Assembly: GCA_030600745.1 (NCBI GenBank)
Contig: JAUVLL010000002.1
Span: 1-32,802, forward strand
Length of the DNA stretch: 32,802 nucleotides
Origin: Spirochaetaceae bacterium
Lineage (GTDB): Bacteria; Spirochaetota; Spirochaetia; B11-G9
Direction of reading: 5' to 3'
Shown here: one piece after another, positions 1 to 32,802 of the stretch
Position numbering within the stretch: the stretch's first letter is position 1
Layout of the letters: each line of letters opens with the position of its first letter
Program-made: the position numbers and the translations under genes
Notes under the pieces: generated by a model
Seen by the model: the letters and a program-made list of their open reading frames with translations, nothing else
Databases searched by the model: none
What the model was told of the DNA's origin: nothing

Positions 1-2
1 CG

Positions 3-119
3 ATCTGGCAACGTAATTATTATGAACAAATTATACGAAATAAAAGATCCTATTATCAAATATCAGAATATATAAAATCCAATCCTGGCAAATGGCAGAA
101 TGATAAATATCATGAATAA
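3..119 (+). CDS. C-terminal fragment (cut by the window edge) of an IS200/IS605-type Y1 / REP-associated tyrosine transposase-like protein
   Basis: The frame starting at nt 3 reads IWQRNYYEQIIRNKRSYYQISEYIKSNPGKWQNDKYHE, then TAA at 117-119. The WQRNYYEHIIRN...YI..NP.KW tail is the typical C-terminus of COG1943/RAYT-like proteins (recognised from memory). It is open at the left edge, so it is absent from the ORF track. Confidence 0.5.
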   Translation: MWQRNYYEQIIRNKRSYYQISEYIKSNPGKWQNDKYHE

Positions 120-157
120 CATTTCCTTACCCACGCGTTAACGCCCAAAAATATAGT

Positions 158-985
158 TTACTCCCAGTAAAGAAGAACTTTCCCCGACTGTCCGGAGGCC
201 ATTATTTCGAAACCTTTTTCAAACTCATCAATAGGCAGCCTGTGGGTAATTATACGTGTTATATCCAGACCTGAGCGTATCATGGCTGCCATTTTGTACC
301 AGGTCTCGAACATCTCACGTCCATAGATACCCTTAAGGAGAAGACCTTTGAAAATAATATCATTCCAGTTTACCTGGGTTTCTCCTGGGGGAATACCCAG
401 CATTGCAACCCGTCCTCCATTATTCATACAATGAAATAATTGATTCTGGGCAGAAGGATTTCCGGACATCTCCATACCAATATCAAATCCTTCTAGCATA
501 TGAAGCTCACCCATTATTTCTTCCAGATTGTCATTCTTAATATTACCGGCTCTGGTTGCTCCCATTTGTCTGGCAAGGTTAAGGCGGTAATCATTTACAT
601 CTGTAATAATAACATATCTTGCTCCGGCATGCTTTACTACTGCAGCGGCCATTATTCCTATTGGACCTGCTCCGGTAATAAGAACATCTTCTCCTACAGT
701 ATTAAAAGAAAGAGCTGTATGAACAGCATTACCAAATGGATCAAAAATTGCTGCTACTTCATCACCTATTCCAATAACAGTTCCAACAAACTCATGCCCT
801 GTAATCATAGGAACAGGAACAGTTTTCTGAGACCATGCATCCCAATTATAGATATGTACATCAGTACCGCAGATGGCAGTAATTTTTATTTTTATTAGAA
901 GATCATTATGACCATATTCCGGTTCTGGTGCATCTATCATCCAGATTCCAGGTTCTTTTTTAGTTTTTGCCAGTGCTTTCATCAT
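158..985 (-). CDS. tdh: Zn-dependent (MDR-type) L-threonine 3-dehydrogenase with an internal in-frame deletion; probable pseudogene
   Basis: The 275-aa ORF is collinear with E. coli Tdh (341 aa, from memory) at both ends. N-terminal match: [44 protein letters not shown]-terminal match: [35 protein letters not shown] ... [13 protein letters not shown] ... SGQSGKV. GDEV(77) is joined directly to AAIF(78) at nt 752-757, so about 66 residues are missing. Its ATG overlaps the stop of the upstream kbl pseudogene (ATGA at 982-985). Confidence 0.75.
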
Positions 986-2106
986 TTTACTCCATCAATT
1001 ATTTTTAGTGCCTTCTCAAATGCTTCCAGGAGCCTGTCAATATCCTCTATTGTATGTTTAGTAGATATCTATACCCTTATTCGAGCCTTTCCTTTGGGAA
1101 CAACAGGAAATGAGAAAGGAATGACATAGATGCCGTTTTCATAAAGATTTTCTGCAATTTCTACAGCTATATATTCATCATAGAGCATAACAGGGATTAT
1201 TGCTGTATCTCCATTTGGAACATCAAACCCAAGGTCTTTCATTTTTTCCCTGAAATAATCTGATTTCATTTTAAGGTCCAGAGAAAATTTGCCATTACTC
1301 TTTCTTAAAAGAGACAAAGCCTCTATGGAAGCAGCAGCTACTCCAGGAGCAAGGGTATTTGAAAAAAGATAGGGTCGGGATTTCTGCCTTAACATTTCAA
1401 CAATCTCATTTTTTGCACATATGGCCCCCCCTGAGGCTCCCCCCAGGGCTTTACCAAAAGTTGTTGTTATAATATCTACTTTACCCAGCACACCACAGTG
1501 CTCAGCTGATCCTCTACCTGTCTTTCCTATATAACCAGTTGCATGTGAATCATCGACCATGACAAGGGCGTTATATTTTTCTACAAGAGCACATATTTTA
1601 TCTACCGGAGCTATATCACCATCCATTGAAAAAACACCATCTGTGCAGATTATCCTATACCGTGAATCTCTTGTCTCTATAAGCTCTTTTTCAAGATCTT
1701 CCATATCCATATGTTTATAACGAACCCGCTTTGCTTTAGATAGTCGAATTCCATCTATTATAGAGGCGTGATTAAGTTCATCTGAAATAATTGCATCTTC
1801 ACATCCTGTAAAGGACGCTATCTCTTTTTCAAACTGCTTATGTATAGATTGGGTTCCGCATATAAACCTGACAGAAGATAGTCCAAAACCCCATTTCTCA
1901 ATACCATGAGATGCAGCTCTTTTAATTTCTTTTTTATTGGCAAAACCTATCTAGTTATTTGAACAGAAATTAAGTACCTTTTTACCATCTTCTGTCTCAA
2001 TATTACTTCCCTGGGGTGTAGTTAAAACTCTTTCGTTTTTATAGAGTTTCATCTCCTTCAGTTCACTAAGTTTTTCTGTAAGATGATTTATAAAATCACT
2101 ATTCAT
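982..2106 (-). pseudogene. kbl: 2-amino-3-ketobutyrate CoA ligase (glycine C-acetyltransferase) inactivated by two in-frame TAG codons and an in-frame deletion
   Basis: A single frame from ATG 2106 to TGA 982 translates as MNSDFINHLTEKLSELKEMKLYKNERVLTTPQGSNIETEDGKKVLNFCSNN*IGFANKK...VRFICGTQSIHKQFEKEIASFTGCEDAIISDELNHASIIDG...DGVFSMDGD...VDDSHATG...FGKALGG...[29 protein letters not shown]. The TAG codons are at 1951-1953 (the conserved NNYLG Tyr position) and 1069-1071 (the RxQ Gln position). About 23 aa are missing at nt 1798-1803 relative to E. coli Kbl ([32 protein letters not shown]). Confidence 0.8.
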
Positions 2107-2272
2107 AATTTCTCCTTTAATTGAACCTTAGATACTTTGAGTATATAGTATGAAGGAATAAAATGTAGTTAATTTATTAAAAAAATTAGAGGAATCGTAA
2201 AAGTTTCTAATAATTGATACGGGCTGGTCGCAAACAAGTTTGCTGCTCGCCTATGCAACCTTAGGAGTAAAT

Positions 2273-3517
2273 ATGACTTTTTTAGAAAAATACGCAAATG
2301 TAATTCTTACCAGCCTTAATCTTCAGAAAGGACAAAACCTTTTGGTAAGAACAGAACCAGTGCATTGGAAGTTTGCATCCATTATTGCAGCAGAAGCTTA
2401 TAAAAAGGGAGCCAGATATGTAAGGGTTGATTCAAATGAAAAAGAAAATCAATTACTTTATAAGGCAAGAGTTGAGAATTCTCTGGAAGAGTACCTTGAT
2501 TATGTTCCTACTATAAAAACAGAAACATATAAAATAATGGTTGAAGAAGGCTGGGCATTGATATCTTTAAATGGGACAGAAGATCCTGATCTATTATCCA
2601 CCATTGATCCAAATCGAAATACTATAATTGGCAAAGCAATTGCAGAAGCTGGAAAACCTTTTAGAGAGGCCGTGCAAAATCACCGTATTCAATGGATAGT
2701 TGCTTTTGCTCCCACAGAAATCCTCTCTGGCAAAATAATGGATGTACCTCCGTCCCCACAGGCCTTAGACAAATTGTGGGAAGTTCTTACACCAATCCTG
2801 CATCTGGATGATGAAGATCCCTCTGCAACATGGCGTGAAAGAGGATTAACTTTAAAAAAGAGATCTTCTGTTTTAAATAAATTACAGCTTAAGGAAGTAT
2901 ATTTTAAAGGTCCCGGTACAGATTTAAAGGTTGGATTAAGGGGAAAAGCCAGATGGGAAGGCGGCAGTTCTATTTCTGAAAAAGGTATTGAGTTTTCACC
3001 TAATATTCCAACTGAGGAAGTTTTTACAGCACCTGATTTTCGATTGACAGAGGGTCGGGTACAAATTACAAGACCTGTTCTGGTTCCAACTATTGGTAAA
3101 ATAATAGAAGGCGGATGGCTGGAATTCAAGGCAGGTAAAGTTGTGAATTATGGAGCTAATTCAGGTAAAGATGTACTGGACCAGTATCTTGCAATGGATC
3201 CTGCAGCTGCTTATTTAGGTGAGCTGGCTCTGGTTGACAGTAACTCACCAATCTTTAAATCAGGAAAAACCTTCTACAACATTTTGTTTGACGAAAATGC
3301 ATCCTGCCATATAGCCCTGGGGAGTGCATACCCTGATTGCTATGAAGACGGTGGCAGTATGAGTGAGAAAGATTTACTGGATAATGGTATAAATATTTCC
3401 AACCTGCATACAGACTTTATGATTGGTTCCCCGGATGTGGACGTTACTGGTTTAACCTGGGATGGAAGGAAAGTTGATATAATTATAGATGGTGAGTTTG
3501 TTGGGGAGTTTGCCTGA
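2273..3517 (+). CDS. M29-family aminopeptidase (AmpS/PepS/aminopeptidase T-like)
   Basis: The 414-aa product from ATG 2273 has an AGGAG RBS 5 nt upstream; the TTG at 2240 in the ORF track looks spurious. Family hallmarks present: NIPTEEVFTAP, LGELALVD, FDENASCHIALGSAY, NxSxxHTDFMIG. Confidence 0.8.
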   Translation: MTFLEKYANVILTSLNLQKGQNLLVRTEPVHWKFASIIAAEAYKKGARYVRVDSNEKENQLLYKARVENSLEEYLDYVPTIKTETYKIMVEEGWALISLNGTEDPDLLSTIDPNRNTIIGKAIAEAGKPFREAVQNHRIQWIVAFAPTEILSGKIMDVPPSPQALDKLWEVLTPILHLDDEDPSATWRERGLTLKKRSSVLNKLQLKEVYFKGPGTDLKVGLRGKARWEGGSSISEKGIEFSPNIPTEEVFTAPDFRLTEGRVQITRPVLVPTIGKIIEGGWLEFKAGKVVNYGANSGKDVLDQYLAMDPAAAYLGELALVDSNSPIFKSGKTFYNILFDENASCHIALGSAYPDCYEDGGSMSEKDLLDNGINISNLHTDFMIGSPDVDVTGLTWDGRKVDIIIDGEFVGEFA

Positions 3518-3524
3518 GTTTTAT

Positions 3525-4442
3525 CTATACTCTATTTTCTTCTCTTATTGCGTTTGCAAGCTGGTTAAACCTATCAATGGTATGTTTGTAAAACATCTGC
3601 CAACCATCACATAAGGCACTGAGTATGCCCGATTCTGCATTTGGACCTCTCATTTTCTGGCAGTCTCTGTCCATAGTACACTGAGTGTATATCCCTTTTA
3701 CAAGATAGTTCAGTACAGAATCAAAATGACGGATAGAAACTCTTCCTGAATCTTTCCTGTACCACATATCAAAAATTTTACATAGGAATTCTCCCCACTG
3801 TACTCCCGTAATGGAATAATGGGTCAGTTCTCCTTTGTCATCATATTCCACACATGGTATAAACTGTAGAAAATTAAACCCTTTATCCCTGTAGTATTTA
3901 TACAACTCTCCCGGGCTTTTTACATTATCCGAGTTTACAAGACATAAAATATTGAATTCAACCTTTGCCTGCCGGAGGTGTTCAATACCCTGCATGACCT
4001 TATTGTGGGTGGGGTCACCACTGACAGTAAGGCGGTATTTATTATGAAATTCTTTTGGGCCATCCAGGCTAACTCCAAGTAGAAAATTATGCTTTGCAAA
4101 GAAATCTGCCATTGGTTTATCTATCAACGTAGCGTTTGTTTGAAGTGCATTAGTGATTACTGCATTAGGTGGAGCATGTTTTTTTTGAAAATCCACTGCC
4201 TTTTTAAAAAAACCTAAGCCCAAAATAGTAGGCTCACCTCCCTGCCAGGTGAAACTATATTCAGGCATGGGAATTTTCATATAATCTTTAATCATCTTCT
4301 CCAGAATATTATCAGACATAACAGGTTTATCACCAGGTCTCACATAATCAAGGTGATCAATATAGAAACAGTATTCACAACGTAAGTTACATGAAGCAGA
4401 AGCAGGTTTTATCAGTAGTGAAAATGGTTTAACTCTATTCAT
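3525..4442 (-). CDS. Anaerobic sulfatase-maturating enzyme (radical SAM, AtsB/anSME family) lacking the central SPASM / auxiliary-cluster segment; possibly non-functional
   Basis: The N-terminus FSLLIKPASASCNLRCEYCFY carries the CX3CX2C radical-SAM motif, with QGGEPT and FNILCLV following. It is collinear with C. perfringens anSME (370 aa, from memory) up to CTMDRDC. It then jumps directly to QKMRGPNAESGILSALCDGWQMFYKH, the equivalent of C-RRCRD...LNYYCQSYKEFF. No convincing SD lies upstream of the ATG. Confidence 0.7.
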   Translation of the reverse strand: MNRVKPFSLLIKPASASCNLRCEYCFYIDHLDYVRPGDKPVMSDNILEKMIKDYMKIPMPEYSFTWQGGEPTILGLGFFKKAVDFQKKHAPPNAVITNALQTNATLIDKPMADFFAKHNFLLGVSLDGPKEFHNKYRLTVSGDPTHNKVMQGIEHLRQAKVEFNILCLVNSDNVKSPGELYKYYRDKGFNFLQFIPCVEYDDKGELTHYSITGVQWGEFLCKIFDMWYRKDSGRVSIRHFDSVLNYLVKGIYTQCTMDRDCQKMRGPNAESGILSALCDGWQMFYKHTIDRFNQLANAIREENRV

Positions 4443-4540
4443 ATGGATTTATTGTGATAGTATAATTTGACATTGTCAATCTGCTAAATAATTAACGGCG
4501 AGTTTACAAAAGATTTTTCTTAATCCCTGAATACTCAGAT

Positions 4541-4850
4541 TTAATCATTGTTTTCTGAAACCATACGGAAGGCTTCTATAAGAGTATCAGTATCCTCCAT
4601 AGTATGCTCACTGGAAATTTGAACCCTTATTCTTGCCTTCCCCTTTGGGACAACAGAAAATGAAAAAGGAACTACATATATAACCGGTTGCATGAGAGTC
4701 ATCCACCATAACCATTGCATTATATTTCTCTGCCAGATCACAGATTTTATCGAGCGGTGTAATATCACCATCCATAGAAAATACTCCGTCAGTACAGATT
4801 ATCCTGAACCTGGAACTTTCAGCTTCTTTAAGAGCATTTGACTTGTTTCA
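4541..4850 (-). pseudogene. kbl: Second kbl remnant: a mid-gene segment fused out of frame to the C-terminal segment
   Basis: One frame reads [57 protein letters not shown]. After the junction at about nt 4675-4684 a different frame reads [45 protein letters not shown]. The track ORF 4541..4771 is a chimera of these. It is clearly similar to the first kbl pseudogene at both nucleotide and protein level. Confidence 0.65.
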
Positions 4851-5014
4851 AATGTTTTAATACCCATTAACTTTTCATAAACGGACAATGCCATAAGTTT
4901 TCCGTCAATGAGATTTATTACATTTTTGAATTTTGAGTGTATCTTGAACTTACCCTGTGCTTGAAAAGCTGAAACACCGATTGAAATATTTTTATAGCTT
5001 GTGAATAATTTCAT
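4799..5014 (-). CDS. Hypothetical 71-aa ORF, probably a gene fragment
   Basis: This is an ORF-track entry only. It has no RBS, its 3' end overlaps the kbl remnant in another frame, and I recognise no family. Confidence 0.15.
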
Positions 5015-5076
5015 TTTCTACAACAATATTTATAACACATCTATTTATTTTTTCAAATTTTTTAAAAGATTTTTTT

Positions 5077-5100
5077 AAAATGGGGACGGTTTCCATCCCC
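5077..5100 (-). terminator. Putative intrinsic terminator downstream of the intact kbl
   Basis: On the minus strand GGGGATGG-aaa-CCGTCCCC forms an 8-bp stem with one G-U pair. It is followed by A-TTTT-AAAAAA, directly after the kbl stop at 5108. Confidence 0.45.
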
Positions 5101-5107
5101 AATATTC

Positions 5108-6331
5108 TTATTTTTTGAATTTTCTTAAAACATCAAGTGCGTAATCAATATCAGATTCAGTATGATCACCGGCGATCTGGAATCTGATTTCTTCCGATCC
5201 CTTGGGAACTACAGGGTAGTTAAGTCCTGTGGCAATAATACCATTCTCTGTCAAAAATGCAACTATATCTGATGTTAATTGTGTATCTCTAACCATTAGA
5301 GGAACTACCGGATGTTCACCATCAAGTGTTTCATAACCTGCATCCTTCAAACCCTGTCTGAATTTTACCGTTAATTTTCTCAAGTGTTCAAGTATTTTTA
5401 ATCCTTCCGGACTTTCAATAATATCAATTGCTTTTGATGCTGCCGCTGCTTCTGAAACCGTTATTGGATTTGAGTAGATATACATTGGAGAAGTTTCTCT
5501 GAAATATTTCAATATTGCATCAGCAGAAACAACATATCCTCCGTTCACGCCGAAAGCTTTTCCAAGAGTTCCAATTAGAATATCTACTTTTGCTTTTGTA
5601 TATTCCTCTGTTCCTCTGCCTGTTTTACCGAATGCACCGACACCATGGGAATCATCTACAACAGAAATTATACCTTCTTCAAATTCCGAATCGTATTTAT
5701 TACAGATCTCAACGATCTCATCAAGTGGTGCATTGTCCCCTCTCATTGAAAAGATCCCGTCCGTTATAACAAGTAAGCGTTTTGCTTTTCCAATACTTTC
5801 CTTGATCTTTGTCTCAAGATCCTGCATATCATTGTGTTTATAAACTGCTTTTCCTGCTGGACGAGTAATTTTCATCCCGTTAATGATACAATTATGATTA
5901 AGTTCATCACTAACGATAATGGTCTCTTTTGTTGTAAGTGGTACTATAACGCTCATACTTGTAACATAAGCAGATGAAAAGATCATTCCGGCTTCTTTAT
6001 TATGAAAGTCGGCAAGCTTTTTTTCCAATATGGAATGTATATTATATGTTCCGCTAATAAATCGGACGGCACCCGGTCCTACACCGAATTTTCTTGATGC
6101 ATCTTCTTCAGCCTTGATCATATCATCTCTCAAGGACAATCCAAGATAGGAGTTTGAATTCATTTTTAAAAATTCTTTTTTTCCATTACCTTCAATAAAA
6201 TACCTTGGACCTTTATTCCCTTTTGCTCTGATAATATCGGTTATGATCATCTCATCGCCTTTGCTGACATTTCGATCCTTTAGATCACTTACATAGGATC
6301 TCAATACTTTACTTAATTTTTCACTTGACAT
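5108..6331 (-). CDS. kbl: 2-amino-3-ketobutyrate CoA ligase / glycine C-acetyltransferase (PLP, alpha-oxoamine synthase family), intact
   Basis: The 407-aa product has NSNSYLGL, VRFISGT, SDELNHNCIING, ITDGIFSMRGD, VDDSHGVGAFGKTGRG, GTLGKAFG (PLP lysine) and YPVVPKGSEEIRFQ. A GGAGGA RBS is present. It lies 8 nt downstream of the SDR-type tdh. Confidence 0.85.
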   Translation of the reverse strand: MSSEKLSKVLRSYVSDLKDRNVSKGDEMIITDIIRAKGNKGPRYFIEGNGKKEFLKMNSNSYLGLSLRDDMIKAEEDASRKFGVGPGAVRFISGTYNIHSILEKKLADFHNKEAGMIFSSAYVTSMSVIVPLTTKETIIVSDELNHNCIINGMKITRPAGKAVYKHNDMQDLETKIKESIGKAKRLLVITDGIFSMRGDNAPLDEIVEICNKYDSEFEEGIISVVDDSHGVGAFGKTGRGTEEYTKAKVDILIGTLGKAFGVNGGYVVSADAILKYFRETSPMYIYSNPITVSEAAAASKAIDIIESPEGLKILEHLRKLTVKFRQGLKDAGYETLDGEHPVVPLMVRDTQLTSDIVAFLTENGIIATGLNYPVVPKGSEEIRFQIAGDHTESDIDYALDVLRKFKK

Positions 6332-6339
6332 ATATCCTC

Positions 6340-7311
6340 CTAATATTTGATATTTAATTTTATTGAAAGGTTCTTCAACATATCTTCTGTCATTTCTTCA
6401 ATACCGAAAGCAGGTTTCCAACCCCATTCTTCTGTAGCAGCAGAATCATCCATAGAATTTGGCCATGAATCCGCAATACCCTGTCTAATTGGGTCAACAT
6501 TATAGGAAAGATCAAATTCCGGAATAAACTTTTTGATCTCTTTTACCAATTCTTCCGGTGTAAAGTTCATAGCAGTAACATTGAAAGCATTCCTGTGTAT
6601 TAATTTACCTGGATCTACTTCCATAATATCTATTGCGGCTTTGATGGCATCCGGCATATACATCATATCAAGGCGAGTTTCTTTACTTAAAAAACATTCA
6701 TATTTTTTATTTTTCAATGCTTCATAGTAAATATCAATTGCATAATCCGTCGTTCCACCACCACCGGGAGTAACATAAGAAATTAAACCCGGATATCTCA
6801 CGCCTCTCGTATCAACTCCGTATTTTGTATGATAATAATCACATAACAGTTCTCCCGAAACTTTGGTAACACCATACATTGAAGTAGGTCTCTGTATCGT
6901 ATCTTGCGGGGTTCTGTCCTTTGGAGTTGAAGGACCAAAAGCACCGATGGAGCTTGGTGTAAATACCGAACAATCATATTTTCTTGCTATTTCCAATATA
7001 ACCGCAATACCTTCAACATTAACCCTCCAGGCGAGTTGCGGATTATTTTCCGCTAATGCAGAGAGAATTGCAGCAAGATGATAGATGGTTCCAATATTAT
7101 ATTTTTTGACAATTTTTTCCAACTCATCATAATTTGTAACTTCAATGAATTCAAAAGGGCCTGAATTTAGAAGTTCATCTGATGGTTTCTTCTTATGCCC
7201 AACAGCAACAACCTGATCATTTCCATATCGCTTTCTGAGAGCAATTGTAAGTTCTGATCCTATCTGACCAACGGCACCAGTAACTAATATCTTTTTTTGT
7301 TCCTTAGACAT
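6340..7311 (-). CDS. tdh: NAD-dependent L-threonine 3-dehydrogenase of the SDR / UDP-glucose-4-epimerase-like fold
   Basis: The 323-aa product has ILVTGAVGQIGSEL (Rossmann), PSSIGAFGP, YGVTKV (YxxxK), GGGTTDYA, MMYMPD and DPIRQGIADSWP. It is collinear with eukaryotic / Flavobacterium-type TDH (from memory) and sits in an operon with kbl. Confidence 0.85.
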   Translation of the reverse strand: MSKEQKKILVTGAVGQIGSELTIALRKRYGNDQVVAVGHKKKPSDELLNSGPFEFIEVTNYDELEKIVKKYNIGTIYHLAAILSALAENNPQLAWRVNVEGIAVILEIARKYDCSVFTPSSIGAFGPSTPKDRTPQDTIQRPTSMYGVTKVSGELLCDYYHTKYGVDTRGVRYPGLISYVTPGGGGTTDYAIDIYYEALKNKKYECFLSKETRLDMMYMPDAIKAAIDIMEVDPGKLIHRNAFNVTAMNFTPEELVKEIKKFIPEFDLSYNVDPIRQGIADSWPNSMDDSAATEEWGWKPAFGIEEMTEDMLKNLSIKLNIKY

Positions 7312-7416
7312 CTTTTGTCCTCCTATAATTTAATGTAAAGGGATAACTCTTCACCAAAATTCACTTTCCTATATCCCATGCAAGAAGAATTTTCATCTCC
7401 CCTCCAAAATAAAAAC

Positions 7417-7445
7417 TTGATAAGACAGCCCTAATACACTATAAT
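7417..7445 (+). promoter_or_regulatory. Sigma70-like promoter for the XRE-cupin regulator
   Basis: TTGATA (7417-7422), 17-nt spacer, TATAAT (7440-7445). Confidence 0.4.
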
Positions 7446-7476
7446 GAATATTAGTTTGATATACCGCCCATAATTC

Positions 7477-7506
7477 AGTATAGTAGCTATAAGTTCACTA
7501 TGTCAA
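7477..7506 (-). promoter_or_regulatory. Sigma70-like promoter for the tdh-kbl operon
   Basis: On the minus strand: TTGACA (7506-7501), 18-nt spacer, TATACT (7482-7477). It would give a 5' leader of about 160 nt. Confidence 0.4.
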
Positions 7507-7542
7507 ACCTTTTATCAATAATCTTCTACAAGAAGGAAATAT

Positions 7543-8124
7543 ATGACAGAAAAAAAACTGCTTCCGATCGGGGATACAATAAGGGAAATAAGAAAAAACA
7601 ATCAGATGACGCTGAGAGTACTGGCTGAAAAAAGCGGAGTATCAAAAGCAATGCTTTCCCAGATTGAATCTGACAAGGTAAATCCGACTATTGCTACTGT
7701 ATGGAAGATTTCAACAGGACTTGGAGTTGATATCAATGAACTTACGAGAGTTGTCTCTGTCAAAAAGAGAAGTTTCACTCTTACACAAAAGAATGATAGA
7801 ACAACATTTAACTGTGACGAGGAAGGAGTACATATAAATATCCTTACTCCGATTGATTTGATTGAAGACCTTGAAATGTATCTGATTACATTCCAGAAAG
7901 GAAGTAAACTTAGTTCAAAACCCCATTTCCCGCGGACTGAAGAGTTTCTTACACTCCTTGACGGAGAGATAACAGTTACTGCCGGAAATAATGTTACCGT
8001 AATGCATAAAGATGATTTTCTGACCTATCACAGCGATATAGAGCACTCTATTGAGAATACCGGAGAGAATAATGCTGTAGTACACATGGTTGTCCGGTAC
8101 AAAAAAAAGATGACTAAACATTAA
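7543..8124 (+). CDS. XRE-family HTH + C-terminal cupin transcriptional regulator (PuuR-like architecture)
   Basis: The N-terminal HTH reads IREIRKNNQMTLRVLAEKSGVSKAMLSQIESDKVNPTIATVWKISTGLGV. The C-terminal cupin reads EEFLTLLDGEITV...HSIENTG. An AAGGAA RBS is present. Confidence 0.8.
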   Translation: MTEKKLLPIGDTIREIRKNNQMTLRVLAEKSGVSKAMLSQIESDKVNPTIATVWKISTGLGVDINELTRVVSVKKRSFTLTQKNDRTTFNCDEEGVHINILTPIDLIEDLEMYLITFQKGSKLSSKPHFPRTEEFLTLLDGEITVTAGNNVTVMHKDDFLTYHSDIEHSIENTGENNAVVHMVVRYKKKMTKH

Positions 8125-8243
8125 GAGATTCTATACTGCCACACAGAGTAAACTGTGGAGAGTTTATTTCTTTTTGTATTCTTATACGTCACTTATTCGA
8201 CAATATTTTTATCAAAAAGTTCTTGACATATAAATACAATATG

Positions 8244-9689
8244 CTATTCAACATCAGGCTGATGACCAGCAACTACCCTGTCAATATCCTTTATTATATT
8301 TTCCGGTAAGACCGCCGGATGGTGGTTTTTAAAGATCTCTTTTGCCTCTTCATTCAGTTTCACGGCAAGATCCTTCTTTCCCTCATCTTCCCATGCCTGA
8401 TAACGGTCTCTGTTCAGGAAACGTGGAAACCATAAGGTTTTTCTGAAATGTTCCACTGTATGCTCTTCCATGAGAAAGTTGCTTCCATCCAAAACCCTCT
8501 CCACCACATCAAGAGCAACTGTATTTTCATTGAAATCCAAAGGACGAAGCAAATACTTGACAGAATTGATAATTTCATCTGCAAAAAGCAGTGATTCAAA
8601 AGATGATGTAAGACCTGACTCGAGATAGCCGCAGTCATGAATAATATTGCAACCGTTCAATGTTGCCATGTAAATGGACATTGCGGATTCAAATCCAGCC
8701 TGGGCATCAAGTACTTTTGAATCGGTTGCTCCGGCAATACAGAAAAACGGAAGCTTATAATAATGAGCCATATCTGCCAACCCATGATTAATAACATTCA
8801 ATTCAGGAGCTCCGTACCTGAAAATATTGGTTTTCATATCCATGGCAGTTGCATCACCGCCAAAAATAAATTTTGCACCCTCTTTCTTTTTCTGAAAAAC
8901 AACAAGACCGGCCAGAGACTCGGCTACAGTCTGTACAAGAATTCCCTCAATAGTAACGGGGGCCGATGCCCCCAGCATGGGACTGCCGATATAGACAAAG
9001 GGGACCTCATAATCACAGCAGACCAGCCCCTTGTCCATCCCCATTTCTGTATGAAGGAGGGGTGACACAGGTTCTGTATACAAAATAAGGGAAGGCTTGC
9101 TTTTCAGCTCATTTATCCCTCCCACAGATGCTGCAGCCATCCGGATCATCGTATTCATATCATTTCTTCCATGACCGGTGACAATTATTGGTTTTTCAGT
9201 ATTTTTCAGCATTGCATCGTATTGATGCACAAAATTGCTCCCCTTTGGACTATCATAGGCAATACCAAAGGACATAACAAAATCAATATTCGGAAGTGCA
9301 TCACTGAATACGGCAAGTCTGGCAACATCATCTTTCAAAGAGGCTCGTCTCTCTCCTGTATCAAGATCAATGGTAGTAGGACAGTCAGAACCTGTTCCAT
9401 AATTACAGGATCCCTCCTTAAGTTCCATGGCCAGTTCACCATTCCTGTTAAATACCTCTATTTTTTCGGGAGCTACTTCCAAAGCCTCCCGGACCATTTT
9501 CCGGGGTATCCTTATTCTATCAGGGTTTGAGACATCACACCCGGCATGACCTAATATATCCAGGGCCTCTGCGCTTTGTACTCTGCACCCGATCTCCTCC
9601 ATCATTCTGAGAGCATAGTCATTGACCTGTTGTATCTGTTCATTTGACAGAATCTGGTTACTAATTGGTTTTCCCAGTGATACTGACAT
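8244..9689 (-). CDS. MttB-superfamily (trimethylamine methyltransferase-like) protein, non-pyrrolysine type; probable quaternary-amine:corrinoid methyltransferase
   Basis: An uninterrupted 481-aa ORF with no in-frame TAG, of typical MttB-family length and composition (..NYGTGSDC.., ..YTEPVSPL.., ..GGDATAMDMKT.., ..IHDCGYLESGL..). An AGGAGGG RBS is present. Confidence 0.8.
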   Translation of the reverse strand: MSVSLGKPISNQILSNEQIQQVNDYALRMMEEIGCRVQSAEALDILGHAGCDVSNPDRIRIPRKMVREALEVAPEKIEVFNRNGELAMELKEGSCNYGTGSDCPTTIDLDTGERRASLKDDVARLAVFSDALPNIDFVMSFGIAYDSPKGSNFVHQYDAMLKNTEKPIIVTGHGRNDMNTMIRMAAASVGGINELKSKPSLILYTEPVSPLLHTEMGMDKGLVCCDYEVPFVYIGSPMLGASAPVTIEGILVQTVAESLAGLVVFQKKKEGAKFIFGGDATAMDMKTNIFRYGAPELNVINHGLADMAHYYKLPFFCIAGATDSKVLDAQAGFESAMSIYMATLNGCNIIHDCGYLESGLTSSFESLLFADEIINSVKYLLRPLDFNENTVALDVVERVLDGSNFLMEEHTVEHFRKTLWFPRFLNRDRYQAWEDEGKKDLAVKLNEEAKEIFKNHHPAVLPENIIKDIDRVVAGHQPDVE

Positions 9690-9738
9690 TTATCCCTCCT
9701 GAATTCCCTGTCGGCAGATTTGTTCAATGCCTGTTCAG

Positions 9739-9767
9739 ATTATGTACTCGTATTACATTTAAGTCAA
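9739..9767 (-). promoter_or_regulatory. Sigma70-like promoter for the MttB-family gene
   Basis: On the minus strand: TTGACT (9767-9762), 17-nt spacer, CATAAT (9744-9739), with an AT-rich tract upstream. Confidence 0.45.
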
Positions 9768-9864
9768 TATATTTCTTTTTTTATTTTTTAGATAGATTAT
9801 TTTAAGTTTTTTATACATTTAGTCCATTTTCTATTTGATTTTTGCTCCATAATAAATGACTGCA

Positions 9865-9893
9865 TTGACAGACAGGAGGTGTAATTGTATAAA
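9865..9893 (+). promoter_or_regulatory. Sigma70-like promoter for the Lrp/AsnC regulator
   Basis: TTGACA (9865-9870), 17-nt spacer, TATAAA (9888-9893). The inferred TSS lies only a few nt before ATG 9919, implying a very short leader. Confidence 0.45.
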
Positions 9894-9918
9894 TACATTA
9901 TTGGAGCTTAGAAACCGG

Positions 9919-10386
9919 ATGGTCGATGAAAAATATGAAATAGACAATCTTGACAGAGAAATAATATTTGAACTGCAGGAAGATGCCAGAAGACAATTCA
10001 AAATTATTGCCGGGAAACTAAAGGTCTCTGAAGGCACTATTAAAAACAGGGTGGAACGACTTATTAAGCAGGACATCTTAAAGCTGGAAGCCAGAGTTAA
10101 TCCCTTTGCCCTGCCAAGAAGAATCTCAGCAATTGTGGGTGTAAATTTAAAAGAACGGAATCATGAAGAAATTATGAAGAAAATTGAGAAAATCCCATGG
10201 GTAACCAGTGTCTGGAATGCCAGCGGCCGTTTTGATCTTTTCTTTGAATTAATGGTCGATTCACTGGAATCACTGAATGGTGCTCTTTTTAAGAATGATT
10301 TAGAAAAAATCGGCGGTATATCTTATACTGAAACATTTATCATTCTGTCTTCAAATACCAAGTATTTTAAGATATACAGACCTTAA
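9919..10386 (+). CDS. Lrp/AsnC-family transcriptional regulator
   Basis: MVDEKYEIDNLDREIIFELQEDARRQFKIIAGKLKVSEGTIKNRVERLIKQDIL is the canonical AsnC HTH, followed by a RAM-like domain. The track start at 9856 lies upstream of the predicted promoter, so ATG 9919 is preferred. Confidence 0.75.
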   Translation: MVDEKYEIDNLDREIIFELQEDARRQFKIIAGKLKVSEGTIKNRVERLIKQDILKLEARVNPFALPRRISAIVGVNLKERNHEEIMKKIEKIPWVTSVWNASGRFDLFFELMVDSLESLNGALFKNDLEKIGGISYTETFIILSSNTKYFKIYRP

Positions 10387-10388
10387 AC

Positions 10389-10425
10389 ACTGAGGAGTTC
10401 CTTACACTTCCTGACGGAAAAATAA
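10389..10425 (+). repeat. 37-nt relic of a cupin-regulator coding sequence, paralogous to 7936-7972
   Basis: 31 of 37 nt are identical to 7936-7972. It reads TEEFLTLPDGKIIDN* against TEEFLTLLDGEITV inside the XRE-cupin gene, and it lies in the 53-nt gap between lrp and ggt. Confidence 0.6.
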
Positions 10426-10439
10426 TAGATAATTAATTT

Positions 10440-12041
10440 CTATATTCCTCCAGCCGATCCGTCTCTCCTGACATCAGCAATTCCCTGAAACCCGCCACCC
10501 CCTGATTGCTCTTTAAGAACAGTCTGTATCCCACCAAAATAGAAACTGAATGGTTCCCGTCTATCGATCTCATACCCGTCCTCTTCTAAACGGGACAGAA
10601 CAGATGGATGGAAACGGTCAGCTTCAATACTTATAAGGTTGTTTATAGAGTAATGCATCCTGGGCTCTTTCATTGCTTCATATATGGTCATATTACGATC
10701 AACTACATTTATAATAAACTGACTCAGTGCAGTAAAAATTCGCTGACTTCCGGGAGTGCCAAGCACCATCCATGGAGAATCTTTATGAAAGATAATTGAA
10801 GGAGCAACTGAAGAAAAGGAGAGACCATTAGACCTGAAGTAGTGAGGATGCTCCGGAGAGTCCAGATTCATATCGGAAAGATAAGTATTATAAAGGAATC
10901 CGAGGCCTTCAGCAGCTGCTTTGCTTCCAAAAAGATGATTTATTGACTGAGTAATACCAACAGAATTACCTTGAGAATCCATTACTGACAGATGCGTGGT
11001 TTCTCCACTGGCATCAGGAAAATATTTTTCCATCATGCTTTTGATATTTATACCTGCGGATTCTCCGGTCAGCATAAAATCATTTTCCGGAGAATAAGAA
11101 TCTGGAGAGGGAATATTCTCTTCGTTTAAATGTAATGCCGATTTGAATATTCCTGCCAGTAATGAATATGATTCAGGAATCTGTGCAGCAATAACGGATG
11201 ACGGACAACGATCAAGGGCTCCAAGTGTATAGAGCAGCATTCTTCCACCGGAAGAGGGAGGCAGAGTTGCAATTTTCAATCCTCTGTACATTGTTGTAAT
11301 GGGTTTTCTCTCAATAGGCCAGGGTATTCTCCCCAGATCATCGGATCGCAGGAATCCGCCATTTGCACGCATATCTTCATCAATAATACTGGCAGGTTTT
11401 CCTGTGTAGAAATACTCCGGACCAAAGTCCGCAATGTCCTGAAGAATTAATACAAGATCAGGTTGAGTAAACAGATCCCCTTTTTCAAAAGGTTTCAAAC
11501 CATCTTTAAGATAGTAACGAGCACCTGATAAAGAGGGGACTTCCCTGAACAGGGACAATTCCTTCACCTGAAGATCATGCTGAAATTGAGTAATTTTATA
11601 TCCCTCTTTGGCAATATTAATCGCCGGTTCCAGTATTTCATTCCATTTCAACCGGCCGAAACGCCTATGGAGGTGTCCCAAAACAGCCACAGTACTGGGA
11701 ACTGTAGTCCCTGTGTAACCAACACTCAGAGATTCATCGTCTACAGAGTCAATATCAACAAGCCCCGGAGCTCGGCTAGACCCATCGAGAGCCATGGTAA
11801 TACCGTCTATATGAAGGATAACATTGGATTCTCCCCCTATACCGCTTGCCTGGGGTTCACAAACACCAATGGCAAATGCCGAAGCACAGGCTGCATCAAC
11901 AGCATTTCCACCCCTTCGCAGTATTTCGACTCCTGCCCTGGTTGCATCAGGAAATGCTGTCGCAACCATGCCCTCCCCTGCAGACGAACTCTTCATGTCC
12001 GATGTAGAGCAGAATTTGCTTTCAATAGCTGCAATATCCAT
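10440..12041 (-). CDS. ggt: Gamma-glutamyltranspeptidase-family Ntn hydrolase, no signal peptide (cytoplasmic)
   Basis: The 533-aa product has the autoprocessing/catalytic motif GETTHLSVMD, plus GIGG and TPGSQRI motifs. An AGGAGAG RBS is present. The N-terminus is hydrophilic. Confidence 0.8.
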   Translation of the reverse strand: MDIAAIESKFCSTSDMKSSSAGEGMVATAFPDATRAGVEILRRGGNAVDAACASAFAIGVCEPQASGIGGESNVILHIDGITMALDGSSRAPGLVDIDSVDDESLSVGYTGTTVPSTVAVLGHLHRRFGRLKWNEILEPAINIAKEGYKITQFQHDLQVKELSLFREVPSLSGARYYLKDGLKPFEKGDLFTQPDLVLILQDIADFGPEYFYTGKPASIIDEDMRANGGFLRSDDLGRIPWPIERKPITTMYRGLKIATLPPSSGGRMLLYTLGALDRCPSSVIAAQIPESYSLLAGIFKSALHLNEENIPSPDSYSPENDFMLTGESAGINIKSMMEKYFPDASGETTHLSVMDSQGNSVGITQSINHLFGSKAAAEGLGFLYNTYLSDMNLDSPEHPHYFRSNGLSFSSVAPSIIFHKDSPWMVLGTPGSQRIFTALSQFIINVVDRNMTIYEAMKEPRMHYSINNLISIEADRFHPSVLSRLEEDGYEIDRREPFSFYFGGIQTVLKEQSGGGGFQGIADVRRDGSAGGI

Positions 12042-12073
12042 GAAAATCTCTCCTGATTTTTTATTTAAACAGA

Positions 12074-13246
12074 TTACTGAAAAAGTCTTCCAGACACCAG
12101 ACGCTGATGACTTAGTTCTATTATTGAAACAAGAAGTTTTGTCCGGTTAAGGAGGCTGTTCTTAATCATATATTCCCTGTCACTATGATCGTACATACCT
12201 ATAGGGCCCAGGCCATCAATTACCGGAGTGCCCGCTGCAGATATAATATTTGCATCGGAACCGCCCGATCGAAATTCTTCAAGTACAGAAATATTAAGAC
12301 TTTTCCCCGCTTCGGCTGCAATATTAAACAGTTCTCTGTTTTGTTCTGTTGTAACCATTGCAGGGCGATCGGCTATCTTAACCAGTCGGCTGGTTGTACC
12401 TGTTACATCTATACGATCATTGATCTCTTCAAGTCTGATCATAAAGGCACTAAAAGTCTCTTCAGTACTATAACGAATGTCTATTGCAGCCATAGCAGTT
12501 TCAGCTATGCTGTTCGGACCCGTACCACCTTCTATTTTACCAACATTTACAGTCAGTTCCGGGAAGGTATTGTTTAAAGATTCTATCTCTATAATTTTAT
12601 GAGCAAGATCCAATACAGCGCTGGATTTTGCTTCTGTTAAGTTAGCTGCATGTCCTGCCTTCCCTTTCACATGGATCTCCAGACCCAGACGACCCTTTCG
12701 ACCTGTAACCACTTCCCCGTTCATACCACCGCATTCAGTAACCAGGGCCATAGCACTTTTTTTTGCCTGTAAGGCAATAATCGCCCTGGATACAGGAGAA
12801 CCGATCTCCTCATCTGTATTAAAAATTACTCTTATTGGTATTTTGGAAAGCATATTACAGGAATTAAGGGCTTTCAGGGCATAAATGATTGAAACAATAC
12901 CACCCTTCATATCAATGACACCCGGTCCATAGACATTTTTTTCATCTTCACGAAAGAACTTGAAATCAGTATCCTCCGGGAATACCGTATCCAGATGACC
13001 TACCAGTAAAATATTGCCTGAATCCCCTGCCGAATGACTGGAAAAGATCAGGGTGTCTCCATAGTTCTCATTTTCAAAGCGTGTTAACCTGAAGGGAAGA
13101 TCCTCAACTGCTTTTACTACAGCATCACAGACCCGGTTTACACCGGGTTTATTGTGAGTACTGCTCTGAATCAGAACAAGATCCTTCAGGAGTTCAAGGA
13201 TCCCATCACTCTGCCCCTCCAGATAATCTACAGATAAAGATCCCAT
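12074..13246 (-). CDS. M20-family metallopeptidase (carboxypeptidase G2 / amidohydrolase / deacylase-like)
   Basis: GHLDTV, DMKGG, NTDEEIGS, a GKAGHA dimerisation-domain segment and GGSDAN. It starts 2 nt after the kamA-like stop. Confidence 0.8.
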   Translation of the reverse strand: MGSLSVDYLEGQSDGILELLKDLVLIQSSTHNKPGVNRVCDAVVKAVEDLPFRLTRFENENYGDTLIFSSHSAGDSGNILLVGHLDTVFPEDTDFKFFREDEKNVYGPGVIDMKGGIVSIIYALKALNSCNMLSKIPIRVIFNTDEEIGSPVSRAIIALQAKKSAMALVTECGGMNGEVVTGRKGRLGLEIHVKGKAGHAANLTEAKSSAVLDLAHKIIEIESLNNTFPELTVNVGKIEGGTGPNSIAETAMAAIDIRYSTEETFSAFMIRLEEINDRIDVTGTTSRLVKIADRPAMVTTEQNRELFNIAAEAGKSLNISVLEEFRSGGSDANIISAAGTPVIDGLGPIGMYDHSDREYMIKNSLLNRTKLLVSIIELSHQRLVSGRLFQ

Positions 13247-13248
13247 AT

Positions 13249-14829
13249 CTAATCCTTGTAACCGGCAAAAGCAAAATCTGTTTTCCTATATATTTCAGGA
13301 TCTGCATCCGGATAATCAACCTCCTCCCCGGACCATGGTTTCCTCAAAACCACTGCACTATCTTTTTGACCGATAACATTGTCACGGTGCATAGGAACCT
13401 TTCCCCCCGCTGTACAGATATAGCGCGGTATGGCATCACCGGATATGTTCCCGTACATGCTCTCTATAATATCTCTCCCAATCTCAACAGGAACGCGCAG
13501 ATGTGCAAATTGAGCATTTCTATAGGAGCAGTTAAAAACATAATAGGGGCGGACATAAGCCTCATGAATGGTCTCGCATAGCTTCCACATCTTTACACGG
13601 GTATCATTGATCCCTTTCAGGAGTACAGCCTGATTCATGACTGTCATTGATACTGATGAAAGTTTCCTAAAAGCCTCTCTACTAACAGGAGTAATTTCCT
13701 GGGCTGTATTTATCTGTGTGACTACACGAATTGGTTTTTTGTCATTGCTCTTACCAAGAATATCAAGAAGTTCATCGTCTATCCTCATTGGTGCTGTAAC
13801 AGGAATACGAGTACCAAGGCGTTTTACAGTAATATGGTCTATTGAGTCGAGCTCATCAAGAAGAAATTTGATCATATCGTTGGGCAGAACAAATGCATCT
13901 CCCCCGGTTACCAGAACATCCCGAATAAAGGTATTATTCCTTATATAGTCAAGAGCTTCCCTATACGCCTCTTTACGGTAGATATTGTCTTTTTTCCCAA
14001 TATGGGCAATTCTGAGGCAATGGGTGCAATACATGGCACACATGTTTGTCGATTTAACAGATACAACCCTGGGATAGAATTGATCAATCAATCGTGCCGG
14101 TGAGTGATCTGCAGCTACGGGTGGAATTTCTTCACCTACATTGTCAACCATTTCTCCTGTAGGCACACTTTGTATTAAAACAGGGTCATTTATTTTTCCA
14201 GGCTGGATAAGGCTTGCATAATAGGGAGTTAAGCGCATACGGTAGGATTTGGTAACCCTCAGAACATCCTTGATTGCAGAAGAAGGAAGATCCAGAACTC
14301 TGGAAAGAGTGTCAACAGAATTGATGGCGTATTTAAGCTGACCATTATACGAATTCCAGTCTTCTTCACTCATATTGAGCTCTTTCATAATCCTCTTCTT
14401 ATTATCCAGGATACTGTCCCAGAGCTCAATACCGCTTGGTGCTTCGGTATCCTTCTGCTGCAGATAATCTTTCACACGTTCGTTGGCCGCCTCAACAATT
14501 GGAAGGGCACGGTTTATTCGACCGCCTACAGTAACTCCATGTTCGTCGATCTCCTCATGACGCTTAGCAATAGTAACGAGATCATCATAGCTCAATCCCA
14601 GGTCAGACAGAAGAATACCCTGCTTCCGGCGCAACTCAAGAAGCTGTAAAAAGAAATCAATAATAGACTGGGTAAGCTCGGTTTGCTTCAATATGTCGAG
14701 CTTATTAGTCATTTCATCAATTATCTCCTGTGAAACTCCGGAACCCGCTGTACCTGATGCAAACAGCTCATCAAAAAGCTCCCCGGTAAAAGAATCAAGC
14801 GACCCATGTTCGATTTTATTATCACTCAT
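13249..14829 (-). CDS. KamA-family radical SAM / PLP amino-acid 2,3-aminomutase-like protein with an N-terminal extension of about 150 aa
   Basis: CAMYCTHCLR (CX3CX2C), TPYYASLI, DPVLIQSVP, VLVTGGDAF, RPYYVFNC and TAGGKVP (PLP lysine). ATG 14829 (MSDNKIEHG) follows a GGGGAGA RBS; the track start at 14844 is TTG. Confidence 0.8.
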   Translation of the reverse strand: MSDNKIEHGSLDSFTGELFDELFASGTAGSGVSQEIIDEMTNKLDILKQTELTQSIIDFFLQLLELRRKQGILLSDLGLSYDDLVTIAKRHEEIDEHGVTVGGRINRALPIVEAANERVKDYLQQKDTEAPSGIELWDSILDNKKRIMKELNMSEEDWNSYNGQLKYAINSVDTLSRVLDLPSSAIKDVLRVTKSYRMRLTPYYASLIQPGKINDPVLIQSVPTGEMVDNVGEEIPPVAADHSPARLIDQFYPRVVSVKSTNMCAMYCTHCLRIAHIGKKDNIYRKEAYREALDYIRNNTFIRDVLVTGGDAFVLPNDMIKFLLDELDSIDHITVKRLGTRIPVTAPMRIDDELLDILGKSNDKKPIRVVTQINTAQEITPVSREAFRKLSSVSMTVMNQAVLLKGINDTRVKMWKLCETIHEAYVRPYYVFNCSYRNAQFAHLRVPVEIGRDIIESMYGNISGDAIPRYICTAGGKVPMHRDNVIGQKDSAVVLRKPWSGEEVDYPDADPEIYRKTDFAFAGYKD

Positions 14830-14994
14830 TATCATTCTCCCCAATAGAAATAATTTCTTTCATAATTCAGACTTCTGCCTGTTATCAGACCATTTAAGTC
14901 TATGTCTATTCATCTATAGCAAATATTCATTGCAAGTTCAATATACTAAATAAAGTTTATTATGTTATTCACTATTAATTCTTAGGTTTTTGTC

Positions 14995-15023
14995 TTGACA
15001 GAGGGACCCGGCATACATATTAT
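14995..15023 (+). promoter_or_regulatory. Sigma70-like promoter for the aminotransferase / TIM-barrel pair
   Basis: TTGACA (14995-15000), 17-nt spacer, TATTAT (15018-15023). Confidence 0.5.
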
Positions 15024-15079
15024 TGGTAAATAATATCGATTAACTGTACTTATTTTGGACAGCTTATGGAGGATAATGT

Positions 15080-16339
15080 ATGTTTAATATTCAAGATTCC
15101 GGCTTATCAAAGGTTCTGACCCACGCTACCGATATGGTAGCTGATCATGCAAAGGGTGTGTATATTTATGATTCAAAGGATACAGAATATCTGGATTTTA
15201 CTTCCGGAATAGGTGTAACCAGTACCGGGCATTGTCATCCAAAAGTTGTTTCTGCAATTAAAAAACAGGCTGAATCACTTATATTCGGGCAACTGAATAT
15301 AGTAGTTCATAAACCTGTACTGGAACTGATTGATAGACTTAAGAATATTGTCCCTTCCGGTCTTGACAGATTTTTCTTTTCAAACAGTGGAGCTGAGGCA
15401 GTAGAAGCTTCTGTAAAACTGGCAAAACGAGCAACAGGACGATCCAATATCATAGTTTTTCAGGGAAGCTTCCATGGCAGAACACATCTGACCATGTCTA
15501 TGACAACCAGTAAAACAATTTACAGGGCACAGTATCAGCCTTTGGTTCCTGGTATCTTTGTAACACCATATCCATACTCATATTATTACGGATGGAATGA
15601 TGATGAAACATCCAGCTTTGCAATAAAGGAATTGGAACGTCTTTTTAAATCTCAGACTACTCCGGAAGAGACTGCAGCTATTATAATTGAACCTGTACTT
15701 GGAGAAGGCGGATATGTAGTTCCACCCAGAGGATTTATCAAAACCTTAAGAGAAATCTGTGATAAGTACGGCATCCTTCTTATTGCCGATGAAATACAGT
15801 CCGGATTTGGAAGAACCGGAAAATATTTTGCAGTAGATCATGAAGATGTTGCTCCAGATATAATGGTTATGGCAAAAGGTCTTGCCTCAGGTATGCCTCT
15901 TTCATGTATCGCCTACAAACATGACCTGGAGAAGAATTGGCTTCCGGGAAGTCATGGCGGCACTTATGGGGGAAACCCGGTATCCTGTGCGGCGGCTGTT
16001 GCAACGATTGATGTAATTTCCAATGAAAATCTGGTTACCAATGCTGCTATAAGAGGAAAGCAATTACTGGAAGGACTGAAAACTCTAAAAAAGAAGAATA
16101 AGCGTATCGGGGATGTAAGAGGATTGGGACTTATGGCGGCTGTAGAGTTTGTCAGGGACAATAAGCCCGATCCTGAGACTACGAAAGCTGTCATTGCAGA
16201 GGCTGCCGACAGAAACCTTCTCCTTTTAAGTTGCGGTACTTTTGGGAATGTTGTCAGATTAATTCCGCCTCTTATTGTTAACGAAGCTCAGATAGAAAAA
16301 GCACTGACCATATTTGAAGATGCCCTGGACAATCTTTAG
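15080..16339 (+). CDS. Class-III (omega) aminotransferase, GabT/PuuE-like (4-aminobutyrate aminotransferase family)
   Basis: Collinear with E. coli GabT (from memory): TGHCHPKVV, SNSGAEAVE, GSFHGRT, IIEPVLGEGG, ADEIQSGFGRTGK, MAKGLASGMPL (PLP lysine), GGTYGGNP, DVRGLGLM and LLLSCG. A GGAGGA RBS is present. Confidence 0.85.
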   Translation: MFNIQDSGLSKVLTHATDMVADHAKGVYIYDSKDTEYLDFTSGIGVTSTGHCHPKVVSAIKKQAESLIFGQLNIVVHKPVLELIDRLKNIVPSGLDRFFFSNSGAEAVEASVKLAKRATGRSNIIVFQGSFHGRTHLTMSMTTSKTIYRAQYQPLVPGIFVTPYPYSYYYGWNDDETSSFAIKELERLFKSQTTPEETAAIIIEPVLGEGGYVVPPRGFIKTLREICDKYGILLIADEIQSGFGRTGKYFAVDHEDVAPDIMVMAKGLASGMPLSCIAYKHDLEKNWLPGSHGGTYGGNPVSCAAAVATIDVISNENLVTNAAIRGKQLLEGLKTLKKKNKRIGDVRGLGLMAAVEFVRDNKPDPETTKAVIAEAADRNLLLLSCGTFGNVVRLIPPLIVNEAQIEKALTIFEDALDNL

Positions 16340-16344
16340 TCATT

Positions 16345-17187
16345 ATGTGTTTAAGTATAAATACAGATATATTTTCCAGCCGGGGCAATCCATTTCCTAT
16401 ACTGAAGCAAATTGCAGAAAAAGGGTTCAAATATATTCAATGGTCCCACCACTATGGTACTGATTTTTATTATAATAAATCTGAAATTAAGGAAATTAAA
16501 AACAGATTAGATGAATACGGTCTGATCCTTAATGATCTTCATGCAACAATCGGAGTTGAAAAAAGGTGGTTTTCGGAAACTGAATATCAAAGGAAGGCCG
16601 GAGTCGAACTTGTAAAGAACAGAATTGAGATGACAGCAGAGCTTGGAGGAGATGTTATTGTACTTCATCCCTTTAATACTCCTGATCCGGACTTATATGA
16701 TATACATTATAAACAGGGAAAAAAATCATTAAATGAACTTAAAGAGGTTTGCCTGAATACAGGAGTTAAAATTGCTCTTGAAAACCTCACATCCATGCAG
16801 ACTTTAACAACAATAGAGAAATATTTTGATAATTTTAAGGATAATTTTCTTGGATTTTGCTGGGACACCGGACATACAAATAATCTGGAACCTGAAGCAA
16901 TTGATTATGCTGATAAATTTACCAGTGAAAGATTGATTGCACTTCATATTAACGACAATATGGGGGATGGAAGGGACCTTCACGGTATTCCTTTTTCAGG
17001 AACTGCTGATTGGAAAAAAATTACAAAAATTATCTCAAAATCATCTTATTCCGTAAAAAAACCTTTAACTCTGGAAGTAGAACATGGAGAAGAAAAAACA
17101 CTTGATGAATTTATAAAAATTGCAATGGAAAAAGGATTAATAATTAATAAAATGGTAAAAAACCACAGAAAACAGCATAGTCTGTAA
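16345..17187 (+). CDS. Xylose-isomerase-like TIM-barrel protein (sugar phosphate isomerase/epimerase family)
   Basis: The 280-aa product has the typical pattern ..VLHP.. / ..ALEN.. / ..DTGH.. / ..HINDN.. of metal-binding strands. It starts 5 nt after the aminotransferase stop. Confidence 0.7.
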   Translation: MCLSINTDIFSSRGNPFPILKQIAEKGFKYIQWSHHYGTDFYYNKSEIKEIKNRLDEYGLILNDLHATIGVEKRWFSETEYQRKAGVELVKNRIEMTAELGGDVIVLHPFNTPDPDLYDIHYKQGKKSLNELKEVCLNTGVKIALENLTSMQTLTTIEKYFDNFKDNFLGFCWDTGHTNNLEPEAIDYADKFTSERLIALHINDNMGDGRDLHGIPFSGTADWKKITKIISKSSYSVKKPLTLEVEHGEEKTLDEFIKIAMEKGLIINKMVKNHRKQHSL

Positions 17188-17206
17188 TTCAGGTTCTATT
17201 TTATTC

Positions 17207-17914
17207 TCAAAAATTCTTTACGGTAGCATCTGCCTGAGCTTTTTCAATATGCTCCATCATAAGTTTTAGGGACAATTTCGAATTCCCTTTTTTTACAGCA
17301 TTGAATATCTTAATATGATCCTCCAAACCTTTTTCCGGTCGGCCTTTAAGTTTTAAAGTTGTCTGCCTGGTTTTGACAAGAAGACCTTTAGCCATTAAAA
17401 GCATCTTCTCAAACACACTATTTTTGCATGCTGCTGCAAGGGCATCATGAAAAGCAGTATCACCTTCAATCCCGATACCCCCATTTTCAATATCTTCTCT
17501 CATTAAATCAATACTTCTTTCCATCCTTGCTATATCTTCTTCTGTTCTGCGTAAAGCCGCAAGTCTGGCTATTTCAGTCTCAAGAATTCTACGGAATTCA
17601 AGCATTTCAATAATAAGCTCTTTTTCATTTCCCAGAATTTCAGAAAAAGGATTGATAAGGGCATCAATTGAAATCTTTTTTACAAAGGTCCCTCCGCCAA
17701 CTCCAACCCTGGAATCAAGAAAGCCCAAAGTTCCCAGAACACGAAGAGCTTCCCTGATTGAAGCCCGGCTGACCTGAAATAATTCTGACAACTCTCTTTC
17801 ACTTGGAAGCTGATCACCGGTTTTATAAGTGCCGTCAATAATCATGGATTGAAGCTTCTTAAGCACCTCTTCTGATAATCGACGTTTTTTTATCGGCTTA
17901 ATTTTATTATCCAT
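17207..17914 (-). CDS. GntR-family regulator, FadR subfamily (FCD domain)
   Basis: The winged HTH reads LPSERELSELFQVSRASIREALRVLGTLGFL. An all-helical FCD-type C-terminal domain follows. It is the last gene of the minus-strand operon. Confidence 0.85.
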   Translation of the reverse strand: MDNKIKPIKKRRLSEEVLKKLQSMIIDGTYKTGDQLPSERELSELFQVSRASIREALRVLGTLGFLDSRVGVGGGTFVKKISIDALINPFSEILGNEKELIIEMLEFRRILETEIARLAALRRTEEDIARMERSIDLMREDIENGGIGIEGDTAFHDALAAACKNSVFEKMLLMAKGLLVKTRQTTLKLKGRPEKGLEDHIKIFNAVKKGNSKLSLKLMMEHIEKAQADATVKNF

Positions 17915-17931
17915 ATTTCGGGTAATCCTAT

Positions 17932-19380
17932 TTATATTGATTGGATTGCTTCTTCAAAAGCAGTATTAATCATTTCGATGGGTACTTTTTTAATATACCC
18001 CCCCTTCTCCATTGATTCTATAAGGTTTCTGGAATAACTTATCTCTTCCTCTGCCTTTTTAAAAACCTCATCTCTTGTCATTATTACCCTTGCAAGTCCC
18101 TCTTCGATAGCCTGCATGGCTACATCCGCGGCCTCACAGGGAAAAACTCCCGGTTCTTCCATTGTCGCAATTATATTATCCGGTGTTATTCCCCTTTCCT
18201 CCGCATATTTAGCAAGCGATTTTGCTGCCGCTATTGTCATTCCATCAGAAATCTTTTTTGCCCTGACAAGCAAAGCACCCTTCAAAATACCAGGAAAACC
18301 AACAGAATTATTAACCTGATTAGGAAAGTCTCCTCTGCCTGTTGCAACAATAAATGCCCCGGCAGCTTTAGCAGCATAGGGATAGATCTCCGGGACCGGA
18401 TTTGCACATGCAAAAACAATAGATTTTGAAGCCATTTTTTTTATATCGACCGGAGAAACCGTATCCGGGCCTTGTTTGGAAAGTGCAATGAGAACATCCG
18501 CCCCGGTCATAGCTTCACTAAATGTTTCAATTTTACCTGGATTCGTTTTCTGACAGAGTTCCCACTTTCGGTAAAAGCGTTTGTCTTCTTCAATATCTTT
18601 ACGGTCTCTATTAAGAGGACCCTTTGAATCGAAAACTACAATATTTGCAGGATTAGCTCCAGCCTGTATTACAATTCTGGCAATAGTTGAATTTGATGCT
18701 CCTGCACCCAAAAATACAATTTTTACTTCTTCAAGTTTTTTATCAGCCAGTTTAACTGCATTTATCAGACCGGCAAGGGTCACACAGGCTGTTCCCTGTG
18801 CATCATCATGCCATACAGGAATATCACATTCTTCCCGCAGTGTATCAAGCACTTTATAGCAGTTCGGTTGTGATATATCTTCAAGATTAATTGCTCCAAA
18901 ACCAGGCTGGACCATCTTTACAAATTCTATTATTTTATCAGGATCATGCTCACCCTTACTGTTTCTACTGTCAATGCAAAGGGCTGTAGCATCAACTCCC
19001 CCAAGGTACTTCATTAAAAAAGCCTTTCCTTCCATAACCCCAAGACCTCCCGGAGGGGTACAGTCCCCATCACCCAGGACCCTGGTTGAATCGCTTACAA
19101 CAGCAACATAGTTACCTTTATTGGATAAATCATACGCTGCATCATTATCATCTCTTATTATTGTTGATACTTTTGAAACTCCGGGAGTATACCATACATT
19201 AAACCAGTTGAAACCGAAGACACCCGCCTTAGGTACTGTCTGCATCTTACCGCCATAAAATTTATGGGCCTTTTCGGAAAGATTTTTCATGAAATCTGTT
19301 TTAACCCTTGCTTTCTGGCTTTCATTTAGTCCACGTTTTTCTATCTCTTCCTCTATATTTGCTAAATCAAGATTTATCAT
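17932..19380 (-). CDS. NAD(P)-dependent malic enzyme (oxaloacetate-decarboxylating malate dehydrogenase), short prokaryotic type
   Basis: YTPGV, VVSDSTRVLGDGD, MEGKA, INLEDI, HDDAQGTA, FLGAGASN, FACANPVPEI and NNSVGFPG. ATG 19380 follows an AAGGAG RBS; the track start at 19389 is GTG. Confidence 0.85.
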   Translation of the reverse strand: MINLDLANIEEEIEKRGLNESQKARVKTDFMKNLSEKAHKFYGGKMQTVPKAGVFGFNWFNVWYTPGVSKVSTIIRDDNDAAYDLSNKGNYVAVVSDSTRVLGDGDCTPPGGLGVMEGKAFLMKYLGGVDATALCIDSRNSKGEHDPDKIIEFVKMVQPGFGAINLEDISQPNCYKVLDTLREECDIPVWHDDAQGTACVTLAGLINAVKLADKKLEEVKIVFLGAGASNSTIARIVIQAGANPANIVVFDSKGPLNRDRKDIEEDKRFYRKWELCQKTNPGKIETFSEAMTGADVLIALSKQGPDTVSPVDIKKMASKSIVFACANPVPEIYPYAAKAAGAFIVATGRGDFPNQVNNSVGFPGILKGALLVRAKKISDGMTIAAAKSLAKYAEERGITPDNIIATMEEPGVFPCEAADVAMQAIEEGLARVIMTRDEVFKKAEEEISYSRNLIESMEKGGYIKKVPIEMINTAFEEAIQSI

Positions 19381-19403
19381 TAAAAACACTCCTTATTATT
19401 TTT

Positions 19404-20687
19404 TTAGCTGTTTGCTGTATAGTTGGGTAGTATTGAACCGCCAAAAGGGATGATATGAACAAGAGCATCCTTGCCTTTTCTCCCAAGAGCTTCATCCAAA
19501 GCCTGCTGAGGTTCTTTAAAAGGTTTCATAAATATATTTCCGACAAGGGATGGATCCATATCCGATACAAGATATATCTCTGCATTCTTCAGTATCAAAG
19601 CAATTGCAGCTGCTTTATGTCCTCCAAGAATAAAGTTCTTTCGAATTTCCTCTATCATGAGTTCAGGTTTTTCAAATTCTATCATCCACTTTTCGAATTG
19701 TCCCCCACCCAGACCTTCTGTGCATGCTGCAACAAGAATTATAATCCCACCCTCTTTAACCGCATGTTTGGCATTTTCAAGGGCTTTATGGGCCTGATAA
19801 AGATTAATATCTTTAGGATAACCTCCGGGGGAAACAACCACTATATCTGCTTTAGTATCTATCGGACAGCTGTAAAGCCTGTCTATTAATCTACACCCCT
19901 CTCTATGGGCAGCTACAGGATCGCCGGCAAAAGCTCCTATAATTTTTTTATGCTCATCAAGCACAACATTAAAAAGAAAATCAATTTTAATAAAATCAGC
20001 AACCTCTTCGATATCATCTCTAACCGGATTATTAATTAAATTTCCTCCACAGGCTTTGTCCTTCACCATATGACTGTGGTTCTTCTGTATAGCAGAAAAG
20101 GTTGAAACCCCCGGCATAACAGCCTTGTATCCGCCGCTGTAACCGGCAAAATAATGATATTCAATATTTCCAAGACAGATTATTTTATCTGCATGGACAA
20201 CCGGTCTAAAAATATCAACAGGAGTCCCCCTTGATGTCACCCCTAATGATACTACATCATCAGGATCACTATCTATACAGCTTATTCTTATAAAAATGTC
20301 ATCACCAACTAATTTTCTTTTTTCTTCATCTGTCTGCTTCCGATGGCTTCCAAGTCCAAAAACTATTGTTATATCATTGTCCTCTATTCCAGCTCTGTTT
20401 AATTCCATGATCAGTGCCGGCAAAATCTTATAGCCCGGCAACGGTCTTGTAATGTCACTCGTTATAATAACTACCTTTTCACCTTCTTCAAAAATATCAT
20501 AAACAGGCAAACTCTTTATTGGATTTCTTAAAGCCTGTTCAACCACCTCGGCTTCCGAAAGCTGTAGATCAATCTTTTCCACATACATTACTTTCCCAAT
20601 ATTTTTTGCAGGTATTAATAGTGATTTATTCTGCTTTCCAAAGCCCAATTCTACCTTAGTAAAACCTTCTTTCATCTTCTGTATCAT
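19404..20687 (-). CDS. larA: LarA-family nickel-pincer-nucleotide-dependent 2-hydroxyacid racemase/epimerase
   Basis: The 427-aa product has GLGSHR, EYHYFAGYSGGYKAVMPG, NHSH and NLYQAHKALENA. These match the catalytic His/His, the NPN-tethering Lys, the Ni-binding His and the Y-Q-x-x-K substrate motif of L. plantarum LarA (from memory). A GGAGGG RBS is present. Confidence 0.8.
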   Translation of the reverse strand: MIQKMKEGFTKVELGFGKQNKSLLIPAKNIGKVMYVEKIDLQLSEAEVVEQALRNPIKSLPVYDIFEEGEKVVIITSDITRPLPGYKILPALIMELNRAGIEDNDITIVFGLGSHRKQTDEEKRKLVGDDIFIRISCIDSDPDDVVSLGVTSRGTPVDIFRPVVHADKIICLGNIEYHYFAGYSGGYKAVMPGVSTFSAIQKNHSHMVKDKACGGNLINNPVRDDIEEVADFIKIDFLFNVVLDEHKKIIGAFAGDPVAAHREGCRLIDRLYSCPIDTKADIVVVSPGGYPKDINLYQAHKALENAKHAVKEGGIIILVAACTEGLGGGQFEKWMIEFEKPELMIEEIRKNFILGGHKAAAIALILKNAEIYLVSDMDPSLVGNIFMKPFKEPQQALDEALGRKGKDALVHIIPFGGSILPNYTANS

Positions 20688-20708
20688 CTATACCCTCCAT
20701 AATCGCCC

Positions 20709-21578
20709 CTACAGGAGATCTGCCAGAATCTCTACAAGATCTTCGGTCCCTTCCGCTATATGGACCCCGGAATTCCTTAATTCCGCCTCTTTCTTTTCTG
20801 CGGAACCTTCACCATCCGGCGAAACAATTGCTCCCGCATGTCCCATACTGGTATCATTAGGCACATTCTTTCCTGCAATGAGTGCAACAACAGGTTTCGT
20901 AATATGCTCTTTAATATAAGCAGCTGCCAACTCTTCTTCACTGCCACCTATTTCGCCTATCAATACAATTATTTTTGTATCAGGATCATTCTCAAAAAAT
21001 GGAAGAATATCAGCAAACGTTGAGCCGGGGACCATATCACCTCCAACTCCCACTACTGTGGATTGACCTATCCCTTTCTGCTTTAATAAAAATACTGTCT
21101 CATAGCAGTTAGTAGCACTTCGGGACATTATCCCTACATTCCCGGGCATAAAAATCCTGTGTGCCATAAAACCGGCTTTTGCCTTTCCGGGAGAAATTAC
21201 TCCGAAGGAGTTAGGTCCTATAAGCCTGCATCCTTTTTCTTTTGCAAGATGATGAAGTTTCAGCATTTCATGAACAGGGACCCCCTCTGCAATAGTAATT
21301 ACCAATGGAATTCCAGAAATAATAGCCTCATATGCGGCCTTATACATAAATTTCGGCGGCACAAATAATAGAGTAGCATTTGCATCTGTTTCCTCCATCG
21401 CCTCCATTACAGTATTAAATACCGGCACGCCCAGTACTTCCCCGCCGCCTTTCCCCGGAGTAACCCCGGCAACGACCTTTGTTCCATACTCAAGCATCTG
21501 TTCAGTGTGAAATGTTCCTTCTCTTCCGGTAATTCCCTGAACAATAAGTTTTGTATTCTCATCTATAAAGAAACTCAT
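20709..21578 (-). CDS. sucD: Succinyl-CoA synthetase alpha-subunit-like (ADP-forming acid-CoA ligase, CoA-binding / phosphohistidine subunit)
   Basis: [24 protein letters not shown] and SMGHAGAIV (phosphohistidine loop). There is a 4-nt ATGA overlap with the beta subunit. Acid specificity (succinate versus malate or another acid) cannot be read from the sequence. Confidence 0.8.
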
Positions 21579-22717
21579 ACCTTCAGCTCCTGTGCCAGAA
21601 TTTCAACTCCGTTTTTCAGTCCTTCAGCTATTTTGATACTGCCCCTGACACCGGCTATTATCTCAAGCCCCTTTTCCTTATTTGTACCTTCAAGGCGTAT
21701 CACAAGTTTTGTGTCTGCAAAAAGTCCAATTCCGTTTTCAACTCCCCGGGCTATCTCATCACATCTGGTGATCCCTCCAAAAATATTCATAAATATTGTA
21801 TCAACAAGGGGGTTCGATGCCGCTATTCGCAGGGATTCTGTTATGCGATCAGCTGTAGCACCACCTCCAAGATCCAGAGCACAGGTCACAGTCATACCCC
21901 TTTTTGTAATAAGATCAATTGAGGACATTATCATACCCGAACCATTACTGATTACAGCTATATTACCTTCATTATTTATTGGAATATATAGAAGATTAAA
22001 TTTACGGGCTTCAGGAATAAGTTTGTTTTCTTCTATATCATCTCTGAACTCTCTTATATCATCGTGTCTGAAAAGGGAGTTATCATCAATATCAATTTTC
22101 CCATCCAGGGCCATCAATTTATTGTTGTCATCAACAATCAATGGATTTATCTCGGCAAGCATACAATCCATATCAATGAAGATATTATATAACTTCCTGC
22201 ATATATCTTTGAAATCGGAACGATAATTCTGCTCAAGACCGGTTTTATCCATCGCATACTGAATGACAAAATCATTGAGAGGCTCCAGGGGACCAAGGAG
22301 GACTTTAGCTATTTTATCCGGATGCTTTCCGGCTATTTCATTAATCTCTACTCCACCCTCCGGGCTGAAGATCATTACAGGTTTTTTATGTTTCCTATCC
22401 AAAGTAAAGCTGAGATACATCTCTTTTTTCAATTCAATCATTTCAGGAAGAAAAATATATTTTACCGGAAGGTCCTTAATCTTCATTTCAAACATGGCCT
22501 TCCCTTTTTTAAGAAGTTCTGAATCACCTGATGCAAATTGAATACCCCCGGCCTTCCCGCGTCCACCAGTCTGGACCTGTGCCTTTAAGACAAGCGGATA
22601 CTTCATTTTTCCTCTAAGCTTAGTCAATTCTTCCATCGAACCAACAACATTACCGCTTCTGCAGGGCAGATCATATTTTTCAAAAATTTCATGGGCTTTA
22701 TACTCCAGCAGTTTCAT
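21575..22717 (-). CDS. sucC: Succinyl-CoA synthetase beta-subunit-like (ATP-grasp subunit)
   Basis: MKLLEYKAHEIFEKY, VLKAQVQTGGRGKAGGI, INPL, an LDGK segment and GGITRCDEIARG. Confidence 0.8.
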   Translation of the reverse strand: MKLLEYKAHEIFEKYDLPCRSGNVVGSMEELTKLRGKMKYPLVLKAQVQTGGRGKAGGIQFASGDSELLKKGKAMFEMKIKDLPVKYIFLPEMIELKKEMYLSFTLDRKHKKPVMIFSPEGGVEINEIAGKHPDKIAKVLLGPLEPLNDFVIQYAMDKTGLEQNYRSDFKDICRKLYNIFIDMDCMLAEINPLIVDDNNKLMALDGKIDIDDNSLFRHDDIREFRDDIEENKLIPEARKFNLLYIPINNEGNIAVISNGSGMIMSSIDLITKRGMTVTCALDLGGGATADRITESLRIAASNPLVDTIFMNIFGGITRCDEIARGVENGIGLFADTKLVIRLEGTNKEKGLEIIAGVRGSIKIAEGLKNGVEILAQELKV

Positions 22718-22722
22718 ATACT

Positions 22723-24096
22723 TTATTCCTCTTCAGCCCAAAGCTCTTCATCGCCGGGGACCGTATTGTTCTTCCTAATATTCGAGATTCTTGTAATATT
22801 AAGCAGATGTTTGTAATAGAAATTTTCAGAGATACTGTTATTACCCCATGACCCGCAACCCAGAGTACTGGATGCATTGAGACCGTTCAGGAAACTCCCC
22901 CCGCTGCTGGTAGCACAGGTCTGATTCACAAGGACCCTGCTTACGGGTACACGCATTCCAAGTTCATGGATGTGTTCCTTGTTATTAGAGTGGATCGAAA
23001 CGGAATGGCCCTTGCCCTCTATTTCCAGATTATCGATTGCAATATCCACAGCTTCAGAAAAATCGTTGTATTTAAAAGGAGTAATTACCGAAAACATCTT
23101 TTCCTTACGCAGGAGGCTCTTTTTATTGGAAACTTCTTCCGGCATAACAATAACTTTGGTCTCTTTCGGGATTTCCAAACCTGCCGCCCCGGCAATTACA
23201 CTAACACTCTGTCCAACCATATCCTTATTAATCTTCCCATCCGGGAACAGTACATTCAGAAGCTTTTTCCGCTCCTTGTCGCTCTCAACCCAGTAGCCGC
23301 CATAGGCTTCCAGTTCCTTTCTCATCTCCTCATATTTATCCACCGGGGTGATGATACTCTGTTCACCGGAGCAGATAATTCCACGATCGAAGATTCTTCC
23401 GTCAATAATCATTTTGACCGCTTCTTTTATATCAACATCCCGATCTATGATAGTCTGCACATTCCCCTGACCAACCCCGAATGAAGGTTTCCCGCTCGAA
23501 TATGCGGCCCTGACCATCCCCGGTCCACCGGTAGCTACGATCACATCCACATTCTCCATCAGCAGATTGGTACGCTTCACACTTGCCCCGTCTACATACT
23601 GAATAAGATTATCCGGCGCACCATGTTTCTTAATTGCCTCATTCCACCTGTCGACCAGAAATTTGGTAGTTTTCTCTGCCCTGGGATGAGGAGCAATAAT
23701 AATTGAATTTCTTCCCTTAACAGCTGCCATAGCATTGGCCATGGCAGTAACCTGGGGGTTGGTAGTCGGCTGTATTGCTCCGACAACTCCAACAGGCTTG
23801 GCAATCTCTATAATACCTGTTTCTTCATCCTCTTTAATGGTCCCAATAGATTTTTTACCCTTCAGGCTGTACCACAGAATTTTTGCCTTTCCAAGGTTTT
23901 TTGCAGTTTTGTATTCTACAGCACCCATTCCGGTTTCCGCTACCGCCATCTTTGCCAGCTCTTCTGCATTATCAAAAACATATTTGGCAATCTCCCGGAC
24001 AATCCTGTCTATAGCTTTCTGGTCAAAAGACTCAATTTTTTTAAGTGCTTTTCCTGACTTTACTACCAGTTCTTTAATATATTCCTCATCTGTCAT
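22723..24096 (-). CDS. CoA-acylating aldehyde dehydrogenase, Clostridium kluyveri SucD-type (succinate-semialdehyde dehydrogenase, acylating) family
   Basis: Collinear with C. kluyveri SucD (from memory): AKPVGVVGAIQPTTNP, AMAAVKGRNSIIIAPHPRA, ATGGPGMVRAAYSSGKP, GIICSGEQS (catalytic Cys), LGCGSWGNNSISEN. ATG 24096 (MTDEEY) follows a GGGAGAAG RBS; the track start at 24129 is TTG. Confidence 0.8.
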   Translation of the reverse strand: MTDEEYIKELVVKSGKALKKIESFDQKAIDRIVREIAKYVFDNAEELAKMAVAETGMGAVEYKTAKNLGKAKILWYSLKGKKSIGTIKEDEETGIIEIAKPVGVVGAIQPTTNPQVTAMANAMAAVKGRNSIIIAPHPRAEKTTKFLVDRWNEAIKKHGAPDNLIQYVDGASVKRTNLLMENVDVIVATGGPGMVRAAYSSGKPSFGVGQGNVQTIIDRDVDIKEAVKMIIDGRIFDRGIICSGEQSIITPVDKYEEMRKELEAYGGYWVESDKERKKLLNVLFPDGKINKDMVGQSVSVIAGAAGLEIPKETKVIVMPEEVSNKKSLLRKEKMFSVITPFKYNDFSEAVDIAIDNLEIEGKGHSVSIHSNNKEHIHELGMRVPVSRVLVNQTCATSSGGSFLNGLNASSTLGCGSWGNNSISENFYYKHLLNITRISNIRKNNTVPGDEELWAEEE

Positions 24097-24127
24097 TCTA
24101 CTTCTCCCTGTAAATATCTTCCAATGC

Positions 24128-24146
24128 AAGACCTTTCAAAGGTCTT
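24128..24146. promoter_or_regulatory. Perfect 19-bp palindrome AAGACCTTT-C-AAAGGTCTT; candidate operator (GntR/FadR?) or 5' mRNA hairpin
   Basis: It is a perfect 9-1-9 inverted repeat. It lies just downstream of the predicted -10 of the minus-strand operon promoter and about 32 nt upstream of ATG 24096. Confidence 0.4.
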
Positions 24147-24154
24147 ACCTTTAT

Positions 24155-24184
24155 ATTATTAGCCCTTTAATTTCTTTTTGTCAA
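24155..24184 (-). promoter_or_regulatory. Sigma70-like promoter for the aldehyde dehydrogenase-to-GntR operon
   Basis: On the minus strand: TTGACA (24184-24179), 17-18-nt spacer, TAATAA/AATAAT (24161-24155). Confidence 0.35.
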
Positions 24185-24324
24185 TCACCAGCCCGACCTT
24201 CACTGTTTACCGGATGTCTATCAATTTAACACAATTCTAATATTACTATAATCTATTCTAAACATAACCCCTATAGTTTTTCTAATGATGATCAAGGCAG
24301 CAGCTGAAATTTTAATAATAAGGC

Positions 24325-24352
24325 TTGACAGCTGTGTATAGTATGCTAAACT
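24325..24352 (+). promoter_or_regulatory. Sigma70-like promoter for the ABC transporter operon
   Basis: TTGACA (24325-24330), 16-nt spacer, TAAACT (24347-24352). Confidence 0.4.
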
Positions 24353-24423
24353 AAATTTAACATATTAAACTTTTACCGGATACTTCGACTATAAAATATG
24401 TGAAATAACTGAAGGAGAGAAAG

Positions 24424-26445
24424 ATGAAAAAGAAACTTATTGTTGTTCTGTTATCGCTGTTCATTGTATTCAGCGTATTTTCAGGCGGCGACAAAGAAAC
24501 AACCACAGAGGATACGGGCGGATACATTGCAGCTCCAACCGTTTCTTATGCTATGGGGATAACAACTGAATTCCCTCAGCAGCTTGAACTGGTTGATTAT
24601 GAGAAACAGACCGGTGAAAAACTGGAATTTACGGGTAATCCATTATTTGCTGAAAGAGAGAAAAGCAAAGATCTTCCATCTGTAGATCAACGACTGCCTG
24701 AAGAACCCCTTGTTGTTCTCCCGTATGATGTAATTGGTAAATACGGCGGCCAGCTTAAAGGTATGTGTATCTCTTATGAATCAGGTACATCCGAAGTTAT
24801 GGCATGGCGTCACGCCAATCTTGTCAGATTTAGTGATGACATGAGCACATTAGTGCCGAATGTCGCTAAAGCATGGAAATGGAACAGTGACTTTACTGAA
24901 ATTACATTTACATTGCGTAAAGGCCACAAATGGTCTGACGGCGACCCCTTTGATGCTGATGATATGGTTTTTTATGTAAATGACATTCTTCTTAACAAAG
25001 AGATCCACAAGGTTATTCCTTCTCCATGGAGCGGAGCTGTTCCAAGTATAGAGAAAATTAATGATGTCACTGTTAAGATGAAATTCGAAAATGCATTTAC
25101 AGGTTTACTTTATTATTTAGGTGGAAGCGGATCTTATTTTGATGCATTTGCACCAAAACATTTTCTGGAACAGTATCACATTGAATATAACGCCAATGCC
25201 GATAAAGAAGCAAAGGCAGCCGGGTATGATAACTGGGTACAGCAGTTCGGCACTTACTGGAATAAATGGAAAGATGCAGTAGTTGCAGGTCCTGAGGGAG
25301 TTAAGGTCCCAACCCTTGAAAGTCATATTCTGCAGGAAGTACCTACAACACAACGCCGTATCTATATTGCCAATCCTTACTACTTTAAAGTGGATACAGC
25401 AGGTAATCAGCTTCCTTATGTTGATTATCATTATGAAAGATTTCTTGAAAAGCAGTTATGGCCTCTTGAAATTATGAACGGTAATATTGATCAGAAAGCA
25501 CAGAACATGCCCCTTGATATCTATACCGTACTTAAAGAAAACGAGAAAAAAGGACAATATGAATTGCAGCTTCCTTCCGGACAGGTTGGACCGACAATGA
25601 TATTTAACCAGACAAGTGATGATCCTGTTTTAGGAAAAATCTTTAGTGATGTCCGCTTCAGGTATGCCATGTCCCTGGCAATTAATCGTAATGAGATCAA
25701 TGAGTCTCTTTTTCTCGGACTGGGAACTCCTGAACAGGCGCTTCCTTTAAATGTGCCCTATGTTACCGATAAAGACAGGAAATTCATGACTGAATATAAT
25801 CCTGATAAAGCAAACAAACTGCTTGATGAAATGGGCTTGAAGATGGGATCTGATGGATACAGAATGGGTCCTGACGGGAAACCGTTTACAGTACTGTGGG
25901 AATACACTCTTCAGTATGTATGGACAACGGATTTTCCAGCTCTTGTATCTGAATACTGGAAAGATGTGGGTGTAAAAGTACTGCTTAAAGAAGTAACCAC
26001 TCAGCTTACCAGAGATAAACAGAAAGCCAATACACTGGATATTACAAGCGAATGGATGGCCCCCTTTGAACCAAGTATGATTTCAACTCCTCACCTGTTT
26101 CTTCCTCCGTATTCCGGACATTGGCCTATTATGGGTCTGCCATGGATGGATTGGAAGACCAGCAACGGATCATCAGGGGTAAAACCACCTGCATGGGTAC
26201 TGGATCTATGGGACATCGCAGCTGAATGGACCACTCTTGTTCCAGGTTCATCAAGATATATTGAACTTGGAAAGAAGATTATAAAGATCAATCAGGAAAA
26301 TCTGCCTGTTATTGGTACTCTTGGCAATATTCCATTGATAACTGTAGTTTCAGACAGGCTCGGAAATGCACCGGAATGGACAATTAACAGTACTTTCTTT
26401 GGTTATTCATATCCGTATAGAGCTGATCAGTGGTTTATCAAATAA
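24424..26445 (+). CDS. ABC transporter substrate-binding protein, family 5 (Opp/Dpp-type), unusually long at 673 aa
   Basis: It has an N-terminal signal sequence MKKKLIVVLLSLFIVFSVFSGG with no lipobox Cys, and family-5 SBP composition. A GAAGGAGAG RBS is present. It is the first gene of a 5-gene transporter operon. Confidence 0.85.
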   Translation: MKKKLIVVLLSLFIVFSVFSGGDKETTTEDTGGYIAAPTVSYAMGITTEFPQQLELVDYEKQTGEKLEFTGNPLFAEREKSKDLPSVDQRLPEEPLVVLPYDVIGKYGGQLKGMCISYESGTSEVMAWRHANLVRFSDDMSTLVPNVAKAWKWNSDFTEITFTLRKGHKWSDGDPFDADDMVFYVNDILLNKEIHKVIPSPWSGAVPSIEKINDVTVKMKFENAFTGLLYYLGGSGSYFDAFAPKHFLEQYHIEYNANADKEAKAAGYDNWVQQFGTYWNKWKDAVVAGPEGVKVPTLESHILQEVPTTQRRIYIANPYYFKVDTAGNQLPYVDYHYERFLEKQLWPLEIMNGNIDQKAQNMPLDIYTVLKENEKKGQYELQLPSGQVGPTMIFNQTSDDPVLGKIFSDVRFRYAMSLAINRNEINESLFLGLGTPEQALPLNVPYVTDKDRKFMTEYNPDKANKLLDEMGLKMGSDGYRMGPDGKPFTVLWEYTLQYVWTTDFPALVSEYWKDVGVKVLLKEVTTQLTRDKQKANTLDITSEWMAPFEPSMISTPHLFLPPYSGHWPIMGLPWMDWKTSNGSSGVKPPAWVLDLWDIAAEWTTLVPGSSRYIELGKKIIKINQENLPVIGTLGNIPLITVVSDRLGNAPEWTINSTFFGYSYPYRADQWFIK

Positions 26446-26478
26446 ACAGATAGATCAATTCTTCTATAATATAATAAT

Positions 26479-26517
26479 ACCGGATCCGGGCAGAAGCTTG
26501 TCTGAGTCCGGTTTTTT
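26479..26517 (+). terminator. Hairpin + T6: putative intra-operon attenuator/terminator after the SBP gene
   Basis: ACCGGA...TCCGGT outer stem with an inner CAGA/TCTG pairing, followed by TTTTTT (26512-26517). The stem is imperfect. Confidence 0.4.
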
Positions 26518-26554
26518 ACAAGCTAATTAATATTTTTTATAAGGGGGAATAATA

Positions 26555-27553
26555 ATGCTTGAATTATTTGTACGCCGCCTTGGTACTGCGTGTGTTACCA
26601 TGTTTTTATTATCTATTGTCGCCTTTATCCTCATTCAGCTTCCTCCGGGAGATTTTGTAGATACCTATGCAGGTAAAAAAACTCAGGGAGGGGTTATCAT
26701 TACCCAGGATGAACTGGATACAATGCGAAGCAGACTGGGTCTTGACAGACCGTTATACCAGCAATATGGGAAATGGGTAGGTAATCTTTTTAAGGGTGAT
26801 ATGGGGTTTTCCTGGGAATACCACAGGCCGGTAAAAGATGTAATAGCAGAGAGGCTAACCATGACTCTTATTCTTGCTTTTTCGACCCTTATTTTTACAT
26901 ATGTTGTTGCAATTATTATTGGGATCTATTCTGCCGTCCGGCAGTATTCAATAGGTGATAATCTGGCAACAGTTATAGGGTATCTGGGTCTGGCAACCCC
27001 CGGGTTTTTGTTTGCATTGATTCTTATGTTTCTTGGACAGAAATGGTTCGGTATAAGTGTCGGTGGGTTGTTTTCTCCCGAGTTTGAAGATGCTGCATGG
27101 AGTTTTGCGAAATTAATGGATCTGTTTTCCCATCTCTGGGTCCCTGTTGTTGTTCTCGGTATGGCAGGTACTGCATTCCAGATTCGTACCATGAGGGCCA
27201 CTCTTCTCGATGAGCTTAACAAAATGTATGTTACATCTGCAAGGGCGGGAGGAATACCTGAATTCAAACTGCTTATGAGGTATCCTGTTCGTATGGCACT
27301 CAATCCCATAGCATCAACTCTTGGATGGGAACTGAGTAAGATAATTTCAGGCGCTCCAATAATCGGTATAGTTTTATCTTTACCCACTCTTGGTCCATTG
27401 TATGTTAATTCACTGCTTAGTCAGGACATTTATCTGGCCGGTGCCTTAATACTTATCTTTTGTTCTCTTGTAATTGTTGGTACTTTTATATCAGATATAC
27501 TTCTTATGGTCCTGGACCCACGGCTAAGGCTTGGAAAGGCAGGTGTAAAATGA
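26555..27553 (+). CDS. ABC transporter permease (DppB/OppB-like)
   Basis: The 332-aa polytopic membrane protein has the EAA-type loop region ..RATLLDELNKMYVTSARAGG.. An AAGGGGGA RBS is present. Confidence 0.85.
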   Translation: MLELFVRRLGTACVTMFLLSIVAFILIQLPPGDFVDTYAGKKTQGGVIITQDELDTMRSRLGLDRPLYQQYGKWVGNLFKGDMGFSWEYHRPVKDVIAERLTMTLILAFSTLIFTYVVAIIIGIYSAVRQYSIGDNLATVIGYLGLATPGFLFALILMFLGQKWFGISVGGLFSPEFEDAAWSFAKLMDLFSHLWVPVVVLGMAGTAFQIRTMRATLLDELNKMYVTSARAGGIPEFKLLMRYPVRMALNPIASTLGWELSKIISGAPIIGIVLSLPTLGPLYVNSLLSQDIYLAGALILIFCSLVIVGTFISDILLMVLDPRLRLGKAGVK

Positions 27554-28674
27554 AAGATGAAAATTATACAGATGCCGCTAACAAAAAAGTCAACAGAAGG
27601 GATATTGCCACCCACGGGCAGTTAATGTGGTGGCAGTTTAAGAAAAATAAAATGGCCATTGTTGCAGGCAGTGTACTCCTTATTTTTATAATACTAGCAA
27701 TTTTTGCTGAATTTATTGCCCCCTATTCACCTGGTAAACGTAATACAACTTACCTGCAGTCACCTCCAATGAAAATTCATCACTTTGATTCGGAAGGGAA
27801 ATTCCACTTTCAGGCTTTTATTTACGGATGGGATAATAAACGTGATCCTGAAACTTTAAAGTTAAATGCTATTACGGATACATCAAGAATTATTCCGGTC
27901 TATCTTTTTGTTAAGGGAGAACCTTATAAAGTCTTAGGTTTATTTGAACTAAAATTACATCTGTTCGGGGTTAAAGAGGGGATGATAAATTTATTTGGGA
28001 CAGATCAGCTTGGAAGAGATATTTTTTCACGCCTGATGTTTGCAACAAGAATCTCACTTTCTGTCGGGGCTATCGGGGTGTCGTTTGTATTTTTAATCGG
28101 ACTCCTTATGGGCGGTATTGCCGGATATTTCGGCGGTATAGTCGATGAAATTATTATGCGTATGATGGAATTCCTTCGTTCTATTCCCACACTTCCACTA
28201 TGGCTGGCTCTTTCAGCAGCACTCCCCAGGGAATGGTCTGCCTTAAAAGTCTATATAGCTGTAACGTTAATTCTTGCATCTGTAGGATGGACCAATCTGG
28301 GTCGGCGTGTTCGAAGTAAACTTCTTTCAATGAGAGATGAAGATTTTATTCTTTCCGCTAAACTGGCAGGATGTACAGACAGAAGAATTATAGTAAATCA
28401 TATGCTTCCCTCTTTTATGAGTTATATTATAGTGGATCTGACAATATCATTCCCATTTATTATTCTGGCTGAAACTTCCTTAAGTTTTCTTGGGCTGGGC
28501 CTTCGGGAACCTATTGTCAGTTGGGGAGTTCTTCTTTACTCGGCACAAAATATTCATACCCTGTCCCAAATACCATGGCTGCTTATAACTGCACTTTTTG
28601 TTGTTATATCAGTGTTGGCTTTTAATTTTCTGGGTGACGGACTTCGGGACGCAGCAGATCCCTTTTCGAAATAG
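27550..28674 (+). CDS. ABC transporter permease (DppC/OppC-like)
   Basis: ATG 27550 overlaps the upstream TGA (ATGA). The product starts MKDENYTDAANKK, and the EAA loop reads ..RSKLLSMRDEDFILSAKLAGC.. The track start at 27460 lies inside the previous gene. Confidence 0.85.
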   Translation: MKDENYTDAANKKVNRRDIATHGQLMWWQFKKNKMAIVAGSVLLIFIILAIFAEFIAPYSPGKRNTTYLQSPPMKIHHFDSEGKFHFQAFIYGWDNKRDPETLKLNAITDTSRIIPVYLFVKGEPYKVLGLFELKLHLFGVKEGMINLFGTDQLGRDIFSRLMFATRISLSVGAIGVSFVFLIGLLMGGIAGYFGGIVDEIIMRMMEFLRSIPTLPLWLALSAALPREWSALKVYIAVTLILASVGWTNLGRRVRSKLLSMRDEDFILSAKLAGCTDRRIIVNHMLPSFMSYIIVDLTISFPFIILAETSLSFLGLGLREPIVSWGVLLYSAQNIHTLSQIPWLLITALFVVISVLAFNFLGDGLRDAADPFSK

Positions 28675-28686
28675 GTGACACTTAGA

Positions 28687-29688
28687 ATGGAGAAAAAATA
28701 TTTAATGCAGGTAAAAAACCTGCAAATTTCATGGCACCTCGATAAGGCACTAATTCCTATTGTCTGTGGTCTGGATTTTAGTCTTGAGCCGGGGAAAGTA
28801 CTTGCCCTTGTAGGAGAAAGCGGATGTGGTAAAAGTGTTACCTCCCTGTCCCTACTCCGACTGCTGGCAAAAGAGCTGAAAATAGTTGAAGGTGAGATCC
28901 TCTTTAATGGTACTGATAATGATGAACCTGTTGATATTGCCGAATTGAATCCGAGAGGAAAGGGAATTCAGGAAATTAGAGGTGGAATGGCCTCAATGAT
29001 ATTTCAGGAGCCTATGAGCTCTTTTTCTCCCCTTTATACTATTGGACATCAGATTATTGAGGTAATACAGCAACATAAGCAAAATACCAAAGAAGAAGCC
29101 AGAGCAAGAACTATTGATCTTCTACGAAAAGTGGGACTCGCTGACCCTGAAAAGGCCGTTGACCGTTTCCCTGGTGAGTTCTCGGGAGGGATGAGGCAGC
29201 GGGCTATGATAGCCAAGGCCCTTTCATGTAATCCACGGCTTCTTATAGCAGATGAGCCCACTACTGCACTGGATGTTACAATTCAGGCTCAGATTCTTGA
29301 TCTTATGAATGAAGTAAAAGATGAATTCGGAACTTCAATTATCTTTATTTCCCATGATCTTGGTGTAGTCGGACAGGTTGCGGATGATGTGGCTATTATG
29401 TATATGGGCAGCATTGTTGAAAAAGGTCCTGTTAAAGAAATTTTTAAACATCCAAAACATCCTTATACAATGAAATTACTGGATGCTATTCCCCGCCTTG
29501 GTGATCTGGGAGACCGCAAGAGACTGGAACCAATCAGAGGAAGTGTTCCAACCCTGTTTAACAGATCCAACGGTTGCGCATTTCATGACAGATGTGATTA
29601 TTTTATGAAGGGTATTTGTGATGGTTCTTTTCCTGATCTTAAGGAAATTTCTGAAGACCAACAGGTTGCATGTCATCTGTATGAATAA
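28687..29688 (+). CDS. ABC transporter ATP-binding protein (DppD/OppD-like)
   Basis: Walker A GESGCGKS, signature FSGGMRQR, Walker B LLIADEPTTALD, and a C-terminal Opp-type extension with Cys residues. The start is ambiguous (GTG 28675, ATG 28687 or ATG 28705). Confidence 0.8.
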   Translation: MEKKYLMQVKNLQISWHLDKALIPIVCGLDFSLEPGKVLALVGESGCGKSVTSLSLLRLLAKELKIVEGEILFNGTDNDEPVDIAELNPRGKGIQEIRGGMASMIFQEPMSSFSPLYTIGHQIIEVIQQHKQNTKEEARARTIDLLRKVGLADPEKAVDRFPGEFSGGMRQRAMIAKALSCNPRLLIADEPTTALDVTIQAQILDLMNEVKDEFGTSIIFISHDLGVVGQVADDVAIMYMGSIVEKGPVKEIFKHPKHPYTMKLLDAIPRLGDLGDRKRLEPIRGSVPTLFNRSNGCAFHDRCDYFMKGICDGSFPDLKEISEDQQVACHLYE

Positions 29689-29700
29689 GGAGAGTTATTA

Positions 29701-30795
29701 ATGAGTACATTAGTTGAGATCAAAGATCTAAAAAAATATTTTCCGGTAGGCAGAACAGGAATATTTGGTAAACACAAATCCCTGCTGAAGGCTGTTGATA
29801 ATGTATCTTTTACAATAAAAAAAGGTGAAAATCTTGGTTTGGTAGGAGAGAGCGGATCGGGTAAAACAACTCTGGGACGAACTCTTATCCATCTAATCGA
29901 ACCTACCGGAGGGGAGGTTCTGTTTAATACGGGAGAAAATAAGATAGATGTTGCAAAATTACACCGGGGTGAACTGCGGCAACAGTGGCGTAATATGCAG
30001 ATGATTTTTCAGGACCCCTATGCCTCACTAAACCAGCGAATGACAGTGAGAGACATTATAGGTGAACCTCTTGTAGCAAACAAGTTGGCCAGTGGAGACA
30101 AGCTTAACGAAAAGATTAAAGATATGGCAGTTCTTTGCGGACTAAAGACTTCTCAGCTCAGCCGTTATCCCCATGCTTTCAGCGGAGGACAAAGACAAAG
30201 AATAGCTATAGCGCGGTCTCTTATTATGCATCCTGAATTTATAGTATGTGATGAAGCAGTTTCAGCTCTTGATGTTTCTATTCAGGCACAGATACTAAAC
30301 CTCCTGAAAGACTTGCGCCATGAGCTGGATCTTACCTATCTGTTTGTTGCACACGATTTAAGTGCAGTAGCTTATGCCTGTGACAGGGTAGCAGTTATGT
30401 ACCTTGGCCGAATAGTTGAAATGGCTGTTACTGAAGAAATTTATTACAAACCGAAGCATCCATACACGGAAGCTCTTATGTCTGCAATCCCTCCGGATGA
30501 TCCTGAAATGACAATGCAGAAACTTTTTGTACGGGGAGAACAGCCAAGCCCGGTTAATCCCCCATCAGGTTGCCCTTTCCATCCCAGATGTAAGTTTGCT
30601 GATGACAGCCGCTGCGTAAATGAAGTGCCGGTCCTTAAGGAAGTATTCCCTGAACATTTTGTCTCCTGCCATTATGCAGAATCCCTGTCACTTAAAGGAG
30701 CTCTGCAGTTTCAAAATAAACTAAGAGCGGCAAATAATAAAAAAGAAGTTGAAAACCTAAATACAAGACGGACAGAAATTCTGGCAAAATTATGA
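29701..30795 (+). CDS. ABC transporter ATP-binding protein (DppF/OppF-like)
   Basis: Walker A GESGSGKTT, signature FSGGQRQR, Walker B FIVCDEAVSALD. An AAGGAGAG RBS is present. Confidence 0.85.
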   Translation: MSTLVEIKDLKKYFPVGRTGIFGKHKSLLKAVDNVSFTIKKGENLGLVGESGSGKTTLGRTLIHLIEPTGGEVLFNTGENKIDVAKLHRGELRQQWRNMQMIFQDPYASLNQRMTVRDIIGEPLVANKLASGDKLNEKIKDMAVLCGLKTSQLSRYPHAFSGGQRQRIAIARSLIMHPEFIVCDEAVSALDVSIQAQILNLLKDLRHELDLTYLFVAHDLSAVAYACDRVAVMYLGRIVEMAVTEEIYYKPKHPYTEALMSAIPPDDPEMTMQKLFVRGEQPSPVNPPSGCPFHPRCKFADDSRCVNEVPVLKEVFPEHFVSCHYAESLSLKGALQFQNKLRAANNKKEVENLNTRRTEILAKL

Positions 30796-30918
30796 GGCAG
30801 AAACTATACTTGAGATAAATTTGGTTGATCGATCGCATTATAATAGAGGTTCTCATTTGGGGCATTTTTTACGGTATTTTATATTACACTTTTCACCGTC
30901 AAAAATAAAGAATATAAC

Positions 30919-30946
30919 TTGACATATCTCAAAGACATGATATAAA
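30919..30946 (+). promoter_or_regulatory. Sigma70-like promoter upstream of the sulfatase pair
   Basis: TTGACA (30919-30924), 16-nt spacer, TATAAA (30941-30946). Confidence 0.4.
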
Positions 30947-31003
30947 GAGAGGTTTACATAAGAATCCTGACATTGTCGTAAGATAAAGGTACTGATAAAA
31001 ATT

Positions 31004-31237
31004 ATGGAAAAGAAGAATTTATTATTTATTACTACTGACCAGTGGAGGGCTGAGAGTTTATCCTCTCTGGACCATCCTGTTGTTAAAACTCCGAATCTTG
31101 ATGCACTCGCAGCTGATGGAGTTACATTTAAGAACCATTTTGCACAGTGTATACCATGCGGGCCAAGCAGAGCTTCTATTTATACAGGTATGTATATGCA
31201 GAACCACAGATCAGTGGAAAACGGAACTCCCCTTGAT
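31004..31237 (+). repeat. Direct repeat: 5' 234 nt of sulfatase 1 versus sulfatase 2 (32569-32802)
   Basis: By manual codon alignment 206 of 234 nt are identical. Perfect runs are 31037-31089 (53 nt) and 31179-31237 (59 nt, cut by the window end). Of the 28 mismatches, 24 fall in codons 29-59. Confidence 0.85.
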
Positions 31238-32533
31238 GCCCGGCACACAAATATTGCTCTTGAGTTTAGAAAACTGGGCTATGCTCCCGCACTTGTCGGA
31301 TATACAGATACTACCCAGGATCCCCGCTTATTCTCGCCCAACGATCCGGATCTAAAAACATACGAAGGTATTCTACCGGGCTTTAAATGTCTGGCAATGT
31401 CAAGTGAAGAATTCCCGGAGGACTGGGCTCTGTGGCTGGAAGAGAAGGGGTATCCTGTTCCTGATAATCCCAGGGACCTTTATTACAAAGCTGTCAAGGG
31501 TTACCCCGGGGCAGAAGATCGGGGTATAACCTATGCACCTGCTCCGTATCCAAAAGAAATGAGTGAAACGGCATTTGTAACGTATAATGCTGAAAAATTT
31601 ATCAAGAAATCTGCCGGTAAACCATGGTTTCTCCATATGAGCTATCTAAAACCTCACAGACCTTATCTTGCACCGGAACCATACAATAAAATGTATTCAC
31701 CGGATAATGTTCCGGCCTTTAAACGTGCACCTACCATAGAAGAGGAAGCAAAACAGCATCCACTACTCGAATATAAACTAAAACAGACTTTAAGCAAGGG
31801 ATTTTATTCGAAAGAAATTTATCCCAGGGATGATAAATCCCTAAAGCAGCTGAGAGCTACATACTACGGTCTCATGACAGAAGTGGATGATAATATTGGC
31901 AGGATTGTAGAGCTCCTTAAAAGGATCGGTCAATATGAAAACACAGTAATTATCTTTACAAGTGATCACGGAGCCCAACTTGGTGACCACCATATTATTG
32001 GGCAGGCACCCTATTTTGATCAGACTTTTCGTGTGCCCCTGATCATAAGCATCCCAGATAAAGCAGGAGAAATACAAAAGGACTCAAAAGTGGATGCCTT
32101 TACAGAGAGTATTGATATTTTACCAACTGCTCTCAGTCTTTTCGGGGGAGATATTCCTGTACAGTGTGACGGCCGGTCCCTGCTTCCATTCCTTTATGGC
32201 AATGAACCTGAGAACTTCAGAACCGAAGCACACTGGGAGGTTGATTTCAGGTATGATGAACCAGGCACTGAGTTTGAAAGATCATCCTTAAATGTAATAA
32301 GAGACAACGATTACAAGTATGTTCACTTTGCCGAAATGCCGGATCTTTTATTTGATCTTAAAAATGACCCTGATGAGCTTCATAATCTTGCTGAAGATCT
32401 CTCATACACAAAAGTTATGTTGAAATATGCAAAAAAGTTACTTTCATGGAGAATGGAAAATGATGAGAGAACCCTCGCATATATGCTGGCTGGATCCGAA
32501 GGGATTACTGTTAAGCCTAAAACCTATAAATAA
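31004..32533 (+). CDS. Sulfatase-family hydrolase, Cys-type (formylglycine motif C-G-P-S-R), no signal peptide
   Basis: LLFITTDQWR (metal-binding Asp strand) starts at residue 6. Also present: CIPCGPSRASIYTG, YLKPHRPY, FTSDHG and a DPDELHNL tail. Confidence 0.85.
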   Translation: MEKKNLLFITTDQWRAESLSSLDHPVVKTPNLDALAADGVTFKNHFAQCIPCGPSRASIYTGMYMQNHRSVENGTPLDARHTNIALEFRKLGYAPALVGYTDTTQDPRLFSPNDPDLKTYEGILPGFKCLAMSSEEFPEDWALWLEEKGYPVPDNPRDLYYKAVKGYPGAEDRGITYAPAPYPKEMSETAFVTYNAEKFIKKSAGKPWFLHMSYLKPHRPYLAPEPYNKMYSPDNVPAFKRAPTIEEEAKQHPLLEYKLKQTLSKGFYSKEIYPRDDKSLKQLRATYYGLMTEVDDNIGRIVELLKRIGQYENTVIIFTSDHGAQLGDHHIIGQAPYFDQTFRVPLIISIPDKAGEIQKDSKVDAFTESIDILPTALSLFGGDIPVQCDGRSLLPFLYGNEPENFRTEAHWEVDFRYDEPGTEFERSSLNVIRDNDYKYVHFAEMPDLLFDLKNDPDELHNLAEDLSYTKVMLKYAKKLLSWRMENDERTLAYMLAGSEGITVKPKTYK

Positions 32534-32568
32534 CAGTTGGTAAAAAACAATGGAGGTATGAAGGTTAA

Positions 32569-32802
32569 ATGAAAAAGAAAAATCTATTATTTATTACTAC
32601 GGACCAGTGGAGGGCTGAGAGTTTATCCTCTCTGGACCATCCTGTTGTTAAAACCCCAAATCTTGATGCTCTGGCGGCTGATGGTGTTCTCTTTGAAAAT
32701 CACTTTACCCAGTGTATTCCAAGCGGCCCGGGCAGGGCCTCACTTTATACAGGTATGTATATGCAGAACCACAGATCAGTGGAAAACGGAACTCCCCTTG
32801 AT
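32569..32802 (+). CDS. Second sulfatase paralogue, Ser-type motif (S-G-P-G-R), truncated by the window end
   Basis: MKKKNLLFITTDQWRAESLSSLDHPVVKTPNLDALAADGVLFENHFTQCIPSGPGRASLYTGMYMQNHRSVENGTPLD. A GGAGG sits 12 nt upstream. It is open at the right edge, so it is absent from the ORF track. Confidence 0.8.
   Translation, partial: MKKKNLLFITTDQWRAESLSSLDHPVVKTPNLDALAADGVLFENHFTQCIPSGPGRASLYTGMYMQNHRSVENGTPLD

Follow-up and report, generated by a model that had tools for sequence, protein, structure and literature searches.

The gene on the reverse strand at 3525..4442 of the window (the whole stretch of 32,802 nt analysed here) is most likely a redundant paralogue of the anaerobic sulfatase-maturating enzyme (anSME) that recently lost its function through a repeat-mediated in-frame deletion, with sulfatase maturation left to an intact gene on contig C32 of the same genome bin. 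An in-frame deletion of 207 nt, bounded by short direct repeats, took away the core of the SPASM domain. The gene and its parts are as follows.

3525..4442, reverse strand: anSME-derived open reading frame with ATG start, 305 aa, radical-SAM core whole, SPASM domain internally deleted.
4368..4391, reverse strand: radical-SAM CX3CX2C motif (C18, C22 and C25), in invariant columns of the homologue alignment.
3609..3680, reverse strand: SPASM remnant with the surviving C255, C261 (equivalent to C261/C330 of the Clostridium perfringens enzyme, anSMEcpe) and C278 (equivalent to C348), from PDB and homologue alignments.
3660..3667, reverse strand: deletion junction, where an 8-nt direct repeat over Asp-Cys codons, GAGACTGC, is kept in a single copy; the 207 nt were lost between 3660 and 3659.
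3534..3611, reverse strand: C-terminal helix, residues 278-303, conserved (AlphaFold2 block pLDDT 96).

Domain content and fold of the 305-aa protein

The 305-aa protein was searched against Pfam, NCBIfam and the PDB. PF04055 (Radical_SAM) was found at 54.4 bits (Pfam cut-off 29.5). The other Pfam match was a sub-threshold Fer4_12, and no match to SPASM (PF13186) was obtained in the Pfam search at E ≤ 1. The best NCBIfam family was TIGR03942 (anaerobic sulfatase maturase), which scored 320.1 bits, under its curated cut-off of 349.45, with the best stretch spanning profile positions 2-256 of 363. When the genome was searched with TIGR03942, the gene scored 311.5 bits, again under the cut-off. 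In phmmer against the PDB, residues 5-262 were matched to residues 2-262 of anSMEcpe (4k36/4k37, E 7e-66), and residues 260-302 were matched to 329-372 in a second, weak stretch. BLASTP against the C32 paralogue gave 73% identity over residues 1-273 (also given as 73% over 1-262) and a second segment in which residues 260-300 were matched to 329-369 at 63% identity (E 1e-15). An internal break in the open reading frame is confirmed, because the TIGR03942 profile, phmmer and BLASTP all show it. An earlier note on this DNA had aligned the protein by hand to the C. perfringens enzyme. That alignment was essentially right (anSMEcpe 2-262, then 329-372), and the observation of SPASM loss drawn from it holds in the profile searches, where the SPASM domain was not found and TIGR03942 fell below its cut-off.

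Descent from anSME was established from the trees and from the closest DNA. The maximum-likelihood tree, built from 48 rows, pairs the window protein with P0126 (100/98) in a clade of five rows (100/100) whose remaining four members are full-length anSMEs. At the DNA level, the gene is 94.5% identical to L019, a 1186-nt metagenome contig that codes for P0126. L010, L015, L016 and L017 were left out of the maximum-likelihood tree; a FastTree run added L010, L015 and G004:C527, and again did not include L016 and L017.

The structure was modelled with AlphaFold2 from 40 sequences, yielding a confident core and a mean pLDDT of 83.4. The pLDDT was below 50 at residues 254-266, and two blocks over 251-270 averaged 44-45. 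In the model, the core is predicted to be tied to the terminal helix by a floppy or disordered linker (254-277) in place of the two-cluster domain. The best Foldseek matches were anSMEcpe chains (4k39_B, E 4.5e-24, TM-score 0.83 on the query). The radical-SAM core, the CX3CX2C motif and the C-terminal helix of anSMEcpe (PDB 4K36-4K39) are all present in the window protein, whereas residues ~263-328 of that enzyme have no equivalent, so that clusters I and II cannot be fully ligated.

The 207-nt deletion and the lost ligands

Measured against both the C32 paralogue and the L019 orthologue, the gap amounts to 69 codons (207 nt) and is in frame, which bears out an earlier estimate of about 69 absent residues. 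In the comparison with the C32 paralogue, the absent residues lie between two Asp-Cys pairs, those of CTMDxDC and of CHGDC. The junction had been placed at nt 3657-3662, close to the position found here (3660/3659, with the retained repeat at 3660-3667). In L019, the missing bases are bounded by the direct repeats ATAGAGACTGC and ATGGAGACTGC, the copies of which lie exactly 207 nt apart. The pair (repeat family D6) matches at 10 of 11 positions, eight of them in one perfect run, and the copies correspond to the Asp-Cys codons of CTMDRDC and CHGDC. Since L019 holds 13 direct-repeat families of such short size, a repeat alone is unremarkable; it is meaningful here because the deletion ends coincide with one repeat pair, not because a repeat exists. 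Deletion ends bounded by a repeat are what replication slippage or microhomology-mediated deletion classically leaves behind, and the 207 nt were probably lost by one of these two routes.

The beta-hairpin/helix region and the CX2CX5CX3C motif lay in the deleted part, which has five cysteines in P0126. Its columns are nearly invariant in an alignment with 39 homologues (38 chosen from 119 listed matches, plus P0126). The auxiliary ligands are given in PMC5491770 as C255, C261, C276 and C330 for cluster I and C317, C320, C326 and C348 for cluster II. The two [4Fe-4S] clusters ligated by these eight cysteines are described as "critical for the enzyme activity" (PMC5491770, PMC5682303). The equivalents of C276, C317, C320 and C326 are lost together with one of the C261/C330 pair, C261 being fused with C330. 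Three of the eight auxiliary ligand cysteines are left (C255, C261 and C278 of the 305-aa protein). The earlier note was right about the loss of cysteines and wrong about their number, which it had put at four: five of the eight ligands are gone. Its statement that neither auxiliary cluster could be fully ligated holds more strongly than claimed for the same reason. Judged by its sequence, the 305-aa product would be unable to hold clusters I and II, and it should not make formylglycine, because both of these critical clusters would be missing.

Full-length and split alleles of the same gene

The 90%-identity cluster of the window protein has seven members. The SPASM region is present in P0126 (379 aa), in P0124 (346 aa, with a later start) and in P0122 and P0127 (269 aa), the last two covering only the C-terminal part of the protein. 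P0123 and P0125 (92 aa) represent the N-terminal part and end in FQKKTCST. The SPASM-deleted form was not found in the cluster members covering the region. The FQKKTCST-stop ending fits a +1 frameshift at one site.

4179..4186, reverse strand: run of eight A (FQKKH in the window protein).

From the protein sequences, the split of P0123 and P0125 would be explained by one extra A in this run. The split alleles P0122/P0127 and P0123/P0125 sit on contigs of 746, 3491 and 4499 nt. Their split may reflect either a homopolymer error or another lesion of the gene, which would have arisen independently in other populations.

Outside the 207 extra bases of L019, 50 of the 915 aligned coding nt differ between L019 and the window gene; at the protein level, P0126 and the window protein differ at 21 of 305 residues (93% amino acid identity outside the gap). 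The same DNA follows the gene downstream in L019 and in the window. L019 differs in carrying the 207-nt SPASM core and in having AAG at the TAG stop of the window gene (1138-1155 against window 3510-3527), its product being five residues longer (KMKIR). The TAG stop lies where most homologues end, and the AAG with its five-residue extension looks like the derived state.

Substitutions were compared between the two alleles. The dN/dS of the window gene against L019 was 0.21 over the whole comparison, with 0.22 in codons 1-250 and 0.20 in the tail; these values do not separate a recent pseudogene from a working gene, and sequence data alone cannot prove relaxed selection. The 21 residue differences were polarised with eight outgroups, which assigned 5 as derived in the window lineage and 11 as derived in the P0126 lineage, with 5 ambiguous. 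There is no surplus of derived substitutions in the window lineage relative to the full-length lineage, and the end branch of the window protein in the tree is 0.023, against 0.053 for P0126. The substitution counts, the short branch and the dN/dS fit a very young lesion.

Start region of the gene

The starts of 27 open reading frames in the window were checked for a Shine-Dalgarno (SD) sequence with a loose pattern that included AAGG. An SD-like match was found at 18 of the 27, and none was found upstream of the anSME ATG. A promoter-like site was found there by consensus scan.

4451..4479, reverse strand: promoter-like TTGACA-17-CACAAT, 10 of 12 consensus matches, ending 8 nt before the ATG.

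Sites of this kind were no more frequent in the region than in shuffles. The same layout (a TTGACA-like hexamer, 17 nt and a hexamer like CACAAT, CACTAT or CATAAT) was seen before the window gene, the C32 gene, G003:C103, G001:C51 and G009:C136, with the second hexamer ending ~8-10 nt before the ATG. The intact copies in L001, L008, L009 and L013 carry this arrangement upstream of anSME. A leaderless or near-leaderless mRNA is thereby suggested as a family trait, and it would explain the missing SD. The earlier remark that no SD is visible is accurate; intact anSME copies are also without one, and the missing SD is no sign of decay because these copies share the SD-less promoter-ATG layout. 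With the promoter-like site, the start codon and the radical-SAM core kept, the shortened gene is probably still expressed and its product still made.

Signs of decay in the surrounding DNA

Two further damaged sequences lie near the gene.

1012-2082, reverse strand: kbl-like (class I/II aminotransferase) pseudogene, with TAG stops at 1951-1953 and 1069-1071 and a 23-residue gap.
4565-4832, reverse strand: kbl-like remnants directly upstream of the anSME gene, pieces of a second kbl-like copy, the rest of which is deleted.

The 23-residue gap of the pseudogene is relative to an intact paralogue at 5108-6331, and at this point the relatives G001, G004 and G005 are longer by about 57-61 bases. 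The remnants at 4565-4832 match the product of the 1069-1710 open reading frame in two segments, residues 10-61 (81% identity) and residues 194-213 (90%). The first 5 kb of the window are consistent with deletion-prone decay. Recent decay of the anSME gene is favoured by the nearby pseudogene and remnant and by the splitting of other cluster members at the A-run. Against decay, the rest of the open reading frame is unbroken, the promoter-like site is kept and dN/dS against the full-length allele is 0.21. That the deletion is in frame has a chance of one in three, but an in-frame deletion also has the look of a selected shortening.

Recoding of TAG was considered, both stops of the kbl-like gene being TAG and an MttB-family gene lying at 8244-9689, and was rejected: the two TAGs stand for unlike residues of the paralogue (Y and Q), the kbl-like gene also has the 23-aa deletion, and the MttB-family open reading frame is full length with no internal stop.

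Short repeats are scattered through five genomes of the genus in dozens of copies (85-100% identity), among them window ~2204-2290 and C32 ~3802-3929. The TTG listed as start of the M29 peptidase open reading frame (2240) falls within the window copy; an ATG at 2273, preceded by AGGAG, is more likely to be the true start of that gene.

Intact anSME on contig C32 and possible clients

The genome bin is 2.97 Mb in 375 contigs and is 87% complete, with an estimated contamination of 1.96%. The whole bin was searched with TIGR03942, yielding six matches, one of them above the cut-off. This was C32:6138-7211 (419.6 bits against 349.45, profile 2-362, stop-free); its 373-aa product retains the CX3CX2C motif together with the full set of eight auxiliary cysteines. 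The first possibility raised in the earlier note, an intact anSME elsewhere in the genome, is supported by this gene of the same bin. The C32 paralogue resembles the window protein in sequence (73% identity over residues 1-262 of the latter, 63% over its tail) and in the promoter-ATG layout; it differs in being 373 aa long and above the TIGR03942 cut-off, the window protein being 305 aa long and below it. The two genes fall in different clades in both trees. The window gene adjoins the M29 peptidase gene, as in G005:C73, and the neighbour of the C32 gene is a large gene that recurs next to the anSME of G002:C94 and of G003:C103. One anSME was found in most of the genus genomes searched, and two were found in G004 and in this bin.

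Two possible clients lie in tandem at the far end of the window.

31004..32533, forward strand: Cys-type (CGPSR) cytoplasmic sulfatase-family hydrolase, possible client, closest to phosphonate monoester hydrolases.
32569..32802, forward strand: tandem paralogue of the Ser type (SGPGR), incomplete at the window end, possible client.

Over 78 residues, the Ser-type copy shares 91% identity with the start of its Cys-type neighbour. The closest matches of both genes were the phosphonate monoester hydrolases 2vqr (E 1.7e-139) and 2w8s (E 2.3e-137), and both are nearer to these than to carbohydrate sulfatases. No obvious signal peptide was seen by eye in either protein. A third gene, of the Cys type (CGPAR), is on C76. 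The earlier note had linked Cys- and Ser-type sulfatases in the window to the anSME gene. Such sulfatase-family genes are indeed there; the link is loose, as they stand ~27 kb away in another gene block. anSMEs are reportedly dual-substrate enzymes (so termed in the title of a 2008 paper by Benjdia), and one intact anSME could plausibly serve all three hydrolases. The modification itself, in which anSME turns a critical cysteine or serine into formylglycine, is described in PMC5682303. Maturation of the Cys- and Ser-type hydrolases would then fall to the C32 paralogue, and the lesion would be tolerated because of this redundancy.

The placing of C32 and C243 in one cell rests on binning, for which the contamination figure and composition are weak tests among congeners. 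If C32 came from a co-binned congener, the loss of function in the window gene would be real and this organism would have no working anSME; its formylglycine-dependent hydrolases would be inactive, or would be matured otherwise, for example by the FGE-like proteins of C155 and C313. This is unlikely. It would agree with the 91-97% DNA identity of parts of C32 to G002, while the M29 gene beside the window anSME is 74% identical to its G002 counterpart, and with the single anSME of most genus genomes; FGE-domain matches also exist in the bin. Parts of the window are, however, 92-95% identical to G002 too, so that the ranges overlap. C32 is typical of the bin in GC content (0.373, the bin mean being 0.379) and in tetranucleotide distance (46th percentile), the contamination estimate is 1.96%, and the gene flanking the C32 anSME occurs once in the bin. 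G004 likewise has two anSME genes. With an intact C32 gene, the earlier suggestion that the sulfatases are inactive is not needed, and it would hold only if C32 were mis-binned.

The search for additional maturation genes also covered the FGE-sulfatase domain (PF03781), which was matched at G000:C155:1279-1905 and at C313:5173-5460. One of these matches sits in a 576-aa open frame, and the host is apparently an anaerobic sediment spirochaete.

Support for the junction in public runs

Public sequencing runs were examined through their Logan contigs. The best-holding run, X1, is a cold-seep metagenome and probably the source of the metagenome-assembled genome (MAG), so that its Logan assembly is a second assembly of probably the same reads. 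An X1 contig of 2033 letters (depth 10.4) covers 3000-4264 with 0 differences and 0 gaps. No alternative form over the junction is listed among the X1 Logan contigs, which drop rare variants. In the Logan contigs, no run besides X1 spans the junction, X2 and X3 being without coverage there. A 153-letter contig of run X4 (depth 3) covers 3512-3664 and ends at 3664, within the deletion repeat. It comes from a near-identical strain with 2 differences in 153 nt, one of which is the L019-like state at 3625. Its end could mark an assembly-graph branch between deleted and full-length forms, or could be chance.

An assembly artefact or a minority allele, with the true gene full length and the deleted form due to a mis-join or a rare subpopulation, is quite unlikely. 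The fragmentation of the MAG into hundreds of contigs, the X4 contig end and the occurrence of the deleted form in one sample only would be in keeping with it. It is opposed by the independent X1 assembly, which bridges the junction without difference and so speaks against the assembly deletion that the earlier note wished to exclude. The direct repeat of 8-11 nt is also far below assembler word size, and by this reasoning the junction word must exist in the reads.

Distribution of the short form

Homologues were collected at E ≤ 1e-20, yielding 4561 matches. Among the best 120 of these, PF13186 was present in 119 of 119 other homologues, and the only SPASM-less entry was the window's own protein. 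The shorter homologues in this set (297-333 aa) are cut at the N terminus and keep the SPASM domain. Genes of relatives were sought in 40 related genomes and in the window's own bin. At ≥64% identity, 10 of 10 were in open frames of 370-396 aa, with the query matched in two pieces.

These counts bear on whether the short form is a minimal or neofunctionalised variant, that is, a SPASM-less enzyme that matures sulfatases without auxiliary clusters or has another role (uncoupled SAM cleavage, or client binding as a regulator or dominant-negative partner). Such a variant is very unlikely. In its favour are the kept reading frame, the undamaged radical-SAM motif, core fold and C-terminal helix, the kept promoter-like site, the absence of a derived-substitution surplus and the dN/dS of 0.21. 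The form is unique among the best 120 of the 4561 homologues, the 10 genes of relatives and the members of its own cluster that cover the region, which speaks against the earlier proposal of a minimal variant. The 94.5%-identical full-length allele, differing by a repeat-bounded deletion, also counters that proposal and makes the short form too young for a test by selection. Five of the eight ligands of clusters described as critical (PMC5682303) are gone, and the junction region is predicted to be disordered.

It is likewise highly improbable that the deletion allele, expressed from its leaderless promoter, is kept since its SPASM-less core is useful, for example by binding client peptides or SAM and so modulating maturation by the C32 paralogue. 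If it were useful, it would be a natural test of what anSME can do without auxiliary clusters.

Twitch domains are shortened SPASM domains with one auxiliary cluster, as in BtrN and MoaA; they keep the beta-hairpin and cysteines enough for one cluster, and are old, conserved architectures. Like these enzymes, the window protein joins a radical-SAM core to an incomplete SPASM domain. It differs from them in that the hairpin is deleted, three cysteines are left and the form is a singleton. The term Twitch is taken from PMC10452713.

Implications

If the 305-aa protein were active, the view that both auxiliary clusters are needed would be overturned; no finding here suggests activity. On the preferred reading of a recent loss of function, the sulfatase-activating capacity of the organism would rest on another gene, and a pipeline call of "radical SAM protein" or "anaerobic sulfatase maturase" at this locus would very probably describe a dead gene. 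The full-length, repeat-bounded deletion and apparent frameshift alleles of one gene are all present in public data, and they make a clean, dated case of paralogue loss in an uncultured deep-sea (cold-seep) spirochaete. The kind of finding is ordinary; its value is as a caution for annotation and as a snapshot of paralogue loss.

Follow-up and report, generated by a model that had tools for sequence, protein, structure and literature searches.

Three adjacent minus-strand genes of a spirochaete from cold-seep sediment, encoding a long KamA-family aminomutase (KamA-L), an M20 metallohydrolase and a hydrolase of the γ-glutamyltransferase (GGT) family, form a real, widely conserved and uncharacterised enzyme module. 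The class-III aminotransferase and TIM-barrel genes that face them belong to an independent 9.3-kb insertion, which is unrelated to the module. Our best reading is that the locus carries a hydrolytic or salvage version of the module and would act on a glutamyl (γ- or β-glutamyl) peptide-like compound; a self-contained KamA-L/M20/GGT module with this glutamyl-compound mechanism is the best explanation overall and, in our estimate, stands about an even chance of being correct. The window, that is, the whole stretch of DNA analysed, comprises 32,802 nucleotides (contig JAUVLL010000002.1, assembly GCA_030600745.1, Spirochaetaceae bacterium).

Organization and conservation of the KamA-L operon

The operon and its flanks contain the following features:

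9856-10386, plus strand, Lrp/AsnC regulator, convergent with GGT (PF13404 and PF01037)
10389-10431, plus strand, relic of a PuuR-like (HTH-cupin) regulator gene (blastn and translation)
10440-12041, minus strand, GGT-family Ntn hydrolase, cytoplasmic (PF01019, 330 bits)
12074-13246, minus strand, M20 metallohydrolase, carboxypeptidase-G2-like (PF01546 and PF07687, M20_dimer)
13249-14829, minus strand, KamA-L, with an alternative TTG start at 14844 (Radical_SAM, LAM_C, TIGR00238)
14830-14977, native upstream (promoter) region of the KamA-L operon, alignable with the related loci L001 and L002

An earlier sequence-only reading had described the three minus-strand genes as a tight operon, and its genes, spacings and domain assignments were confirmed. 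The ATG of the M20 gene lies 2 nt from the TAG stop codon of KamA-L, and 32 nt separate the M20 stop codon from the start of GGT, 7 nt upstream of which lies an AGGAGA Shine-Dalgarno sequence. Homologues of KamA-L are 526 aa long, which makes the ATG at 14829 its probable start. Both flanking regulators named in that reading are also real. The Lrp/AsnC gene is found at the same position in the closest relative (L002), with 91% aa identity. The PuuR-like relic encodes TEEFLTLPDGKI, the corresponding sequence of the full-length, intact PuuR-like gene at 7543-8124 being RTEEFLTLLDGEI; blastn and translation match the relic to the cupin part of this gene, and also to L002.

Gene co-occurrence was counted in 80 related genome loci, 69 or 74 of which had enough flanking sequence for a given comparison. 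M20 was the most frequent downstream partner, following KamA-L immediately and on the same strand in 54/69 loci, and an ATP-grasp ligase was directly upstream of KamA-L in 63/74. The cytoplasmic GGT was present only where the ATP-grasp was absent, and the two never occurred together: GGT was found in all six genome loci that lack the ATP-grasp but retain partner genes, and likewise in L169-L172. We defined the module as KamA-L directly followed by an orthologous M20, with either an upstream ATP-grasp (A-type) or a cytoplasmic GGT (G-type); the window carries KamA-L, M20 and GGT. The order KamA-L, M20, GGT was also observed in L001-L004, L169, L170 and L172, and the operon is conserved outside this genome.

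A-type operons are found in most Desulfobacterota, Deferribacter and Aquificota. The G-type, to which the window belongs, is a minority that arose at least twice in a neighbor-joining tree. A GsiB-like Opp importer is often part of the same G-type operon; in L003, L082, L036, L169 and L172 the operon contains or adjoins orthologous GsiB-like SBP5-OppBCDF genes (44-55% identity). The GsiB-like SBP, whose best NCBIfam match is GsiB (115 bits, cutoff 594), is absent from the window. Five A-type operons enclose a GS-like ligase and a second KamA paralogue, and TAXI-TRAP transporters adjoin many A-type operons. The best matches of the family ATP-grasp are to BesA, but these are weak (25 bits) and reflect generic similarity. 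The ATP-grasp ligase and the GsiB-like Opp transporter were seen only in related loci and had been missed by the sequence-only reading.

Enzymes of the module and their closest relatives

KamA-L is predicted to be a long (526 aa) radical-SAM/PLP 2,3-aminomutase of an uncharacterised KamA subfamily. It scored 246 bits with TIGR00238 (KamA family, cutoff 199.2) and fell below the cutoff of each of the glutamate, lysine and arginine aminomutase equivalog models, including TIGR03820 (AblA, lysine 2,3-aminomutase; 295 bits, cutoff 525) and its best NCBIfam match, TIGR04368 (Eam; 350 bits, cutoff 650). In 185,579 species genomes, peptide patterns specific to KamA-L retrieved 280 relatives. The family occurs above all in marine, saline and thermophilic anaerobes, with 63-70% identity across phyla. 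A search of 1.8 billion proteins gave scores of 663, 502 and 399 bits and then a sharp fall to 256 bits for a true Eam, and the KamA-L proteins form a tight clade, sister to glutamate 2,3-aminomutase. To our knowledge the few established substrate specificities of KamA-type aminomutases are lysine, glutamate, arginine and the EF-P lysine route. Our literature search found no publication on the KamA-L clade and no tested activity for any member of it, its M20 or this GGT clade.

Eam (Clostridioides difficile type) is the closest characterised relative of KamA-L and the next clade in the global search. The two share the CxxxCxxC motif (C269-x3-C273-x2-C276 in KamA-L), the α-carboxylate-binding Arg (Arg278, corresponding to LAM Arg134), the PLP lysine (K482) and part of an N-terminal extension relative to LAM; the cysteine motif and K482 are invariant in the KamA-L family alignment. 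The fold and cofactor motifs are also those of LAM (KamA/AblA), PDB 2A5H matching residues 157-502 with E = 3e-65. On the other hand, KamA-L lacks the lysine-binding Asp residues of LAM: S440 and T478 align with LAM Asp293 and Asp330, the binders of the lysine ε-ammonium group, and are invariant across the clade. In the same alignment the bona fide AblA proteins P0245 and P0250 have Asp at both positions, and an Eam-type protein (P0238; 693 bits, cutoff 650) has Lys and Asn. The Lys/Asn pair that replaces Asp293/Asp330 in Eam reportedly has a functional role. KamA-L further differs from Eam by a 3-residue deletion before the PLP lysine and by about 110 extra N-terminal residues, predicted to be helical, that neither Eam nor LAM possesses. 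The AlphaFold model of KamA-L (mean pLDDT 54.5) was too poor for inspection of the pocket. The Ser/Thr specificity positions would also suit a non-glutamyl neutral substrate.

The best NCBIfam matches of the M20 protein, PRK07338 and glutamate carboxypeptidase, were both below cutoff; against subfamily models it scored 212 for PRK06133 (cutoff 349) and 244 for PRK07338 (cutoff 357). Its nearest solved structure is carboxypeptidase G2 (CPG2; 1cg2/6xj5, E about 1e-34).

GGT has the PF01019 domain, a Thr nucleophile (Thr348, which heads the small-subunit alignment) and, as we read its alignment with 2e0w (E. coli GGT), the γ-glutamyl-binding Arg, Asn, Asp and Ser-Ser, and is a putative γ-glutamyltransferase; Gln430 and Gly484 of the E. 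coli enzyme are replaced by Tyr and Ser. As the sequence-only reading had noted, it has no signal peptide: neither GGT nor its orthologues have a hydrophobic N-terminus, which places the enzyme in the cytoplasm, and the scores for the canonical periplasmic models were below cutoff (TIGR00066, 302 against 358; PRK09615, 200 against 990). Since a cytoplasmic GGT clade of about 50% identity is widespread in organisms without KamA-L, such as Nitrosomonas and Nitrosopumilus, and KamA was found at 0/80 generic GGT loci, GGT is a generalist recruited to the module.

With the E. coli Puu system and the BesA-type ligase plus GGT, the KamA-L family shares the general scheme of a transformation bracketed by an ATP-dependent glutamyl-amide ligase and a glutamyl-amide hydrolase, and with Puu also a PuuR-like regulator, intact and as a relic, near the operon. 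However, in Puu and BesA the ligase and GGT act successively in one genome, whereas in the KamA-L family they are alternatives in different genomes. The window contains no PuuA/B/C/D set and no GS-like gene, and its PuuR-like regulator scored 54 with the PuuR model (cutoff 211). In related loci an SBP5/Opp importer is combined with a GGT-family hydrolase as in E. coli GsiABCD plus GGT, but here GGT is cytoplasmic, the SBP match to GsiB is far below cutoff and the window lacks that SBP; the radical-SAM aminomutase has no parallel in the E. coli system.

The 9.3-kb block facing the operon

The region to the right of the operon is composed as follows:

14978 to about 24311, 9.3-kb block, outside the module and absent from L001 and L002
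15080-16339, plus strand, class-III aminotransferase (PF00202, 441 bits)
16345-17187, plus strand, xylose-isomerase-like TIM barrel (PF01261, 113 bits)
17207-17914, minus strand, GntR/FCD regulator
17932-19389, minus strand, malic enzyme
19404-20687, minus strand, malate racemase, LarAH6 family
20709-22717, minus strand, SucD/SucC
22723-24129, minus strand, CoA-acylating ALDH
24424-30795, plus strand, Opp/Dpp-type ABC transporter with a long (673 aa) SBP5 (Pfam, synteny)

Homology to L001 and L002, the closest relatives (85-86% DNA identity), stops at about 14977. Both lack the block, and in both the SBP5-Opp operon corresponding to 24424-30795 lies immediately next to the KamA operon and diverges from it. 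The same gene block is intact in L087 (65-94% aa identity), in a different context and without KamA, and CTTGACAG is present at both junctions. The sequence-only reading had proposed a shared 235-bp control region between the divergent genes. The divergent arrangement holds, but with KamA-L starting at 14829 the intergenic region is more likely 250 bp, and it is composite: 14845-14977 is conserved with the relatives, whereas the sequence from 14978 onward is inserted block and carries its own TTGACA-17-TATTAT promoter-like site before the aminotransferase gene.

Most simply, the block encodes conversion of an ω-amine via a semialdehyde and an acyl-CoA to an acid plus ATP, together with D-malate to L-malate to pyruvate. 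The LarA protein scored 548 bits as malate racemase (cutoff 500), and its gene adjoins that of the malic enzyme, the context described for LarAH6 (PMC7583248).

The five genes had been joined in a single pathway in which the aminomutase product, a β- or γ-amino acid released by M20 and GGT, would be deaminated by the facing aminotransferase and passed to the TIM-barrel enzyme. The pair is physically adjacent to the operon and divergent from it in this genome, class-III aminotransferases accept ω- and β-amino acids, and the best NCBIfam matches of this one are GABA- and acetylornithine-type transaminases. Such a pathway is nevertheless highly improbable, being largely refuted by the neighbourhood-conservation test that the sequence-only reading had itself named: KamA-L, M20 and GGT remain together elsewhere, whereas the pair was beside KamA-L in 0/80 genome loci and 0/5 further loci. 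Its location in a segment that close relatives lack and that occurs intact without KamA, with the aminotransferase promoter-like site inside it, also argues against a common pathway, as does the association of TIM-barrel homologues with a different Opp system. These homologues adjoin long-SBP Opp systems (L086, L088) homologous to that at 24424-30795. The SBP5 of the window transporter and the GsiB-like SBP co-operonic with KamA-L elsewhere are not orthologues and belong to different subfamilies; a functional link of this transporter to the KamA operon is uncertain. The proposed analogy to the B. subtilis yodT-yodS-yodR-yodQ-yodP-kamA operon, which also contains an M20 enzyme and a class-III aminotransferase, proved superficial. 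An equivalent β-lysine pathway would fit this overlap of families, but we consider it scarcely credible given the Ser/Thr pair of KamA-L, its low AblA score, an M20 nearest to CPG2 and an aminotransferase outside the conserved unit. The KamA-L partners are GGT or ATP-grasp in place of the acetyltransferase and CoA transferase of B. subtilis, and no acetyltransferase or CoA-transferase domain was found among the window ORFs.

Possible substrates and role of the module

The view that this is an uncharacterised system plausibly handling γ-glutamylated or β-amino compounds is upheld, and two further explanations of this kind were weighed. One is the use of glutathione or γ-Glu-Cys, imported by the GsiB-like Opp system and cleaved by GGT to Glu and Cys-Gly, with M20 as dipeptidase, KamA-L converting Glu or Cys, and fermentation of the products. 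The GsiB match of the co-operonic SBP, the conserved γ-glutamyl-binding residues of GGT and the presence of the Cys-Gly dipeptidases Dug1/CNDP2 among M20 enzymes speak for it. It is quite unlikely, though, since most KamA-L operons are A-type, without GGT or Opp, and glutathione breakdown therefore cannot be the core role of the family; moreover, the SBP falls far short of the GsiB cutoff, the M20 resembles CPG2 more than it resembles dipeptidases and the window has no GsiB-like SBP. The other is synthesis of a β-amino-acid compatible solute (β-glutamate, β-glutamine, N-ε-acetyl-β-lysine or a new β-glutamyl dipeptide). Glutamine synthetase converts β-glutamate to β-glutamine in Methanohalophilus, and β-amino acids are known osmolytes (PMC1224877). 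The habitats of the family, the cold-seep origin of the window and the ATP-dependent ligases of A-type operons (ATP-grasp, sometimes a GS-like enzyme) agree with such a role, which is plausible for A-type genomes. For the window locus it is not plausible, and we judge it unlikely: it has two hydrolases and neither a ligase nor an acetyltransferase, orthologous operons include importers, and KamA-L lacks the lysine-binding residues.

For the salvage of a glutamyl compound, which we prefer, we infer both the substrate and the direction of flux; the gene content and its conservation, the mutual exclusion of ATP-grasp and GGT, the active-site residues and the indel were observed directly. The hints of glutamate come from the nearest characterised aminomutase (Eam), the nearest M20 structure (CPG2) and the γ-glutamyl-binding residues of GGT, and also from the GS-like ligase in five A-type operons and the TAXI-TRAP transporters beside many of them. 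Across anaerobes KamA-L almost invariably has an amide-bond enzyme as its partner, ATP-grasp or GGT, the A-type looking biosynthetic and the G-type looking like salvage; on the preferred explanation KamA-L, M20 and GGT form a self-contained, horizontally mobile operon. After uptake of a glutamyl peptide-like compound, GGT would hydrolyse the γ-glutamyl amide, the CPG2-like M20 would split the amide that is left (C-terminal glutamate or dipeptide), and KamA-L would interconvert the α- and β-amino forms of the glutamyl moiety, bringing a β-glutamyl compound into central metabolism. M20 is also present in ligase-containing A-type operons, which a simple split into synthesis and salvage leaves unexplained. 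The absence of a GsiB-like SBP from the window and the generalist nature of GGT also weigh against this explanation.

The substrate of KamA-L may be free β-glutamate/glutamate. Its neutral Ser/Thr pocket and enlarged N-terminal domain suggest that it may instead act on the γ-amide-linked form. KamA-L as the first radical-SAM 2,3-aminomutase on an amide-linked substrate (γ-glutamyl-X to and from β-glutamyl-X), with A-type organisms making and G-type organisms eating such compounds, is a doubtful proposal. If it were true, sulfate reducers, Deferribacter and Aquificota with the ATP-grasp would make new protease- and GGT-resistant β-glutamyl compounds, as solutes or storage, and sediment fermenters such as the cold-seep spirochaete would unlock and eat them via GGT and Opp.

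Divergent adjacency in a single genome, here created by a 9.3-kb insertion, can mislead pathway inference. The KamA-L clade, with an additional domain and unique residues at the specificity positions, sits in a repeatable operon in several anaerobic phyla, and the alternation of ligase and GGT gives a concrete handle on a glutamyl or β-amino metabolite that sulfate reducers and fermenters of marine sediments may exchange.

Organization and conservation of the KamA-L operon

ORF and domain calls placed five genes at the positions, and in the families, proposed in the sequence-only reading:

10440-12041, minus strand, GGT
12074-13246, minus strand, M20 protein
13249-14844, minus strand, KamA-like protein (likelier start, ATG at 14829)
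15080-16339, plus strand, class-III aminotransferase
16345-17187, plus strand, xylose-isomerase-like TIM barrel protein

The later start of the KamA-like radical-SAM/PLP protein (KamA-L) is preferred because its homologues are 526 aa long. The tight spacing was also as described, with 2 nt between the KamA-L stop and the M20 start and 32 nt between M20 and the GGT start, which is preceded by AGGAGA. The GGT has no signal peptide, as had been stated, and differs from canonical periplasmic GGT; its Thr nucleophile and most of the gamma-glutamyl-binding residues are retained.

The sequence-only reading had made conservation outside this genome the point to be checked, and the neighbourhood was therefore surveyed in 80 genome loci (of 280 matches), taking in flanks of up to 10 kb. 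The KamA-L/M20 pairing recurs: among the 69 loci with enough flank, 54 have M20 as the next gene downstream, on the same strand. In 63/74 loci the gene immediately upstream of KamA-L encodes an ATP-grasp ligase of about 470 aa, and TAXI-TRAP transporter genes, Usp and a GntR/FCD regulator are further frequent neighbours. GGT was found in only six loci, which are six of the seven without ATP-grasp; the seventh (L050) has neither. No locus of the survey carries ATP-grasp and GGT together, nor does any of four additional GGT-type loci obtained from the protein database. Thus the KamA-L/M20 core is conserved, its third partner alternates between an ATP-dependent ligase and a GGT hydrolase, and importers accompany the GGT version: orthologous SBP5-OppBCDF genes lie in or beside the operon in five GGT-type loci, with SBPs sharing 44-55% identity and matching best, well below cutoff, the glutathione-binding GsiB. 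A 470-aa amidohydrolase gene is present in two GGT-type loci. A metagenome scan with a GGT alignment, which captures generic GGT motifs, returned only GGTs of 29-41% identity, none adjoining KamA-L, and serves only as a negative control.

In a neighbour-joining tree the window sequence clusters with most GGT-type sequences, from Spirochaetales and Desulfobacterota alike, which indicates horizontal transfer. Two other GGT-type loci are nested among the ATP-grasp types, so the exchange of ATP-grasp and GGT took place more than once. Five ATP-grasp-type operons (L028, L041, L042, L051 and L062) also contain or adjoin a glutamine-synthetase-like gene (GlnA model score 361 against a cutoff of 429; for example 11730-14131 of L062) and a short KamA paralogue of 357 aa that fits no equivalog; the two form a second ligase/aminomutase pair.

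The flanking regulators of the window operon had been correctly recognized as an Lrp/AsnC protein and a PuuR-like relic, the latter consisting of 43 bp of a cupin regulator at 10389-10431 with a full-length copy at 7543-8124. Both in the window genome and in its close relative L002 (14401-14524) the remnant lies immediately 3' of the GGT stop, and an intact copy lies beyond an Lrp-MttB pair, suggesting that this pair was inserted between GGT and the ancestral PuuR-like regulator. PYLIS_3 is the pyrrolysine insertion element of mttB. An Rfam match to it (8629-8729, minus strand; 39.3 bits, gathering score 38) lies inside the MttB-family ORF 8244-9689, which has no in-frame stop; the match probably reflects homology of the coding sequence in a non-Pyl MttB of the quaternary-amine methyltransferase type rather than a functional PYLIS. 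Rfam detected no riboswitch in the window, and a Na+ riboswitch lead (PMC9337991) was dropped. Further upstream, the class-I/II aminotransferase ORF 1069-1710 spans just the C-terminal two-thirds of its domain. The blastn match to L002 extends in a further segment to about 2112, and 155 bp of this gene are found again at 4678-4832. L002 lacks most of window 2113-7407. These features suggest that the gene was disrupted or rearranged, with local rearrangement relative to L002.

KamA-L as a subfamily of the KamA family

KamA-L passes the generic KamA-family model only and scores below the lysine, glutamate, arginine and EpmB equivalogs. At two specificity positions bona fide lysine enzymes have Asp/Asp and a glutamate enzyme above the Eam cutoff (P0238) has Lys/Asn, whereas in the KamA-L clade Ser440/Thr478 are invariant and three residues are deleted before the PLP lysine. 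These residue and score tests exclude KamA-L from both the lysine and the glutamate 2,3-aminomutases (LAM and Eam). KamA-L keeps the FeS motif and the Arg that binds the alpha-carboxylate. Neither Eam nor LAM has an equivalent of its N-terminal stretch of about 110 residues; this domain is confidently predicted to be helical, the rest of the AlphaFold model being poor (mean pLDDT 54.5; 13-sequence alignment).

When 1.8 billion representatives were searched exhaustively, the clade proved sharply bounded, with scores of 663, 502 and 399 bits followed by 256 bits for Eam. Judged by its sequence, KamA-L is a distinct subfamily of the KamA family. KamA-L-specific motifs identified 280 relatives in 185,579 species genomes, mostly of Desulfobacterota and also of Deferribacter, Aquificota, SAR324 and Spirochaetales, the nearest being Spirochaetales MAGs (84-88%). 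The public runs containing the window sequence are cold-seep metagenomes, and the only exact match to the window KamA-L was a single 2-kb Logan contig. One full-length relative of 40% identity (P0235, 512 aa) has lost CxxxCxxC, carrying KMPVAARSRPVYC instead, and is possibly a non-catalytic paralogue. Literature searches combining such an aminomutase with ATP-grasp, M20, GGT, Desulfo* or compatible solutes yielded no report on the family.

The facing aminotransferase/TIM pair

The proposal that the KamA-L operon and the facing aminotransferase/TIM pair form one pathway was not borne out: none of the 80 loci, and none of the extra loci, contains the pair. L001 and L002, the nearest relatives, show 85-86% DNA identity across the operon; their alignment with the window runs to about 14977 and picks up again at about 24312-24324, which makes window 14978 to about 24311 a 9.3-kb indel. 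The KamA operon of both relatives directly faces an SBP5-Opp-sulfatase operon. The octamer CTTGACAG occurs at both junctions (14995-15002 and 24324-24331), each time with a -35-like TTGACA within it; the repeat may reflect microhomology through which the insertion or deletion took place, or may be fortuitous. Within the block the aminotransferase has a strong promoter-like site of its own, and the eight genes of the block recur in another context, without KamA, in L087 (65-94% amino acid identity). We consider it probable that the KamA-L module is real and that the aminotransferase/TIM pair is unrelated to it.

TIM homologues, with identities of 78% and 51%, are encoded immediately after (L086, 3503-10843) or near (L088, 1-6012) an Opp operon whose SBP5 is unusually long, about 680 aa, and related to that of the window (24424-30795). 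This suggests that the TIM enzyme (16345-17187) works with the long-SBP Opp transporter, perhaps also with the PehA-like sulfatase (31004-32533), rather than with KamA. The block encodes a GABA-type class-III transaminase, CoA-acylating ALDH, SucCD, a malate racemase passing the LarAH6 cutoff, malic enzyme and GntR, and from this content reads as a separate catabolic unit. Speculatively, (R)-4-amino-3-hydroxybutyrate would be converted via malate semialdehyde and malyl-CoA to D-malate, with ATP formed, and then via L-malate to pyruvate; a route to D-malate that starts from carnitine or GABOB is a low-confidence possibility. A simpler alternative, equally speculative, is conversion of GABA to succinate with separate use of D-malate.

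Substrate and significance of the KamA-L module

The aminomutase is sister to Eam, the M20 protein is CPG2-like and the gamma-glutamyl site of the GGT is intact; together with the GS-like ligases, the GsiB-like SBP and TAXI-TRAP, these features, which take in every component that can be annotated, lead us to propose a glutamyl compound as substrate, tentatively and at somewhat less than even chance. A gamma-amide-linked side chain would suit the neutral Ser/Thr pocket, the shortened loop and the additional domain better than a free gamma-carboxylate would, yet that KamA-L itself acts on an amide-linked substrate we regard as unlikely. Methanogens are known to use beta-glutamate and beta-glutamine as solutes (PMC1224877). 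Two other activities, an isoaspartyl-peptide-to-aspartyl-peptide "repair" aminomutase and a cysteine/serine 2,3-aminomutase, were set aside, the KamA-L neighbourhoods holding nothing specific to either. The role we favour for the window module is salvage, in which GGT and M20 would cleave the compound and a reversible aminomutase would interconvert its alpha and beta forms. The compound consumed by the GGT version may be a product of the ATP-grasp version.

The KamA-L operon differs in type from the yodT-kamA operon and is not a Puu system. It is a conserved but unstudied variation on the KamA-type aminomutase theme, of which the window copy is one ordinary example, and the module is a good target for enzymology and metabolite discovery.

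What the first reader, a model, noticed from the sequence alone, without database searches (positions are those of the whole stretch)
17207..24184. Operon coupling a SucD-type acylating aldehyde dehydrogenase, an SCS-like ligase, a LarA racemase and malic enzyme: candidate ATP-yielding C4 semialdehyde-to-pyruvate pathway
Six tightly packed co-directional genes (gaps of 5-22 nt, one ATGA overlap) encode the following. (1) A CoA-acylating semialdehyde dehydrogenase of the C. kluyveri SucD type. (2, 3) A succinyl-CoA-synthetase-like beta/alpha pair with an intact phosphohistidine loop. (4) A LarA-family nickel-pincer 2-hydroxyacid racemase. (5) Malic enzyme. (6) A FadR-type GntR regulator. If the acid were succinate, genes 4 and 5 would have no connection to genes 1-3. 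If the aldehyde were malic semialdehyde, the five enzymes would form one linear route. That route runs semialdehyde to malyl-CoA, then to malate + ATP by substrate-level phosphorylation. Malate thiokinase is an SCS homologue (established). The final steps are D/L-malate racemisation, then pyruvate + CO2. LarA homologues with malate racemase activity are established. Malic semialdehyde is the established C4 product of carnitine C-N cleavage. It would also arise by transamination of 4-amino-3-hydroxybutyrate. I am not aware of this gene combination being described as a pathway. The assignment is inference from gene order only.
Basis: partly seen in the sequence, partly recalled or inferred. Interest (0 to 1): 0.78.

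Follow-up and report, generated by a model that had tools for sequence, protein, structure and literature searches.

The report
ATP-yielding aldehyde-to-D-malate-to-pyruvate operon
A six-gene operon in a spirochaete, conserved in at least four bacterial phyla, probably oxidises a four-carbon hydroxy-aldehyde acid to D-malate while making ATP and then converts the D-malate to pyruvate. This would explain why so many anaerobes carry a nickel-dependent malate racemase.

Summary
Six co-directional minus-strand genes (17207-24096) encode a SucD-type acylating aldehyde dehydrogenase, an SCS-like beta/alpha pair, a LarAH6-type malate racemase, a malic enzyme and a FadR-type GntR regulator. A strong promoter and a GGTnnnACC operator lie upstream.

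- The dehydrogenase-ligase triplet recurs in 25 distinct loci from Spirochaetia, Halanaerobium, Planctomycetes and a Bacteroidetes-labelled MAG.
- In 23 of the 25 a D-malate-consuming module lies within 10 kb. It is a LarA-family racemase in 17 (malic enzyme also seen in 13 of them), a tartrate/D-malate dehydrogenase homologue in 5, and D-2-hydroxyacid dehydrogenases plus an RraA-like gene in 1.
- The ligase belongs to a discrete, monophyletic SCS subfamily with invariant changes beside the residue that binds succinate's distal carboxylate. It is not housekeeping SucCD, not MtkAB and not a known sulfonate ligase.
- GABA-type aminotransferases adjoin the operon in several genomes.

No substrate has been tested. 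The position of the hydroxyl group and the natural feedstock are unresolved; there is no evidence for carnitine.

The parts have precedents (SqwD/SqwKL, HpfX/HpfYZ, the Acinetobacter D-malate route), so this is a new variant of a known kind.

The parts
24155..24184 (-). Sigma-70-type promoter, TTGACA-18 nt-AATAAT
   Evidence: Best promoter-like match in 16900-24500, 11 of 12 positions. It lies about 60 nt upstream of the aldehyde dehydrogenase ATG.
24123..24151 (-). Operator-like palindrome containing GGTAAGACC (a GGTnnnACC FadR/GntR-type box), between the -10 hexamer and the ribosome-binding site
   Evidence: Inverted repeat of 14-nt arms, 86% complementary. A GGTnnnACC box sits 36-53 nt upstream of the dehydrogenase ATG in the window and in 14 fetched loci (two of which, L001 and L018, are one genomic region), and 82 nt upstream in one more (L013).
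22723..24096 (-). CoA-acylating aldehyde dehydrogenase of the C. kluyveri SucD type (457 aa)
   Evidence: Best PDB hit is 8CEI: 463.6 bits, 48.8% identity, full length. Cys242, His364, and the distal-carboxylate ligands Lys70 and Ser243 of CkSucD (PMC10249356) are conserved here. In the other clade loci Cys242, His364 and Lys70 are invariant; Ser243 is Ala in three (L017, L023, L027). It is below the SauS cut-off (421.5 against 600).
21575..22717 (-). Beta subunit of an ADP-forming SCS-like acid-CoA ligase (380 aa), SNGSGM subfamily
   Evidence: Pfam ATP-grasp_2 and Ligase_CoA domains. Just under the SucC cut-offs (375.2 against 375.55; 365.3 against 370). MtkA model 254.3 against 604. The motif SNGSGM[ILV]M replaces the canonical NGAGL[AV]M in all 120 best hits. 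The switch to the canonical motif is sharp at rank 7 of the representative search. The subfamily is monophyletic in an NJ tree.
20709..21578 (-). Alpha subunit of the SCS-like ligase (289 aa), translationally coupled to beta by an ATGA overlap
   Evidence: Passes the SucD models (372 against 353.2). Phosphohistidine loop MGHAGAI is present. The segment around the Tyr that binds succinate's C4 carboxylate in pig SCS (PMC11489063) reads SRSATN[C/A]YE instead of SRSGTLTYE. This is invariant in all 26 loci that cover the segment.
19404..20687 (-). Nickel-pincer (NPN)-dependent malate racemase, LarAH6/Mar2 group (427 aa)
   Evidence: NF052593 548.1 against a cut-off of 500. Mar2 (6D6Z) 418.9 bits, 48.6% identity. 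The HYF loop and GHK motif match the group-6 signature in the Desguin 2020 dataset.
17932..19389 (-). Malic enzyme (485 aa, GTG start)
   Evidence: Pfam malic and Malic_M domains. 3NV9 malic enzyme 674.5 bits, 62.4% identity. 75-82% identical in the Spirochaete loci that carry it with a window-type (59-70% identical) LarA.
17207..17914 (-). FadR-subfamily GntR regulator (235 aa), last gene of the operon
   Evidence: GntR and FCD domains. Homologues lie at the end of, or inside, the module in many loci.
16345..17187 (+). Xylose-isomerase-like TIM-barrel protein, convergent with the operon. Probably an accessory enzyme of the pathway; role unknown.
   Evidence: Pfam AP_endonuc_2. In close relatives it is found as AT3-GntR-TIM (L032), OppF-AT3-ME-TIM (L034), and in the window layout (L033).
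15080..16339 (+). Class-III (GABA-type) aminotransferase, co-transcribed with the TIM-barrel gene. Candidate producer of the semialdehyde.
   Evidence: Pfam Aminotran_3. NCBIfam PRK08117 526.3 against 574 and GABA transaminase 417.5 against 506.65. A different GABA-type aminotransferase sits directly upstream of the dehydrogenase in L002 and L015.
24424..30795 (+). Divergent Opp/Dpp-type ABC transporter (673-aa binding protein, two permeases, two ATPases). Possible importer of the substrate, or of nickel.
   Evidence: Pfam assignments. Same divergent layout in L004 at 95-98% identity. In L034 the OppF homologue is followed directly by AT3-ME-TIM. Weak Opp4A and NikA similarity only.

Best explanation
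The operon is a self-regulated catabolic funnel. It turns a C4 hydroxy-dicarboxylic semialdehyde (malate semialdehyde) into pyruvate and gains one ATP by substrate-level phosphorylation.

Proposed steps:
1. The SucD-type dehydrogenase oxidises the aldehyde with CoA and NAD(P)+ to the acyl-CoA.
2. The SCS-like ligase (SNGSGM / SRSATNCYE subfamily) converts the thioester, ADP and phosphate into D-malate, ATP and CoA through its phosphohistidine.
3. The NPN-dependent LarAH6-type racemase converts D-malate to L-malate.
4. Malic enzyme decarboxylates L-malate oxidatively to pyruvate.
5. The FadR-type GntR repressor binds the GGTnnnACC box that overlaps the transcript start. It is presumably released by a pathway intermediate.

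In this lineage the semialdehyde probably comes from an amino compound. The import route would be the divergent Opp-type transporter, and processing would be by the adjacent class-III aminotransferase and TIM-barrel enzyme.

What is shown: gene content, family membership, conserved synteny, the distinct ligase subfamily, and the promoter and operator motifs.
What is inferred: every substrate, the direction of flux, the stereochemistry, the position of the hydroxyl group, and the effector.
For: 1. Family assignments hold.

2. Synteny. The dehydrogenase-beta-alpha triplet is intact in every locus long enough to show it. These come from Spirochaetia, two Planctomycetes, Halanaerobium hydrogeniformans and a Bacteroidetes-labelled MAG.

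3. Of 25 distinct loci with enough downstream sequence, 23 carry a D-malate-consuming module within the fetched flanks:
- 17 have a LarA-family gene whose best or near-best model is the LarAH6 malate racemase; malic enzyme is also present in 13 of these.
- 5 have instead a tartrate/D-malate dehydrogenase-family gene (TIGR02089, 459.6 bits against 470.4).
- 1 has two D-2-hydroxyacid dehydrogenases and an RraA-like aldolase/oxaloacetate decarboxylase homologue.
D-malate is the one substrate that I know to be common to the racemase-plus-malic-enzyme route and to tartrate dehydrogenase homologues.

4. A PDH-type E1-alpha/beta-E2-E3 set (many loci) or pyruvate phosphate dikinase (Halanaerobium) lies inside or next to the unit. 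This fits pyruvate as the product.

5. The dehydrogenase keeps Lys70 and Ser243, which hold the distal carboxylate in CkSucD.

6. The ligase keeps the Tyr that binds succinate's C4 carboxylate. It shows invariant clade-specific polar changes next to it (L to N, T to C) and NGAG to NGSG in beta. The known sulfonate ligases replace that Tyr with Asn or His instead.

7. The subfamily is discrete and monophyletic.

8. Aminotransferases adjoin the module.

9. Precedents exist. Malic semialdehyde to D-malate to pyruvate is demonstrated in A. baumannii (PMC11353897). Acylating dehydrogenase plus ADP-forming ligase pairs that yield ATP are demonstrated for sulfonates (PMC10413351 and PMC11489063).

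10. A conserved promoter and operator lie in front of the dehydrogenase.
Against: - No biochemical or expression data exist for any member.
- The dehydrogenase is 48.8% identical to a true succinyl-CoA reductase. The ligase alpha subunit passes the SucD models and beta misses by less than 6 bits. Succinate semialdehyde therefore remains possible.
- The clade-specific residues are suggestive, not diagnostic, and no structure of the complex was modelled.
- The NJ stem that separates the subfamily is short (0.016).
- Two loci (L008, L028) show no malate module within the fetched flank.
- In the Planctomycete loci the neighbours are a ribokinase and a DeoC aldolase, whose product would be acetaldehyde.
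- Malate racemases also epimerise tartrate (PMC11770544). The replacing dehydrogenase family also acts on tartrate.
- No larB, larC or larE cofactor genes are in the window.
- No known natural source of malate semialdehyde in anaerobes was identified.
Confidence: 0.55

Rival explanations
1. Two independent functions share one operon. The aminotransferase, SucD-type dehydrogenase and SCS-like ligase form an ATP-yielding GABA route: GABA to succinate semialdehyde to succinyl-CoA to succinate. The racemase and malic enzyme separately use external D-malate. The two are co-regulated only because the substrates co-occur.
For: - The closest solved relative of the dehydrogenase is a genuine succinyl-CoA reductase, with the same carboxylate ligands.
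- The ligase alpha subunit passes the SucD equivalog, and beta misses by under 6 bits.
- The Tyr that binds succinate is retained.
- The adjacent aminotransferases score best against GABA transaminase models.
Against: - This reading does not explain why 23 of 25 loci in at least four phyla keep a D-malate-consuming module beside the triplet. Nor does it explain why that module is swapped for a non-homologous one in the same position.
- No fumarase, fumarate reductase or 4-hydroxybutyrate genes appear in any locus.
- The ligase has invariant substitutions beside the substrate Tyr and forms its own clade.
- Most loci have a sugar-type feeder instead of an aminotransferase.
Confidence: 0.2
2. The intermediate is tartrate, not malate. 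Tartrate semialdehyde is oxidised through tartryl-CoA to tartrate with ATP gain. The LarA homologue then acts as a tartrate epimerase, and the tartrate dehydrogenase homologue (or another enzyme) carries the product onward.
For: - Characterised malate racemases also epimerise tartrate (PMC11770544).
- The replacing enzyme in L013, L014, L016, L021 and L022 scores best against the tartrate dehydrogenase model.
- Many loci carry an IolG-equivalog dehydrogenase and a sugar transporter. By my own knowledge, these could lead to keto-gluconates, which are known precursors of tartrate semialdehyde.
Against: - Malic enzyme is well conserved among the loci that carry it (75-82% identical in the close Spirochaete loci, 39-69% in more distant ones) and 62% identical to a solved malic enzyme. 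Malic enzymes are not known to use tartrate.
- Racemase efficiency on tartrate is 60- to 180-fold lower than on malate in the enzyme with the listed values.
- The window and its closest relatives have an aminotransferase feeder, not a sugar one.
Confidence: 0.08
3. The dehydrogenase and ligase act on a sulfonated aldehyde, as SauS/SauCD, SqwD/SqwKL or HpfX/HpfYZ do. Candidates are sulfoacetaldehyde from taurine, 3-sulfopropionaldehyde, or sulfolactaldehyde. The sulfonate acid would be excreted and ATP gained.
For: - Those characterised systems are homologues of SucD and SucCD (PMC10413351 and PMC11489063).
- The dehydrogenase scores 421.5 bits on the SauS model.
- One related locus (L028) sits among transaldolase, PfkB and class-II aldolase genes that resemble sulfoglycolysis clusters.
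- A sulfatase gene lies at 31004-32533.
Against: - The SauS score is far below its 600-bit cut-off.
- The signature changes of the sulfonate ligases are absent. SqwL has Tyr to Asn, HpfZ has Tyr to His, and HpfY has GIN. This clade keeps Tyr and has GIT.
- No sulfonate exporter, sulfo-lyase or sulfite gene was noted in the window or the loci.
- It does not explain the racemase, malic enzyme, D-malate dehydrogenase, PDH or PPDK neighbours.
Confidence: 0.05

Closest known systems
Acinetobacter baumannii L-carnitine pathway, lower part: malic semialdehyde dehydrogenase plus decarboxylating D-malate dehydrogenase (PMC11353897)
   Same: The proposed carbon route is the same: malic semialdehyde to D-malate to pyruvate plus CO2. 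The stereochemical problem is also the same: D-malate cannot enter central metabolism directly. In five related loci a beta-decarboxylating dehydrogenase of the tartrate/D-malate dehydrogenase family takes the place of racemase plus malic enzyme.
   Different: The Acinetobacter dehydrogenase is a non-acylating ALDH and no ATP is conserved. Here the aldehyde would be oxidised through a CoA thioester and an ADP-forming ligase. In the window, D-malate is handled by an NPN racemase plus an L-malic enzyme. The feeder there is an oxygenase (CntAB); here the candidates are an aminotransferase or a sugar-type module.
SqwD/SqwKL, SauS/SauCD and HpfX/HpfYZ: CoA-acylating sulfo-aldehyde dehydrogenases with ADP-forming sulfo-acid-CoA ligases (PMC10413351, PMC11489063)
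   Same: The two-enzyme logic and the protein families are the same: a SucD homologue plus a SucCD homologue that couple aldehyde oxidation to ATP formation. The three genes are adjacent in the same way.
   Different: Those enzymes act on sulfonates and have diagnostic changes at the distal-group site (alpha Tyr to Asn or His; beta GIN). This clade keeps the Tyr and has its own invariant motifs ([15 protein letters not shown]). It is linked to malate enzymes, not to sulfoglycolysis or sulfonate respiration genes.
Clostridium kluyveri SucD (succinyl-CoA reductase) and housekeeping SucCD
   Same: Closest characterised homologues. The catalytic Cys and His, the distal-carboxylate ligands and the phosphohistidine loop are all conserved.
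   Different: There is no 4-hydroxybutyrate or TCA-cycle context. The ligase is a separate subfamily with altered substrate-site neighbours. The unit is syntenic with D-malate enzymes.
Malate thiokinase MtkAB (ADP-forming malate-CoA ligase of the serine cycle)
   Same: An SCS homologue that interconverts malate and malyl-CoA using ATP. This shows that the proposed chemistry is feasible in the fold.
   Different: The window beta subunit scores 254.3 bits against the 604-bit cut-off of the MtkA model, so it is not a member. MtkAB works on L-malate in the activating direction, feeding malyl-CoA lyase. No lyase is present here.
LarAH6/Mar2 malate racemase with neighbouring malic enzyme (Desguin et al. 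2020, PMC7583248)
   Same: Same racemase group. That study already noted malic enzyme in 15% of group-6 neighbourhoods and used it to predict malate racemisation.
   Different: In that study's table of the COGs most often found near group 6, no succinyl-CoA synthetase entry was found (the COG0045, COG0074 and COG1012 look-ups returned nothing). The source of D-malate was left open.

Membership tests
SucD-type CoA-acylating (succinate-)semialdehyde dehydrogenase | Full-length homology to C. kluyveri SucD | tested here: met
   8CEI 463.6 bits over residues 1-453; 48.8% identity.
SucD-type CoA-acylating (succinate-)semialdehyde dehydrogenase | Catalytic Cys242 and His364, and distal-carboxylate ligands Lys70 and Ser243 | tested here: met
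   All four are conserved in the window. Cys242, His364 and Lys70 are conserved across the clade; Ser243 is Ala in L017, L023 and L027. Thr365 is Ser in most members, and there is a one-residue insertion near Thr395.
SucD-type CoA-acylating (succinate-)semialdehyde dehydrogenase | Activity on succinyl-CoA / succinate semialdehyde | not testable with these tools
   Needs an enzyme assay.
SauS acylating sulfoacetaldehyde dehydrogenase | NCBIfam equivalog NF047625 cut-off | tested here: not met
   421.5 bits against 600.
ADP-forming succinate-CoA ligase SucCD | Curated model cut-offs for both subunits | tested here: inconclusive
   Alpha passes (372 against 353.2; 368.4 against 336). Beta just fails (375.2 against 375.55; 365.3 against 370).
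ADP-forming succinate-CoA ligase SucCD | Phosphohistidine loop in alpha | tested here: met
   MGHAGAI is present.
ADP-forming succinate-CoA ligase SucCD | Canonical substrate-region motifs: alpha SRSGTLTYE, beta NGAGL[AV]M | tested here: not met
   Alpha reads SRSATNCYE and beta reads SNGSGMIM. These are invariant in the clade, and the switch to canonical motifs outside it is sharp.
Malate thiokinase MtkAB | NCBIfam equivalog NF010647 (beta subunit) cut-off | tested here: not met
   254.3 bits against 604. No tree with MtkAB sequences could be built.
Sulfonate-CoA ligases SqwKL / HpfYZ | Alpha Tyr167 equivalent replaced by Asn or His; beta GIN motif (HpfY) | tested here: not met
   Tyr is retained and beta reads GIT.
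NPN-dependent malate racemase, LarAH6 group | Equivalog model cut-off and group-6 signature residues | tested here: met
   NF052593 548.1 against 500. Mar2 418.9 bits. HYF loop, YQxHK and GHK motifs fall within the group-6 variation.
NPN-dependent malate racemase, LarAH6 group | Cofactor biosynthesis genes larB, larC and larE available | tested here: not met
   None among the 26 Pfam-scanned window ORFs of 150 aa or more. The rest of the genome is unknown.
Malic enzyme | Both malic-enzyme domains and close similarity to a solved malic enzyme | tested here: met
   PF00390 and PF03949. 3NV9 674.5 bits, 62.4% identity.
FadR-subfamily GntR regulator | GntR winged helix plus FCD domain, with a GGTnnnACC-type operator at its target promoter | tested here: met
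   Domains. Palindrome at 24123-24151, with the box conserved upstream of the dehydrogenase in 15 other fetched loci (one at 82 nt; L001 and L018 are one region). Binding itself is not tested.

The most novel reading that the evidence does not exclude
The SNGSGM / SRSATNCYE ligases are a previously unrecognised enzyme: an ADP-forming D-malate-CoA ligase. Together with a SucD-like malate-semialdehyde dehydrogenase it forms a widespread 'D-malate funnel' of anaerobes. Several different upstream routes feed this funnel:
- amino compounds, through a class-III aminotransferase and a TIM-barrel enzyme;
- a cyclitol or sugar route, through an IolG-like dehydrogenase, a TIM barrel and an M24 enzyme;
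- aldolase routes.
The funnel would also be the physiological reason why malate racemases are the largest group of the LarA superfamily.
Probability: 0.4. Interest if true: 0.75.

Novelty: new variant of a known kind. Interest (0 to 1): 0.62.

Why it matters
If correct, four things follow.
1. It defines a new substrate class (hydroxy-dicarboxylate) for the acylating-dehydrogenase plus ADP-forming-ligase energy-conserving module. So far that module is shown only for succinate and for sulfonates.
2. It supplies a metabolic source of D-malate in anaerobes. That gives a physiological role to malate racemases, which the 2024 survey called the largest group of the LarA superfamily.
3. It gives diagnostic sequence motifs for re-annotating the many genes now called 'succinate-CoA ligase': all 120 best database hits, and six 50%-identity clusters in the representative search.
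4. It points to unknown upstream pathways in marine and hypersaline Spirochaetes, Halanaerobium and Planctomycetes.

Halanaerobium hydrogeniformans, whose complete genome is public and which I take to be an isolate, carries the full cluster. Candidatus Marispirochaeta associata JC231 carries a variant. So the idea may be directly testable in culture.

Tried and rejected
1. Literature searches for an already described pathway found nothing with this gene combination in the held library. Terms covered malate or malic semialdehyde, malyl-CoA, D-malate, inositol, GABOB and norcarnitine.

2. I considered the PDH-like E1/E2/E3 set as a C-C-cleaving, acetoin-dehydrogenase-like enzyme that would make the semialdehyde from a keto-sugar acid. 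I set this aside for two reasons. The complex lies inside the GntR-controlled unit, downstream of the conserved operator. It also scores as a PDH type. Plain pyruvate oxidation explains it.

3. I considered a carnitine link through the MttB-family gene at 8244-9689. The gene scores below its cut-off, no corrinoid protein was found next to it in the window, and it was not seen next to the operon in the other loci examined.

4. Sulfonate readings were rejected on signature residues.

5. The Planctomycete neighbours are a true DeoC and a ribokinase. They could mean an acetaldehyde substrate there. I did not extend this to the window because those proteins are only 43-54% identical to the window's.

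6. A search for papers giving SCS succinate-site residues directly failed. The residues came instead from the HpfYZ paper.

7. The function of the TIM-barrel protein could not be narrowed. Only weak hits were found, to CbiR, L-ribulose-5-phosphate 3-epimerase, IolE and MJ1311.

8. The genome scan with the dehydrogenase reached only close relatives (22 loci). More distant contexts came from protein look-ups.

Full report
**1. The observation**

The minus strand of 17207-24096 carries six tightly packed ORFs.
- The first gene's mechanical ORF starts at a TTG. The sequence shows GGGAGAAG followed by ATG at 24096, which gives a 457-aa product.
- The gaps are 5, 21, 14 and 17 nt, with one ATGA overlap between the ligase subunits.
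- Pfam and NCBIfam confirm each family.
- The best promoter-like site of the whole region is TTGACA-18-AATAAT at 24184-24155. A 14-nt-arm palindrome at 24123-24151 follows immediately.

**2. What the proteins are**

*Aldehyde dehydrogenase*
- Its closest solved relative is C. kluyveri SucD (8CEI): 463.6 bits, 48.8% identity, end to end.
- The structural paper on that enzyme names Cys242 as the nucleophile, His364/Thr365 as proton donors, and Lys70 and Ser243 as ligands of the distal carboxylate (PMC10249356).
- The window protein has Lys66, Lys70, Thr112, Cys242, Ser243 and His364. The homologues examined keep these, except that Ser243 is Ala in three loci (L017, L023, L027).
- It fails the SauS equivalog cut-off (421.5 against 600).

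*Ligase*
- The alpha subunit passes the SucD models and has the MGHAGAI phosphohistidine loop.
- The beta subunit falls just under both SucC cut-offs and far under the malate thiokinase model (254.3 against 604).

*Racemase*
- LarA passes the equivalog model for LarAH6 malate racemase (548.1 against 500).
- It is 48.6% identical to the crystallised Mar2.
- It carries the HYF loop and GHK motif seen in group-6 members of the Desguin dataset.

*Malic enzyme and regulator*
- The malic enzyme is 62.4% identical to 3NV9.
- The regulator has GntR and FCD domains.

**3. Is the combination conserved?**

Sources of related loci:
- A protein search with the beta subunit.
- A genome scan with the dehydrogenase.
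- Nine context look-ups.
- A metagenome scan.

I annotated these loci with tblastn against the window proteins and with family scans of recurrent neighbours.

*Source of the window.* It most resembles a Spirochaetaceae MAG (L004, 95% identity).

*Conservation of the triplet.* The dehydrogenase-beta-alpha triplet is intact wherever the contig allows. Carriers include:
- many Spirochaetia, including Candidatus Marispirochaeta associata;
- two Planctomycetes (54% dehydrogenase identity);
- Halanaerobium hydrogeniformans (50% beta identity);
- a MAG labelled Bacteroidetes.

*What lies downstream.* Among 25 distinct loci with enough downstream sequence:

| Module within the fetched flank | Loci |
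|---|---|
| LarA-family gene (malic enzyme also seen in 13) | 17 |
| Tartrate/D-malate dehydrogenase-family gene (TIGR02089 459.6 against 470.4) | 5 (L013, L014, L016, L021, L022) |
| Two D-2-hydroxyacid dehydrogenases plus an RraA-like aldolase/oxaloacetate decarboxylase homologue | 1 (L009) |
| None | 2 (L008, L028) |

- A second LarA type (30-36% identical to the window's) still scores best on the malate racemase model.
- A PDH-type E1-alpha/beta-E2-E3 set is often inserted between the ligase and the racemase.
- Halanaerobium has two malic enzymes, LarA and pyruvate phosphate dikinase.

*Regulation.* A GGTnnnACC box lies 36-53 nt upstream of the dehydrogenase start in the window and in 14 fetched loci (L001 and L018 are one region), and at 82 nt in one more (L013). 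It often follows a TTGACA...TATAAT promoter. The unit from the dehydrogenase to the regulator therefore appears to be a separately controlled module.

**4. Is the ligase ordinary SucCD?**

- The HpfYZ paper states that in pig SCS (5CAE) the succinate C4 carboxylate contacts Tyr167 of alpha and the backbone of the beta GIV motif. It also states that the sulfonate ligases change these positions (PMC11489063). Its supplementary alignment gives SRSGTLTYE (pig), TRSGSLTNE (SqwL) and SRSGTLTHE (HpfZ).
- All 26 loci that cover the alpha segment read SRSATN[C/A]YE. The Tyr is kept, and the neighbouring Gly, Leu and Thr are replaced by Ala, Asn and Cys or Ala.
- The 27 that cover the first beta motif read SNGSGM[I/L]M where canonical enzymes read NGAGL[A/V]M; the 26 that cover the second read GGITRC.
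- All 120 best beta hits, down to 48% identity, carry SNGSGM.
- In an exhaustive search of 1.84 billion representatives, the first six hits (282-375 bits) carry SNGSGM. From rank 7 downward the listed hits read NGAGL, apart from one 308-aa fragment with SNGSGM (rank 14) and a few lower-ranked hits, not all of which were listed.
- An NJ tree puts the 26 SNGSGM sequences in one clade with no canonical sequence inside. The stem is short.
- The ligase is thus a discrete SCS subfamily. It is not MtkAB and not a known sulfonate ligase.
- The retained Tyr and the dehydrogenase's Lys70/Ser243 argue for a distal carboxylate. The added polar residues are compatible with an extra hydroxyl but do not prove one.

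**5. Mechanism**

The simplest scheme that uses every conserved gene is as follows.
1. Malate semialdehyde + CoA + NAD(P)+ gives the CoA ester.
2. The CoA ester + ADP + Pi gives D-malate + ATP.
3. D-malate is racemised to L-malate.
4. L-malate + NAD(P)+ gives pyruvate + CO2.
5. Where PDH is present, pyruvate goes on to acetyl-CoA.

Arguments for D-malate as the hub:
- It is the one compound I know to be used both by a malate racemase/malic enzyme pair and by tartrate dehydrogenase homologues. The D-malate activity of that dehydrogenase family rests on my own knowledge, consistent with PMC11353897.
- The A. baumannii work shows that a semialdehyde with the L-carnitine configuration yields D-malate. 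It states that reaching L-malate would require a racemase.

The ATP-yielding dehydrogenase/ligase logic has experimental precedent in SqwD/SqwKL, SauS/SauCD and HpfX/HpfYZ.

**6. What feeds it**

*In the window*
- A class-III aminotransferase and a xylose-isomerase-like TIM-barrel gene (15080-17187) converge on the operon.
- An Opp/Dpp-type ABC transporter diverges from it.
- Close relatives show AT3-GntR-TIM (L032), OppF-AT3-ME-TIM (L034), and the window layout (L033). These genes therefore travel with the module.
- In L002 and L015 a GABA-type aminotransferase lies directly upstream of the dehydrogenase. It is accompanied by a TRAP transporter, a sigma-54 activator, and a further NPN-dependent isomerase or an M20 amidohydrolase.

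*In most other loci*
- The usual feeder is a ribose-type ABC transporter, an IolG-equivalog dehydrogenase (400 against 355), a TIM-barrel protein, an SDR and an M24 protein distantly like DddP.
- Others have a DHDPS-type aldolase, an aldehyde:ferredoxin oxidoreductase, or DeoC plus ribokinase.

The module therefore looks like a funnel for several upstream routes. I could not identify any of the feed substrates. GABOB, 4-amino-2-hydroxybutyrate and others remain guesses.

*Regiochemistry.* Oxidation of 3-hydroxy-4-oxobutanoate would put CoA on the carboxyl next to the hydroxyl. The serine-cycle malyl-CoA carries it on the other carboxyl (my own knowledge). Which isomer applies is open.

**7. 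Rivals**

- Succinate semialdehyde/GABA plus an unrelated D-malate module (0.20). This fits the homology but not the cross-phylum synteny or the non-orthologous replacement.
- Tartrate semialdehyde/tartrate (0.08). This is allowed by racemase promiscuity and by the tartrate dehydrogenase homologue, but it does not use malic enzyme.
- Sulfonates (0.05). This is disfavoured by the signature residues and by the context.

**8. Novelty**

- Searches of the held literature found no description of this combination.
- Each element has a precedent. I therefore rate it a new variant of a known kind, with moderate to high interest.
- It proposes a new ligase specificity, a source of D-malate in anaerobes, and a role for the most common LarA group.
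- It should be testable in cultured organisms.
- Confidence in the central claim is 0.55. All substrate assignments are inference.

Noticed in passing
window 10440-14844 (minus strand): A three-gene unit that diverges from the aminotransferase gene. It encodes a KamA-family radical SAM aminomutase with a roughly 120-aa N-terminal extension (best model glutamate 2,3-aminomutase, 350.2 against a 650 cut-off), an M20 hydrolase and a gamma-glutamyltransferase. It suggests metabolism of a beta-amino acid or of a gamma-glutamyl / N-acyl conjugate. It could supply the amine for the neighbouring aminotransferase.
   Followed up: partly
window 8244-9689 (minus strand): An uninterrupted MttB-superfamily methyltransferase (TIGR02369 396.4 against a 525 cut-off). 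No corrinoid protein gene was found beside it in the window. It is possibly a quaternary-amine demethylase. It was not seen next to the operon in the related loci.
   Followed up: partly
window 5108-8124; L003 5489-8409; L010 3136-5963: A Kbl/BioF-like acyltransferase (340.1 against 460), an SDR-type epimerase/dehydrogenase and an HTH-cupin regulator. They lie 15 kb from the operon in the window but directly beside the dehydrogenase gene in L003 and L010.
   Followed up: partly
L026 (Halanaerobium hydrogeniformans CP002304, 189062-208243); also L005, L006, L008, L013, L017, L023, L027: A larger conserved supercluster. A ribose-type ABC transporter, an IolG-equivalog dehydrogenase, a TIM-barrel protein, an SDR and a DddP-like M24 protein lie upstream of the dehydrogenase-ligase-(PDH)-racemase-malic enzyme unit. 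It looks like an undescribed sugar or cyclitol pathway that ends in D-malate.
   Followed up: partly
L002 3778-5061; L015 1-2586: Additional NPN-dependent isomerases lie beside the TRAP transporter of the aminotransferase-type clusters. L002 has a 'group 22' type (466 against 400). L015 has a lactate-racemase-like type, next to an M20 amidohydrolase. They hint that the imported substrate is itself a 2-hydroxy acid.
   Followed up: no
window 24424-26445: The binding protein of the divergent ABC transporter is unusually long (673 aa). It has only weak similarity to Opp4A and to the nickel-binding NikA. It could import the substrate, or nickel for the racemase cofactor.
   Followed up: no
window 31004-32533: A sulfatase gene lies directly after the ABC transporter operon. 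It is not seen in the related loci.
   Followed up: no
window 158-985 and 1069-1710: A short zinc-type alcohol dehydrogenase ORF (275 aa) and an aminotransferase class I/II ORF that covers only profile positions 128-345 (213 aa). Both look truncated and may be pseudogenes or products of frameshifts.
   Followed up: no
L001 4530-6470; L031 5643-7538: An aldehyde:ferredoxin oxidoreductase lies just upstream of the acylating dehydrogenase in two loci. It is directly upstream in L031; in L001 a small ORF, a zinc alcohol dehydrogenase and a GntR gene lie between them. This would be a second, ferredoxin-linked way of handling an aldehyde in the same cluster.
   Followed up: no
L021 7453-9716; L022: In the Planctomycete versions the triplet follows a cupin, a true DeoC (276.2 against 117.3) and a ribokinase (306.2 against 299.65), with the tartrate/D-malate dehydrogenase homologue upstream. 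The aldehyde handled there may differ.
   Followed up: partly

Follow-up and report, generated by a model that had tools for sequence, protein, structure and literature searches.

Duplicated genes can evolve in concert by ectopic gene conversion, as is reportedly the case for tufA and tufB of Salmonella. Among formylglycine-type hydrolases, Ser-type maturation is represented by AtsA/AtsB of Klebsiella and the anSME of Clostridium perfringens (4K36); AtsA is an exported enzyme of a different S1 subfamily from the one considered here. To our knowledge, anSMEs are the only maturase class that acts on Ser, and we know of no accepted explanation for the use of Ser versus Cys as the formylglycine precursor in some anaerobes. 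The motif accepted by anSMEs is (C/S)x(P/A)xR (PMC7771511), and Ser-type enzymes are restricted to anaerobes and facultative anaerobes (PMC5066984). PMHs belong to S1_0 in SulfAtlas (PMC5066984). A literature search of limited coverage returned neither a natural Ser-type PMH nor a described case of Cys- and Ser-type paralogues converting one another.

Here we describe a tandem pair of genes for putatively cytoplasmic sulfatase-like enzymes from an anaerobic spirochaete of deep-sea sediment. The pair lies at the end of the window, by which we mean the whole 32,802-nt stretch of DNA that was analysed. Its features are as follows.

3525-4442, minus strand: locus-linked anSME gene that has lost 69 codons of the SPASM domain, in frame, between two AGACTGCC repeats.
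24424-30795, plus strand: peptide/opine-type ABC importer just upstream of the pair (Pfam: SBP_bac_5 binding protein 24424-26445; permeases 26555-27553 and ~27550-28674; ATPases 28675-29688 and 29701-30795).
30796-31003, plus strand: intergenic region 5' of gene 1, 208 nt.
31004-32533, plus strand: gene 1, 509 codons (509 aa), predicted Cys-type PMH/arylsulfatase-like hydrolase of the alkaline-phosphatase superfamily without signal peptide; Cys52 is TGC at 31157-31159.
31037-31089, plus strand: copy-1 side of candidate conversion tract 1, a 53-nt exact match to 32602-32654.
31090-31178, plus strand: copy-1 nucleophile cassette, codons 29-59.
31179-31237, plus strand: copy-1 side of candidate conversion tract 2, a 59-nt exact match to 32744-32802; the run is ended by the window edge, so it is at least 59 nt long.
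32534-32568, plus strand: spacer between genes 1 and 2, 35 nt, with GGAGG at 32552-32556, 12 nt 5' of the gene 2 ATG.
32569-32802, plus strand: gene 2, Ser-type paralogue, first 78 codons up to the window end; Ser52 is AGC at 32722-32724, and the cassette (32655-32743) lies between the tract copies at 32602-32654 and 32744-32802.

Gene 1 reads through undisrupted, as does gene 2 as far as the window extends. Full-length orthologues of gene 2 encode 509 aa, as does every copy that we compared. The gene 1 protein had no exact match in public assemblies, and a search of genome contigs, metagenome contigs and cluster members did not recover the complete gene 2 of this population; the nearest protein there was identical at 77 of 78 residues.

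Gene 1 aligned over its full length with PDB 2vqr (E = 1.7e-139) and 2w8s (E = 2.3e-137). It passed the gathering score of PF00884 (172 bits, cut-off 25), a domain that the copy-2 orthologues also carry, and its best NCBIfam model by far was PehA (NF045661; 587 bits, under the equivalog cut-off of 900). The pair resembles the PMHs (PehA) of Rhizobium leguminosarum and Burkholderia caryophylli (2VQR, 2W8S; S1_0) and the arylsulfatases 4UPH, 4UPK, 4UPI and 4UPL in protein length (~510 aa), in the lack of a signal peptide and in the aligned Asp12, C-x-P-x-R...TG motif, Asn73, KPH-motif His and Asp320/His321. The maturation signature [CS]-x-P-x-R...TG reads CGPSRASIYTG in gene 1 and SGPGRASLYTG in gene 2. 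By these alignments, both genes belong to the cytoplasmic arylsulfatase/PMH (PehA, SulfAtlas S1_0) group and not classical sulfatases. The pair differs from the characterised enzymes at the specificity position that flanks the nucleophile, which is Thr107 in RlPMH and His103 in arylsulfatases (PMC5488252) and is Asp102 in every copy of the pair, in 117/117 close homologues and in 48/57 distant representatives. It also has Gln333 (GDHHIIGQ) in place of Lys337 of RlPMH; the 25 closest cluster representatives share the Gln of both copies, and more distant relatives have Lys. Further differences are the score of gene 1 below the PehA cut-off and the replacement of Cys by Ser in copy 2; Ser at the nucleophile position is very rare in this family. 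The subgroup with Asp at the specificity position is large and uncharacterised.

No signal peptide would fit in either protein: the strand of the metal-ligand Asp12 begins at residue 5, and the alignment of gene 1 with native PMH starts at residue 1 of both, with no N-terminal extension. The original prediction had set this lack against the classically periplasmic location of Ser-type sulfatases. The lack itself holds for both proteins, but it is expected because the pair falls in a cytoplasmic PMH-like group, and since anSMEs act in the cytoplasm it does not conflict with maturation by an anSME. We rejected the reading of the pair as classical periplasmic sulfatases minus their signal peptide, given the full-length alignment to the cytoplasmic PMH-like family. 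Relative to AtsA/AtsB and the clostridial anSME, the S-x-P-x-R signal is likewise found in gene 2 and in all copy-2 orthologues, and an anSME gene is located near the pair in relatives; the pair's enzymes, however, are PMH-like and cytoplasmic without export signal, and the anSME of the window is internally deleted.

Over the first 78 codons, the ungapped alignment of the two genes contains 28 mismatches in 234 nt (88.0% identity), and 24 of the 28 fall inside the 89-nt block of codons 29-59, where the codon changes are 16 synonymous and five non-synonymous. This block carries the active-site motifs, CIPCGPSRASIYTG in gene 1 and CIPSGPGRASLYTG in gene 2 (CIPCGPSR and CIPSGPGR in protein), and is bracketed by the perfect runs of 53 nt and at least 59 nt. 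The numbers given in the original prediction were all reproduced. Random placement of the mismatches over all sites yielded two such runs in 0 of 200,000 trials, and the chance of obtaining them was 5e-6 over the 92 family-variable sites and 1.6e-4 with third codon positions only. Mismatch clustering in the window pair is far beyond chance. A comparison of synonymous and non-synonymous divergence, which had been proposed as a check, bore out the contrast: flank dS is 0.11 for the window pair and 0.25-0.85 for orthologues, whereas the cassette dS of the window pair is saturated. Through tract 2 and beyond it, gene 1 matches the nearest copy-2 orthologue (L087) exactly up to gene position 251, an identity from which tract 2 may be about 76 nt long.

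The picture along the full gene comes from orthologous pairs of other genomes, gene 2 of this genome being visible for 78 codons. Sliding identity, dS and segment bootstraps all indicated that paralogues of the same genome are closer to each other than to their orthologues in some segments, with the reverse elsewhere. Gene trees are incongruent along the gene. Over nt 34-86 (tract 1) the window pair is monophyletic in 100% of bootstraps; over nt 87-175 all bootstraps (100%) recover copy 2 as one clade, and the copy-1 cassette of the window clusters with copy 1 of other genomes and not with gene 2. For nt 856-1035 and 1216-1395, orthology received 0% support and the copies group by genome instead. 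The shared sequence is lineage-specific: tract 1 holds a window-specific variant common to both copies, and at nt 58-69 both copies read TCCTCTCTGGAC in the window, TCTCTATTGGAT in L001, TCCCTCCTGGA in L006 and TCTCTGCTGG in L085. Permutation tests, used in place of GENECONV or RDP, found significant perfect tracts in the window (P = 0.001), L087 (P < 5e-5 and 4e-4), L001 (P = 0.008) and L003 (P = 0.006); in L006 and L085, whose copies are separated by 2.4 and 1.4 kb, no perfect tract reached significance. Site patterns indicative of orthology and of concerted evolution were clustered in 10/10 genome pairs (P between <0.0002 and 0.022). Copy 1 and copy 2 are told apart by only 24 diagnostic nucleotide sites, which lie in five clusters. 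These correspond to five islands that are copy-specific in every lineage: the nucleophile motif, codons ~262-267, 352-364, ~386-403 and 469-503, the last two ranges being converted from diagnostic nucleotide sites.

The pattern along the gene is supported as one of repeated short-tract gene conversion in which the nucleophile motif appears never to have been overwritten. Conversion of the flanks with a cassette kept different, as originally proposed, is backed by incongruent trees, significant tracts, clustered site patterns and lineage-specific shared sequence. The cassette is indeed copy-specific, but it is one of five such islands and not the sole one. The pair is like tufA/tufB in that paralogues exceed orthologues in identity over parts of the gene, with short tracts and lineage-specific patterns. 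It differs in that homogenisation is partial: a fixed difference persists at the precursor of the catalytic nucleophile and in four other islands, and the copies stay distinct.

Spirochaetia of seeps and vents keep the Cys/Ser pair in at least seven lineages, and none of about seven has lost either type. The Cys-type gene precedes the Ser-type gene in the window, L001, L003/4/5/89/90, L006, L085/86, L087 and L088, and the 35-nt spacing recurs in L001, L003, L089 and L090. Copy 2 is monophyletic in 99% of bootstraps of the whole-gene NJ tree. We show here that, on these trees, the duplication is older than the split of at least seven lineages. Because the single-copy outgroup L008 carries A47/C52/S55, we also show that the Ser of copy 2 is the derived state, which arose within copy 2 by the point changes A47T, C52S (TGC to AGC), S55G and I59L/M. 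A separate origin of the cassette, which had been offered as an alternative to selection, found no support in this outgroup, nor in the cassette proteins, which differ at only 5-7 of 31 residues. The paired proteins are ~85% identical, with 20 fixed differences, and in all lineages the maturation signal of copy 2 retains Pro54, Arg56 and the downstream LYTG. Purifying selection is strong on both copies (dN/dS among orthologues of 0.086 for copy 1 and 0.067 for copy 2).

Our main reading, to which we give a probability of about 0.7, combines an old tandem duplication, a change to Ser in copy 2, recurrent short conversion and retained islands, leaving two non-equivalent isozymes. The ancestral gene would have encoded a cytoplasmic formylglycine-type hydrolase and been duplicated in tandem downstream of the peptide-type ABC importer. 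Non-reciprocal recombination of ~50-110 nt between the copies of one genome is shown here to homogenise most of the gene repeatedly, and would have produced the identical runs in the window, probably with copy 2 as donor and copy 1 as recipient. Convertants in which an island was overwritten were presumably removed by selection, with local mismatch density helping by hindering heteroduplex formation; if so, the cell keeps two non-equivalent isozymes. Copy 1 would be matured from Cys to formylglycine by an anSME, and copy 2, with its full S-x-P-x-R...TG signal, most likely also by an anSME; the two probably differ in substrate range. The pattern suggests that the Cys and Ser forms are not interchangeable. 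Both states stand side by side in near-identical proteins, and recombination that could have equalised them never did so in seven lineages. The pair is thereby a natural experiment that argues for a functional difference between Cys and Ser forms in vivo, and it supplies a matched set of proteins for a direct Cys/Ser test. It also indicates that the label 'sulfatase' and the expectation of a signal peptide are misleading in the annotation of such genes.

Several other explanations need to be weighed. The identical runs could be an assembly artefact, through a chimeric contig or the collapse of two strains over the 5' end of gene 2, since the window stops inside the second repeat, coverage in run X1 is low (about 7-10x) and a k=31 graph is unable to pair flanks across a 53-nt repeat. 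Our assembly check was made at the level of contigs and unitigs, and flank pairing across this repeat depends on synteny and the original assembler. Unitigs from an independent k=31 assembly of run X1, however, have zero differences to the window sequence; they join the end of gene 1, the spacer and the start of gene 2 (32234-32631) and break exactly at the shared 53-nt node, which is entered by the left and right flanks of both copies. At least four further genomes, assembled by other groups, have the same order, 35-nt spacer and type of mosaic, and we regard an artefact as very improbable. It is even less credible that the runs reflect constraint at the nucleotide level, whether from an RNA element or from codon selection, or that each lineage duplicated the gene independently and recently, with parallel Cys-to-Ser changes. 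The runs do fall in well-conserved segments of the protein, but the shared sequence varies between genomes at synonymous and non-synonymous sites, which constraint is unable to explain, and no Rfam family was matched; against parallel duplication, copy 2 is monophyletic and the diagnostic sites include the synonymous nt 129. A third possibility is that conversion is real and the cassette persists neutrally, with ~27% mismatches (24 in 89 nt in the window pair) blocking the start or passage of recombination. Tracts do stop at the edges of the divergent block, and other divergent islands have no obvious catalytic residue. Yet the fixed differences between copies inside the cassette are mostly amino-acid-changing (codons 47, 52 and 55), cassette dN is 0.03 against a dS of 0.46 among copy-2 orthologues, and neither type has been lost, which together make neutral persistence unlikely. 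Selection on the cassette, as originally invoked, is a plausible inference rather than a proven one, and a mismatch barrier to recombination could contribute.

A fourth explanation concerns the maturase. Copy 2 might not need one: unmodified Ser52 could attack the substrate directly, as does Ser102 of alkaline phosphatase, and work when radical-SAM maturation fails. Cys-to-Ser variants of five arylsulfatases and four PMHs, unmodified in E. coli, have an average loss in kcat/KM of only ~tenfold (PMC5488252). These share family, residue and substitution with copy 2, but they are engineered single mutants studied in vitro, whereas copy 2 is natural and conserved, with co-varying T47, G55 and L/M59. 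The anSME of the window also fits this idea. Relative to the intact 377-aa anSME of L082, which matches PDB 4k36 over its full length and has cysteines at 255/261/276/317/320/326/330/347, the two auxiliary Fe-S clusters lose four or five of their eight Cys ligands to the deletion; the protein scores 320 bits against TIGR03942 (cut-off 349; profile positions 2-256 of 363), and an unbranched unitig runs across the deletion. With its maturase gene deleted in this way, the conversion of Ser52 to formylglycine is weakened as an idea for this genome, in which both gene 1 and the visible start of gene 2 are nevertheless undamaged, and the Ser state is fixed and strongly conserved. Set against this are the conservation of Pro54, Arg56 and LYTG in all copy-2 lineages (residues that also have structural roles), the intact anSME genes in or adjoining the neighbourhood of the pair in relatives, and the possibility of another anSME elsewhere in this genome. 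We consider direct attack by Ser52 possible, if on the unlikely side. Somewhat more doubtful is its extension, that copy 2 evolved in nature into a formylglycine-independent enzyme within this formylglycine family, serving as backup beside its Cys twin when the oxygen-sensitive Fe-S maturase is limiting or, as may be the case in this genome, broken. If true, selection against conversion of the motif would reflect a trade-off between a better, maturase-dependent nucleophile and a ~tenfold weaker, independent one.

Finally, a search of 30600-32802 against Rfam and for promoters and terminators matched no family and yielded no convincing promoter or terminator. By eye, TTGACA (30919-30924) and TATAAA (30941-30946) can be read 5' of gene 1 with a 16-nt spacer, a combination absent from the list of the consensus scan. 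The ABC importer genes are found in the same order 5' of the pair in L001 and L003/L004 as well.

Two genes, the Cys-type gene 1 and its Ser-type paralogue gene 2, lie in tandem at the end of the window, with the following layout:

31004-32533, forward strand: gene 1
35 nt between gene 1 and gene 2: spacer, containing GGAGG
32569-32802, forward strand: 5' part of gene 2, which continues past the window end
31037-31089: perfect run of 53 nt, gene 1 versus gene 2
31179-31237: perfect run of 59 nt, gene 1 versus gene 2, stopping at the window end

The original prediction described these genes as 88% identical over their first 78 codons, with perfect runs of 53 nt and at least 59 nt bracketing a divergent cassette (codons 29-59, 24 mismatches), and interpreted this mosaic as gene conversion at the flanks. 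The observation was reproduced: aligned without gaps, the first 234 nt of the two genes differ at 28 positions (88.0% identity), 24 of them in codons 29-59, and a repeat search of the window recovered the same 234-nt repeat at 88%. The nucleophile motifs are CIPCGPSRASIYTG in gene 1 and CIPSGPGRASLYTG in gene 2. The uneven spread of differences is far from random: two such runs occurred in 0 of 200,000 trials when mismatches were placed across all sites, at 5e-6 when placement was limited to the 92 family-variable sites and at 1.6e-4 when limited to third codon positions. The contrast between flanks and cassette was also found at synonymous sites of the window pair (dS of 0.11 in the flanks, saturated in the cassette).

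Pairs with the Cys-type gene in first and the Ser-type gene in second place occur in the window and in the related loci L001, L003/4/5/89/90, L006, L085/86, L087 and L088. The order is Cys-first, Ser-second in all other genomes, the spacer is always 35 nt among directly adjacent pairs, and every full-length copy is 1530 nt without indels. The Ser copies form a single clade in a whole-gene NJ tree (99% of bootstraps). Because the single-copy outgroup L008 carries A47, C52 and S55, the Ser motif is derived, which contradicts the suggestion that the cassette had a separate origin. Both copies are working genes, as indicated by their dN/dS (0.086 for copy-1 orthologues and 0.067 for copy-2 orthologues). 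Elsewhere in the family of phosphonate monoester hydrolase (PMH)-like enzymes, Ser hardly occurs. Outside the pair, no Ser-type sequence was found among ~80 other genome loci or 61 other metagenome loci. It occurred in two of the 120 nearest protein cluster representatives, both copy-2 orthologues, and in one entry, a fragment, among ~123 motif-bearing representatives of 50%-identity clusters. Across all S1 sulfatases, the Ser-type share is 21%, exclusively in anaerobes or facultative anaerobes (PMC5066984).

The gene-conversion interpretation is supported, with corrections, by several lines of evidence. Along the gene, paralogue identity inside one genome varies between 0.62 and 1.00 and, in several segments, exceeds orthologue identity. 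At nt 58-69, both copies have a genome-specific variant in common (TCCTCTCTGGAC in the window, TCTCTATTGGAT in L001, TCCCTCCTGGA in L006 and TCTCTGCTGG in L085). In segment trees, the window pair was monophyletic at nt 34-86 (100% of bootstraps) and nt 176-234 (86%); at nt 87-175, all copy-2 sequences were monophyletic (100%). Support for orthology was 0% at nt 856-1035 and 1216-1395, where the L001 pair and the L085 pair cluster. Permutations identified significant perfect tracts in the window (34-86, P=0.001), L087 (601-710, P<5e-5; 1228-1325, P=4e-4), L001 (964-1031 and 1330-1386, P=0.008) and L003 (922-995, P=0.006), and none in L006 and L085, whose copies are separated by other genes. Sites supporting orthology and concerted evolution form runs in 10/10 genome pairs (P from <0.0002 to 0.022), and in each of the ten the concerted sites are more numerous than those of the cross pattern (binomial P<0.05 in 6/10). 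Finally, mean dS between paralogues (0.58-0.88) is not above that of orthologues (0.67-0.74) despite the older duplication, as homogenisation predicts. Since both window tracts look copy-2-like, their closest outside relatives being copy-2 sequences, and since gene 1 equals L087 copy 2 across nt 176-251, copy 2 was probably the donor in the window.

Just 24 nucleotide sites distinguish copy 1 from copy 2 across all the sequences, and these fall in five clusters (129-163, 784-799, 1055-1068, 1158-1207 and 1405-1509). The cassette is thus kept different, as proposed, but as one of five protected islands rather than the sole case. Three of the five fixed sites in the nucleophile-motif island change amino acids (codons 47, 52 and 55). 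The proteins present 20 fixed differences: 47, 52, 55, 59, 262, 267, 352, 353, 355, 362, 364, 403, 469, 470, 476, 492-494, 498 and 501. We infer that convertants at the islands are selected against; a barrier posed by mismatches (24 over 89 nt) could be an additional contributor.

To check for an assembly chimera, the window was compared with the source run's k=31 Logan unitigs, which showed zero differences. A single unitig (32234-32631) covers the end of gene 1 and continues through the spacer into the first 63 nt of gene 2. For each copy, and on either side, the unitigs stop precisely at the points where a 31-mer becomes wholly contained in the shared 53-nt node, so this sequence is truly present in both copies, although which flanks pair across the node is beyond the resolution of a k=31 graph. 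A minor C-to-A variant at 32733, inside the gene 2 cassette (depth 3/13 in the source-run unitigs), points to strain heterogeneity. In a run ambiguously labelled metatranscriptomic, a 123-nt contig with adapter remnants at both ends is identical to the Ser cassette of gene 2 (32685-32789), and may be weak evidence for its transcription.

For this pair, "sulfatase" is a mere family label. Gene 1 has full-length matches to phosphonate monoester hydrolases/phosphodiesterases from Rhizobium leguminosarum (RlPMH; PDB 2vqr, E 1.7e-139) and Burkholderia caryophylli (2w8s, E 2.3e-137), as well as to the related arylsulfatases 4uph/4upk. Its top NCBIfam model is PehA (587 bits, below the equivalog cut-off of 900). 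PMHs belong to SulfAtlas subfamily S1_0, next to true sulfatases (PMC5066984). Both genes indeed lack a signal peptide, but this is the family rule and not an anomaly, because PMH-family enzymes, like both window genes, begin directly with the metal-binding strand. The specificity residue flanking the nucleophile is Thr107 in RlPMH and His103 in SpAS1 (PMC5488252). It is Asp102 in every copy, and Asp in 117/117 close homologues and 48/57 distant representatives. The position of RlPMH Lys337 is Gln333 in the pair and Gln in its closest relatives. With two published active-site positions deviating from characterised enzymes, the pair falls into a subgroup that is large and uncharacterised. These residues suggest a substrate class other than the characterised ones.

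Both proteins are probably formylglycine enzymes matured by an anaerobic sulfatase maturase (anSME), and the two types would differ in specificity. anSMEs are cytoplasmic, act on (C/S)x(P/A)xR and hold two auxiliary Fe-S clusters in a SPASM domain (PMC7771511). An intact anSME is present in the relatives' neighbourhood; that of L082 (377 aa) matches PDB 4k36 at full length, with Cys at 255/261/276/317/320/326/330/347. The window has the following counterpart:

3525-4442, minus strand: anSME, model matched only to position 256 of 363

Here, 69 codons are deleted in-frame between two AGACTGCC direct repeats, removing Cys276/317/320/326 and one of Cys261/330, i.e., most auxiliary cluster ligands. 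An unbranched 2033-nt unitig crosses the deletion, and the deleted allele is the sole one seen in the source-run unitigs. On the reading that both are formylglycine enzymes, the maturing anSME would be encoded at another locus of this genome, or would formerly have been the product of the window's own gene. Alternatively, Ser52 of copy 2 might act as a direct nucleophile, a credible reading since unmodified Cys-to-Ser variants of nine PMH/arylsulfatase-family enzymes retain ~1/10 of catalytic efficiency (PMC5488252). Signs of gene decay were observed near the maturase (158-985, 1069-1710 and 4541-4775, all minus strand): a Kbl/BioF-type PLP enzyme remnant that has lost a large internal part, another Kbl-like ORF without either end, and a Zn-dependent alcohol dehydrogenase family ORF of 275 aa versus 341 aa in a relative's contig.

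Neither ectopic gene conversion as a process nor the enzyme family is new. The novelty lies in three points: the PMH-like family has a naturally occurring, conserved Ser-type member, this member is paired with a Cys-type twin, and the Cys/Ser difference persists despite recurrent homogenisation.

One cold-seep metagenome run contains the window sequence almost entirely; its closest genomes are MAGs of Spirochaetia recovered from seeps and vents. Immediately upstream of gene 1 is a peptide/opine-type ABC importer. The window, L001 and L003/L004 all have the regulator, the importer, the Cys gene and the Ser gene in that order. Regulator and importer adjoin in L001 and L003; in the window, ~16 kb separate the HTH-cupin regulator from the importer:

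8244-24229: MttB-like methyltransferase, AsnC regulator, gamma-glutamyltranspeptidase, M20 peptidase, glutamate-2,3-aminomutase-like radical SAM, class III aminotransferase, LarA-like, malic enzyme, succinyl-CoA-ligase-like and aldehyde dehydrogenase genes

An MttB-AsnC module lies between the two hydrolase copies of L006 (10001-15457), and an M20 peptidase gene between those of L085 (7090-11530); these two lineages with non-adjacent copies are also the two without significant recent conversion tracts.
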